Shown here: positions 1 to 29,432 of the stretch, one piece after another
Layout of the letters: every line of letters starts with the position of its first letter
How positions within the stretch are numbered: position 1 is the first letter of the stretch
Sequence record: DRR378314_107
Length of the DNA: 29,432 bases
Direction: 5' to 3' (one strand)
Made by a program: the position numbers and the translations under genes
Notes under the pieces: generated by a model
Database searches by the model: none
Seen by the model: only the letters and a program-made list of their open reading frames with translations
What the model was told of the DNA's origin: nothing

Positions 1-569
1 GGCCGGCACAGTGCCGGCGTGGCCACGGTGTTATCGACGATCAGCGGCACGCCGGCGTCGTGGGCCACCTTGGCCAGCGCCGCCAGGTCGACGATGTTGC
101 CGGCCGGGTTGCCCACCGACTCGCAGAACACCGCCTTGGTGCGCTCGTCGATGGCCGCGGCCATGGCCGCCGTATCGCGGCCGTCCGCCATGCGCACGTC
201 GATGCCCATGGTCGGCAGGGTGTGGGCGAACAGGTTGTAGGTGCCGCCGTAGAGCTGGCTCACCGAGACGATGTTATCGCCGGCGCGGGCCAGGGTCTGG
301 ATCGCCGCGGTGGTGGCGGCCATGCCCGAGGCCATCGCCAGGGCGCCGATGCCGCCCTCCAGCTGGGCGACGCGCTCTTCGAGCACCGCGTTGGTGGGGT
401 TCATGATGCGGGTGTAGATGTTGCCCGGCACTTTCAGGTCGAACAGGTCCGCGCCGTGCTGGGTGTCGTCGAAGTAGTAGCTGGTGGTCTGATAGATCGG
501 CACCGCCACGGAATGGGTTTCCGGATCGCCGGCGAACCCGCCGTGAATCGCTATGGTTTCTTTTTTCAT
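1..569 (-). CDS. metY: O-acetylhomoserine aminocarboxypropyltransferase/sulfhydrylase (5' part; runs off the window's left edge)
   Basis: Manual translation from ATG at 569: MKKETIAIHGG...VAVPIYQTTSYYFDDTQHGADLFDLKVPGNIYTRIMNPT...LYGGTYNLF...DNTVATP, typical of the Cys/Met PLP-dependent family; GAGGA RBS upstream. Not in the ORF track because no stop lies within the window. Confidence 0.93.
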   Translation of the reverse strand, partial: MKKETIAIHGGFAGDPETHSVAVPIYQTTSYYFDDTQHGADLFDLKVPGNIYTRIMNPTNAVLEERVAQLEGGIGALAMASGMAATTAAIQTLARAGDNIVSVSQLYGGTYNLFAHTLPTMGIDVRMADGRDTAAMAAAIDERTKAVFCESVGNPAGNIVDLAALAKVAHDAGVPLIVDNTVATPALCR

Positions 570-603
570 GGTGTCCTCGCTGGGTCTTCGATTTTTTAGC
601 GGG

Positions 604-1470
604 TTATTTCAACGGCGGTTCGGGCCAGAAATTAAACTCCGCGGGCACATGGTTGAGATCGGTATCGAACACCGGGTCCCGTTTTTCCAGGAAGGCGGTG
701 AAGCCGTCCTTGCCGTCCCAGAACTCGTTGGCGCGGTAGATCATTCTCGACTCCACCGCGTGGGCCTGCATCGGATGATCGAAGGTGGGGTTGCGCCACA
801 GCATCTGTTTGGCCAGCGCCACCGATACCGGTGAGCTTTTGGCGATCAGCTTGCGGGCCAGCGCCAGGGCGGCGTCGAGCACCTCTTCCTTGCCGTGCAG
901 GCTGCGGAACAGGCCCGCTTCCAGACCTTCCTCGGCGAGGAAGATGTCGCCGCTGTAGACCCATTCCAGCGCTTTCTGCATGCCCACCGCGCGGGGCAGG
1001 AACCAGGTGGAGCACGCCTCCGGCGTCAGGCCGCGCTGGGTGAAGACGAAGCCGATCTTGGCGCCCTCGGCGGCCAGGCGGAAGTCCATCGGCAGGGTCA
1101 TGGTGATGCCGACGCCCACGGCGGCACCGTTGAGCGCGCCGATCACCGGCTTGCGGCAGTTGAAGATCGCCAGCGACACCTCGCCGCCGGAATCACGGAT
1201 GGTGTCCACCGGCGGCTCCTCGCCCTCGGCATCGTCGTAACCGAACACATGGCCGCCGTCCTCGGGCTGCATCTCCATGCCGGCACAGAACGCCCGCCCG
1301 GCGCCGGTGACCACCACCGCGCGCACCTGGTTGTCGCGGTCCGCCTCGCCGAACACGTGCACCAGCTCGTCCTTCATGCGCAGGGTGAAGGCGTTCATGC
1401 GGTCGGGCCGGTTCAGGGTAACGGTGAGAATATTGTCCGCCAGCTCGGTGCGGATGTGCTGGTACTCCAT
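604..1470 (-). CDS. Enoyl-CoA hydratase/isomerase (crotonase) family protein
   Basis: LNRPDRMNAF, GRAFCAGME, KPVIGALNGAAVGVG, PEACSTWFLPR, AFLEKRDPVF motifs. Confidence 0.93.
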   Translation of the reverse strand: MEYQHIRTELADNILTVTLNRPDRMNAFTLRMKDELVHVFGEADRDNQVRAVVVTGAGRAFCAGMEMQPEDGGHVFGYDDAEGEEPPVDTIRDSGGEVSLAIFNCRKPVIGALNGAAVGVGITMTLPMDFRLAAEGAKIGFVFTQRGLTPEACSTWFLPRAVGMQKALEWVYSGDIFLAEEGLEAGLFRSLHGKEEVLDAALALARKLIAKSSPVSVALAKQMLWRNPTFDHPMQAHAVESRMIYRANEFWDGKDGFTAFLEKRDPVFDTDLNHVPAEFNFWPEPPLK

Positions 1471-1485
1471 GATAACTCCCGGTTT

Positions 1486-2265
1486 TTATTGATCGTGAAG
1501 GCGGGGCTCGTCGAGATGCTCCACCTGGATGGGGAAGGCTCTAGCATAGCGGGAAGGCAGGGTGTCGAACATGGCACGGAGGGTGCGATTGAGATGCGGC
1601 TGATCGTAGAAGCCGGCGGCAAGCGCCAGATCCGTGAGGCTCATGCCGTCACGCCAGAGGGTCAGCGCCCGCTGGCACTTGAGATGCAGCTGGAAGCGCT
1701 TCAGATTGACGCCCAGTTCTTCGCGGAAAAGGTGCCGGAACCGGGATTCGGACAACCCCACCGCCTCGGCCAGGGCGGCGCCGCCCAGGCCGGCGGCGTC
1801 GTCACCCCGGCGCAGGGCGCGGCAGGCGAGCACCACGCGCGGATCCAGCGGACGGGGTTCACCGGCTTCCAGGGTGGCGCGCGCCGCCAACGCCGCGGCG
1901 GCGGACGGCGACGCCGCCAGCTCGTTCAGGCAGGCGCGGAAACGGGGATGTTCGGCCAGCGGAAACTCACCGCCCGGGCCCTGCAACCGCAGCGCCCGCC
2001 AGGCACGGTGGTCCGGGTCCAGATGCAGCACCGCCACCGGACCGTCACTGTCCAGCGCCTGATCCACATCCGGCGCCGCCCAGACCGCCTCGGCGGTGAT
2101 CCAGTGGCCGGCCAGCTGCACGCGAATCGGCTCACGGCCCAGGCTCACCAGCAGCGACGCCGCCACATGGCTGTGCGGCCGGTTATGCAGATGCGGCGCC
2201 AGCATGCACCAGCCCCCTTCCCAAAGGAAAAGGGGCGAGCGGGGGCGCGCTTCAGCGTCCGCCAT
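1486..2265 (-). CDS. AraC-family transcriptional regulator
   Basis: C-terminal LAEAVGLSESRFRHLF...LTDLALAAGFYDQPHLNR double HTH; N-terminal cupin-like HxHxH. Confidence 0.9.
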   Translation of the reverse strand: MADAEARPRSPLFLWEGGWCMLAPHLHNRPHSHVAASLLVSLGREPIRVQLAGHWITAEAVWAAPDVDQALDSDGPVAVLHLDPDHRAWRALRLQGPGGEFPLAEHPRFRACLNELAASPSAAAALAARATLEAGEPRPLDPRVVLACRALRRGDDAAGLGGAALAEAVGLSESRFRHLFREELGVNLKRFQLHLKCQRALTLWRDGMSLTDLALAAGFYDQPHLNRTLRAMFDTLPSRYARAFPIQVEHLDEPRLHDQ

Positions 2266-2277
2266 TCGGCGCCCGGT

Positions 2278-2778
2278 TCAGGACGGGCGGCCGTGGCCCG
2301 GGGTGCGGCTGAGCCCCAGCTTGTAGGCCAGCTCCAGGCTGACGAACACCGGGCCCACCAGCAGGAACACCAGGTCGTCGGTGAACGACGGCTTCTTGCC
2401 TTCCACCTTGTGGCCCCAGACCTGCACCGCCCAGGCCACCAGCCACAGCACCAGCGCGCTCCAGCCCAGCGACAGGGCACTGCGGTCGACCAGCGTGACC
2501 ACCGCGATGGACACCGCCAGCCAGCCCAGCATCAGCAGGGACACCCCCATGGAAAGCCGCAGGTAGAACGGCATGCACAGCACCGCCAGCAGGGTGCCGC
2601 CGTTGACCCAGTAGGCCGCCGCGCCTTCCAGGCCCAGCCACTGGCCGACCGGAATCAGCCAGAACAGCCCCAGCGTGGAGACGAAAATCGCCGGCACACA
2701 AAAAATATGCACCCACTGGTTCACCGGGTGGCGATGGCTGTCGCCGTAATCATGTAGAAAAGTCGACAGATCACGCAT
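2278..2778 (-). CDS. DUF962 / Mpo1-like membrane protein
   Basis: YGDSHRHPVNQWVHIFCVP and QVWGHKVEGKKPSF motifs, about 4 hydrophobic segments, GAGGAG RBS. Confidence 0.88.
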   Translation of the reverse strand: MRDLSTFLHDYGDSHRHPVNQWVHIFCVPAIFVSTLGLFWLIPVGQWLGLEGAAAYWVNGGTLLAVLCMPFYLRLSMGVSLLMLGWLAVSIAVVTLVDRSALSLGWSALVLWLVAWAVQVWGHKVEGKKPSFTDDLVFLLVGPVFVSLELAYKLGLSRTPGHGRPS

Positions 2779-2779
2779 G

Positions 2780-2801
2780 ACAACACTCCTCTTGTTGTTT
2801 T
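2780..2801 (-). promoter_or_regulatory. RBS hairpin with GGA loop (CsrA/RsmA-type site) overlapping an AACAACAA (Hfq/Crc-type) motif
   Basis: Minus strand AAAACAACA-AGAGGAG-TGTTGT-C-ATG; 6-bp stem ACAACA/TGTTGT encloses the SD. Confidence 0.45.
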
Positions 2802-2860
2802 AGGGCCTGTTCACACTACCTCAAACACTAGCGACGCGGACGTCGGCAAACTTGTATGTA

Positions 2861-2888
2861 GCGGCTGGCGGCCGGCGGCTGGCGGTCA
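2861..2888. repeat. Short tandem heptamer repeat (GCGGCTG-like x4)
   Basis: gcggctg gcggccg gcggctg gcggtca read directly. Confidence 0.55.
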
Positions 2889-3290
2889 ATCGCCGCGGCG
2901 GCTGTCGTTCAGCGCCTGCAGCACCGCCCGGCGGGTCAGCAAGCCCACCAGCCGGTCGCCGCTGTCCAGCACCGGGTAGATTTTCGGCTTCTGCTTGACC
3001 ATCAGCCCGGCCACGTCGACCACCGAATCGTCCTCGCGCACGGTGAGCGGCTGATCGTGCATCAGCTCTTCCACCCGCAGTGACCCTTCCTGGTGATAGC
3101 TGGACACCAGCAAATGGCGCAGGCAGTCCTGCTCGGAGACGAAACCGATCACCCGGTGATCGCCGTCGATCACCGGCAAGCCGGTATAGCGCCCGTTCAA
3201 CAGTGTCGCCACCACCGACGTCATTTCGGTGCCCGCCACCAGAGAGGGCGGGTGCCGCACCATCAGATCCCTGACCACTAACGAAGCCAT
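2886..3290 (-). CDS. Stand-alone CBS-pair protein
   Basis: VRDLM...GLPVID...IGFVSEQD; VEELM...YPVLD...VGLLTRRAV tandem CBS repeats. Confidence 0.9.
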   Translation of the reverse strand: MASLVVRDLMVRHPPSLVAGTEMTSVVATLLNGRYTGLPVIDGDHRVIGFVSEQDCLRHLLVSSYHQEGSLRVEELMHDQPLTVREDDSVVDVAGLMVKQKPKIYPVLDSGDRLVGLLTRRAVLQALNDSRRGD

Positions 3291-3416
3291 TTGCCAATCT
3301 CCTTGTCACCGCCGCGATCATCACGTCCGTACCCCGACTATACACCGCCGCGGCGCGGATGACGCCCGCTCACAGCGTCCCTACAATGGCGCGAAACCAT
3401 TAAAAAGGAACAGACC

Positions 3417-6116
3417 ATGGGGTTTTCGCGGCGGCACCGGTTTTATTTCGTCCTTGTGGCGTTATGGCTTACCGGTCCGGCCCTTGCCGCCAGCGACGCC
3501 CAGTGCCAGCGCGAACAGGCCGCGCTCAACCAGTGGCGCGAAGGCAACCAGCGGCTGGAGACGCATCTTGAGCACCTGGACGCGGCCCTGGCCGGGGAAC
3601 CGGTGGCGCCGGCGGCGCTCACCGACGCGCTCGGCGCCGCCCCCACCGGCAGCGCGCCGCCGCCGTCGCGGGCGCCCGCCGCCGTGGTGCCCGGCTGCGA
3701 CGCCCTGGCCCCGGAGTACAAAGGGGTGCGCGAACGAACCCTGCGGCTCACCGAACAACGCCGGGCGAAACGGCTGCAATGGTTTGAGCTGGCCGACGAA
3801 CAGCGGCGCGCCCTGACCACCTGGCACGAGCTCTATCAGAACCTGGCCGGCGCCCCGGCCGAGGGCGGCTCCGACGATTATCTGCGCGAGCGCCTGGCCG
3901 GCCTGATCGCCCTGACCCCGCTGCTGCGCCGGGACCCGGCCGCCGCCTTCACCGCGCTGGACCGGCTGGCCCGGCGCCCGGGCACCCCGCCCTGGCTGAG
4001 CGCGGCGGAACCGGCCCAGGAGATGCTCTGGCGCCGGCAAAGCGCCGAGGCGCAACGCCAGGTGCTGGCGCTGCGCGCCGCTTTATGGGATCAGGCCGGC
4101 GGCCTGTCGCTGTTGACCGGGGGCGGCGGGCTCGACGCCGCGCTGACGGTGATTGATCTGGAAACCGGGCTGGCCGTGGACCGTCTCTATCAGGCGTTCC
4201 AGCTCACCTTCCAGGAGGGGCGCCTGAACGGCGAGATGCGCCGCTATCTGCCGCTGCTCAGCAACGCCCTGGCGCTGCTGCTGGGTATCGCCCTGTTCGC
4301 GGTGCTGATCCATTTCAGCCGGCGCGGCAAAAGCGCCCTGCTGTCGCTGCACGCACGCGTCATGGAAGCCAGCGGCGGGCGCCGCTGGCTGTGGAACCTC
4401 AGCCGACTGGTGGCGGGGCTGGCGCCGCTGCTGCCGTGGCTGATTCCCTGGTTCGCCCTCGACCTGGTGGAACCGGCGCTGCAGGCGCCCTCCACCCGCT
4501 TGCTGCTGTGGCTACTGCCGCTGGCCCGGCTGTACGTGGTGTTCGGGCTCACCTGGCTGATCGGCGAATGGCTGGTGCTGCGCGTGGCCCAGGGCGCCGG
4601 CACCTACCTGAACGGCGAACAGGCCAACCAGGCCGGCGAACGGGCGCGCCGCGTGGCGGTCTGGCTGACGCTGCCCTGGGCGCTGTTCCTGGCGGTGGAC
4701 CAACTGCTCGGCGGCGGCCTGCTGCACGATTTCAGCGGGCTGCTGCTGGGGGTGGCGCTGTACGCCGCCATCGGCCGCCTGCTGACGCAGCGCGGCGAGG
4801 ACTACCTGGTGTGCCTGCAGAGCATTCTGCCGTCGCGGCTCGACCCCCTGGCGGCGCGCCTGCTTAGTCAGCGGCTGTTCTCCTGGACCGCGCCCTTGCT
4901 GCTCCCGGTGGCTCTGGTGTACTTCGTGTTCCGTTACCTGGACCAGCTGCTGGCCGGCGCCGACTGGTACCTGCGCCTCAAGGCGCGCTGGTTCCGGATG
5001 CGCGCGCAAAGCGGCGACGAGGACGACAAGGCCGAAGACGACACCCGGCCCGCCCGCGAGTACCAGCAGTGGTTCGACGCCGGCCTGCCCGACGACGAGC
5101 CGGCGCCCTTTATCGATACCGGGCTCACCGACGCCATGGAAAAGGCGATTCAACGCTGGCGCGAGGACAAAACCGACGAGAACACCCTGCTGGTGGCCGG
5201 CGAGAAAGGCAGCGGCAAAAGCATGGCGGCGCGCCGCCTGACCCGCGCCCTGGAGAAAAACGACGAGGGCCTGCGGGTGGTGTCCGTGGCGGTGCCGCCC
5301 AAGACCCTGGCCCCGGAGGACGTCATCGCCCTGGTCGCCGAGGCCCTGGACGAGTCTCTCGAGGAGGGCCCCGCCAGCCTGGTGAAGAACGATGAGCAGC
5401 GCCGCCCCACCCTTTTGGTATTGGATGAAGCGCAGAATTTCTTCCTCGCCCGGATCGGCGGTCTGGAAGGCTGGCGCACGCTGCTGCGTTTGACCAACGC
5501 GCGCCTGGACAATCTGTTCTGGCTGGTGCTGCTCAACAACCAGAGCTGGGCGTACCTGTGCAATGTGTTCGGCCGGGAGTATCAGTTCCGCAATGTGGTG
5601 CGGGTGAAGCGCTGGGGGCAGAGCGAGATTCGCTCCCTGATTCTGTCGCGGCATCATCTTTCCGGCCAGACCCTGCGTTACGACGAGGTGCTGCTGTCCT
5701 CCCGGGGACCGGAGGCGGGCAATGTGCGCAACGCCGAGCAGCGCTACTTCAGCCTGCTGTGGGACGCCTGCCGGGGTAACCCGATGGCGGCGCTGAGGCT
5801 GTGGCTGAGCTCGGTGAAGGTGACCCGTCGCCAGGTGCTGGTGGGGCTGCCCGCCAAACCGCAGGGCACCGCGGTGGAAAAGGCCGGCGAGAATCTGCTG
5901 TTCGTGTACGCCGCCATCGCCACCCACGAAAACCTGTCCAGCGGGGAGATCGTGGCCGCCACCGACCTGCCGGAAAACGTGGTGCGTTACGCCCTGAAGG
6001 CGGGCTTCGACGCCGGCTTTATCCGCCAGAGCGACGACGGCCGGTACCGGCTGGTGCCGCTCTGGTACCACACCGTGATCAACCATCTGACCAGGAAGAA
6101 TCTGCTCCATGAATGA
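3417..6116 (+). CDS. Large membrane protein with signal peptide, periplasmic helical region, multiple TM helices and a C-terminal P-loop ATPase domain
   Basis: Signal-like N-terminus ending ALA; hydrophobic core about aa 280-510; Walker A GEKGSGKS (5199-5222), Walker B LLVLDE, later GNP motif and a likely winged-helix tail. Confidence 0.82.
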   Translation: MGFSRRHRFYFVLVALWLTGPALAASDAQCQREQAALNQWREGNQRLETHLEHLDAALAGEPVAPAALTDALGAAPTGSAPPPSRAPAAVVPGCDALAPEYKGVRERTLRLTEQRRAKRLQWFELADEQRRALTTWHELYQNLAGAPAEGGSDDYLRERLAGLIALTPLLRRDPAAAFTALDRLARRPGTPPWLSAAEPAQEMLWRRQSAEAQRQVLALRAALWDQAGGLSLLTGGGGLDAALTVIDLETGLAVDRLYQAFQLTFQEGRLNGEMRRYLPLLSNALALLLGIALFAVLIHFSRRGKSALLSLHARVMEASGGRRWLWNLSRLVAGLAPLLPWLIPWFALDLVEPALQAPSTRLLLWLLPLARLYVVFGLTWLIGEWLVLRVAQGAGTYLNGEQANQAGERARRVAVWLTLPWALFLAVDQLLGGGLLHDFSGLLLGVALYAAIGRLLTQRGEDYLVCLQSILPSRLDPLAARLLSQRLFSWTAPLLLPVALVYFVFRYLDQLLAGADWYLRLKARWFRMRAQSGDEDDKAEDDTRPAREYQQWFDAGLPDDEPAPFIDTGLTDAMEKAIQRWREDKTDENTLLVAGEKGSGKSMAARRLTRALEKNDEGLRVVSVAVPPKTLAPEDVIALVAEALDESLEEGPASLVKNDEQRRPTLLVLDEAQNFFLARIGGLEGWRTLLRLTNARLDNLFWLVLLNNQSWAYLCNVFGREYQFRNVVRVKRWGQSEIRSLILSRHHLSGQTLRYDEVLLSSRGPEAGNVRNAEQRYFSLLWDACRGNPMAALRLWLSSVKVTRRQVLVGLPAKPQGTAVEKAGENLLFVYAAIATHENLSSGEIVAATDLPENVVRYALKAGFDAGFIRQSDDGRYRLVPLWYHTVINHLTRKNLLHE

Positions 6117-6927
6117 AAGCGGCGATATTGTCACGGACCTGGCGGTGGTGGTGGACCTGTTCAACGCCTACGCCATTCTTTTGCTGGTGGCCGGCGGCTT
6201 CTGCCTGTGGGCGCTGAACTGGGGCATTCAGAAAGTCAGCGGCTCGCTGATGGACAAGGTGCCGGCACGCCGCTTTCTGATCCTGCAGATCACCACGCTG
6301 ATCGGCTTTCTGATCTACACCCTGGGCACCGGCGCGCTGATCGTCGGGGTGCTCAACCCGCCGCGGGAATTCATCCTGGCGGCGGCGGGCTCGATCGCGG
6401 TGGCGCTGGGCTTCGCGCTCAAGGACGTGGCGGCGTCGCTGGTGGCCGGCCTGCTGTTGCTGTTCGACCGGCCGTTCCAGGTCGGTGACCGGATCAGCTT
6501 CGGCGACACCTACGGCGAGATCGTCGCCATCGGCCTGCGCGCGGTGCGCGTGCAGACGCTGGACGACAACCTGGTGACGATTCCCAACGCCCGTTTCATC
6601 ACCGACGTGGTGGCCTCCGGCAACGCCGGCGAGCTGGACATGATGGTGGTCACCGACTTCCATGTGTCGGTGCAGGCGGACCTGGAACAGGTGCGCGGCA
6701 TTATCGAGGAAGTGATCGTCACCAGCCGCTACGCCTATTTGAAAAAGCCGGTGACCTTCGCCATTGAAGAGGTGGAAATCGGCAACGCCCTGGCGGTGCG
6801 GTTCCGCTCCAAGGCCTATGTGCTGGACGTGCGCTACGAAAAAGCGTTCCAGAGTGACGTGGTGTTGCGGGTCACCGCGCTGTTCCGCGACCAGGAGATT
6901 CCCCGGCCGCGGATACTGCGCGACTGA
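6109..6927 (+). CDS. Small-conductance mechanosensitive channel (MscS family)
   Basis: VALGFALKDVAASLVAGLLLLFDRPFQVGDRI...GEIVAIGLR...DDNLVTIPN signature; 8-nt overlap with the upstream gene. Confidence 0.93.
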   Translation: MNESGDIVTDLAVVVDLFNAYAILLLVAGGFCLWALNWGIQKVSGSLMDKVPARRFLILQITTLIGFLIYTLGTGALIVGVLNPPREFILAAAGSIAVALGFALKDVAASLVAGLLLLFDRPFQVGDRISFGDTYGEIVAIGLRAVRVQTLDDNLVTIPNARFITDVVASGNAGELDMMVVTDFHVSVQADLEQVRGIIEEVIVTSRYAYLKKPVTFAIEEVEIGNALAVRFRSKAYVLDVRYEKAFQSDVVLRVTALFRDQEIPRPRILRD

Positions 6928-6935
6928 ACGGAGCG

Positions 6936-7820
6936 TTAGCGGGGCGCCAGCTCCGGCCGGTCCAGCATCTCGGCCAGCCGTGCCAGGGCGCGCTCGCGCA
7001 CCGCGCGGCTGTCTTTCTTTTCCGGGTGGAACGACGGCTTGTAGTAAGCGGCGTAGGAACGACCCAGCCGGCGCAGCCAGCCCGGGCGGCCGAGCAGCCA
7101 GTTCAGGCCGTTGCCCACCGAGCGCAAATCACGCTTGTCGTCCATGCCCTGGCGCAGCTGGATGTAGTGGAAGATGGTGAAGCCGATGAATTCCACCGTG
7201 GTCAGCGCCATCTCCGACGTGCGCACCCAGTAGCTGCCCACCTGATCGGCATAGACGTCGAACGCCACCGCCTTGTGCTCGCTTTCCTCGATGGCGTGCC
7301 ACAGCCACAGCGGCAGCATGCGCTCGTCCATGCCTTCCAGGAACTCGGGCTCCTCAAGCATCAGCTCGGCGAGCATGGCGGTGAAATGCTCCAGGGCACA
7401 GGTCTTGGCGAGCTGCCGCTCCGGAGAAAACTTCTTGGCGATCCACTTCATGCCTTCATGAACATAATCGTGCACCTTTTGAGTGGGCACGCCCTTGCTC
7501 TCCATGAAGGCGTTGAACTGTTCGTGTTCGTTACCGTGGTGCGCCTCCTGGCCGATGAACCCTTTCACCCGCTCGCGCAGATCCGGGTCGGTGATCCGTT
7601 TCTGGTAGTGGCGCACCGAGCGCACGAAGAAGCGCTCGCCTTCCGGGAAGGTACAGGACAACGCGGTCAGCAGGATGGTCTTGAACTGGTCGCCGGCGAA
7701 CCAGTAGCGCGGCATGTCCGGGTCGAACTGGAAATCCATACGCCGGGGCTGAATGTCGCTGCCGTTGGTGCGGCGCGGCTCGTTCGGGGAAATCGGGGCT
7801 TTGGCGTTCATAGCAATCAT
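6936..7820 (-). CDS. 'Predicted metal-dependent hydrolase' family protein (start may be 7811)
   Basis: FPEGERFFVRSV, FIGQEAHHGNEH, ALEHFTA, WHAIEESEHKAVAFD, YYKPSFHP motifs. Confidence 0.85.
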   Translation of the reverse strand: MIAMNAKAPISPNEPRRTNGSDIQPRRMDFQFDPDMPRYWFAGDQFKTILLTALSCTFPEGERFFVRSVRHYQKRITDPDLRERVKGFIGQEAHHGNEHEQFNAFMESKGVPTQKVHDYVHEGMKWIAKKFSPERQLAKTCALEHFTAMLAELMLEEPEFLEGMDERMLPLWLWHAIEESEHKAVAFDVYADQVGSYWVRTSEMALTTVEFIGFTIFHYIQLRQGMDDKRDLRSVGNGLNWLLGRPGWLRRLGRSYAAYYKPSFHPEKKDSRAVRERALARLAEMLDRPELAPR

Positions 7821-7976
7821 CTTCCCTGTCGCGGTGAGCGGCGCCTCGACGACGCCTCACTGGAACCTTGAGTAATGACCGTCAATATGGGCCAGCGCAC
7901 CCGGAACACTCCAGGGCCGGTTGTGCCATTTTTTAATCCGCGGGTGGCCCGCCCGGAGACCGCGGCGGCCACGCAT

Positions 7977-8001
7977 AAAAAAGGCCGGCGGGGAGCCGGC
8001 C
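7977..8001 (-). terminator. Rho-independent terminator downstream of the peroxiredoxin gene
   Basis: Minus strand GGCCGGC-TCCCC-GCCGGCC-TTTTTT. Confidence 0.85.
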
Positions 8002-8093
8002 AGTTGGGGAAGATCATGGCGCGGGGCGAACCCGCGCCCGTGGGCACATCCTTTTGCCCGGGGTTGAGCATTACGGTGAGCGCGTAATGGGTT

Positions 8094-8834
8094 TCAGGCG
8101 GTGGCTTTGAGCCAGTCGGTCAGCTCGTCGGCGCCACCGATACGCTGGCCTTCGATGTACACCTGCGGCGTGGTGCCGGCGCCGGTGACGGCGGCCAGGG
8201 TGCTGTAGCTCAGGCCACGGTTGCCCAGTTCGATTTCCTCGAACTTGAAGCCGGCGTCGCGCAGTTCGCGCTTGGCGCGGGCACAGTGCGGGCAGCCCGG
8301 CTTGGTGAAGATGGTCACCCGTTGGGGCAGGGACGCTTCACCGTTGATGTGGGTCAGCATGGTGTCGGCGTCGGACACTTCGAACGGGTCGCCGGGCTTC
8401 TCCGGCTCAATGAACATCTTCTCGATCACGCCGTCCTTCACCAGCATGGAATAGCGCCAGCTGCGCGGACCGAAACCCAGATCCTGCTTGCCGACCAGCA
8501 TGCCCATCTTTTCGCTGAACTCGCCGTTGCCATCCGGAATGAAACGGATGTTGTTGGCGTCCTGATCACCGGCCCAGGCGTTCATCACGAAGCCGTCGTT
8601 CACCGACAGACAGATGATTTCGTCAATGCCGTTGGCTTTGAACACCGGCGCCAGTTCGTTGTAACGCGGCAGATGCGTGGACGAACAGGTCGGCGTGAAC
8701 GCGCCGGGGAGGGCGAACACCACTACGTTTTTGCCGGCGAACAGATCATCAGTGGTAACGTCTTTCCACTCGTTCCCTTCGCGGGTACGGAACGTAACTT
8801 CAGGTACTTTTTCGCCTTCACGATTCTCCAACAT
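8094..8834 (-). CDS. Hybrid peroxiredoxin (Prx5)-glutaredoxin
   Basis: [14 protein letters not shown] peroxidatic motif, [16 protein letters not shown]-terminal Grx domain with CPHC and TTPQVYI..IGG. Confidence 0.95.
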
Positions 8835-8914
8835 TAAATGCTTCCTCCTGTTCGGTGCATCGGAATGTGGCTGAATGATGAGAGCATGGTAGCCACCGCG
8901 CCCTCATCAATAAA

Positions 8915-8951
8915 ACGGATAGTTTCTATATAGCGAATAGCCCTTCGCTAT
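8915..8951. promoter_or_regulatory. OxyR-type binding site upstream of the Prx-Grx gene
   Basis: ACGG-N7-CTAT(8926)-N7-ATAG(8937)-N7-CTAT(8948): three perfect tetramers at the ATAG-N7-CTAT-N7-ATAG-N7-CTAT spacing. Confidence 0.8.
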
Positions 8952-9400
8952 CAATCGCCCAGGTGGGCGGACAGCATCCAGGCGGCCTTCTCGTGGATCT
9001 CGATACGCTCGCTGGCGATTGCCGCGGTGCCTTCGTCCTCATGGCCGGCGGCCAGCTTGAGCACCTTGTTGGCGCGCTCCGCCACGATGCGATGGTCCGC
9101 GGTCAGCGTCTTCAGCATTTCCGTGGCGTCCGGCTCGCCCTCGGCGTCCTTCACGGAAGACAGACGGGCGAAGGCCGCGTAGCTGCCCGGCGCTTTATCG
9201 CCCAGGGCGCGAATGCGCTCCGCGATGGTGTCCACCGCCGTCGCCAGCTCGGTGTACTGCTGTTCGAACAGCAGGTGCAGGCTGTGGAACATCGGGCCGG
9301 TGACGTTCCAGTGGTAATTGTGGGTTTTCAAATACAGGGTATAACTCTCCGCGAGCAGTTTACTCAGCTCCTGGGAGACTTCTTTGCTGTGTTCAATCAT
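8951..9400 (-). CDS. dps: Dps DNA-protection/ferritin-like protein
   Basis: KTHNYHWNVTGPMFHSLHLLFEQQY...DTIAERIRALG...HEKAAWML. Confidence 0.96.
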   Translation of the reverse strand: MIEHSKEVSQELSKLLAESYTLYLKTHNYHWNVTGPMFHSLHLLFEQQYTELATAVDTIAERIRALGDKAPGSYAAFARLSSVKDAEGEPDATEMLKTLTADHRIVAERANKVLKLAAGHEDEGTAAIASERIEIHEKAAWMLSAHLGD

Positions 9401-9474
9401 GGTGCTCTCCTTTGCGGGAATGTCCGGATTGACTCCAATACCTTCACGCTAAGCCCTTGGGGTCGGAACCGCGA

Positions 9475-9511
9475 ACTCATTTTCGATATACTCGTCATAG
9501 CTTGGTGCAAT
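9475..9511. promoter_or_regulatory. Degenerate OxyR-type site upstream of dps
   Basis: ACTC-N7-ATAT-N7-ATAG(9497)-N7-CAAT, same register as the site at 8915. Confidence 0.5.
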
Positions 9512-9601
9512 CGAACCTTTATCCGCGCTTTGCAAGCCGCAAAGCCAGCGCTCATGATGCGCGTTTTCAGTGAACGGCGGGTTAACACTCAAGGAACGTG
9601 T

Positions 9602-10279
9602 ATGACGACACCTTCTACACCCTCCGCGTCTTCCGAGCCGGGTCAGCCGGACTACCCTCTGATCGAAGAGGTGATCAACAGCCTCACCCATGCCATCGGC
9701 CTGCTGCTGAGCATCGCCGGCACCGCGGTACTGGTGGCGTCGGCCAGCGTCCAGGGCGACCCCTGGAAAATCGTTTCCTTCAGCGTGTTCGGCGCCAGCC
9801 TGGCGCTGCTGTACGGCGCCAGCATGCTCTACCACGGCAGCCGGCGCCCGCATTGGCGGGCGCTCTACAAGATGCTGGATCACTGCGCGATTTTCGCGTT
9901 GATCGCGGGCACCTATACGCCGTTTCTGCTGGTCAATATGCGCGGCACCGTGGGCTGGACCCTGTTCGGCGTGATCTGGGGGCTGGCGTTCACCGGTATC
10001 GTTCTGAAGCTGCGTTTCGGTAACCGCTACAAACTGGCCCGGGTGGGGATTTATCTGGCCATGGGCTGGCTGGTGATGTTCGCGTCCGGGGAGCTGATGG
10101 ACACGGTCAGCCCGTTGGGCTTCTGGCTGCTGCTCGCCGGCGGCATCACCTATACCGCCGGCGTGGTGTTTTATCTGGCCGACCGGCTGCCGTACAACCA
10201 CGCCATCTGGCATCTGTTCGTGGTGGGCGGCAGTGTCTGCCATTTCTACGCTATCTACTACGCGGTGCTGCCCGCCTGA
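9602..10279 (+). CDS. Hemolysin III / PAQR-family membrane protein (YqfA/TrhA-like)
   Basis: EEVINSLTH, SMLYH, LDHCAIFALIAGTYTP, HAIWHLFV..S.CHF; start moved to ATG 9602 after AAGGA. Confidence 0.92.
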   Translation: MTTPSTPSASSEPGQPDYPLIEEVINSLTHAIGLLLSIAGTAVLVASASVQGDPWKIVSFSVFGASLALLYGASMLYHGSRRPHWRALYKMLDHCAIFALIAGTYTPFLLVNMRGTVGWTLFGVIWGLAFTGIVLKLRFGNRYKLARVGIYLAMGWLVMFASGELMDTVSPLGFWLLLAGGITYTAGVVFYLADRLPYNHAIWHLFVVGGSVCHFYAIYYAVLPA

Positions 10280-10285
10280 CGGGCC

Positions 10286-10762
10286 TCAGAGCAGCGCTTC
10301 GATGTCGTCGGCGAGCTTTTCCGGCTTGTCTTTCGGCGCGTAGCGCTTGACCACGTTGCCGTCGCGATCGACCAGAAACTTGGTGAAGTTCCATTTGATC
10401 GCCTCGGTGCCCAGCAGGCCCGGCGATTCCGATTTCAGAAACTTGAACACCGGATGGGCGTTGTCGCCGTTGACGTCCACTTTTTCGAACATCGGGAACG
10501 AGACGCCGTAATTCTTCTCGCAGAAGGCGCCGATTTCCTCGGCCTCGCCGGGCTCCTGGCGGCCGAACTGGTTGCAGGGGAAACCCAGTACTTCCAGCCC
10601 CCGGTCGGCGAAGTTGGCGTACAGCTTCTGCAGCCCTTCGTATTGCGGCGTGAAGCCGCACTTGCTGGCGGTGTTCACCACCAGCAGAACCTTGCCCTTG
10701 TAGTCGGAGAGGGGCTTTTCCTCGCCGTTGAGCGTGCGTGCCTTGTAGTCGAAAAGACTCAT
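10286..10762 (-). CDS. Glutathione peroxidase (Cys type, BtuE/Gpx-like)
   Basis: VVNTASKCGFTPQY, LGFPCNQFGRQEP, IKWNFTKFLVD; start MSLFDY at 10762 after AAGGAG. Confidence 0.95.
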   Translation of the reverse strand: MSLFDYKARTLNGEEKPLSDYKGKVLLVVNTASKCGFTPQYEGLQKLYANFADRGLEVLGFPCNQFGRQEPGEAEEIGAFCEKNYGVSFPMFEKVDVNGDNAHPVFKFLKSESPGLLGTEAIKWNFTKFLVDRDGNVVKRYAPKDKPEKLADDIEALL

Positions 10763-10829
10763 GGACCTTCTCCTTATCAAAGGGCGGTAACGCCGGCGGG
10801 CACTCAGGCCCGCCGGCCCGGCGGTGCGC

Positions 10830-11504
10830 CTAGTCCGAGTATAGCGCGTCCACCACCGCTTTCGCGGTCACTTCGCTGGACGGCGGGTTCTGACCGGTGA
10901 CCAGGCGCCCGTCGGTGACCACCTGGGGCTCGAACTTGCCCTTGTTGTGGATCTCCGCGCCCAGCTCCTGGAGACGGCTTTCCAGCAGGAACGGCATCAC
11001 CTCGTCGAGGCCCACTTCGCGCTCCTCTTCGTTGGTGAAGCAGCTCACACGGCGGTCCTTGACCAGCGGCACGCCGTTTTCGTCGCGCACCCCGACCAGC
11101 GCCGCCGGGCCGTGGCAGACCGCGCTGATTACACCGCCCTGGGCCCAGGTACGCTCCAGCACGCCGGCCACCAGCGGGTTGTCGGGCATGTCGAACATGG
11201 CGCCGTGACCGCCGGGCACGAATACCCCGACGAAGCCGTCTTCCCAGATTTCCTCCAGGGGGCGGGTGTCCTCCAGCTCGGCGATGGCGTCCTTCCACTG
11301 CTCTTTCTGCTCATCGTCGGGCACCGAGCGGGGATCGATCGGCACCTTGCCGCCGGTGGGGCTGGCGACACGCACCGGCACCTTGTTGTCGCGGAAAATC
11401 TGGTAGGGGATCGCAAACTCTTCCAGCCACAGACCGGTCTGTTGCCCCTGACCCATCTGCGATGCGCTGGTGACCAGCATCAGAAGTGGCTTGTCCAAAT
11501 TCAT
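10830..11504 (-). CDS. DJ-1/PfpI (Hsp31-like) type 1 glutamine amidotransferase domain protein
   Basis: TGLWLEEFAIPY, PGGHGAMFD, AVCHGPAAL, LVTGQNPPSS. Confidence 0.92.
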   Translation of the reverse strand: MNLDKPLLMLVTSASQMGQGQQTGLWLEEFAIPYQIFRDNKVPVRVASPTGGKVPIDPRSVPDDEQKEQWKDAIAELEDTRPLEEIWEDGFVGVFVPGGHGAMFDMPDNPLVAGVLERTWAQGGVISAVCHGPAALVGVRDENGVPLVKDRRVSCFTNEEEREVGLDEVMPFLLESRLQELGAEIHNKGKFEPQVVTDGRLVTGQNPPSSEVTAKAVVDALYSD

Positions 11505-11640
11505 AGTGGCTCCTTGTCGATATTCCGCTTGACGCTGACAGACGCGGCATCAAGATGTGATGAACTTCATTCGCCGTTTCCCACAGCGTGGGGGCGGCCT
11601 TCACCATTTCAACGACCGGCCCCGGACGGATACTCAAACC

Positions 11641-12993
11641 ATGAACTGGGAACAATTGCTCAACAAGGGCCGCCTGGGACACCGCGACGCCAAGGACGAG
11701 ACCGGCCGCACCGCCTTCCTGCGTGACCATGACAAGATCATCTTCTCCGGCGCCTTCCGGCGCCTGGCGCGCAAAACCCAGGTGCACCCGCTGGCCACCA
11801 ACGACCACGTGCACAACCGGCTTACCCACTCCCTGGAAGTGTCCTGCGTGGGCCGCACCCTGGGGATTCGGGCCGGCGAGCGCCTGCAGGCCCTCGGCCA
11901 CCTGCCGGAGGGCGCCGGCGCCACCGACCTGGGCGATATCGTGCAGTCGGCCTGCCTGGCCCACGACATCGGCAACCCGCCGTTCGGCCACACCGGCGAG
12001 CGGGCGATCCGCGCCTGGTTCCAGGAGCGCGGCCAGCGTTATCTGGACCTGCTCACGCCGGAACAGCAATCCGACCTGATCTACTTCGAGGGTAACGCCC
12101 AGGGTTTCCGCATCCTCACCAAGAGCGAATACCACCAGTACGACGACGGCATGCGCCTGACCTACGCCACCCTGGCCACCTTCCTTAAGTACCCCTGGCT
12201 GTCGTCCCGTGCCGCCGAGGGCGGCCTCAAGCCGGGCAAGTACAGCGCCTTCCTGTCCGAGGCCGACGCCTTCCAGGAGGTGTGCGCGGCCACCGGGCTC
12301 AGGGAGCTGGCGCCCGGCCGCCATTGCCGGCATCCGCTCGCCTACCTGATGGAGGCGGCGGACGACTTCTGCTACGCGATCATTGATCTGGAAGACGGGC
12401 TGGAGATGGACCTGCTGCACTGGGACGAGGTCTACGCCCTGCTGCAACCGGCGCTGCCGGATAACAACGAAGTGCGCCGCCTGGTCCATTCCGAGCTGCG
12501 CGACGGCCGCAAGGCGGCGCTGCTGCGCGGCAAGATCATCGAACGGTTTATCGAGGCGGGGGTCGAGGCCTTCGTCGCCAACCACCAGCCGTTGCTGGCC
12601 GGCAGCATGGACGGCGACCTGCTGCACCATTGCGAACCGGCGGTCTACGACGTGGTGGAGAACGCCAAGCAGCTGGCGCGCGGCAAGGTGTTCGAGCACC
12701 CGCGCAAGATCGAGCTGGAAATCGGCGCCTTCGAGGTGATGGGCGCCCTGCTGGACGGCCTGATCGAGGCGTCGCTGTCCCACGCCCGCGGCGCCACGCG
12801 CAACTACCGCCACGAGCGCATCATCGACCTGATCGGCCGCCACAGCTTTCCGGACGGCCTGGCGGACATGGACGAACAGGAGCGGCTCTACCAGTGCATC
12901 ATGCGGGCGCTGGATTTTCTTGCCGGCATGACCGACAACTACGCCACCTATCTGGCCAAGCAGTTCTCCGGCATGGCGGAGACGCGCTACTGA
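11641..12993 (+). CDS. dgt: Deoxyguanosinetriphosphate triphosphohydrolase (HD family)
   Basis: FRRLARKTQV, HNRLTHSLEV, LAHDIGNPPFGH, FEGNAQ, MEAADD, DFLAGMTD.YA; start MNWEQLL at 11641. Confidence 0.93.
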   Translation: MNWEQLLNKGRLGHRDAKDETGRTAFLRDHDKIIFSGAFRRLARKTQVHPLATNDHVHNRLTHSLEVSCVGRTLGIRAGERLQALGHLPEGAGATDLGDIVQSACLAHDIGNPPFGHTGERAIRAWFQERGQRYLDLLTPEQQSDLIYFEGNAQGFRILTKSEYHQYDDGMRLTYATLATFLKYPWLSSRAAEGGLKPGKYSAFLSEADAFQEVCAATGLRELAPGRHCRHPLAYLMEAADDFCYAIIDLEDGLEMDLLHWDEVYALLQPALPDNNEVRRLVHSELRDGRKAALLRGKIIERFIEAGVEAFVANHQPLLAGSMDGDLLHHCEPAVYDVVENAKQLARGKVFEHPRKIELEIGAFEVMGALLDGLIEASLSHARGATRNYRHERIIDLIGRHSFPDGLADMDEQERLYQCIMRALDFLAGMTDNYATYLAKQFSGMAETRY

Positions 12994-13006
12994 AGCACCG
13001 GGCCCG

Positions 13007-13780
13007 CTAAAGCCGCAGCGCTTCGAGCTGCTTGGTAAGGGCCTGGCTGAACGCGTCCGGCTGCTCCCACTGGGGGAAATGGCCGGGGTACGCCAGCACC
13101 GTTTCGGTGACGCGGCCGGCGCAACGCTGGCGCGCGGCTTCCGGAATCATTTCGCCGTTGATCGCGAACAGCGGCGCGGTCACGGCGGCGAACGCGGGCT
13201 CCGGGTTCCAGCGCAACAGGTCGCCCCACAGGGGCAGCATTTTATCGGCGGGCGCGGAGGCCATCTGGCCGCCGAGCGCCTGTTTGCGGTGCTCCGGCAT
13301 GGCGTCGGAGGTGTTGGCGTCCACCAGCCTGCCCACCGCCGCCGGGAAATCCTCGTGGAAGCCGCGCTCGATGCCGGCGGCGTCGTCCTCGGACAGATCG
13401 CCGTAGGGAATGATGAAGGTGTCGACGAACACCACGGCGGCCACGGATTCCAGCAGCGCCGCCGCCTCCAGGGCCACGGCGCCGCCCATGGAGTGGCCCA
13501 CCAGCACCACCCGGCCTGGCCGCCGGGCACGCACCAGGTCGGCGATATCCCGCGCCATGCCCGCCACCGTCCAGGTGCCCGGGGTCGCGGCGGAGTCGCC
13601 ATGGCCGGGAAGATCCGGCGCCAGAAAACTCACCGTCTCCGGCGCGCTGTCCAGGTAGGCGTGCCAGTCGCCGCGCCGGCAGCACCAGCCGTGCACCAGC
13701 ACCACCAGGGTGTCGCCGGCGCCGTTCTTCTCGGTGGCCGCCAGCCGGCGCCCGTCACTCAGTATGACTTCCCGTTCCAA
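13007..13780 (-). CDS. Alpha/beta-fold hydrolase
   Basis: VHGW, DLPGHGDS, GHSMGG nucleophile elbow, GHFPQWE; likely TTG start at 13780 after AGGGGG. Confidence 0.88.
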   Translation of the reverse strand: MEREVILSDGRRLAATEKNGAGDTLVVLVHGWCCRRGDWHAYLDSAPETVSFLAPDLPGHGDSAATPGTWTVAGMARDIADLVRARRPGRVVLVGHSMGGAVALEAAALLESVAAVVFVDTFIIPYGDLSEDDAAGIERGFHEDFPAAVGRLVDANTSDAMPEHRKQALGGQMASAPADKMLPLWGDLLRWNPEPAFAAVTAPLFAINGEMIPEAARQRCAGRVTETVLAYPGHFPQWEQPDAFSQALTKQLEALRL

Positions 13781-14165
13781 GTTGTTTCCCCCTAAGCGGA
13801 TAAAAGGCTCGATGCGCCAGCGGACGGCGCCGCCAGTCGCCATGGTGCAGTGGCCGCCCGGCCGGGGCGCTGGCGCGCAGGTACACCCAGGCGCGCCCCC
13901 AGGGCGTGTCGATCAGGCGCCGCTGGTAGTCAGCCGGATAGCCCTCAAGCACGTCCAGGCGCTGCAGAATCAGGCGGCTGATCCGATAGACCTCGCCGGT
14001 CACGGCGGTGCGGGTGCGGCCACCCGACGACAGCACCGGGTAAGGGCCCAGATCGGTCAGCGTGAAGCGTGGCGGCGTGGTCCACCGGCCGAGACATGAC
14101 GCGCCCTTCAGCCAGGCGTGGTTGCTCTCCCCGGCCAGCAGCGTGCCGTAGACAAACACTCTCAA
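13755..14165 (-). CDS. Gamma-glutamylcyclotransferase (YtfP/AIG2-like) family protein
   Basis: VFVYGTL, LGPYP, VTGEVY, LDVLEG, AWVY, GDW; likely TTG start at 14165 after GGAG (ORF track start 14231). Confidence 0.85.
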   Translation of the reverse strand: MRVFVYGTLLAGESNHAWLKGASCLGRWTTPPRFTLTDLGPYPVLSSGGRTRTAVTGEVYRISRLILQRLDVLEGYPADYQRRLIDTPWGRAWVYLRASAPAGRPLHHGDWRRRPLAHRAFYPLRGKQLGTGSHTE

Positions 14166-14317
14166 GAAAACGTCTCCACCCGTGACGGCAGCGTAATTCG
14201 CGGTGTCGGCATTTTGCGGTCGGTAGTCCAATCGTTACGTTGACGCGGCGGCGACGCCGGCGCGCTTTGTTTTGTGACATAGTTGGTCGCGGGGGACAAG
14301 AACACATTGGGGGTTTT

Positions 14318-15493
14318 ATGGAAGGTTCGGGCAGGCTGCCTTACACCGGGGCGGGCCATCAGGCGCTTCTGGATACGCTTTACGCCACACCCACGGATCA
14401 GTCGCTCTGGCGCGGCTTTCTCCAGCAGCTGGTCGCCGTCAGCCAATCCCGGTCGGCCCGCCTGCTGGTGCTCGACAAGGCGGCGGAGACGGTGCGCTCC
14501 AGCAGCAAAATCAATATCGACGACCGCGCCCACCAGAACTACGTGGATCATTTCGTCAACACCTGCCCCTGGCGACCGGAACTGAAGGAGAAGCCCGCCG
14601 GCCGCCTGTACTCCACCTACCTGGATTTTTCCTGCCGTCAGCGTCGTTTTTACAAGACCGAGTTCTATAACGACTGGGCCCGCAAGCTGGATATCCACCA
14701 CGGCGTCTGCGGTACCGTCTACCAGACCGATGAATACACCATCCAGCTGCTGGTGCAGCGCACCGGCGGACAGGGCCCCTACGAGGCCCAGGACACCGCC
14801 TGGTTCAATGAACTGGTGCCCCATGTGCGCCGGGCCATCGATCTGACCCGCCATCTCCATCAACTGGAATGGAGCAGCCGCGGTGGCCGGCTGGCCGGGC
14901 ACCGGCCGTACGCGGTGCTGGGCCACGGCGGCCGGGTGGCATTCCTTTGCGACCGGGCCCAGGCGCTGATCGCCAAGGAGGAGGCGCTGAGCTGTCGGCA
15001 TGGGCGTCTGGCACCGAAACGGCAGGACCTCCGCGAGCGTTTCATGGCGCTGGTGAACGAGGTGATCGTCGGCGCGGGCCGGGACTGGCGCCACCCGGGA
15101 GGTGCCGTCACCCTGCCCCGGCGCGGCGGCGGCCAGCTGGTGTGCATGGTCAGCCCGATGGCACCGGAAAACAGCGCCGCTCTGCTGGCGCCGGAAGGTC
15201 GCGCGCTGGTGTACTTTCATGCGCCCGAGTACGAAGGCGCCGTGGACGAGGGGCAGATCGCCGAGCTGTTTGATCTGACCCCGGCGGAAGCCCGCGTGGC
15301 CCGGGCCATCGCCGAAGGCGGCGACCTCAAGACCCTGGCGGCCGGTCTGTCGTTGTCGGTGGATACGCTGCGCGGGCAGCTGAAGTCGGTGTTCCGGAAA
15401 ACCGGCACCCGCCGGCAGAACGAACTGGCGGCGAGGATTCTCCGCTCGCCGGCCCTGCGCGCCGCGGAAACGCTGCCGATCAAACTGTCCTAG
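14318..15493 (+). CDS. LuxR-type HTH regulator with N-terminal sensor (GAF/PAS-like) region
   Basis: C-terminal FDLTPAEARVARAIAEG...LSVDTLRGQLKSVFRKTGTRRQNEL; EFYNDW and LVPHVRRA motifs typical of this class. Confidence 0.88.
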   Translation: MEGSGRLPYTGAGHQALLDTLYATPTDQSLWRGFLQQLVAVSQSRSARLLVLDKAAETVRSSSKINIDDRAHQNYVDHFVNTCPWRPELKEKPAGRLYSTYLDFSCRQRRFYKTEFYNDWARKLDIHHGVCGTVYQTDEYTIQLLVQRTGGQGPYEAQDTAWFNELVPHVRRAIDLTRHLHQLEWSSRGGRLAGHRPYAVLGHGGRVAFLCDRAQALIAKEEALSCRHGRLAPKRQDLRERFMALVNEVIVGAGRDWRHPGGAVTLPRRGGGQLVCMVSPMAPENSAALLAPEGRALVYFHAPEYEGAVDEGQIAELFDLTPAEARVARAIAEGGDLKTLAAGLSLSVDTLRGQLKSVFRKTGTRRQNELAARILRSPALRAAETLPIKLS

Positions 15494-15499
15494 CGCCGC

Positions 15500-16399
15500 T
15501 CAGTCGATCAGCGGCAGCCGGTGCTCCAGGGTGGCGGCCCGCACCGCGTCGGGGATGCGGATTTCCGTGGCCAGGGGCAGATGGTCGGAAAGCAGGCAGT
15601 CGGTGAGCACCCGGCTGTGGCTGACCTCCAGCTCGGGGGACGCCAGGATATGATCGATGTGCCGGTCCGGGGCCCAGCTCGGGAAGGTGTTCAGGTCGCC
15701 CTCCACGGCGCGCAGGCCCAGCTCCGCCAGCGGCGAACTGCCCAGGTGCTCCAGCCGGCAATTGAAATCACCCACCACCACGGCGTAACGAAACGGCGAC
15801 AGCAGGCGGGTGATGTAGGCCAACTGGGTGTTGCGCATTTTCTCGCCCAGCGCCAGGTGCACCACCGCCAGCACCAGCGGCTCCACCGGGTGGCCGAACT
15901 TGACCAGGATCACGCCGCGCCCGGGCAGGCCGGGGAGGATGTGGTCCTCCACGGAATAGGGCGTCAGGCGGCTCAGAAAGCCGTTGCTGAACTGGCCCAG
16001 CCGGCCCAGGTTGCGGTTGAGTTGCTGATGCCAGAAGGGGAAATCGGCCAGGGACGCCAGATGCACCAGCTGATTCACGTTGCGTGAACGCAAACTGCCG
16101 CCATCCACCTCCTGCAGGCCGACCACATCGAAATGGCGAACCACATCGGCGATCTGCTCGATGGTCTCGACACTGCGCGGGTGCGCCACCAGATGCTTCC
16201 AACTGCCGGTGAAATACTCCCGGAACCGGCTGGTGCCGATGCCCGCCTGAATGTTGAAGCTCAGCAGCCTGAGGGTGTCATCCGGCAGGGTGACCTCGCG
16301 CACCCGGCGGGTGCGGCGGTGGCCTTCGCGTACGAAGGAAAACCCGGCGGGCCGGGTTTTCCAGGACTGGTACGCGGTTCGCGCGCGCTCCAACAGCAT
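15500..16399 (-). CDS. Endonuclease/exonuclease/phosphatase (EEP) family protein
   Basis: LLSFNIQ, GLQEVD, VVHL, GDFN, IDHI, SDHLP; directly follows dsbA. Confidence 0.92.
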   Translation of the reverse strand: MLLERARTAYQSWKTRPAGFSFVREGHRRTRRVREVTLPDDTLRLLSFNIQAGIGTSRFREYFTGSWKHLVAHPRSVETIEQIADVVRHFDVVGLQEVDGGSLRSRNVNQLVHLASLADFPFWHQQLNRNLGRLGQFSNGFLSRLTPYSVEDHILPGLPGRGVILVKFGHPVEPLVLAVVHLALGEKMRNTQLAYITRLLSPFRYAVVVGDFNCRLEHLGSSPLAELGLRAVEGDLNTFPSWAPDRHIDHILASPELEVSHSRVLTDCLLSDHLPLATEIRIPDAVRAATLEHRLPLID

Positions 16400-16421
16400 T
16401 CAGCTTGAACTCCCGAAAGGG

Positions 16422-17060
16422 CTAGCGGCGTTCCTTCTTCACCAGGAAGTCGATCACGTCGAACATTTCCTGATTGTTACGCAGGCCGTCGCGAAGAATC
16501 AGATACTTCCCGTTGACCACGAAGGACGGTACGCCGCGGATCTGGTAGTCGCGGGCCAGCGCGTCGGTCTGACGCAGCTTGGTGGACACCCCGAAAGAGC
16601 TGTAGAGCTGGTTGAACTCATCCTCTTCCACGCCGTATTTGGCGAAGAAGTCGGCCAGCGCGGTGGGGGTGAACAGCGGCTCCCGGTGCTTGTGAATGGC
16701 GTCGAACAGGGGTTTGTGGATCTCATCCACCTTGTCGAGGATGTCCGCCACATAGTAGGCGCGGGCCAGGGGCTCCGCGTTCTGCAGGAAGGTCACCGGC
16801 GAGCGGACGTAGTTAACGTGCTCCGGCTTGTCTTCCAGCCAGTCCTCGATCACCGGCTCCAGACTGAAGCAATGCGGGCAGATGTAGGAGAAGAACTCGC
16901 GCACTTCCACCTGACCGGGCTCGTCCACATTGCCGGGATTATCCAGAACCTTGTAGTGGGTCCCTTCCGCGTAGCGGGCGTGCTCGCCGCCGGATTCCTG
17001 TGCCCAGGCCGCCGCCGTCAGAGTCAGGCCGAGCAGCACCGCCATAACCGTTCGCAACAT
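16422..17060 (-). CDS. dsbA: Thiol:disulfide interchange protein DsbA
   Basis: Signal peptide, EFFSYICPHC, GVPSFVVNGKY. Confidence 0.95.
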   Translation of the reverse strand: MLRTVMAVLLGLTLTAAAWAQESGGEHARYAEGTHYKVLDNPGNVDEPGQVEVREFFSYICPHCFSLEPVIEDWLEDKPEHVNYVRSPVTFLQNAEPLARAYYVADILDKVDEIHKPLFDAIHKHREPLFTPTALADFFAKYGVEEDEFNQLYSSFGVSTKLRQTDALARDYQIRGVPSFVVNGKYLILRDGLRNNQEMFDVIDFLVKKERR

Positions 17061-17196
17061 GAGGTTCTCCTTGTTGTTGGCTGTTCCACTTTGATCGTGG
17101 CAGATAGGACCGTGATAACGCGAAAACGCTCCCCACGGTCACGGAAAGTTGCATTATTACCGCATTGGCGCCGTCTTGCCCATGAACGGCGGCCAC

Positions 17197-17223
17197 AAAA
17201 AAGGCAGCCGGAGGCTGCCTTTT
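17197..17223. terminator. Rho-independent terminator after cytochrome c4 (possibly bidirectional)
   Basis: AAAAAAGGCAGCC-GGA-GGCTGCCTTTT. Confidence 0.85.
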
Positions 17224-17247
17224 CGCTGAACGCCGATCAACAGCGGG

Positions 17248-17904
17248 TTATTCGTCGCTGTCGCGCTCCGGCGCGGAGAGACCCGCCACGAAGCTGGAGA
17301 CCGCCTGGATCTGGGCGTCGCTCATCTTCGCCGCCAGGGTGCGCATCATCGCCTGGGGATCGTTGTCACGCTTGGCCATGTCGCCGATGTCCTCGCGGCC
17401 GACGGCGCGGAACGCTTTCAGCTGGCTTTCCGTGTAGGCGGGCTGCTGGCCGGCCAGTGCCGGGAAACCGGCGGCGTCGACGCCCTGACCGGCGGGGCCG
17501 TGACAACCGGCGCAGGCGGGGATGCCCTGCTCCACGTCGCCACCGCGATAGATACGCTCGCCCATTTCCACCAGGTCCGGCTTCACCTGGCCGGTTTTCA
17601 CGGACTGCTCGGTGAAGAAGGCGGCCAGGTCCTGCATGTCCTGCTCGCTCAGATTGGCGGCCTGGCCCTGCATGATGGCGTTCTCGCGCTCACCGGATTT
17701 GTAGGCCTTAAGCTGCTTGATCAGGTAGCGCTCGCCCTGCCCCGCCAGACTCGGGTACTGGCCGGAGGGGGAATTGCCGTCCGGGCCATGGCAGGCCGCG
17801 CATACCTGGGCTTTCTCTTTACCGGCTTCCGGGTCGCCCTCGGCCAGGGCGAAGGGGGTGGCCACCACGGCAGCCAACAGCACGAACAGCTTGAAACACT
17901 TCAT
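17248..17904 (-). CDS. Diheme cytochrome c4
   Basis: Signal peptide, CAACH and CAGCH heme motifs, P.LAGQ..Y...QL repeated twice. Confidence 0.94.
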   Translation of the reverse strand: MKCFKLFVLLAAVVATPFALAEGDPEAGKEKAQVCAACHGPDGNSPSGQYPSLAGQGERYLIKQLKAYKSGERENAIMQGQAANLSEQDMQDLAAFFTEQSVKTGQVKPDLVEMGERIYRGGDVEQGIPACAGCHGPAGQGVDAAGFPALAGQQPAYTESQLKAFRAVGREDIGDMAKRDNDPQAMMRTLAAKMSDAQIQAVSSFVAGLSAPERDSDE

Positions 17905-17927
17905 GGCCTTTCCTTCAAGAGCAGGGA

Positions 17928-18224
17928 TTACTTGGTCATGTATTCAATAAGAGCACGATAATCTTCTTTGGAGCAGTCGCCGCACATGCCGCCCGGGGGC
18001 ATGGCGTTGTAGCCCTCCTCGACGTGCTTGACCAGCGTGTCCATGCCTTTGTCCATGCGCGGCTTCCAGGCGGCCTGGTCCCCGGTTTTGGGGGCGCCGG
18101 CGGCACCGCTGGCATGGCAGTAGGTGCAGCTCTGATCATAGAGCTCTTTGACGGATTCGGCCTGGGCACCGGCCGACAGGCTCATAGCGATGGCGAGGGC
18201 GAGCCCCGTGGCAAAACCTTTCAT
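17928..18224 (-). CDS. Monoheme cytochrome c5-family protein
   Basis: Signal peptide, CTYCH, GAAGAP, AMPPGGMCGDC; start MKGF at 18224. Confidence 0.92.
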   Translation of the reverse strand: MKGFATGLALAIAMSLSAGAQAESVKELYDQSCTYCHASGAAGAPKTGDQAAWKPRMDKGMDTLVKHVEEGYNAMPPGGMCGDCSKEDYRALIEYMTK

Positions 18225-18424
18225 GTGAATCTCCCCATGAGCTGGCGACATGCTGGCTTACTCAGGCGTCGGCGCCGAATTTGCCTTTGCACACAAACAC
18301 CTGTAGAACGTCGGCCGCACGGCGAACGCGCGACGGCGCGCATTATATACTAGAGGTTCGCTCCCGTCATATGCCTTATTAAAGGCGCGGGTATTCGCTG
18401 TCCGCGCTCACTGAGAGACCGATA

Positions 18425-19054
18425 ATGGCCCAAGATCCGACCCAGCGCCTTCTCCACCAGGCCCGCTTCCTGAAAAGCGCCCAGAACGTGGAACAGTGCC
18501 CCCCGGACGCGGGTTTCGAGGTGGCCTTCGCCGGCCGCTCCAACGCCGGCAAATCCAGCGCCATCAACCGCCTCACCGGCCAGCGGACCCTGGCGCGCAC
18601 CTCCAAGACCCCGGGCCGCACCCAGCTGCTGAACTTCTTCGAGCTGGACGAGGAGCGGCGCCTGGTGGACCTGCCCGGCTACGGCTACGCCAAGGTGGAC
18701 AAGGTGACCCGCCAGCAATGGCAGCGCGACCTGGACGATTATCTGGCGCGCCGGCAAAGCCTCACCGGGCTGGTGCTGCTGATGGACATCCGCCATCCGC
18801 TCAAGGATTTCGACCGTCTGATTCTGGAATGGTCGGCGCGCGCCGGCATGCCGCTGCACCTGCTGATCACCAAGGCGGACAAACTCAAGTACGGCGCCGC
18901 CAAGAACACCCTGCTGCAGGTGCTCAAGGACGTCCGCGATCACCCGGCGCCGCTCAGCGCCCAGCTGTTTTCCGCCACCAACGGCAGCGGCTGCGACGAG
19001 GCCTGGCGCCAGCTCGGCACCTGGTTGGCGGTGCCGCCGGACCCGGCGGGCTGA
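18425..19054 (+). CDS. engB: Ribosome biogenesis GTP-binding protein YihA/YsxC
   Basis: [28 protein letters not shown]. Confidence 0.97.
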
Positions 19055-19175
19055 CCGGGTCCGTCACTCCGGCGACGTTTTACGACACCGCTCTGGCGCA
19101 GGGGCGGCACCGGCCAAAGCGTGCCGACTCAGTGTAACCCACTGACATAAAACGTCTTTTACCGATTTCCAAAAA

Positions 19176-19192
19176 CAGGCATGCCTCTTGCT
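19176..19192 (+). promoter_or_regulatory. Putative sigma54 (-24/-12) promoter
   Basis: CAGGCATGCCTCTTGCT: GG(19178)-N10-GC(19190) with TTGC; IHF-like TAACCCACTGAC at 19135 and palindromes further upstream. Confidence 0.6.
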
Positions 19193-19243
19193 TCAGTGAA
19201 CGGCAAGAAGAAGGAAGAGGGGAAGTCCCACTTTTCAGTGGGC

Positions 19244-19296
19244 AAAAAAAATCCCTGGCAGCAAGTGGGGGAAGGGAACGACTGCGCTGCCAGGGA
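19244..19296 (-). terminator. Rho-independent terminator of the candidate sRNA (may also end Mrp read-through)
   Basis: TCCCTGGCAGC...GCTGCCAGGGA-TTTTTTTT on the minus strand. Confidence 0.8.
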
Positions 19297-19393
19297 GGCT
19301 TGCCGCCCCAGCCTCCTGGGGGAGAGACCGGGGTGTCCAGAAGCTACGAACCGGTGAGGGTACTGGGGGATCGGGGGTACCGGTCCGTAGCTA
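19244..19393 (-). ncRNA. Candidate ~150-nt sRNA with C-rich loops (positional analogue of Spot42/ErsA/sX13)
   Basis: Long 5' stem (19342-19355/19379-19392), internal hairpins, terminator stem (19252-19262/19286-19296) followed by U8; sigmaE-like promoter just upstream; convergent on engB. Confidence 0.72.
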
Positions 19394-19398
19394 TTGAT

Positions 19399-19428
19399 TA
19401 GGACTGGCCGCCTTTGGAAAAAGTTTCC
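19399..19428 (-). promoter_or_regulatory. Putative sigmaE/AlgU promoter for the sRNA
   Basis: Minus strand GGAAACTT-N16-GTCCTA, ending about 6 nt before the first stem. Confidence 0.55.
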
Positions 19429-19494
19429 ACGTCCTAATACCTTTTACAAATTTCATAATTCCTGCACAACAAGCACTATTAAACCCGCTTGCGG

Positions 19495-19827
19495 CTACTG
19501 CTTCCAGGGGCCGCCGCGGGTATCTTCCCGGCGCTTCAGATTGCGGTGCATGGCCGCCTTGGCCAGCATGTGCGCCGATACCGGTGCGGTGATAAACAGG
19601 AACAGAACGATCAGCACTTCCTGGAGCTGCAACGCCCGCTCCTGCCAGGAGAAAAACAGCAGCGACCCGAGAATGGTGCCGCCCACGCCCAGGGTGCTGG
19701 CTTTGGTCGGGCCGTGCAGACGCAGATAAAAATCCGAAAGCCGCACCAGGCCGATGGACCCCACCAGCGCGAACACCGCCCCGACCAGAATGAAGGCACT
19801 GACCAGAAATTCAACGATCTCGTTCAT
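19495..19827 (-). CDS. mrpG: Mrp/Pha Na+(K+)/H+ antiporter subunit G
   Basis: GLVRLSDFYLRLHGPTKASTLG, FITAPVSAH; start MNEI at 19827. Confidence 0.93.
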   Translation of the reverse strand: MNEIVEFLVSAFILVGAVFALVGSIGLVRLSDFYLRLHGPTKASTLGVGGTILGSLLFFSWQERALQLQEVLIVLFLFITAPVSAHMLAKAAMHRNLKRREDTRGGPWKQ

Positions 19828-19837
19828 AGTGTCGTCC

Positions 19838-20107
19838 CTACTCGATGATGTCGCCACGCAACATGTATTTGGCCACCGCCACGGTGCTCACGAAGCCGAT
19901 CAACGCGATCAGCATGGCGGCCTCGAAATAGAGCTTGCTGTCCGAGGAAATGCCGTACAGCACGATCAGCCCGATGGTGTTGATGTACATGGTGTCCAGG
20001 GCCAGGGCCCGGTCCGGCAGCGTGGGCCCGCGCAACAACCGGTACAGGTTGAGCAGCAGGGCCAGCACGAACAGCCCGAAGGCAATCGTCAGCGCGGTCT
20101 CTAGCAT
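19838..20107 (-). CDS. mrpF: Mrp/Pha antiporter subunit F
   Basis: RLLRGPTLPDRALALD...GFVSTVAVAKY..RGDIIE. Confidence 0.93.
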   Translation of the reverse strand: MLETALTIAFGLFVLALLLNLYRLLRGPTLPDRALALDTMYINTIGLIVLYGISSDSKLYFEAAMLIALIGFVSTVAVAKYMLRGDIIE

Positions 20108-20586
20108 TCGAAAATCTCCTTCAGTGGCCGCTCATAGCGCTGCTTGATCTGCCGGATCATGGCGTCTTGGTCGTCCACGTCGAGGGCATGGATCAGCAGG
20201 GTGCGCCGGTCCTCGCTGACATCGGCACTGACCGTGCCCGGCGTCAGCGAGATGGTGCTGGCGAGCAGCGTGATGGCGAACTCGTCGGTGAGGTCCAGCG
20301 GCAGCTCCACGAACCCGGGCCGCAAACGCCGGGGCGGCCCGAGGATCAGAATCGCCACCGCCATATTGGCGGTGAGAATGTCCCAATGCACCACCAAGAC
20401 GAACCGCACCAGCTTGGGGAAGTTGCGCAGGCGCGGCACATTGGGCCAGAAAGACTGGGTGCCCAGCGGCAGCACCACCGCGAGCACCAGACCGAGCAGG
20501 GCGTGCCCCCAGGAGAAGCCGTTAAGCAGCATCCAGGTGGCCCACAGAAACAGGCTCAACAGCGGAAACGGCAATACTCGACTCAT
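20101..20586 (-). CDS. mrpE: Mrp/Pha antiporter subunit E
   Basis: LASTISLTPGTVS, LLIHALD, IKQRYERPLKEIF; start 20586 overlaps the mrpD stop. Confidence 0.93.
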   Translation of the reverse strand: MSRVLPFPLLSLFLWATWMLLNGFSWGHALLGLVLAVVLPLGTQSFWPNVPRLRNFPKLVRFVLVVHWDILTANMAVAILILGPPRRLRPGFVELPLDLTDEFAITLLASTISLTPGTVSADVSEDRRTLLIHALDVDDQDAMIRQIKQRYERPLKEIFEC

Positions 20587-22073
20587 AACGCACTCTCCCC
20601 GGCGCCCAGCACCGCGTCGATATACAGGCCGGGCTGCGCCCACTGCCCGGCCACCGCCAGGCAGGCTTCAAGCACCGGCTCGCCCCAGATCGCCAGCGCC
20701 GGGGTGGTGGCCAGCAGCGCCACCGTGGCCGCCAGGCGCGGCCCGTCCAGGCTGCGTTCTTCGCCGTCGCCGGTGGCCCGCCAGAACAGCGTCGACCCGG
20801 CCCGGCTCAGGCCGATCAGGGCGATCAGGCCGCCGCCCAGCAACAGCAACCAATAGACCGGCGCCGGCACCGCCTGCATCAGGGCGACCTTGCCGATAAA
20901 GCCGGATAACGGCGGCAGGCCGACCACGGCGATGGCGCCGGCGAAAAACAGCGCGCCGAGCACCCCGCGGCCGACGGGGGACGGCCCCGCTTCAAGCCGG
21001 TCCGCCAGTTCCCCACGCCCCCGGGACACCAGGTCCGCCAGCAGAAACAGGCCGCCGCACACCAGGGTCGAGTGGATCAGGTAGTAAAGCATGGCGCCGA
21101 AGGCCTCCGGCGACGACCAGGCCAGCCCGGCCACCAGCGTGCCCACCGACATCACCAGCAAATAGGCCACCATTTCGCCGAGGCGGCGGGCGCCGAGCAC
21201 GCCCACCGCCGCCAGGCCCAGGGTGATCAGCGCCAGAATCCACAGCGGGTCCCGGCCCAGCCCGGCCAGCGCGCCGCCGCTGAACGCCAGGCCGTACACC
21301 CGGGCGATGGCGTAAATGCCCACCTTGGTCATGATCGCGAACAAGGCCGCCACCGGCGCCGTGGCGCTGGCGTAGGTGGCCGGCAGCCAAAAGTAGAGCG
21401 GGAACAGCGCCGCCTTCAGGCCGAACACCACCCACATCAGCAGGCCGGAAAGGCGCGCCAGATCCAGGCTGTTACCCTCCATCTCACTCACTTTGACCGC
21501 AAAGTCGGCCATATTGAGCGTACCGGTGGTGCCGTAGGCGAGCCCCAGCGCAACCAGGAACAGCGCCGAACCGATCAGGTTGAGCACCACATAGTGAATG
21601 CCGCCCTTCACCCGGGCCGGGCCACGGCCGTGCAGGGCCAGCCCGTAGGAGGCGATCAACAGCACCTCGAAGAACACGAACAGGTTGAACAGGTCGCCGG
21701 TCAGGAAGGCGCCGTTGATGCCCATCAGCTGCAGCTGGAACAACGCGTGGAAGTTGGCGCCGCGCCGGTCGTCGCCACGGCTGCCGTAGATCAGCGCCGG
21801 CAGCGCCAGCACCGCCGTGAGCAGCACCATCAGGGCACTCAGCCGGTCGAGCACCAGCACGATGCCGAACGGCGCCCGCCAGTCACCCAGCTGATACACG
21901 CCGATATCGCCGCTGGCCGCCTGCTGCCACAGGCCCAGCGCCACGGGGATCAATGCCAGGGTCGCCAGCAGACCGGTGAGGCGGCGCAGGCGCTGGCGTT
22001 CGCGGACCTCCAGCAAAAGCAGCATGCCCGCGAACGCGGGGATCAGAATCGGCGCGATGATCAAATGTTCCAT
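20583..22073 (-). CDS. mrpD: Mrp/Pha antiporter subunit D
   Basis: GDWRAPFGIVLVLDRLS, GAFLTGDLFNLFVFFEVLL, KAALFPLYFWLP, TKVGIY, GLPPLSGF. Confidence 0.95.
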   Translation of the reverse strand: MEHLIIAPILIPAFAGMLLLLEVRERQRLRRLTGLLATLALIPVALGLWQQAASGDIGVYQLGDWRAPFGIVLVLDRLSALMVLLTAVLALPALIYGSRGDDRRGANFHALFQLQLMGINGAFLTGDLFNLFVFFEVLLIASYGLALHGRGPARVKGGIHYVVLNLIGSALFLVALGLAYGTTGTLNMADFAVKVSEMEGNSLDLARLSGLLMWVVFGLKAALFPLYFWLPATYASATAPVAALFAIMTKVGIYAIARVYGLAFSGGALAGLGRDPLWILALITLGLAAVGVLGARRLGEMVAYLLVMSVGTLVAGLAWSSPEAFGAMLYYLIHSTLVCGGLFLLADLVSRGRGELADRLEAGPSPVGRGVLGALFFAGAIAVVGLPPLSGFIGKVALMQAVPAPVYWLLLLGGGLIALIGLSRAGSTLFWRATGDGEERSLDGPRLAATVALLATTPALAIWGEPVLEACLAVAGQWAQPGLYIDAVLGAGESAL

Positions 22074-22408
22074 CAGCCGTCCTCCCCGTCGGAGCCACCG
22101 TCCACGTGATCGCTCTTCATTTCACCCTGGCCGCGCAGGGCCAGCACCACCAGAAAGGCGGTCATGGCGAAACCGATCACGATGGCGGTCAGCACCAGCG
22201 CCTGGGGCAAGGGGTCGCTGGCGTTTTCGGACATGCCCACCACCGGCACCTGGTTCAGGCTCAAGCGGCCGGATACGAACACGAACAGGTTGACCCCGTA
22301 ACTGAGCAGCGTAATGCCCAGAATCACCGGGAAGGTGCGCGCGCGCAGGGTCAGATAGACGCCGCAACCGACCAGCGTCGCGATGATCAACGCAAGCATC
22401 ACTTCCAT
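22073..22408 (-). CDS. mrpC: Mrp/Pha antiporter subunit C
   Basis: DPLPQALVLTAIVIGFA signature. Confidence 0.95.
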   Translation of the reverse strand: MEVMLALIIATLVGCGVYLTLRARTFPVILGITLLSYGVNLFVFVSGRLSLNQVPVVGMSENASDPLPQALVLTAIVIGFAMTAFLVVLALRGQGEMKSDHVDGGSDGEDG

Positions 22409-25248
22409 CAGGCGCCTCCTCTCTGGCCGCTTTGGTCAGGGTCATTCCCGGCGCCGGTGCCGGCGCCCTTGTCGTCCAACAGCGACAGCTTGCCCAGGTT
22501 CGCCAGCATCAGCAGCGTGGCGCCCACCACGGTGAGGAACACACCGGTATCGAACAGCATGGCGCTGGCCACCTCGAACTTGCCCACCAGCGGCCAGTGG
22601 ATGTAATCGAAGGTGCTGGTCAGGAACGGATGGCCGAACAACCAGGAGGCCACCCCGGTGATCCCGGCCAGCAGCAGGCCCAGCGCCACCACCGGGTGGT
22701 AGTCGCCGGGCATGCGGTGGTGCATCCAGCCCACCCCGGAGGCCACGTACTGCAGCAACAGCGCCACCGACGTCACCAGGCCGGCGATAAAGCCGCCGCC
22801 GGGCAGGTTATGGCCGCGCAGGAAGATGTACACCGACACCAGCAGGGCCAGCGGCAGCAACGGCCGCGAGATGGTCACCAGCACCAGCGGGTGCGCGTCC
22901 CGCGCCCAGGGCCGGCCAGTGGAATCCGCCCGGGGCGAGGTCAGCTTGAGATCCTTGAGCAGCGCGTAGATGCCCATGGCGGCGATGCCCAGCACGGTGA
23001 TCTCACCGAAGGTATCGAAGCCCCGGAAGTCCACCAGGATCACGTTGACCACATTGGTGCCACCGCCGCCCGGCTTCGCGTTCTCCAGGAAGAAGCCGCT
23101 GATGCTGTTGAAGTCGCTGGTCATCATGGCGAACGCCATGACGCCGACGCCGCCGCCGACCACCACCGACAGGAACAGATCGCGGAACACTCTGAACACG
23201 CCGGATTCGGCGCTGGTGCGCACCGGCAGAAAGTACATCGCCAGGATCAGCAGCATCACCGTGACCACTTCCACGGAAAGCTGGGTGAGCGCCAGATCCG
23301 GCGCCGAGAAGCGCACGAACACCAGCGACACCACCAGCCCCACCACGCTGATCGACATGATCGCCGTCATCCGGTGGCGGTGCAGAATGGCGGTGATCAC
23401 CGCGGCCACGATCAACATGGCGCCGGCCAGCAGCGCCACCCCGTCCAGGGGCAGCAGCGCCCGGTCGCCGCTCAGCAAACGCGGCCCCAGCTGCGTCAGC
23501 AGCACCAGCGAGACCACCGCCAGCAACCAGGCCACATAGGTCTGCAGGGAGCCGTTGCGCAAGCGCCCGCTCAACGCCCCGGCGAACCCCGCCACCGCCT
23601 GCATGGCGCGCTCGAAAATCAGGTTGGCGTTGATCTCGGGCAGGCGCGCGTGCCACCGGAACAGGCGCTGCCGCTGGCTGTAGACCAGCACGCCGCCGAC
23701 CAGGGCGATGACGCTCATCAGCAACGGCAGGTTAAAGCCGTGCCAGATGGAAAGATGGTATTCCGGCAGGGTGCCGCCAAGCGTGGCGGTGCCGGCCACC
23801 GCCAGCAGCCCGGCCACGGTGAGCGCCGGGAACACGCCCACCGCCACGCACAACGCCACCAGTATCTCCACCGGCACTTTCATGTAACGGGGCGGCTCAT
23901 GGGGCGGAAACTTGGGCAGGTTCACCGGCTCGCCGTTGAAGAAGACGTCGTGGATAAAGCGCGCCGAATAGGCCACCGACAACACGCCGCCCAGGGTGGC
24001 GCCCAGCGGCAGCACCCAGCTCAGGGCCCCGAGGCGGTCGGACTGCAGGGTCTCGGCGAAGAACATCTCCTTGGACAGGAAGCCGTTGAGCAACGGCACC
24101 CCGGCCATCGCCGCCGAGGCCACCATGGCGAGCACCGCGGTGTACGGCATGTAACGCCACAAGCCGTTGATACGGCGCATGTCCCGGGTGCCGGTTTCGT
24201 GATCAATGATGCCGGCGGCCATGAACAGCGACGCCTTGAAGGTGGCGTGGTTGATGATGTGGAACACCGCCGCCACCGCCGCCAGCTCGGTGTTCAGGCC
24301 GAACAGCAGGGTGATCAGACCCAGATGGCTGATGGTGGAATAGGCCAGCAACCCTTTCAGGTCGTGCTGGAACAGCGCCGCCAGCGCCCCCCACAGCAGC
24401 GTCGCCATGCCGGCCAGCGTGACCAGGTCGAACCACAGGTTGGTGCCCGCCAGCATCGGGTAGAAGCGGGCCAGCAAAAACACCCCCGCCTTGACCATGG
24501 TGGCGGAGTGCAAGTAAGCACTTACCGGCGTCGGCGCCGCCATGGCATGGGGCAGCCAGAAGTGGAACGGGAACTGGGCACTCTTGGTGAAAATACCCAG
24601 CAGCACCAGGCACAGAATCAGCGGGTAGAGCCCGCTGGCGCGGATGGCGTCGCCGCTGGCCAGCGCCTCGCCCAGGGAATAGCTGCCCACCACCTGGCCG
24701 ATCAGCAGCACCCCGGCGAGCAGCGCCAGGCCGCCCAGGCCGGTGACCGTGAGCGCCATGCGCGCGCCCTTCCTGGCGCCGCTGTTGTGCGACCAGAAAC
24801 CGATCAGCAAGAACGAGCTGAGGCTGGTGAGCTCCCAGAACACCACCAGCAGCAGCAGGTTGTCACTGGTCACCACCCCCAGCATGGCGCCCATGAAGAG
24901 CAGCAGGTAGGCGTAAAACCGCCCGGCTTTTTCATCGGCGGACAGGTAGTAGCGCGCGTACAGAATAATCAGCAGGCCGATGCCCAGCACCAGCATGGCG
25001 AACATCAGCGCCAGGCCGTCCAGGCGGAACGCCAGGTCCAGGCCCAGGCTGGGCAGCCACTGCAGTGAAGAGAGCACCGTTTCGCCGGCGATCACCCGTC
25101 GCGCGGGCGCCACCATCAAAGCCAGCGCCAGGGCCGGCAACGCCGCGGCGCTCAGCGCCAGCAGCGTGCGCGAGGCCCTGAAACGTTCGGCCAGCGGCGG
25201 CAGTGCGGCCCCCAGAAAGGGCAGCAGCACCAGAATGGAAAGATTCAT
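22408..25248 (-). CDS. mrpA: Mrp/Pha antiporter fused subunit A/B (group 2 operon)
   Basis: FWELTSLSSF, TKSAQFPFHFWLPHAMAAPTPVSAYLHSATMVKAG, NVILVDFRGFDTFGE, and MrpB-type RGHNLPGGGF; start ATG 25248. Confidence 0.95.
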   Translation of the reverse strand: MNLSILVLLPFLGAALPPLAERFRASRTLLALSAAALPALALALMVAPARRVIAGETVLSSLQWLPSLGLDLAFRLDGLALMFAMLVLGIGLLIILYARYYLSADEKAGRFYAYLLLFMGAMLGVVTSDNLLLLVVFWELTSLSSFLLIGFWSHNSGARKGARMALTVTGLGGLALLAGVLLIGQVVGSYSLGEALASGDAIRASGLYPLILCLVLLGIFTKSAQFPFHFWLPHAMAAPTPVSAYLHSATMVKAGVFLLARFYPMLAGTNLWFDLVTLAGMATLLWGALAALFQHDLKGLLAYSTISHLGLITLLFGLNTELAAVAAVFHIINHATFKASLFMAAGIIDHETGTRDMRRINGLWRYMPYTAVLAMVASAAMAGVPLLNGFLSKEMFFAETLQSDRLGALSWVLPLGATLGGVLSVAYSARFIHDVFFNGEPVNLPKFPPHEPPRYMKVPVEILVALCVAVGVFPALTVAGLLAVAGTATLGGTLPEYHLSIWHGFNLPLLMSVIALVGGVLVYSQRQRLFRWHARLPEINANLIFERAMQAVAGFAGALSGRLRNGSLQTYVAWLLAVVSLVLLTQLGPRLLSGDRALLPLDGVALLAGAMLIVAAVITAILHRHRMTAIMSISVVGLVVSLVFVRFSAPDLALTQLSVEVVTVMLLILAMYFLPVRTSAESGVFRVFRDLFLSVVVGGGVGVMAFAMMTSDFNSISGFFLENAKPGGGGTNVVNVILVDFRGFDTFGEITVLGIAAMGIYALLKDLKLTSPRADSTGRPWARDAHPLVLVTISRPLLPLALLVSVYIFLRGHNLPGGGFIAGLVTSVALLLQYVASGVGWMHHRMPGDYHPVVALGLLLAGITGVASWLFGHPFLTSTFDYIHWPLVGKFEVASAMLFDTGVFLTVVGATLLMLANLGKLSLLDDKGAGTGAGNDPDQSGQRGGA

Positions 25249-25490
25249 AGGCAATCCGTTGTCAGTTGCGGCAACGCCGCGTCGAGCTTATCAGTAAATC
25301 ATCAACTCAGCGTGACAACGGGCGGATCCGGGAAATAGGGGCGGCGGCCCCGCCGCGGGCAGTGGGCGGGCATACTGATCATTCTGTGGTGCCGCAATTG
25401 GCAGTCCATACAAAACCGAATCACTGAAAAGGGTCCGTAGTATGCCACGCCGATCCGGGGCGAACACAAGACCGGCCCGCCACCCGGGTA

Positions 25491-26255
25491 TCAGAGCTCG
25501 CCCACGAATTGATTATAGAACTGCCGGGCGGTGCGCCCGGAGCGCCCGCCGCGCTCCATGGAAAAGCGGCGGGCGAGAATGTGCAGCCGGTCGCGGTCGG
25601 CGACCTCGCCGAACAGGTGATCGACGATCTGGAAATACTGCGCTTCATTGATCGGGTAAAAGCTCAGCGACAGGCCGAACCGGTCGGACAGGGAAATCTT
25701 CTCTTCCACCACGTCGCCGTGGTGGATCTCACGGCCCACCACCCGGCTCTGCTCGTTGTCGGCCTGGTACTCGGACACCAGGTGGCGGCGGTTACTGGTG
25801 GCGTACAGGCGGACGTTCTCCGGCGGCAGCTCCAGCGAGCCTTCCAGCACGCTTTTCAGGTGCTTGTACTGGGTTTCACCGTCCTCGAAGGCAATGTCGT
25901 CGCAGTACACCACGAAACGCTGGGCGCGCTCGCGCAGATCATCGACGATCTCCGGCAGGTCCACCAGGTCGTGCTTTTCCACCTCGATCATGCGCAGCCC
26001 GCGCGGCGCGTATTCGTTCAGCAGCGCTTTCACCAGCGACGACTTGCCGGTGCCCCGGCTGCCCCACAGCAGCGCATGGTTGGCGGGCTTGCCGGCCAGG
26101 AAGCGTTCGGTGTTCTGCACCAGCTTCCGTTTCTGCGTGTCCACGCCGAGCAGATCGTCCAGCGCCACCGGGTCCAGGTGCCGCACCGGTCTCAGCCGTT
26201 GCTGTCTGGGCCGCCAGATGGCGGCCGCTTCCGCGCGCCAATCAACGTGATTCAT
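25491..26255 (-). CDS. DUF815-family AAA+ ATP-binding protein
   Basis: LLWGSRGTGKSSLVKA, YCDD, LKSVLEG, YATSNRRHL, EEKISLSDRFGL, RSGRTARQF; start MNHV at 26255. Confidence 0.9.
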   Translation of the reverse strand: MNHVDWRAEAAAIWRPRQQRLRPVRHLDPVALDDLLGVDTQKRKLVQNTERFLAGKPANHALLWGSRGTGKSSLVKALLNEYAPRGLRMIEVEKHDLVDLPEIVDDLRERAQRFVVYCDDIAFEDGETQYKHLKSVLEGSLELPPENVRLYATSNRRHLVSEYQADNEQSRVVGREIHHGDVVEEKISLSDRFGLSLSFYPINEAQYFQIVDHLFGEVADRDRLHILARRFSMERGGRSGRTARQFYNQFVGEL

Positions 26256-26312
26256 GGTGTCCCCGTTGGAAATCAGGTCAAAAATATTGCCACGGTCGGC
26301 CCGGCGACTAAA

Positions 26313-26339
26313 GAACTTGCTTGCCCGCCCCGGGTCCAC
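26313..26339 (+). promoter_or_regulatory. Putative sigmaE/AlgU promoter
   Basis: GAACTT-N16-TCCAC about 50 nt upstream of the lipoprotein start. Confidence 0.5.
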
Positions 26340-26388
26340 CTTTAACATGGACCCAGGATAAAACACGCAACCGACCCCGGAGACACCC

Positions 26389-26628
26389 ATGATTCGCTTC
26401 CCTCTCGCCGGCCTTACGCTGATCCTGGCAGCCGCGGGCTGCGCCCATACCCCGGCGAACCTCCCCGACAACGCCCGCCCCTGCCCGGAACCGCGGCCGC
26501 AAATGTGCACCATGGAATACCGCCCGGTGATCGGCCTGGACAAGAACGGCGAAACCCTGGGCGAATACAGCAACGCCTGCAGCGGCTGCGCCAAAGAAGG
26601 CGTCGCCTATACCGTGCCGGTTAAATAA
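26389..26628 (+). CDS. Small lipoprotein with an atypical Kazal-type protease-inhibitor domain
   Basis: Lipobox-like LAAAG-C; C..PRPQMCTMEYRPV.G...YSNAC..C; GGAG RBS. Confidence 0.75.
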   Translation: MIRFPLAGLTLILAAAGCAHTPANLPDNARPCPEPRPQMCTMEYRPVIGLDKNGETLGEYSNACSGCAKEGVAYTVPVK

Positions 26629-26645
26629 CGTCCAAGGACACCGCT

Positions 26646-27965
26646 TTGCCGCTTTCGCCCGTACGCCGGTTACTGGACTTCGACGCGCAATACCGCCGCG
26701 ACCAGCAGCACACGCCGGACTTTCTGCATCGCCGCGACCGCCGTCTGGCGCTGGCCCGTGAACAGGACGGCGCGCCGCCGCCGGACGCCGCCGCCTGGCT
26801 GAGCGCGGTGGACGCCCCCGGCGCCGGCGCGGCGCTGCGCCCCTGGCGCCGCGGCCGGGCCGCGCTGACCCTGGCCGGCGCGGTGCTGGGCGTGCTGACC
26901 ATGCTCGGCGTGCTGTACGTGGACGGCCAGGGCCGCATCAACGTCACCCTGATTCTGGCGCTGGCCCTGCTGCAACTGCTGCTCGCCCTGGCCACCACCG
27001 CCCAGGCGTTAAGCGGCCGGCGCCCCTGGGGCCGGCTGCTGGGCCGGGGCGACGGCGCGCCGCCGGTACTCCGCCAGCTGCACCCGCAGCTGGCCGCCCG
27101 CGCCGCCCACGGCGCCGGCCTGGCGTTCGCCGCCACCGCCCTGCTCACCCTGCTGGTCCAGGTGCTGGTGCGCGATCTGGCGTTCGGCTGGAGCACCACC
27201 CTGCAGACCTCCGCGCCCGCCTATCACGCCCTGGTGGAACAGCTTGCCTGGCCCTGGCGCGGCTGGCTGCCCGGCGCCGTGCCGGGCCTGGAACTGGTGG
27301 AGCAATCCCGTTACTTCCGGCTCGGCGGTGAGGCTCCCGCCGACCCGGAACGCCTGGGCGCCTGGTGGCCGTTCCTGGCCATGCTGTGGCTCTGCTATGT
27401 GCTGCTGCCCCGGCTTATCCTGCTGGGGCTGGCGCGGCTGCACCTGAACCACCGCGCCGGCGTGCTGCTGCGACGCCACCCGGGCTGGGCGGCGCTGCGC
27501 CAGCGCTTCGCCACGCCCTGGGTGGACAGCGGCCCGGCACCGGTCGCCGCCGGCGCCGGCCCCGCGGTACCGCCCGCCGACACGCTGGCGCCGCCGCCGG
27601 AAAGCGGCGTGGTGATCCGCTGGGCCGGCGCCGGCAGCGCCGACCTCGCCCGAAACCTGCTCCAGGACGCCCCCATGCAGGTGCTCGAAGCCGGCGGCAG
27701 CGCCAGCCTGGAACAGGACCGCGACACCCTCACCCGCGCCGACCTGGGCCTGCCGGTGGTGGTGCTGACGCGCGGCTGGGAGCCGCCCACCGGCGAACTG
27801 GCGGACTTCCTCGACGACGCCCGCCACAGCCTGCCGGCGGACACCGACATCGTGCTGCTGCCGCTCGCCGCCGACGATCAAACCGCTCTGGTGGACGGCG
27901 CGCTGCTGGCCCAGTGGCAACGCTTCGTGGACCGGCACCGGCCGGTCAGGCTGTGTCGCCCATGA
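26646..27965 (+). CDS. DUF2868-type membrane protein (start uncertain, TTG)
   Basis: G.INV, RDLAFGWSTTL, WWPFLAMLWLCYVLLPRL, WEPPTGELADFL motifs; ATGA overlap with the next gene. Confidence 0.75.
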   Translation: MPLSPVRRLLDFDAQYRRDQQHTPDFLHRRDRRLALAREQDGAPPPDAAAWLSAVDAPGAGAALRPWRRGRAALTLAGAVLGVLTMLGVLYVDGQGRINVTLILALALLQLLLALATTAQALSGRRPWGRLLGRGDGAPPVLRQLHPQLAARAAHGAGLAFAATALLTLLVQVLVRDLAFGWSTTLQTSAPAYHALVEQLAWPWRGWLPGAVPGLELVEQSRYFRLGGEAPADPERLGAWWPFLAMLWLCYVLLPRLILLGLARLHLNHRAGVLLRRHPGWAALRQRFATPWVDSGPAPVAAGAGPAVPPADTLAPPPESGVVIRWAGAGSADLARNLLQDAPMQVLEAGGSASLEQDRDTLTRADLGLPVVVLTRGWEPPTGELADFLDDARHSLPADTDIVLLPLAADDQTALVDGALLAQWQRFVDRHRPVRLCRP

Positions 27966-29389
27966 GCGAGCGCCCCCTGCCCCGTTTCGCCGTGGTCGGC
28001 CACCCCAACAAGGGCAAGTCGAGCATTGTCGCCACCCTGGCCCAGAACGACGGCATCGCCATCGCCCTGGAGCCGGGCACCACCCGGGAGAACGGCCACT
28101 ACCCGCTGCGCGTGGACGACCGGCTGCTGTACGAACTGATCGACACCCCCGGCTTCCAGCGCCCGCGCCGGGTGCTGGCCTGGCTGCAGGCGCACAGCCT
28201 GTCCGCGTCGGACCGGCCGGACACGGTGCGCGCCTTCGTCACCCAGCACCGCGACGACCCCCGTTTCCATGACGAATGCCAGCTGCTGACGCCGATACTG
28301 GAGGGCGCCGGCATTCTCTATGTGGTGGACGGCGCGGTGCCTTACAGCCGCGAGCAGGAAGCGGAAATGGAAATCCTGCGCTGGACCGGCCGCCCCAGCC
28401 TGGCGCTGATCAACCGCATCGGCGCGGGCGACCACCTGGCCGACTGGCGCGCCGCCCTGGGTCAGTACTTCCAGATCGTGCGCGATTTCGACGCGGTGCA
28501 CGCCCCCTTCGAGGCCCATCTGAGCCTGCTGCGCGGTTTCGGCCAGCTGGCCCCGGAATGGGAAGCGCCGCTTGAGGAGGCCACCCACCATCTGCGCGAT
28601 CAGCGCCGGCACCGCCAGCATCAGGCGCTGCAACTGATCGCCGCCGCCCTGGCGGACATGCTCACCCACCGGGAAACCGGCCGGCTGCGCGACGACGGCA
28701 ACCGCGACGCCCTCGAGCACGAACTCGGCCAACGCTGGCGGGACTGGCAGCGCCAGCGGGAGCAGCGCCTGCGCCGCGACGTGGAAGCCCTCTATCAGCA
28801 CCGCCACCTGCGCCGCCGGGAGCAGGCCCTGGCGTGGCAGCCGGGCAGCGACCTGTTCAGCGAGCAGGCCCGCCGGACCTGGGGCGTCAGCCGCACCTAC
28901 CTGGCCACCGCCGGCTTCGGCGCCGGCGCCCTGGGCGGGGCCGGCATCGACGCGCTCGCCGCCGGCCACTCGCTGGGGGCCGGTGCCCTGATCGGCGGCG
29001 TGCTGGGCGCCGCCGGCAGCGTCTTCTACGGCGGCAAGTACGCCGACAAACTGGGCGCGCTGAAAGTGCTGGAGCGCTTCACCGGCGGCGCCGAGGCCGG
29101 CTTCGGGCCGGTGCGCGATCCGCAGTTCGGCTATGTGGTGCTGGGCCGGGCCCTGGAGCACTGGCATCAGGTCAGCCACCGCAACCACGCCGGGCGTGAC
29201 CCGCTCACCCTGGGCGACGCGGACCGCCACTGGCTGGAACAGTTGCCCCGGGGGCAGCGCCAGCGTTTGCAGAAGGCGTTGCAGGATCCGCCGCGTGAGC
29301 CCGGGGATGTGAAGCGCCGGGATGGTCTGGAAAGCGCTGTGGGGCAGGCGGGTGAGGCGTTTCTTACTTGGCGATCGGCGGCGTCTTAA
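27962..29389 (+). CDS. GTPase with DUF3482-type C-terminal domain
   Basis: G1 GHPNKGKSS, G2 PGTT, G3 DTPGF, G4-like INRIG; Gly-rich hydrophobic hairpin near the C-terminus; start MSER at 27962. Confidence 0.85.
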   Translation: MSERPLPRFAVVGHPNKGKSSIVATLAQNDGIAIALEPGTTRENGHYPLRVDDRLLYELIDTPGFQRPRRVLAWLQAHSLSASDRPDTVRAFVTQHRDDPRFHDECQLLTPILEGAGILYVVDGAVPYSREQEAEMEILRWTGRPSLALINRIGAGDHLADWRAALGQYFQIVRDFDAVHAPFEAHLSLLRGFGQLAPEWEAPLEEATHHLRDQRRHRQHQALQLIAAALADMLTHRETGRLRDDGNRDALEHELGQRWRDWQRQREQRLRRDVEALYQHRHLRRREQALAWQPGSDLFSEQARRTWGVSRTYLATAGFGAGALGGAGIDALAAGHSLGAGALIGGVLGAAGSVFYGGKYADKLGALKVLERFTGGAEAGFGPVRDPQFGYVVLGRALEHWHQVSHRNHAGRDPLTLGDADRHWLEQLPRGQRQRLQKALQDPPREPGDVKRRDGLESAVGQAGEAFLTWRSAAS

Positions 29390-29410
29390 AAGCGTCTCTG
29401 GCATCCTGCC

Positions 29411-29432
29411 GGGTGGCTGAAAGCCACCCTTT
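29411..29432 (+). terminator. Hairpin after the GTPase gene (terminator or REP-like palindrome; cut by the window edge)
   Basis: GGGTGGCT-GAA-AGCCACCC-TTT. Confidence 0.5.

Follow-up and report, generated by a model that had tools for sequence, protein, structure and literature searches.

A widespread two-gene cassette pairs an MscK-like membrane AAA+ protein with a distinct clade of MscS-family channels

Introduction

Channels of the MscS family are the textbook case of direct gating by membrane tension, and the use that MscK and MscM make of their N-terminal extensions is still poorly understood. The DNA analysed here (the window, 29,432 nucleotides of sequence record DRR378314_107) holds two overlapping genes which a first-pass annotation had read as a split MscK-like channel, namely an 899-aa membrane protein carrying a STAND-type NTPase switch and, overlapping it by 8 nt, a three-TM MscS channel. 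The locus thus raises the question of whether the two proteins are subunits of one channel, to what class the ATPase belongs, and whether it could regulate the pore. The annotation knew of no characterised example, and none was found in the literature that we searched; nor did that literature yield a description of an ATPase/MscS pairing, and the sources name the genes nothing beyond 'AAA ATPase' and 'mechanosensitive channel'.

Results

Layout of the locus

Both ORFs and their overlap were confirmed (Table 1). Across the 67 loci examined the overlap measures 8 nt in 39, 11 nt in six and 14 nt in eight, and nine further loci have a gap of 2-9 nt between the genes. The conserved stop/start overlap is suggestive of translational coupling, by which the two proteins would tend to be made in similar amounts. 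The promoter candidate lies about 30 nt 5' of the gene 1 start codon and is the single site within positions 3250-7100, compared with 0.2 expected from shuffles. The hairpin 3' of gene 2 is no better than chance as a terminator candidate, given the hairpin counts for the region. RNA-library contigs cover the locus, which is not in itself proof of transcription.

Table 1. Features of the two-gene locus, in window coordinates.
Feature	Position	Strand	Basis
Sigma-70-like promoter candidate: ATGACG, 17-nt spacer, TACAAT	3359..3387	+	consensus match only
Shine-Dalgarno-like AAGGA, 7 nt ahead of the ATG at 3417	3405..3409	+	read from sequence
Gene 1 (899 aa): membrane protein with MscK-like N-terminal module, AAA+ ATPase and winged helix	3417..6116	+	
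Signal peptide, Sec-type, residues 1-24, ending ALA-AS	3417..3488	+	by eye from sequence; hydropathy
Periplasmic all-helical domain, residues 25-278	3489..4250	+	AF2 pLDDT mostly >90
Transmembrane module, residues 279-512; probable remote homologue of the first part of MscS_TM (PF12794) of MscK/MscM	4251..4952	+	
Amphipathic basic helix and acidic linker (SGDEDDKAEDD), residues 513-560	4953..5096	+	
AAA+ ATPase core, about residues 561-770	5097..5726	+	Pfam, motif counts, fold matches
Lid helices with G787-N-P789, about residues 771-822	5727..5882	+	
Winged helix and conserved C-terminal tail, residues 823-899	5883..6113	+	AF2 secondary structure
Stop/start overlap of gene 1 and gene 2, 8 nt, ATGAATGA	6109..6116	+	sequence
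Gene 2 (272 aa): three-TM MscS-family channel of a partner-specific clade	6109..6927	+	
Terminator-like hairpin, weak, 3' of gene 2	6994..7008	+	region: 3 found vs 2.2 expected

Pairing, related cassettes and distribution

The neighbourhood check proposed with the annotation showed the genes to be conserved as a pair. All 25 genome loci, two of them from Bdellovibrionota, have an MscS gene directly downstream of gene 1 in the same orientation, and so do 69 of the 78 metagenome loci; of the nine metagenome misses, six sit at contig ends, with a downstream flank of at most 140 nt. In a sample of 400 genomes taken at class level, the five genomes matching the ATPase profile are also the five best MscS scorers, with both matches adjacent in each. 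Clustering of all ORFs from 103 loci revealed no third conserved gene. Hence the pair is close to obligate. No fusion of the two genes was seen among the 150 best representatives of gene 1, all of which are at most 1082 aa and so too short to include the channel.

The next four best MscS-scoring genomes that we inspected have a protein of about 400 aa encoded upstream of the channel. In these related cassettes the same clade of MscS proteins is accompanied by partners that lack an MscK-like N-terminal module and any evident TM segment. Their P-loop is intact in some and degenerate in others; Walker A is not intact in four of the six inspected, so hydrolysis cannot be the universal mechanism. 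The long N-terminal module is therefore not needed for association with MscS, and what stays constant is an ATPase fold together with MscS, not a membrane module together with MscS. In all the loci examined, the partner MscS clade occurs with an ORC-like ATPase or pseudo-ATPase.

The gene 1 family comprises at least 311 clusters (50% identity) matching at E <= 1e-30, found in Pseudomonadota, in Bdellovibrionota and in many metagenomes from sediment, marine and groundwater settings. At class level the cassette is sparse, the ATPase profile being found in 5 of 400 genomes and the long form in only one. Within the Alcanivoracaceae gene 1 occurs as one copy, and a genus has it in nearly all genomes or in none (16/19, 24/24, 1/1, 3/3 and 7/7 for five genera against 0/3, 0/1, 0/8 and 0/4 for four others); it stands in conserved synteny with housekeeping genes.

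The gene 2 channel

The gene 2 product matches Pfam MS_channel_2nd (PF00924), the model for the conserved pore helix TM3 and the beta domain after it, over residues 106-168 (E 9.7e-19; 67.7 bits, cut-off 20.2). Its hydrophobic segments number three, at about residues 11-29, 51-82 and 89-125, in line with the family plan of three membrane helices (N-terminus out, C-terminus in) and a cytoplasmic alpha-beta domain. It matches MscK, MscS and MscM structures at E values from 5e-17 to 1e-11, the best PDB match being MscK (7uw5, E 5e-17), and the alignment to T. tengcongensis MscS spans residues 36-265. MscK is also the best NCBIfam match; in both cases its lead is small. A quick tree placed 65 of 66 partner MscS proteins on one side of a branch with an SH-aLRT of 100, as a clade separate from the MscK/M cores and from other MscS types; it does not come out of this tree as a resolved sister of the MscK/M cores. 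Across phyla the channel is 42-66% identical.

Membrane and periplasmic parts of the gene 1 product

The signal peptide, the two cysteines, the helical periplasmic part and the acidic linker that had been noticed at first reading are all present, as are the Walker A, Walker B and GNP motifs discussed below. Conserved columns of the family alignment in the periplasmic domain include the Cys30/Cys94 pair, R220 and E249, with cysteine in 78 of 90 occupied rows at the first position and in 84 of 88 at the second. The AF2 model falls below a pLDDT of 50 at residues 535-541, within the linker region. The several TM helices described earlier appear as six hydropathy peaks between residues 280 and 512. 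Six passes would put the ATPase outside the cell, an even number being at odds with a cytoplasmic ATPase, and in four of the five distant relatives that we inspected the signal peptide is followed by five peaks. For this reason five membrane passes are likelier than six.

We compared the N-terminal family alignment with ten MscK/MscM-like proteins using hhalign, and obtained a probability of 94.9, a P value of 4.6e-8 and a score of 81-82, against scores of 38-41 (P 2-3e-3) for reversed controls and a mean of 32.1 (sd 3.9, maximum 40.5) for 16 block-shuffled controls. The alignment pairs residues 288-464 of the gene 1 product with residues 500-667 of an MscK-like template in which Pfam MscS_TM covers 498-814. 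An independent set of 30 distant members gave a probability of 94.9 and a P value of 4.2e-8 against the same proteins, with 556 colinear columns through both the periplasmic and the TM parts (columns 34-640 against columns 128-732 of the MscK-like alignment), the periplasmic part aligning colinearly with the MscS_porin (PF12795) region. For the clade of the gene 1 product itself the match to MscK-like proteins covers the TM part only.

Searches by Pfam model and by fold missed this likeness. By HMMER, Pfam MscS_TM and MscS_porin matched none of 48 gene 1 family members at E <= 0.01; the per-domain fold check suggested at first reading gave no Foldseek match for the N-terminal model at E <= 0.001 (MscK 7uw5 ranked 13th, at E 2.7); and a wide VIA search with that model returned generic helical matches only (best Z 10.6). 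The link to MscK is thus drawn from profile-profile comparison alone, by which the N-terminal two thirds of the gene 1 product is judged to be a remote, colinear homologue of the MscK/MscM periplasmic and membrane module. Since the accessory part is remotely homologous to and colinear with MscK/MscM, and the best matches of gene 2 are to the MscK core, 'split MscK-like' is a fair description of the architecture.

The ATPase, lid and winged helix

Pfam AAA_22 matches residues 587-705 (E 3.8e-12; 47.1 bits, cut-off 27). Walker A (GEKGSGKS, 595-602), Walker B (LVLDE, with D670-E671) and a polar sensor-1 residue, N707, are all present; among 124 relatives Walker A is intact with K601 kept in 123, D670 in 120 and N707 in 99. 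R745, kept in 117 of 124 rows, is a candidate arginine finger, the residue that in AAA+ oligomers acts in trans. In the lid, G787 and P789 are invariant (124 of 124 rows) and the sensor-2 position, 790, is Met in the gene 1 product and Arg in 54 of the 124 relatives. The short C-terminal helical domain reported earlier is resolved by the AF2 model (pLDDT 89.5) into a helical lid and, after it, a winged helix at the C-terminus. The winged helix carries H837, found in 123 of 124 rows, and ends in a tail of the form K-N-[FL]-[LI]-[YH]-[EG]; TrmB-like wHTH matches were obtained in 4 of 48 relatives.

For the ATPase part the fold check was informative. The best Foldseek matches are to ORC/Cdc6 (E 4e-7), and plant NLRs and CED-4 also appear, at E 5e-6 to 5e-5. 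VIA matched 7jgr_G with Z 15.9 (rmsd 3.4, 239 residues), 2qby_B with Z 15.8 (304 residues over 548-895, the archaeal Orc1/Cdc6 alignment running through residue 895), TnsC 7mbw with Z 15.2 (266 residues over 539-899) and BrxC with Z 13.8; no NLR is among its top 50. The GxP motif and winged helix that had prompted the STAND assignment do exist in the gene 1 product, and H837 is a candidate counterpart of the winged-helix His that contacts the nucleotide in that class. The Pfam STAND models all score below threshold (NACHT 18.5 against 26.7, nSTAND3 16.7 against 27.2, nSTAND5 15.1 against 34), the STAND matches shown for 48 relatives are likewise all under their cut-offs, and no repeat-type sensor (TPR, WD40, LRR) follows the NTPase, since the protein ends at the winged helix with residue 899. 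With AAA_22 above its cut-off and VIA Z values of 15-16, the ATPase is best placed with AAA+ proteins of the ORC/Cdc6/TnsC type.

Predicted binding

A complex prediction, a kind of check suggested in the annotation, gave, for residues 270-899 of the gene 1 product with the gene 2 product, ipSAE values of 0.58, 0.58 and 0.57 against 0.00 for the best control, in a benchmark range (ipSAE <= 0.60) where only 5 of 78 solved complexes passed, along with all four of the passing mismatches. The runs showed 100% contact agreement and a partner pLDDT of at least 75, and gave no interface. These values lend weak support to physical binding of the two proteins.

Discussion

The data are best accommodated by a two-subunit MscK-like channel in which the AAA+ subunit regulates gating, a reading to which we give a probability of roughly 0.6. 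Both products would then be subunits of one inner-membrane complex of the MscK/MscM type. Gene 2 would encode the subunit that forms the pore, an MscS core that is presumably heptameric like every solved MscS-family channel to our knowledge. Gene 1 would provide in trans the counterpart of the N-terminal extension of MscK and MscM: a helical domain that is secreted and has a putative disulfide, and a membrane bundle of some five helices. At the point where MscK continues into its pore domain, the gene 1 product would end in a cytoplasmic AAA+ module and winged helix. The AAA+ modules may come together next to or below the cytoplasmic cage of MscS, their nucleotide state setting whether, or how easily, the pore opens, while the periplasmic domain could contribute an outside cue, a role that has been proposed for that of MscK. 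Nucleotide or signal gating of the gene 2 channel is what we infer from these parts, as we do the binding, stoichiometry, ring formation, gating effect and physiological signal of the pair.

A more specific form of the proposal, which we hold only tentatively, has an AAA+ ring sitting coaxially on the heptameric MscS cage, with ATP binding or hydrolysis opening or locking the channel. If this were true, the MscS superfamily would gain its first example of gating by a nucleotide-driven machine and not solely by membrane tension. Signals from outside would reach that switch through the MscK-like periplasmic and membrane module, and the partners of about 400 aa and those with a dead P-loop would represent simpler and degenerate versions of the same two-part valve.

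Among the alternatives, an anti-phage or anti-plasmid abortive infection system fares best, and we still consider it improbable. Here the AAA+ protein would be a membrane or cytoplasmic sensor of the invader; it would oligomerise and force the MscS pore open, so that ion gradients collapse and infection halts. Defence systems commonly combine an ORC/STAND-like NTPase and its winged helix with a membrane effector, the cassette is an autonomous pair with no conserved neighbours outside one family, and its sparseness at class level, the BrxC fold match and the degenerate-P-loop variants would all suit such a role. There is also precedent in membrane P-loop NTPases that alter ion flux upon infection, such as Tmn (PMC13001434). 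Against this, the best gene 1 match in PADLOC-DB 2.0 is mad8 (E 0.0055), confined to the P-loop at residues 587-623, and the gene 2 product has no match in that database. Among 122 ORFs in the flanks of 34 diverse loci there are 11 with a PADLOC match at E <= 1e-5, all generic (ABC ATPase, MotB/OmpA, helicase, IscS-like, subtilase, HTH) and none part of a complete system. These flanks, together with the near-fixation of gene 1 within Alcanivoracaceae genera amid housekeeping synteny, argue against an anti-phage role; furthermore, the identity of the channel across phyla implies slow evolution for a defence gene, and a secreted sensor domain with a putative disulfide points to an outside cue.

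The overlap and the weak complex score could also be explained if the AAA+ protein were an assembly or quality-control factor that inserts, oligomerises or removes the channel and is no stable gating subunit, since co-translation would suit a dedicated factor and the score is compatible with transient contact. Membrane-anchored ExeA/GspA, which like the gene 1 product belongs to AAA_22, helps to assemble a secretin. This appears less likely still: in MscK the corresponding N-terminal module belongs permanently to the channel, the retention of P-loop-dead partners fits a structural subunit better than an energy-using chaperone, and we know of no other MscS-family channel that needs a dedicated AAA+ assembly factor. 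A membrane-tethered regulator that relays an envelope signal to transcription or a DNA transaction through its winged helix, as in Orc1/Cdc6 or TnsC, with the MscS gene merely co-transcribed, would agree with the DNA-binding initiators and transposition regulators that are its closest folds and with the TrmB-like matches, but it is very unlikely, as it leaves the pairing with a dedicated MscS clade over about 100 loci and the conserved overlap unexplained, ORF clustering found no conserved neighbouring target gene, and in ORC/STAND-type modules winged helices often serve as internal structural elements.

On the preferred reading of a two-subunit channel, the cassette is a widespread case in which an MscK-type extension naturally stands apart from the pore and is fused to an ATP-binding switch. 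Such a natural split would allow sensor and pore to be expressed separately. The cassette defines a distinct MscS clade and raises the possibility of MscS channels under the control of nucleotide state.

Comparison with known systems

The pair shares with E. coli MscK (KefA) and MscM (YjeP) the order of signal peptide, helical periplasmic domain, extra membrane helices and MscS core. MscK and MscM are single polypeptides, whereas the pair consists of two with an 8-nt overlap; the gene 1 product probably has about five extra membrane helices, compared with eight hydropathy peaks in the MscK-like protein inspected; the AAA+ module and winged helix follow its membrane module where the pore domain follows in MscK/MscM; and the gene 2 channels form a clade apart from the MscK/M cores in the tree.

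An AAA+ core, a lid and a C-terminal winged helix are common to the gene 1 product, Orc1/Cdc6 and the TnsC of Tn7/CAST. PDB titles describe TnsC heptamers (7ufi, 'single heptamer'; 8glw, '7:2:1'), which, purely by analogy, would match a heptameric MscS. Unlike these proteins, the gene 1 product is membrane-embedded, has an ion-channel partner and, in this copy, lacks the sensor-2 Arg. The Tmn/YobI and KAP/PifA phage defence systems link a membrane-tied P-loop NTPase to ion flux (PMC13001434). They differ in NTPase family and topology and have no MscS partner, and neither gene product here has a significant PADLOC match.

STAND NTPases (NACHT, NB-ARC, Avs) have in common with the gene 1 product the GxP motif and a winged helix with a near-invariant His, and their layout of sensor, NTPase and membrane effector is also seen in the pair; they differ in that their Pfam models stay sub-threshold here and in their C-terminal repeat arrays, which the gene 1 product lacks. 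Finally, bCNG channels are single polypeptides with an MscS-family pore and a small appended cNMP-binding domain. The pair shares with them the idea of an MscS-type pore under a cytoplasmic nucleotide-binding module, which here is a separate AAA+ subunit that also carries an MscK-like membrane module.

Results

The gene pair lies in DNA of high GC content (0.59-0.76) that is near-identical to that of Alloalcanivorax venustensis ISO4; in locus L001 the protein product is 99% identical. The first-pass annotation had read here a large protein, P0001, followed by a small MscS gene encoding the channel protein P0002, and this arrangement was confirmed, with an overlap of eight bases, ATGAATGA. Since both flanking genes lie on the minus strand, the pair is an isolated two-gene unit. 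One sigma-70-like site was found for it (0.2 expected) and AAGGA stands 7 bases ahead of the gene 1 start codon; the terminator scan of the pair region gave nothing better than chance. Contigs from four RNA libraries (four runs, four studies) span the locus and bridge the junction; as contigs they are no proof of transcription, nor of one joint transcript.

Neighboring genes in the window have ordinary metabolic and stress functions, namely a Cys/Met PLP enzyme, an enoyl-CoA hydratase, an AraC regulator, an Mpo1-like protein, a PF10118 hydrolase, a peroxiredoxin-glutaredoxin fusion, a ferritin-like protein and a DJ-1 family protein. A run of oxidative-stress-type genes lies downstream of the pair, and ORF clusters of 22-23 loci suggest that an Alcanivorax synteny block is conserved around the pair itself. 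Two long ORFs without a family match are shadow ORFs of the kind that high GC content typically produces; the one antisense to gene 1 is seen again in 57 loci solely because the sense gene is conserved. Farther along, Mrp-type cation/proton antiporter genes coincide with strong AT skew at 20-25 kb, and the most GC-rich part (0.73-0.76) holds another pair of unknown function, DUF2868/DUF3482.

Coordinates of features in the window and in other family loci (L numbers)
Feature	Sequence	Coordinates	Strand
Gene 1, P0001, 899 aa	window	3417..6116	+
Gene 2, P0002, 272 aa	window	6109..6927	+
Gene upstream of pair	window	2821..3345	-
Gene downstream of pair	window	6936..7820	-
Sigma-70-like site	window	3359-3387	+
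Gene 1 tail shared with gene 2 ribosome-binding region and start	window	6085-6116	
Shadow ORF, 550 aa, antisense inside gene 1	window	4512-6164	-
Shadow ORF, 620 aa, across AraC and Mpo1-like genes	window	895-2757	+
Peroxiredoxin-glutaredoxin fusion, ferritin/Dps-like, DJ-1/PfpI	window	8094-11504	-
948-aa fused MrpA/B-like and 496-aa MrpD-like	window	20583-25254	-
DUF815 AAA ATPase (-), then DUF2868 protein (+) and DUF3482 protein with MMR_HSR1 GTPase domain (+)	window	25491-29389	-, +, +
428-aa partner with MscS	L112	2268-3554 with 1459-2271	-
392-aa partner with MscS	L114	2260-3438 with 1441-2259	-
402-413-aa partner with partner-clade MscS	L115	145-1386 with 1399-2244	
402-413-aa partner with partner-clade MscS	L141	2140-3357 with 1326-2345	-
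402-413-aa partner with partner-clade MscS	L142	1807-3015 with 982-1794	-
402-413-aa partner with partner-clade MscS	L143	159-1364 with 1376-2302	
Second MscS-cluster ORF just upstream of large gene	L035	4198-4905	+
Fragment of large gene	L035	4926-5516	
Divergent MscS ORF	L099	472-1305	

The pairing, for which the first-pass annotation had suggested a functional link, is conserved. An MscS gene lies directly downstream in all 25 genome loci (23 from Alcanivoracaceae or close relatives and two from Bdellovibrionota, where the large protein is only 29-30% identical) and in 69 of 78 metagenome loci found with a distant alignment, counting one weak partial match at a contig end (L097). Six of the nine metagenome loci without it end no more than 140 nt past the match (L033, L041, L073, L084, L090 and L103), and it is missing without such an explanation from L105, which has 470 nt of downstream flank, and from L108, a short partial match. 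Complete metagenome channels are 42-66% identical to P0002, and the large proteins 24-47% identical to the first sequence of the alignment. Across 103 loci, clustering of every ORF that reached 100 aa left the two genes as the only real shared clusters beyond the Alcanivorax synteny block; a third was dismissed as an antisense shadow ORF.

Among 67 non-redundant loci, drawn from 87 with a complete channel ORF, the genes overlap by 8 nt in 39, 11 nt in six and 14 nt in eight, and are separated by 2-9 nt in nine. Gaps of 122-163 nt seem to separate the genes in four more loci, but the upstream ORF was miscalled in at least two of these (L035 and L056 have ATGAATGA at the start), and L099 gave an odd value of -49. 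The metagenome locus L035 has another MscS-cluster ORF immediately ahead of the large gene, which is in pieces, possibly through a frameshift or an assembly problem. The C-terminal K-N-[FL]-[LI]-[YH]-[EG] of gene 1 is coded, in the window as in other loci, by bases that also hold the ribosome-binding region and start of gene 2, so this tail may owe some of its conservation to translational coupling instead of protein function.

P0002 has three hydrophobic segments and matches Pfam MS_channel_2nd (E 1e-18). Its best NCBIfam match is the MscK C-terminal core (63.8 bits), ahead of several models for MscS and one for MscM, and its closest solved structure is MscK (7uw5, residues 842-1025, E 5e-17), followed by T. 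tengcongensis MscS, MscM and E. coli MscS. A quick maximum-likelihood tree, built from 91 MscS cores and rooted at the midpoint, has a branch with SH-aLRT 100 that sets 65 of 66 partner channels (those lying beside the ATPase-type protein), including those whose partners are of about 400 aa or degenerate, apart from the MscK/M cores and from MscS proteins of small, middle and ~800-aa size; the tree does not resolve how this clade relates to the MscK/M cores. The single partner row across the root is L099, whose channel is only 37.6% identical to P0002; this locus is a short contig with a start resembling that of L040. Partner channels are more conserved than non-partner MscS in every region (beta domain 0.78 versus 0.53, alpha-beta domain 0.59 versus 0.47), and no region stands out as an interface in this comparison.

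The C-terminal third of P0001 had been labeled a STAND-like ATPase. Pfam AAA_22 matches residues 587-705 (47.1 bits, cut-off 27), whereas NACHT, nSTAND, NPHP3_N and AAA_16 each remained under their own cut-offs, and a sequence-profile search of the PDB with the family alignment returned generic P-loop matches only. An AlphaFold2 model built from 124 sequences (mean pLDDT 89.5) had archaeal and eukaryotic Orc1/Cdc6 as its best Foldseek matches (E 4e-7 to 1e-5), with plant NLRs and CED-4 slightly behind. When Foldseek's matches were re-aligned with VIA, the scores were Z 15.9 for Drosophila Cdc6 (7jgr_G; rmsd 3.4, 239 aligned), 15.8 for S. solfataricus Orc1 (2qby_B; 304 aligned), 15.2 for Tn7 TnsC (7mbw; 266 aligned over 539-899) and 13.8 for BrxC, and no NLR was among the top 50. 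The 2qby_B alignment reaches residue 895 and hence includes the winged helix. Across the 124 family rows the Walker A lysine is kept in 123, the Walker B aspartate in 120 and its second acidic residue in 94, N707 in 99, R745 in 117, G787 and P789 in all 124, and H837 in 123; the arginine after GNP is found in 54 and is Met in P0001. The Walker A/B and GNP motifs noted in the first-pass annotation are thus confirmed, but they belong to an AAA+ ATPase of initiator type with lid and winged helix, not to a demonstrable STAND protein.

In the N-terminal two thirds of P0001, a signal peptide is followed by a helical domain and then by a hydrophobic region at residues 280-512, with six hydropathy peaks versus five in most distant members inspected. 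The helical domain holds two cysteines, and among occupied alignment rows these positions are C in 78 of 90 and 84 of 88. R220 and E249 are near-invariant in the family alignment. Pfam found nothing in this part of P0001 and 48 diverse relatives, neither MscS_TM nor MscS_porin (the MscK/MscM counterparts). A separate AlphaFold2 model of residues 1-545 (pLDDT 90.7, pTM 0.84) had no Foldseek match at E <= 0.001, MscK 7uw5 ranking 13th at E 2.7, and a wide VIA search gave generic helical bundles only; its best Z, 10.6 for Cog2p, is under the tool's meaningful level for helical proteins, and MscK was absent from the top 50.

Profile-profile comparison with ten MscK/MscM-like proteins of 1094-1160 aa (in one of which MscS_porin covers 40-272, MscS_TM 498-814 and the MscS core 872-1072) gave a match that, for 30 distant family members, is colinear across both the periplasmic and membrane parts. 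Reversing either alignment lowered the score to 38-41 (P 2-5e-3; P 0.018 for the 15 rows of P0001 and its closest relatives), and 16 permutations of the MscK alignment in 40-column blocks had a mean of 32.1 (sd 3.9, maximum 40.5). On the profile-profile comparison alone we conclude that the N-terminal module of P0001 is probably a distant homologue of that of MscK/MscM.

Profile-profile (hhalign) comparisons with the MscK/MscM-like alignment
Query	Target	Aligned	Probability	P	Score
Family N-terminal alignment	whole	P0001 288-464 on 500-667	94.9	4.6e-8	81
30 distant ~1030-aa members, none from the clade of P0001	whole	34-640 on 128-732, 556 colinear columns	94.9	4.2e-8	81.9
Same 30 members	first half		92.9	3.6e-7	72.3
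Same 30 members	second half		89.5	2e-6	66.2
P0001 and closest relatives, 15 rows	whole		86.1	5e-6	61.6

Scanned in full with HMMER, 1.84 billion representatives yielded 2067 matches at E <= 1e-3, of which 1318 reached 1e-10 and 311 reached 1e-30. Alignments of the best 150 mostly start at about residue 275-335 and run through the end, and since all 150 are of 1082 aa or less, they are too short to include the channel as a fusion. Among 400 sampled genomes of the class, 376 hold some MscS and five match the family profile, at full length only in the genome nearest to the window. The five best MscS scores (571, 264, 158, 151 and 134 bits) come from the same five genomes, and in each the MscS adjoins the ATPase match.

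In three of these five the partner is of only about 400 aa. Two such partners (L112 and L114) have an intact P-loop and lack the long N-terminal module, with no TM-like stretch evident by eye, and an MscS gene of 270-272 aa directly follows or overlaps each of them; one partner is above the Pfam AAA_16 cut-off, and nSTAND1 is just below its own. The third (genome G293) is known as a 438-aa open frame only. In the next four best MscS genomes (128, 121, 117 and 100 bits) the channel gene directly follows a 402-413-aa partner. Identity among these four partners is 26-38%, and two match the family HMM weakly (E 1e-6 and 3e-5). By eye, Walker A GK[ST] is gone in all four while SW.W, G.P-like, LH..L and C-terminal motifs are retained; they resemble pseudo-ATPase forms of the cassette. 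In the genus of the window, six genomes (G428, G429, G430, G432, G434 and G438) have 680-690-aa open frames starting at about residue 278, in which, as in protein P0012 (651 aa), the periplasmic domain is absent and the membrane and ATPase parts are kept. The MscK-like module is found in long forms only. Because short and long partners stand beside one MscS clade, the constant feature is an ORC-like ATPase fold with a dedicated MscS clade.

Discussion

A role in defence finds little in the genomic data. PADLOC gave nothing meaningful on P0001 and P0002, and among 122 ORFs flanking 34 diverse loci 11 had some match at E <= 1e-5, all to generic domains, with no complete defence system or defence-island signal. 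The cassette is present as one copy in 51 of 70 Alcanivoracaceae genomes, by genus in 16/19, 24/24, 1/1, 3/3 and 7/7 versus 0/3, 0/1, 0/8 and 0/4. The pattern resembles vertical inheritance accompanied by lineage loss, and not the strain-level patchiness typical of defence genes.

The most economical explanation, to which we give a probability of roughly 60%, is that the pair forms a two-subunit MscK-like channel, regulated at the cytoplasmic side by the AAA+ ATPase of its sensor subunit. The sensor subunit would end in the AAA+ ATPase with its winged helix, and this part would sit on the cytoplasmic side of the channel and regulate it. The split MscK-like architecture with an NTPase accessory that the first-pass annotation envisaged thus largely stands, without the STAND label. 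Counting against this reading, the sensor-2 arginine is missing in P0001. The existence of partners with a dead P-loop means that hydrolysis cannot be essential in every form. Such a function is drawn from sequence and models.

Complex prediction for P0001 residues 270-899 with P0002, run without the family alignments built here, scored 0.58, 0.58 and 0.57 (best of three controls 0.00; verdict ‘weak support’), values within the range up to 0.60; on calibration, the passes in that range came from only 5 of 78 solved complexes and from all four of the mismatches that passed. No interface was given.

Database sources name the large protein ‘ATP-binding protein’ or ‘AAA family ATPase’, and Atlas cluster names are equally generic (‘ORC1/DEAH AAA+ ATPase domain-containing protein’, ‘AAA+ ATPase domain-containing protein’ and ‘hypothetical protein’). 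Searches of full-text literature, with most subscription journals outside their coverage, turned up no account of pairing between an MscS channel and an AAA+ or STAND ATPase. In a preprint on Tmn, MscK is mentioned as a purification contaminant (PMC13001434).

Among known systems, P0002 resembles the MscK core most, yet the lead of MscK over other MscS relatives is small, and the link of the P0001 N-terminal module to MscK is invisible to HMMER and fold searches. TnsC, a structural relative of the ATPase, forms heptameric rings according to PDB entry titles, and MscS is heptameric; by analogy only, an AAA+ ring matching the channel is conceivable. Set beside these systems, the cassette would be a new variant on a known kind of channel.

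Follow-up and report, generated by a model that had tools for sequence, protein, structure and literature searches.

We found that the 440-bp spacer between two convergent genes in the window (the whole 29,432-nucleotide stretch of record DRR378314_107 that was analysed) very probably holds a genuine sigma-54 promoter making a plus-strand RNA, and that this promoter points head-on at a sigmaE-type small RNA (sRNA) encoded on the minus strand. Our preferred reading, to which we give a probability of roughly 0.55, joins promoter and antagonism: a convergent RNA gated by a bEBP and sigma-54 would, we infer, antagonise the sigmaE sRNA in cis. If this is true, the locus offers a simple example of two stress and signal pathways integrated by convergent transcription. 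The organisms belong to Alcanivorax, a dominant group of oil degraders in the sea, and growth on alkane strongly induces the target sRNA in the published tables drawn on below.

The spacer, which is the setting of both RNAs, separates engB from the last gene of an antiporter operon. Upstream of engB lie dsbA and two c-type cytochromes, an order also found around engB in Pseudomonas. The best named relative of the window's EngB comes from an uncultured Alcanivorax sp. (78% identity), and the minus-strand sRNA is letter for letter the homolog printed for A. venustensis ISO4 in the portion of PMC9788540 used here. The features of the locus are listed below; every coordinate given in the original prediction proved correct when the letters were read directly.

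18425-19054, plus strand: engB/yihA, left neighbour of the spacer
19062..19088, plus strand: putative upstream activator site (enhancer), CGTCAC (19062-19067), N15, CGACAC (19083-19088); invariant in 8/8 close relatives
19129..19148, minus strand: IHF-like region, degenerate ATGTCAGTGGGTTA, 2 mismatches to WATCAANNNNTTR
19177..19193, plus strand: predicted sigma-54 promoter aGGCATG-CCTC-TTGCt, -24 GG at 19178-19179, -12 GC at 19190-19191
19203..19243, plus strand: 5' part of the predicted sigma-54 transcript, +1 at ~19203-19205; invariant in 8/8 relatives
19203-19225, plus strand: purine run GCAAGAAGAAGGAAGAGGGGAAG, letters read directly
19227-19242, plus strand: hairpin CCCAC-TTTTCA-GTGGG, letters read directly
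19244-19251, plus strand: A8 tract, letters read directly
19244..19392, minus strand: sigmaE-type sRNA, ~149 nt, three stem-loops with C-rich loops (fold z -5.35)
19252-19297, minus strand: terminator hairpin of the sRNA, then U8 (19251-19244)
19396..19452, plus strand: candidate terminator, its hairpin spanning the sigmaE promoter, with ACCTTTTACAAATTT next
19398..19428, minus strand: sigmaE-type promoter, GGAAACTT (19428-19421), N17, TCCTAA (19403-19398), from aligned copies
19495-19857, minus strand: last gene of the mrp/pha-type antiporter operon, right neighbour of the spacer

The spacer was searched against 41 related genomes. Seven relatives align end to end at 86-99% identity, giving a close alignment of eight sequences (the window and the 7 full-length relatives); among the remaining members of the genus, alignment is restricted to 19231-19456, which corresponds to the minus-strand sRNA and its promoter. 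A wider comparison covers 40 loci from three Alcanivoracaceae genera: 21 from g1 (the window included), 11 from the 24 genomes of g24 and 8 from the 8 of g3. As these 40 loci are kin, counts made over them overstate independence.

By itself the promoter motif proves nothing, because GG-N10-GC occurs in the window at chance frequency (16 matches to GGCAC-N5-TTGC with at most one mismatch, against 15.41 expected from shuffles), and it is conservation that decides. The window promoter departs from the consensus in having A for T before GG and T for C at the sixth position. Within the close alignment, the block 19172-19193 is unchanged in 8/8 sequences and has variable flanks, there is free variation in 19092-19170 and in the nine bases separating -12 from +1, and 19203-19251 is invariant in 8/8. 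Judged from the alignment, two fixed blocks amid free variation are the pattern expected of a promoter. Conservation of the -24/-12 element in relatives, which the original prediction had named as one check, is borne out by this invariant block and by the motif's presence in all 40 loci, where [N]GGCA[CT]-N5-TTGC stands on the plus strand facing an sRNA copy. Other g1 members and the second genus have spacers that cannot be aligned, yet they carry (T/C)GGCA(C/T)-N5-TTGC on the plus strand before the sRNA terminator; TGGCA(C/T)-N5-TTGC(T/A/C) faces the sRNA copy on the plus strand in 18/18 of the loci from g24 (11) and g3 (7). The -12 GC lies 42-174 nt before the A-tract of the sRNA in 38/40 loci and ~290 nt before it in L017 and L018, because these two contain an insert of ~100 nt. 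This insert, ~100 nt before the sRNA terminator and between the sigma-54 RNA and the intact sRNA, includes A6-TCGCCGGGAGCGA-T5 and looks like the degraded 3' end of an additional sRNA copy.

Loci from the family's other genera, five in all, have no such promoter, and in them engB ends ~25 nt from the sRNA terminator. GGCA[CT]-N5-TTGC[ATC] occurs in 0/78 stretches downstream of engB in other gammaproteobacteria (53,212 bases scanned on both strands; a locus wanting a stop codon was dropped from this control set). A scan for sigma-70 promoters and terminators gave no match in the spacer. From these sequence comparisons, what is kept by selection between lineages is the combination of promoter, enhancer and convergent geometry, and not the length or sequence of the transcript.

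The putative enhancer overlaps the palindrome CGTC (19062-19065)-N8-GACG (19074-19077). On the plus strand, 92-147 nt before the promoter motif and most commonly at -112 to -125, [CTG]GTCA[CG] (YGTCAC-type) is present in 38/38 loci, with flanks that cannot be aligned; together with the 40/40 loci that have the promoter motif and the empty control, this bears out the claim of a sigma-54 promoter with an upstream activator site. In g1 and g24 a second, looser site (CGACAC, CGGCAC or TGGCAC) follows 15 nt after the enhancer core, and in g3 the enhancer consists of three to five direct repeats in 10-bp phase. A whole sRNA copy stands between engB and the enhancer in g24, and the element therefore belongs to the promoter and not to the 3' end of engB. 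A genome scan for YGTCAC-N15-YGRCAC returned 9 matches in each of two relatives (G001 and G005), as against 0 and 1 in the reversed controls.

The IHF site is present at the place originally named and is canonical in sister lineages, WATCAANNNNTTR with at most one mismatch occurring at -42 (or -64/-65) from the promoter motif in 15/38 loci, but in the window itself it is degenerate; there, and in L001 and L002, an IHF-like site with 2 mismatches occupies the same place. The palindromes to which significance had been attached fared unevenly. CGTC-N8-GACG lies in a conserved block, but the other two are not widely kept: CGGCAC (19105-19110)/GTGCCG (19121-19126), with N10 between the arms, is intact among relatives in L002 only and has one arm changed in L001, and TCAGTG (19129-19134)/CACTGA (19140-19145), with TAACC as its N5, is limited to the two closest relatives.

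The machinery (rpoN and the bEBPs) was read in the nearest genome, G001, which encodes an RpoN with Sigma54_AID, CBD and DBD present. Exact TGGCAY-N5-TTGCW occurs 15 times in this genome as against 2 for the reversed control, one occurrence preceding glnA together with NtrC-type sites, and at none of the 15 is there a GTCAC enhancer comparable to that of this locus. The rpoN gene itself has an exact sigma-54 promoter motif, TGGCATGATTATTGCT, 36 nt upstream of its reading frame (L143). Only three strong bEBPs (Sigma54_activat) are encoded in each of G001 and G005: NtrC, whose gene is accompanied by that of NtrB; PilR, with a kinase bearing 6TM_PilS and with a DAO oxidoreductase and a FimT-like pilin as neighbours; and CbrB, with a 983-aa kinase upstream and pcnB downstream. 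These being the three bEBPs of the small-genome relatives, the activator should be one of them. PilR is the best candidate, at about even odds; NtrC and CbrB each have a slim chance, and an activator other than these three is improbable to a slightly lesser degree.

In 7/7 genomes pilA has a sigma-54 promoter with upstream inverted repeats of the GTCAC-N3-GTGAC type, whose GTCA[CG] core is common to the enhancer described here. That core is GTCAC throughout, unlike the CbrB sites (TGTTAC/GTAACA) and unlike the NtrC sites of glnA. NtrC and CbrB are less likely because of these differences in motif, and CbrB also on expression: between hexadecane and acetate the CrcZ-like sRNA before pcnB rises (+3.91), whereas the pilin gene (-0.09) and the plus-strand RNA do not, in the tables of PMC9788540 used here. 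Against the match to PilR, the pilA sites are inverted repeats, whereas the second half-site here is degenerate or the repeats are direct. As hallmarks of PilR, PMC8035640 cites TGT-N11-ACA, and PMC6058289 cites TGTN11AGA together with GTCT elements. That the pilin-sensing PilS-PilR system, through sigma-54, drives a head-on RNA switching off one copy of the sigmaE envelope-stress sRNA (the ErsA counterpart) is a tentative and rather doubtful refinement. If true, two alternative sigma factors would converge within 250 bp in an RNA switch that links pilus biogenesis to envelope stress and that has persisted while three Alcanivoracaceae genera diverged and its target was duplicated. Between cbrB and pcnB of G001 (L113:2590-2780, minus strand) we noted an A-rich CrcZ-like RNA with AACAACAA, AAGAAGAA and AATAACAACAACA motifs followed by a terminator, with TGTTAC/GTAACA sites in front; this region has no Rfam match at E up to 1, and no canonical GG-N10-GC could be placed before it.

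The facing sRNA was found in 58/70 genomes of the family, including 19/19 of g1, 24/24 of g24 (as two tandem copies) and 8/8 of g3. Among 57 aligned copies, GGAACTT, a 16-17-nt spacer and TC(C/T/A)TAA are present in nearly all, with variation in a few distant copies, and the copies also keep three stem-loops, whose C-rich loops are invariant, and a terminator ending in U7-8. A 30-pair consensus over 56 sequences has 184 G-U versus 15 A-C cells on the minus strand, and the alifold energy is -39.1 for the minus strand versus -26.1 for the plus strand; therefore the structured RNA is the minus one. With its GGAACTT-N17-TCCTAA promoter and its minus-strand structure, the sRNA is what the promoter had been said to fire at, head-on. 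Against the ErsA model (RF01719) it scores 15.8 bits, below the gathering score of 50, and Rfam searches of the loci of nine relatives gave weak anti-hemB-like matches on the sRNA only; in position, however, it is ErsA-like, being convergent, just after engB and under a sigmaE-type promoter. Two copies of the sigmaE sRNA in some species are reported in the part of PMC9788540 that we used. Tandem duplication, with copies ~420-640 nt apart, is seen in g24 (L114-L123 and L133) and in g3 (L127, L128 and L130); at duplicated loci copy A abuts engB and copy B is faced by the sigma-54 promoter. Thus in g24, as in part of g3, the promoter is placed between the two copies and faces one of them, which in g24 is copy B.

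Upstream of the sigmaE promoter, positions 19438-19447 (minus-sense TGTAAAAGGT) are conserved in three genera at a variable distance from the -35; this motif may act as an UP-like element, or it may supply the U-tract to a plus-strand terminator. The candidate plus-strand terminator over the sigmaE promoter (19396..19452) covaries between lineages and has a conserved CTTTTACA; in a strand test of this hairpin over 44 sequences, the plus sense was the more stable in 17 and the minus sense in 26.

Published dRNA-seq of A. dieselolei B-5, of which we draw on selected tables and passages, bears on both RNAs (PMC9788540). There the spacer between the GTPase gene and CPA3 subunit G holds only two sRNAs in the tables consulted: sRNA4757961 (plus strand, with a TSS, 136 nt, end assigned by 'coverage decrease', RPM 4-28) and sRNA4758272 (minus strand, with a TSS, 143 nt, 6th of 549 on hexadecane). 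The letters of sRNA4757961 are those after the promoter in locus L016. The 50 nt preceding its TSS hold CTGGCACAGCCCTTGCT, the RNA starts with GCAA (PMC9788540, Tables S2 and S5), and the TSS lies 14 nt after the C of TTGC (Table S5). The window has the same GCAA at 19203, in agreement with the +1 originally placed there. The promoter of sRNA4757961 was typed 'Sigma 70', with 'ND' from ANNOgesic, and that of sRNA4758272 'Sigma 24 & Sigma 70' (PMC9788540, Table S5); for the former, the sigma-70 call is here corrected to sigma-54. In the passages used, sRNA4757961 appears as one of 549 candidates with homologs in two species only, and no link is drawn between the two RNAs (PMC9788540). Although the sequence of the plus-strand RNA was thus reported earlier in two species, the promoter-plus-RNA module described here is found in three genera.

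As catalogued, the plus-strand RNA stops 25 nt short of the A-tract, and a 33-nt gap, which contains a hairpin (hairpin X) and the A/U tract, parts it from where the minus-strand sRNA is annotated to end; the TEX enrichment of the plus-strand RNA is slight (5 vs 4 and 13 vs 10), all in the tables of PMC9788540 used here. Between hexadecane and acetate the two RNAs change in opposite directions, the sigmaE sRNA having a log2FC of +3.94 (padj 2.4e-14) and the plus-strand RNA one of -1.36, which is not significant (p 0.118); for these values the first three columns of Tables S16 and S17 of PMC9788540 were taken as hexadecane, on the basis of their agreement with the labelled RPM of Table S2.

The absence of a protein gene behind the promoter, as originally stated, holds in the window and its relatives: the sole ORF starts within the promoter, and its start is lost in relatives. 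This ORF (19181-19357, 58 aa) was rejected as a candidate, its ATG lying inside the promoter and upstream of +1 and its start and frame not being kept across lineages. No intrinsic terminator was found in the window between +1 and the sRNA gene, and an Rfam search of the plus strand gave no match at gathering and nothing credible at E up to 10. The leader before the A-tract is ~41 nt long in the window versus ~160 nt in A. dieselolei; over all lineages its length varies (30-162 nt) and no alignment can be made from one lineage to another, and the purine run is found in g1 and part of g3 but is absent from g24. Common to the lineages are the promoter, the enhancer, the hairpin that immediately precedes the A-tract, and a placement head-on to exactly one sRNA copy. 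The hairpin at 19227-19242 is a second hairpin directly after the U-tract of the sRNA and is found at the same place in most aligned sRNA copies; it occurs whether or not a sigma-54 promoter faces the copy, shows compensatory changes and, read on the minus strand, frequently has GAAAAG as its loop.

RNA data for the species of the window consist of unstranded contigs without start or end: a 464-nt contig from a single-organism run spans 19020-19483, and a 940-nt metatranscriptome contig spans 18934-19873, both indicating presence of RNA only. In one metatranscriptome (X3) two contigs break at 19276-19305, and one of them bears ~20 loose T after 19305, inside the terminator hairpin; a tailing artefact would account for this end, as would polyadenylation of a fragment.

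A mechanism consistent with these observations would run as follows. A bEBP and the sigma-54 promoter, with the enhancer ~115 nt and the IHF site ~42 nt upstream, would make a non-coding plus-strand RNA from ~19203-19205, and we infer that this RNA depends on both RpoN and the activator. Polymerase would run from there toward the 3' end of the minus-strand sRNA (19392 to 19244), head-on to this abundant, sigmaE-dependent and ErsA-positioned RNA, and the act of transcription or its product would reduce how much of the facing copy is made or how active it is, either by polymerase collision and interference or by pairing with the terminator or 3' end of the sRNA. Taken separately, antagonism of the sigmaE sRNA by the plus-strand RNA has a little less than an even chance. 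The combination of a kept promoter, enhancer, hairpin and geometry with an unkept leader argues for action in cis rather than through a conserved trans seed. Against this reading stand the published ends, which do not overlap, the low read counts, slight TEX enrichment and non-significant expression change of sRNA4757961, the departures of the window's promoter and IHF site from consensus, and the candidate plus-strand terminator over the sigmaE promoter, whose stability is divided between the two senses. The insert of L017 and L018 counts against it too: its ~100 nt with the A6-stem-T5 element part the plus-strand RNA from an intact sRNA, and cis overlap may therefore not be needed there.

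Two elements of the original prediction concerning pairing were not upheld, although CTTCCCC is indeed present in the loop of the minus-strand terminator hairpin. It had been proposed that GGGGAAG pairs with this CUUCCCC as a specific sponge seed. The duplex energy of leader and sRNA beat 95% of shuffles in 0/20 lineages (60 shuffles per lineage; a three-lineage run gave the same picture); we rejected the specific seed, which is no better than shuffles in 20/20 lineages and whose purine run genus g24 lacks. Nor does the expectation that read-through would be fully antisense fit A. dieselolei, where the plus-strand RNA stops short of the A-tract with no overlap as annotated in the tables used.

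The sigma-54 RNA could instead be an independent trans-acting sRNA, for example one that binds Hfq or acts as a sponge through its purine or ARN run, which merely shares the spacer and terminator region with its neighbour and has no cis effect. We regard this as unlikely, though deserving of weight: the RNA of A. dieselolei is, in the published tables, a discrete 136-nt species without overlap with its neighbour, the A6-stem-T5 insert lies between the two genes in L017 and L018, g1 and g3 have purine-rich leaders (0.50-0.70), most of them containing GGGG runs, and AAGAAGAA in the window fits the AAnAAnAA/ARN type of Hfq motif. A trans seed, however, is expected to be conserved, whereas neither the length nor the sequence of the leader is kept and g24 has no purine run; pairing energy with the sRNA, as noted, beats 95% of shuffles in none of the 20 lineages, and the fixed head-on placement by one sRNA copy in 40/40 loci is left unexplained. 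Cis antagonism remains our preferred reading.

Other readings are less probable still. The element might bind sigma-54 holoenzyme and a bEBP for another purpose, as a roadblock or terminator aid for read-through from engB or as a poised promoter without a consequential RNA; the very low level of the plus-strand RNA in the one data set, as tabulated, would suit this, as would the enhancer block of g1, which adjoins the engB stop and has a weak hairpin and TTTT. We consider it improbable, given that the promoter and enhancer of g24 lie beyond sRNA copy A, away from engB, that a TSS is recorded for A. dieselolei in the tables used, and that the complete UAS-IHF-promoter geometry is kept. More improbable again is a promoter whose product is a small protein or a longer RNA running antisense to the mrp operon. 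An ORF does exist at 19181-19357, mrpG lies downstream on the opposite strand in 31 loci, and sRNA4757961 is among the RNAs with Ribo-seq reads (PMC9788540, Table S9), but the ATG precedes +1, the lineages share neither a start codon nor a frame, and no plus-strand RNA beyond the sRNA is recorded for A. dieselolei in the tables consulted. That the motif is a functionless chance match to GG-N10-GC, as its frequency in the window would allow, is scarcely credible in view of the block invariant in 8/8 sequences, the 40/40 loci with the motif, the control of 0/78 and the A. dieselolei TSS.

Among the closest known systems is ErsA/Pseudomon-1 (RF01719), the sigma-22/AlgU-dependent sRNA of Pseudomonas, which has the same place and orientation as the window sRNA and, like it, a sigmaE-type promoter and C/U-rich loops. 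In Pseudomonas sp. L032, ErsA (140.8 bits) lies convergent, 62 nt after the engB stop. Unlike the window, the engB-ErsA gap of Pseudomonas has no room for a sigma-54 motif and contains none, and the portion of the ErsA paper PMC13613067 that was available makes no mention of antisense, RpoN or sponge. The analogy with CrcZ drawn in the original prediction stands for the architecture, since CrcZ-type sRNAs have the same three-part promoter (enhancer, IHF site and sigma-54) driving a non-coding RNA, and the window has AAGAAGAA. It fails for the activator site: the TGTTAC-N14-GTAACA CbrB sites of CrcZ/CrcY are not what is found here, where the enhancer core is GTCAC, and relatives carry a separate A-rich CrcZ-like RNA between cbrB and pcnB, which has the opposite carbon-source response in A. 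dieselolei as tabulated. The PilR-dependent pilA promoters of the same genomes share with this locus a sigma-54 promoter and GTCA[CG] elements ~70-130 nt upstream, but their sites are inverted repeats with a 3-nt spacer, whereas here there is one strong and one degenerate site, or direct repeats in 10-bp phase.

The sRNA4757961/sRNA4758272 pair of A. dieselolei B-5 has, in the published tables used, the same spacer, the same strands and the same promoter letters as the window. A search of literature titles and terms, limited to what those records contain, found no case of a sigmaE sRNA whose 3' end is faced by a conserved enhancer-dependent promoter, and the passages of papers searched by term make no mention of RpoN or sigma-54 at this locus or of an antisense partner for ErsA. 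The arrangement itself has parallels: SdsR/RyeA of E. coli (PMC6610125) are, as is proposed for this locus, opposite-strand sRNAs at one locus, reciprocally expressed, one being the antagonist, and the mutually cis-encoded CJnc190/CJnc180 of Campylobacter (PMC8687705) are a pair of the same type, according to the parts of these papers drawn on. In those sources both pairs overlap demonstrably, whereas the annotated ends here leave a 33-nt gap. Unlike either pair, this locus has its candidate antagonist under an enhancer-dependent sigma-54 promoter and its target under sigmaE. Sigma-54-dependent sRNAs and cis-encoded sRNA antagonists are each known separately, and the combination of both would be new.

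Follow-up and report, generated by a model that had tools for sequence, protein, structure and literature searches.

The window, that is the whole stretch of 29,432 nucleotides from sequence record DRR378314_107 analysed here, has a gap of 440 nt between the GTPase gene engB and the antiporter gene mnhG, and the minus strand of this gap contains a small RNA gene of about 149 nt (19392-19244) with three hairpins, each having a C-rich loop, and a U8 terminator. The elements of the locus are as follows.

18425..19054, plus strand: engB (GTPase; Pfam MMR_HSR1, 1.9e-17), convergent neighbour and the syntenic anchor in common with ErsA
19244..19296, minus strand: intrinsic terminator with an 11-bp stem (19296-19286 with 19262-19252), a 23-nt loop with UUCCCUUCCCCCAC and U8 at 19251-19244
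19297..19305, minus strand: linker CGGCAAGCC, GGCAAGC in 25/26 copies
19306..19333, minus strand: hairpin 2, CCCCGGUCUC(U)/(G)GAGGCUGGGG, loop UCCCCCA
19334..19341, minus strand: short single-stranded linker UCUGGACA, occupying the place of the long U-rich seed of ErsA
19342..19392, minus strand: hairpin 1 with a 14-bp stem AGCUACGGACCGGU/ACCGGUUCGUAGCU (19392-19379 with 19355-19342, one G-U pair)
19378-19356, minus strand: loop of hairpin 1, ACCCCCGAUCCCCCAGUACCCUC, 23 nt, C-rich
19392, minus strand: putative transcription start (A before GCUACGG), placed by homology to the dRNA-seq start of strain B-5 and not measured in the organism of the window
19399..19404, minus strand: -10 box GTCCTA, 16 nt past GGAAACTT (TCCTA at 19403-19399, 17 nt past AAACTT)
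19421..19428, minus strand: -35 box GGAAACTT, hexamer AAACTT at 19426-19421, GAACTT in most relatives
19495..19857, minus strand: mnhG (Pfam PhaG_MnhG_YufB, 2.8e-28), which closes the mrp/pha antiporter operon and stands upstream in the same orientation

Between mnhG and the RNA, which have the same orientation, lie 102 nt; the RNA faces engB, and the gene order dsbA-cyt c4-cyt c5-engB is present in the window. When the 31 ORFs of the window were scanned against Pfam, none matched DNA_pol_A; polA is not adjacent, and mnhG stands upstream instead. The latter is the context of the small RNA gene and no part of the RNA. The first-pass annotation of this DNA had described here, in the 440-nt gap after engB, a discrete minus-strand sRNA gene with a sigmaE-type promoter and C-rich loops, at the Spot42/ErsA/sX13 locus. 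All its elements were re-read in the sequence at the same minus-strand places, the gene occupies the engB side of the ErsA/Spot 42 locus with engB as convergent neighbour, and the homologue in strain B-5, discussed below, has a transcription start site of its own. A protein-coding reading was rejected, as no minus-strand ORF of at least 20 aa was found inside the RNA, and the antisense ORF of 58 aa (19181-19357, plus strand) has no Pfam match and would have its frame broken by 1-3-nt indels between close relatives. Of the sequencing runs listed, 20 contain the stretch, 9 of these being recorded as RNA; the four that were compared consist of contigs, from which neither ends nor strand nor level can be read. 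In run X4 one contig of 940 nt covering 18934-19873 was deeper than its neighbours, contig depth being unreadable as expression.

The predicted minimum free energy of the RNA (-69.5 kcal/mol) was compared with that of 200 dinucleotide shuffles (-48.3 ± 3.6), and none of them was as stable (0/200, z -5.88). Among 26 aligned copies both partners have changed in 21 of the 34 pairs, 97.1% of cells being paired, while shuffled controls gave 7.2 ± 1.9 compensatory pairs (0/500 reached the observed value) and sliding of the partners gave at most 8. The same count for 66 copies, in an alignment that was fitted to the model, was 26/34 pairs versus 16.8 ± 1.6. The structure is established, and the stems covary among relatives, a check that the first-pass annotation had itself proposed. 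Compensatory changes were registered in 11 of 14 pairs of hairpin 1 (96.8% of cells paired), 6 of 9 pairs of hairpin 2 (95.6%) and 4 of 11 pairs of the terminator (98.8%). Hairpin 1 exposes CCCCC twice and CCC, hairpin 2 CCCCC, and the terminator CCC and CCCCC; the core of loop 1, CCCGAUCCCC, is identical in 26/26 aligned copies. One detail of the original drawing has to be corrected. The GGAGGCU/AGCCUCC hairpin can be drawn but is not kept by relatives (78.8% of cells paired; among 23 distinct sequences, 5/7 pairs are broken in 3-13). The conserved middle pairing is CCCCGGUCUC/GAGGCUGGGG, so that the “second C-rich segment” of the drawing supplies the loop of hairpin 2 together with its 5' arm. 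The terminator hairpin with its U8 tail is of a type that usually binds Hfq, Hfq-dependent base pairing being a trait of ErsA. A simple scan for sigma70 promoters and terminators returned 0 sites; the terminator escaped it only because the rule admits loops of 3-8 nt.

By means of BLASTN the gene was detected in 25/25 genomes of the family Alcanivoracaceae and in 0/16 genomes of 16 other families. R1, a covariance model made in this analysis, detected it in all but one of the 41 family genomes sampled (40/41), including all good-quality ones (32/32), with two copies in 11; the carriers are labelled as Alcanivorax, Alloalcanivorax and Alcanivoracaceae. In many species the two copies stand in tandem, each with its own promoter, and engB adjoins the RNA at all 7 Alcanivoracaceae loci with a tblastn match. 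The model also matches loci outside the family and away from engB (L031-L034). Rfam gave 0 matches at gathering thresholds in the window and 0 in five outlying loci. The object under study is real, a small regulatory RNA that the oil-degrading Alcanivorax family has conserved strongly.

It had been presented as unannotated and novel, but it is already known in print, though nameless, as sRNA4758272 of Alcanivorax (Alloalcanivorax) dieselolei B-5, a dRNA-seq transcript of 143 nt in class TSS (Table S2), which starts with AGCUACGGACUGG (PMC9788540). This is the same gene in a congener, flanked there by mnhG and the gene of the GTPase (Wei et al. 2022, PMC9788540), and the two RNAs align base for base save for a few substitutions and loop insertions of 1-3 nt. 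The first base of sRNA4758272 aligns with window position 19392, so that the start at about 19393 suggested earlier was one base off; its end at 4758130 stops short of the U-run (PMC9788540), the window representing another species. Literature searches for “sRNA4758272” returned this one paper and its preprint only, and those pairing ErsA with Alcanivorax gave nothing relevant judging by titles. The authors remark on its high conservation within the genus and on a second copy in some species, give it no name, structure, family or function, and mention ErsA, RpoE and C-rich loops 0 times each (PMC9788540). Its own start site and high expression in the congener are established: 4169 TPM on hexadecane, which is rank 6 of 549 sRNAs, versus 1307 on acetate (PMC9788540). 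The published DESeq2 log2FC for hexadecane versus acetate is 3.94 (padj 2.4e-14), but the ratio of TPM values is only 3.2-fold, and the DESeq2 values of the paper lie about 2.3 log2 above the TPM ratios throughout (PMC9788540). Alcanivoracaceae are among the main marine hydrocarbon degraders, and one of the most abundant small RNAs on alkane in the one strain studied has remained nameless, without family or function.

Small RNAs of the sigmaE-dependent envelope-stress class (MicA, RybB, MicL, VrrA, ErsA) need an ECF sigma factor and repress mRNAs of envelope proteins. A box pair of the form GAACTT-N16/17-TCNNN was found in 62 of 64 distinct upstream regions, representing 66 copies; GAACTT stands at a fixed place with at most one mismatch in 62/64 of them and is exact in 48. 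In 49 of these 62 regions the boxes are 17 nt apart and in the other 13 they are 16 nt apart, the spacer sequence being variable, and the -10 words are of the TCNNA type (TCCTA 20, TCATA 11, TCTTA 8, TCTCA 8 and others). The motif, kept among relatives while the flanks vary, is established, and by its sequence it appears to be that of ErsA-type sigma22/AlgU (sigmaE) promoters. RpoE scored above the NCBIfam cut-off in 5/5 genomes tested, and the upstream regions of rpoE in G020 and G155 carry GGAACTT-N16-TCACA and GAACTT-N16-TCTGA. The promoter of the B-5 copy was called “Sigma 24 & Sigma 70” by iPromoter-2L (PMC9788540). Based on this one can assume that the window RNA depends on sigmaE (AlgU). 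Its own -35 hexamer, AAACTT, departs from GAACTT and counts against such an assignment. The strict motif was absent upstream of algU in three Alloalcanivorax genomes, and GAACTT-N16/17-TCNNA in 2.8 Mb of genome G001 occurred at 11 sites, 5 of them intergenic, being no commoner than scrambled control words. Messenger RNA of algU stayed flat on hexadecane (log2FC 0.08, padj 0.81) while the sRNA rose (PMC9788540).

As to its origin, sequence and models make the RNA look related, though greatly altered, to ErsA, the envelope-stress RNA of Pseudomonas, which is under sigma22 control (PMC13613067, Discussion). The two have in common convergence to engB, the promoter GGAACTT-N16-(G)TCNNA, comparable spans between -35 box and RNA end (162-187 nt), a build of three hairpins in which the second and the terminator have C-rich loops, and reciprocal covariance-model matches that lie below threshold. 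The ErsA model (RF01719) gave 15.8 bits in the window against a gathering score of 50. In 41 family genomes it produced 16 matches at E<=0.1, of which 13, including the best 11, fall on this RNA; the best family member scored 37.6 bits, and no genome (0/41) reached the gathering score. In the opposite direction, R1 with filters off gave 23.0-26.8 bits on Pseudomonas ErsA and 13.8-32 bits on ErsA-like RNAs, all matches of at least 20 bits falling in the ErsA and ErsA-like arrays. Part of these model scores is owed to the terminator and U-run, rewarded by any sRNA model. In the alignments to both covariance models hairpin 2 is aligned with hairpin 2 of ErsA, and the terminator with the ErsA terminator and its CCCCUCCCC loop. 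The claims that the RNA has no match to the known ones and is lineage-specific are not supported, since the models link it with ErsA both ways, though below threshold.

The two RNAs differ in their 5' halves and in their upstream neighbours. The functional seed of ErsA is its U-rich unstructured segment of nt 26-56 (PMC5819304), which is absent from the window RNA, and hairpin 1 of the latter carries a 23-nt C-rich loop. The known ErsA targets algC, oprD, amrZ, mlaA and fleN are bound via a part of ErsA that is missing in the window RNA. Upstream of ErsA lies polA, while upstream of the window RNA lies the mrp operon. Neighbourhood of engB, with shared convergent orientation, was registered for ErsA (L156, L157) and for ErsA-like RNAs (L159, L161, L162, L035), and polA precedes the RNA at L156-L159, L161, L164 and L035. 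The ErsA-like RNAs of other families also have CCCCC loops in hairpin 2 and terminator; they carry CUACUCCUUAUGUGUUUAGUGUUGGCA where the window has the linker UCUGGACA, and their conserved CUACUCCU..GUGUUGGCA is missing from the window RNA, which has only this linker of 8-9 nt. A genome-wide match of R1 in G155 lies between polA and engB, behind GAACTT-N16-TCTCA.

Thus we favour, with moderate confidence, an independent trans-acting sRNA gene of about 149 nt in Alcanivoracaceae, having a sigmaE (AlgU)-type promoter and C-loop pairing and representing a strongly diverged counterpart of ErsA. Most likely, it belongs with the ErsA (Rfam Pseudomon-1) group of sigma22/sigmaE-dependent sRNAs. In the course of divergence the RNA would have stayed in the ErsA slot, convergent to engB, and kept its kind of promoter, its layout of three hairpins and C-rich loops in both hairpin 2 and the terminator, while the long U-rich single-stranded seed would have been lost and hairpin 1 provided with a large, nearly invariant C-rich loop. 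This would be an example of an sRNA gene retaining its slot, promoter and 3' scaffold while the target-recognition part is replaced, and it suggests that Pseudomon-1 of Rfam shows only a minor part of a far larger engB-linked group of sRNAs across the order. The placement also offers a testable hypothesis of a stress-sigma-driven regulator of envelope or surface functions.

According to the other view, which we regard as rather unlikely, the RNA is specific to Alcanivoracaceae and acquired ErsA-like control and an sX13-like shape by convergence, the sub-threshold matches reflecting a shared terminator and C-rich composition without common descent. Small RNAs with C-rich loops are found in various phyla, for instance 6C, RsaE and CcsR. 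That such RNAs arose in many phyla, with sX13 as a documented case (PMC3771888), agrees with convergence, as do the position of every RF01719 score below the gathering score, the 5' half (loop of hairpin 1, no U-rich seed) without counterpart in Pseudomonas ErsA, and the failure of BLASTN to find anything in the 16 genomes outside the family. It is difficult to reconcile with the accumulation of 13 of 16 genome-wide RF01719 matches, including the top 11, on one gene of about 150 nt, with the reciprocal R1 matches on ErsA itself, with the same engB neighbour, orientation and promoter type, and with the intermediate form at polA-engB in G155. Models of other families serve as a control here: anti-hemB, likewise a model of C-rich hairpin and terminator, had only 2 of 98 family-wide matches on this RNA, and sX13 had 0/3.

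The anti-hemB RNA of Burkholderia (RF02837) shares the C-rich loops and terminator and gave the best sub-threshold Rfam match on the window (21.2 bits, E 0.014; 49.5 needed), but identity with it was rejected, given those 2/98 matches in 41 family genomes and five other loci in G001 with 19.9-25.5 bits. 6C RNA (RF01066) was likewise discarded at 20.5 bits (47 needed; E 2.7). For sX13 the literature describes three stable stems, capped by C-rich loops (4C, 4C, 5C), repression of mRNAs with G-rich motifs near the start codon and a place at the polA locus, likened to that of Spot 42 (PMC3771888). The window RNA shares with sX13 (RF02232) the three stable stems and apical loops of 4C/5C type, but sX13 is confined to Xanthomonadaceae, has an unstructured 5' region and always lies downstream of polA, a gene that is not adjacent here. 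Identity with sX13 was rejected, its model giving no match at E<=10 on the region and 0/3 family-wide matches on the RNA in 41 genomes. The sX13-like architecture proposed in the first-pass annotation is, then, largely a trait of the ErsA group, because ErsA-like RNAs have the same CCCCC loops in hairpin 2 and terminator, and the sX13 model is blind to the RNA. Spot 42 (spf) of Enterobacteria also occupies a polA–engB slot, convergent to engB (PMC3771888), but is controlled by CRP-cAMP and lacks C-rich loops; its model gave no match on the region.

If the diverged-ErsA reading is correct, the RNA would accumulate whenever the sigma factor becomes active, and at any rate in cells growing on alkane; its exposed UCCCCCA-type loops could base-pair to G-rich stretches in or close to the ribosome-binding sites of several mRNAs, whose translation would be lowered, as shown for sX13. 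This putative pairing was followed in 2.8 of 3.14 Mb of G001 with crude gene calls (2057 ORFs picked by GC3). Duplex energies of four single-stranded parts against 2041 start regions were about the same as for mid-gene controls; for L1, 103 start regions and 106 controls had -22 kcal/mol or less, so the scan was without discriminating power and supports no target. GGGGG at -22..-2 was found in 121/2041 calls (~6%) versus 10/2041 controls, in a set where the choice of starts favours such sites. The 58 scannable genes with TGGGGG or GGGGGA include flhD, flhC, three GGDEF proteins, two TonB receptors, an autotransporter, a secretin, acyl-CoA dehydrogenases and others, a mixed bag none of which is claimed as a target.

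It is improbable, in our estimation, that the RNA mainly binds something other than mRNA starts, acting as a sponge or sensor by titration of a protein or by binding of a G-rich ligand or RNA. The invariance of CCCGAUCCCC goes beyond what a loose anti-Shine-Dalgarno seed would require, 2.8 Mb of G001 contain the 12-nt complement of loop 1 nowhere but in the gene, and the predicted duplexes show no enrichment at start sites, all of which would suit such a role. However, partners for pairing are available, since GGGGG occupies ribosome-binding positions in ~6% of crude gene calls. To our knowledge, the group has no known C-binding RNA chaperone or ligand. Like loops in sX13 work by base pairing (PMC3771888). 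A bolder variant, which we consider very improbable, takes the C-rich apical loops of ErsA, ErsA-like RNAs and the window RNA as a shared sensing module for a G-rich ligand; the candidate that suggests itself is c-di-GMP, since it interferes in vitro with the pairing of ErsA and its targets. In that case Alcanivoracaceae would have given up the seed and tripled the module, giving an abundant stress-promoted RNA that reads or sequesters the messenger on hydrocarbons.

Finally, a cis element of the neighbours, be it an mrp 3' end released by processing or a terminator region between mnhG and engB that works in both directions, is hardly credible: the RNA does follow mnhG on the same strand at a distance of 102 nt, facing engB, with a terminator that could also stop mrp transcripts, but the B-5 5' end is classed as a primary start (TSS) and not a processing site (PMC9788540), the promoter motif is conserved and the flanks are not, relatives in other families follow polA and not mrp, the tandem copies of many species have promoters of their own, and in G022 the orientation of the sRNA gene is flipped relative to mnhG.

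The minus-strand elements that the first-pass annotation had read in the 440-nt spacer between engB and mnhG were all found exactly at their places; the observation is accurate and the feature is real. The genes and elements concerned are:

18425–19054, plus strand: engB (MMR_HSR1, 1.9e-17)
19857–19495, minus strand: mnhG, last gene of the mrp/pha antiporter operon
19428–19421, minus strand: -35 region GGAAACTT, 16 nt before GTCCTA
19404–19399, minus strand: -10 box GTCCTA
19392–19379 with 19355–19342, minus strand: 14-bp stem of hairpin 1, enclosing ACCCCCGAUCCCCCAGUACCCUC
between hairpin 1 and the terminator, minus strand: second C-rich stretch
19251–19244, minus strand: U8 of the terminator, after its long stem and C-rich loop
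8094–8834, minus strand: peroxiredoxin-glutaredoxin fusion
10286–10780, minus strand: glutathione peroxidase
10830–11504, minus strand: DJ-1/PfpI protein

The last three genes belong to a redox-defence cluster at 8094–11504 of the window. Immediately 3′ of the U-run of the RNA lies a small hairpin, CCCACUG-AAAA-GUGGG (19226–19243, minus strand), with a compensatory change inside the genus (CCUGCUG/CAGCAGG in loci L008–L013).

The small RNAs of A. dieselolei B-5 were mapped by dRNA-seq by Wei et al. in 2022 (PMC9788540), and the RNA proposed as novel is already contained there as intergenic sRNA4758272, with the GTPase gene B5T_04289 on one side and the gene of antiporter subunit G, B5T_04290, on the other. 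Table S2 of that paper gives it a primary start site, a length of 143 nt and a sequence opening with AGCUACGGACUGG. This start, mapped in another species, aligns with base 19392 of the window, one base off the predicted position near 19393. Its promoter is called ‘Sigma 24 & Sigma 70’ in B-5 (Table S5). Start site, expression data and sigma prediction all come from a species other than that of the window. RNA-seq runs covering the stretch itself are contigs, uninformative on ends or level. According to Table S16, the transcript reached 4169 TPM on hexadecane (rank 6 of 549) versus 1307 on acetate (rank 34), with a DESeq2 log2FC of 3.94 (padj 2.4e-14). Throughout Tables S16 and S17, DESeq2 values exceed log2 ratios of averaged TPM by about 2.3–2.5, so that the induction is 3-fold to 15-fold depending on the normalisation used, and calls of induction on alkane hinge on the same choice. 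The available text of PMC9788540 contains neither ‘ErsA’ nor ‘C-rich’ nor ‘RpoE’ and is silent on structure, C-rich loops, ErsA and function; no other paper was found containing the name sRNA4758272. What is added here is modest: this RNA is assigned to a family, its structure is seen to covary, it occurs family-wide with tandem duplication, and its seed appears to have been exchanged. The same B-5 spacer holds a second, plus-strand small RNA, sRNA4757961 (136 nt, weakly expressed; PMC9788540), for which 19055–19243 would be the place in the window.

Folded alone, the segment 19400–19244 formed three hairpins with −69.5 kcal/mol versus −48.3 ± 3.6 kcal/mol in its dinucleotide shuffles (z = −5.88; 0 of 200 as stable). 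RNAalifold, applied to 26 copies (23 distinct, 19 from one genus, with an effective number of sequences of only 1.81), returned 34 pairs in three helices, standard pairs occupying 97.1% of cells. Both-sided changes were registered in 21 of these pairs, a number reached by none of 500 column shuffles (mean 7.2 ± 1.9); when 3′ partners were slid by 1–3 columns as a control, at most 8 pairs changed in this way. A second alignment, of 66 copies, gave 26 of 34 such pairs versus 16.8 ± 1.6, and is biased towards the covariance model because it was fitted to it. Both alignments are dominated by one genus. Fold stability and covariation support a real structured RNA with C-rich loops. The middle hairpin as first proposed, GGAGGCU/AGCCUCC, holds in only 78.8% of cells; the conserved one is formed by CCCCGGUCUC with GAGGCUGGGG (95.6% of cells) around a UCCCCCA loop, and a UCCCCCA-like word is thus exposed in all three loops. 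The core of loop 1, CCCGAUCCCC, showed no variation in 26 of 26 copies. No minus-strand ORF of at least 20 aa was found inside the RNA, and a 58-aa antisense ORF was ruled out as coding by 1–3-nt indels between close relatives.

By BLASTN, the stretch was detected in 25 of 25 Alcanivoracaceae genomes (the family of the window) but in none of the 16 genomes that represented 16 further families of the order. In distant species the similarity starts at the -10 box and stops at the U-run, and conservation therefore traces the transcript. A motif scan restricted to a single genome for each species yielded 111 stretches: those with titles and with support from R1, the covariance model built from Alcanivoracaceae copies, were Alcanivorax, Alloalcanivorax and Alcanivoracaceae records, the others being chance matches in unrelated phyla. 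Applied to 100 loci, R1 (its E-values are rough) marked 66 copies at 95 bits or more. In an even sample it found the RNA in 40 of 41 family genomes, the one without a match being 76% complete, and in all 32 of at least 90% completeness. Two copies, usually in tandem 370–530 nt apart, are present in 11 of the 41 genomes and in 0 of 8 from the window's genus; the window has a single copy scoring 181.8 bits. At locus L023 (genome G022, 1439–1582) the gene is inverted together with its promoter in that genus, becoming co-directional with engB and facing mnhG.

Promoters of the sigmaE/AlgU type read GGAACTT-N16-TCAAA in E. coli and GAACTT-N16/17-TCTGA for AlgU. Judged by its sequence, the box pair conserved before the RNA has this shape. 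Among 64 distinct upstream regions from the 66 copies, GAACTT with at most one mismatch occurs in 62 (exactly in 48), which supports the stress-type promoter suggested initially. The spacing to the second box, TCNNN (mostly TCCTA, TCATA, TCTTA or TCTCA), is 17 nt in 49 cases and 16 nt in 13; the distance to the stem is constant, and the sequence between the boxes varies freely. An RpoE orthologue scored above the NCBIfam cut-off in 5 of 5 genomes tested, and such boxes precede rpoE in two genomes (G020 and G155). Assignment to sigmaE is weakened by the window's own -35 box, AAACTT, by failure to find a strict box before algU in any of three genomes belonging to the genus of the window, and by the 11 sites of the motif (5 intergenic) in 2.8 Mb of genome G001, where it is no commoner than scrambled words. 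On hexadecane algU mRNA was flat (log2FC 0.08, padj 0.81) and a mucA-like gene rose by 1.57 in the data available from PMC9788540, which fits activation of the sigma factor or none.

Probably the gene is driven by a stress-type ECF sigma factor; as the RNA builds up, the C5 loops that it exposes would base-pair with several mRNAs at G-rich ribosome-binding regions. Past transcription and folding, all of this is what we infer. Targets were sought in 2.8 Mb of G001 with crude gene calls. Loop duplex energies at 2041 start regions nearly equalled those of mid-gene controls, and no long complement of loop 1 was found in these 2.8 Mb. GGGGG at −22..−2 preceded 121 of 2041 calls (about 6%, similar to the G-rich figure of 5% for Xanthomonas in PMC3771888) versus 10 of 2041 controls, a count inflated because the start choice favoured such sites. 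The genes bearing it (within loci L166-L305 of G001, e.g. L289:17775-18703) are functionally mixed, including flhD, flhC and three GGDEF proteins. Thus no target is supported.

ErsA, the sigma22-dependent RNA of Pseudomonas, also has engB convergent, in accordance with the locus suggested from the beginning; it has polA on its other side, whereas the window has the mrp operon in that place. In the window engB is preceded by dsbA and the genes of cytochromes c4 and c5, the same order as in P. aeruginosa. When the Rfam ErsA model RF01719 was applied to 151 genomes of the order, scores above its cut-off came from one family only (3 of 3 genomes, 121–134 bits), with weaker full-length matches in several others. 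The sole match of this model in G020 is one of two copies of our RNA (37.6 bits, E 1.2e-5 for that genome), aligned over hairpin 2 and the terminator including the loops. Across 41 family genomes, 13 of its 16 matches at E ≤ 0.1, including the best 11, fell at places marked by R1. Reciprocally, R1 with filters off detected three Pseudomonas-type ErsA genes (23.0–26.8 bits) and six ErsA-like ones (13.8–32 bits); in the 26 kb searched, all its matches of at least 20 bits lay within ErsA arrays. In G155 it matches a single place in the whole genome (24 bits), flanked by polA and engB and preceded by GAACTT-N16-TCTCA. ErsA and ErsA-like genes are located downstream of polA, convergent to engB. Of the initial interpretation, the small RNA, stress-type promoter, ErsA locus and C-loops stand in outline; the claims of novelty and of absent relatives do not.

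Common to ErsA, the ErsA-like RNAs and this RNA are a promoter with GGAACTT, a plan of three hairpins, CCCCCA(A/G)G as the loop of hairpin 2 and a terminator loop of the CUCCCCC type. ErsA types additionally have a conserved single strand CUACUCCUUAUGUGUUUAGUGUUGGCA, the U-rich seed of ErsA, located at nt 26–56 (PMC5819304); its 10-nt oprD-binding stretch directly follows stem-loop 1 (PMC13613067). In the Alcanivoracaceae RNA this position is taken by UCUGGACA alone, and the C-rich loop of hairpin 1 is much larger. We consider it fairly probable that these RNAs share an ancestor and that the seed was replaced, apparently with no change of locus, promoter or 3′ scaffold. The RNA is outside RF01719 itself, its score lying below the threshold and the seed feature being absent.

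The best documented working analogue is still sX13 (PMC3771888), which has three stems, 4C/5C loops and a polA locus and, independently of Hfq, represses mRNAs that carry G-rich motifs close to their start codons; its model gave 3 matches in the 41 family genomes, 0 of them on the RNA. The best sub-threshold Rfam match on the window, anti-hemB (21.2 bits, E 0.014), is unspecific, because only 2 of its 98 weak matches in these genomes fall on the RNA. The 6C model reached 20.5 bits on the window with E 2.7. For this RNA the model searches support a link with ErsA, and none with anti-hemB or sX13.

Several other candidate C-rich RNAs were encountered. Beside engB in another family, L162 (G036) carries three tandem ErsA-like elements (1155–1227, 1433–1545 and 1676–1788), and a separate contig of that genome holds one more. 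Weak R1 matches (26–36.5 bits) in other families, at L031 1501–1606, L032 1501–1592, L033 1501–1618 and L034 1501–1593, mark short RNAs that have CCCCA(A)G loops as well as terminators and are adjoined by neither polA nor engB; these are perhaps additional relatives, perhaps unrelated C-loop sRNAs. Outside the sRNA locus, G010:C68:27283-27393 was matched by both the ErsA (23.1 bits) and the anti-hemB (22.1 bits) models and may be another C-rich RNA.
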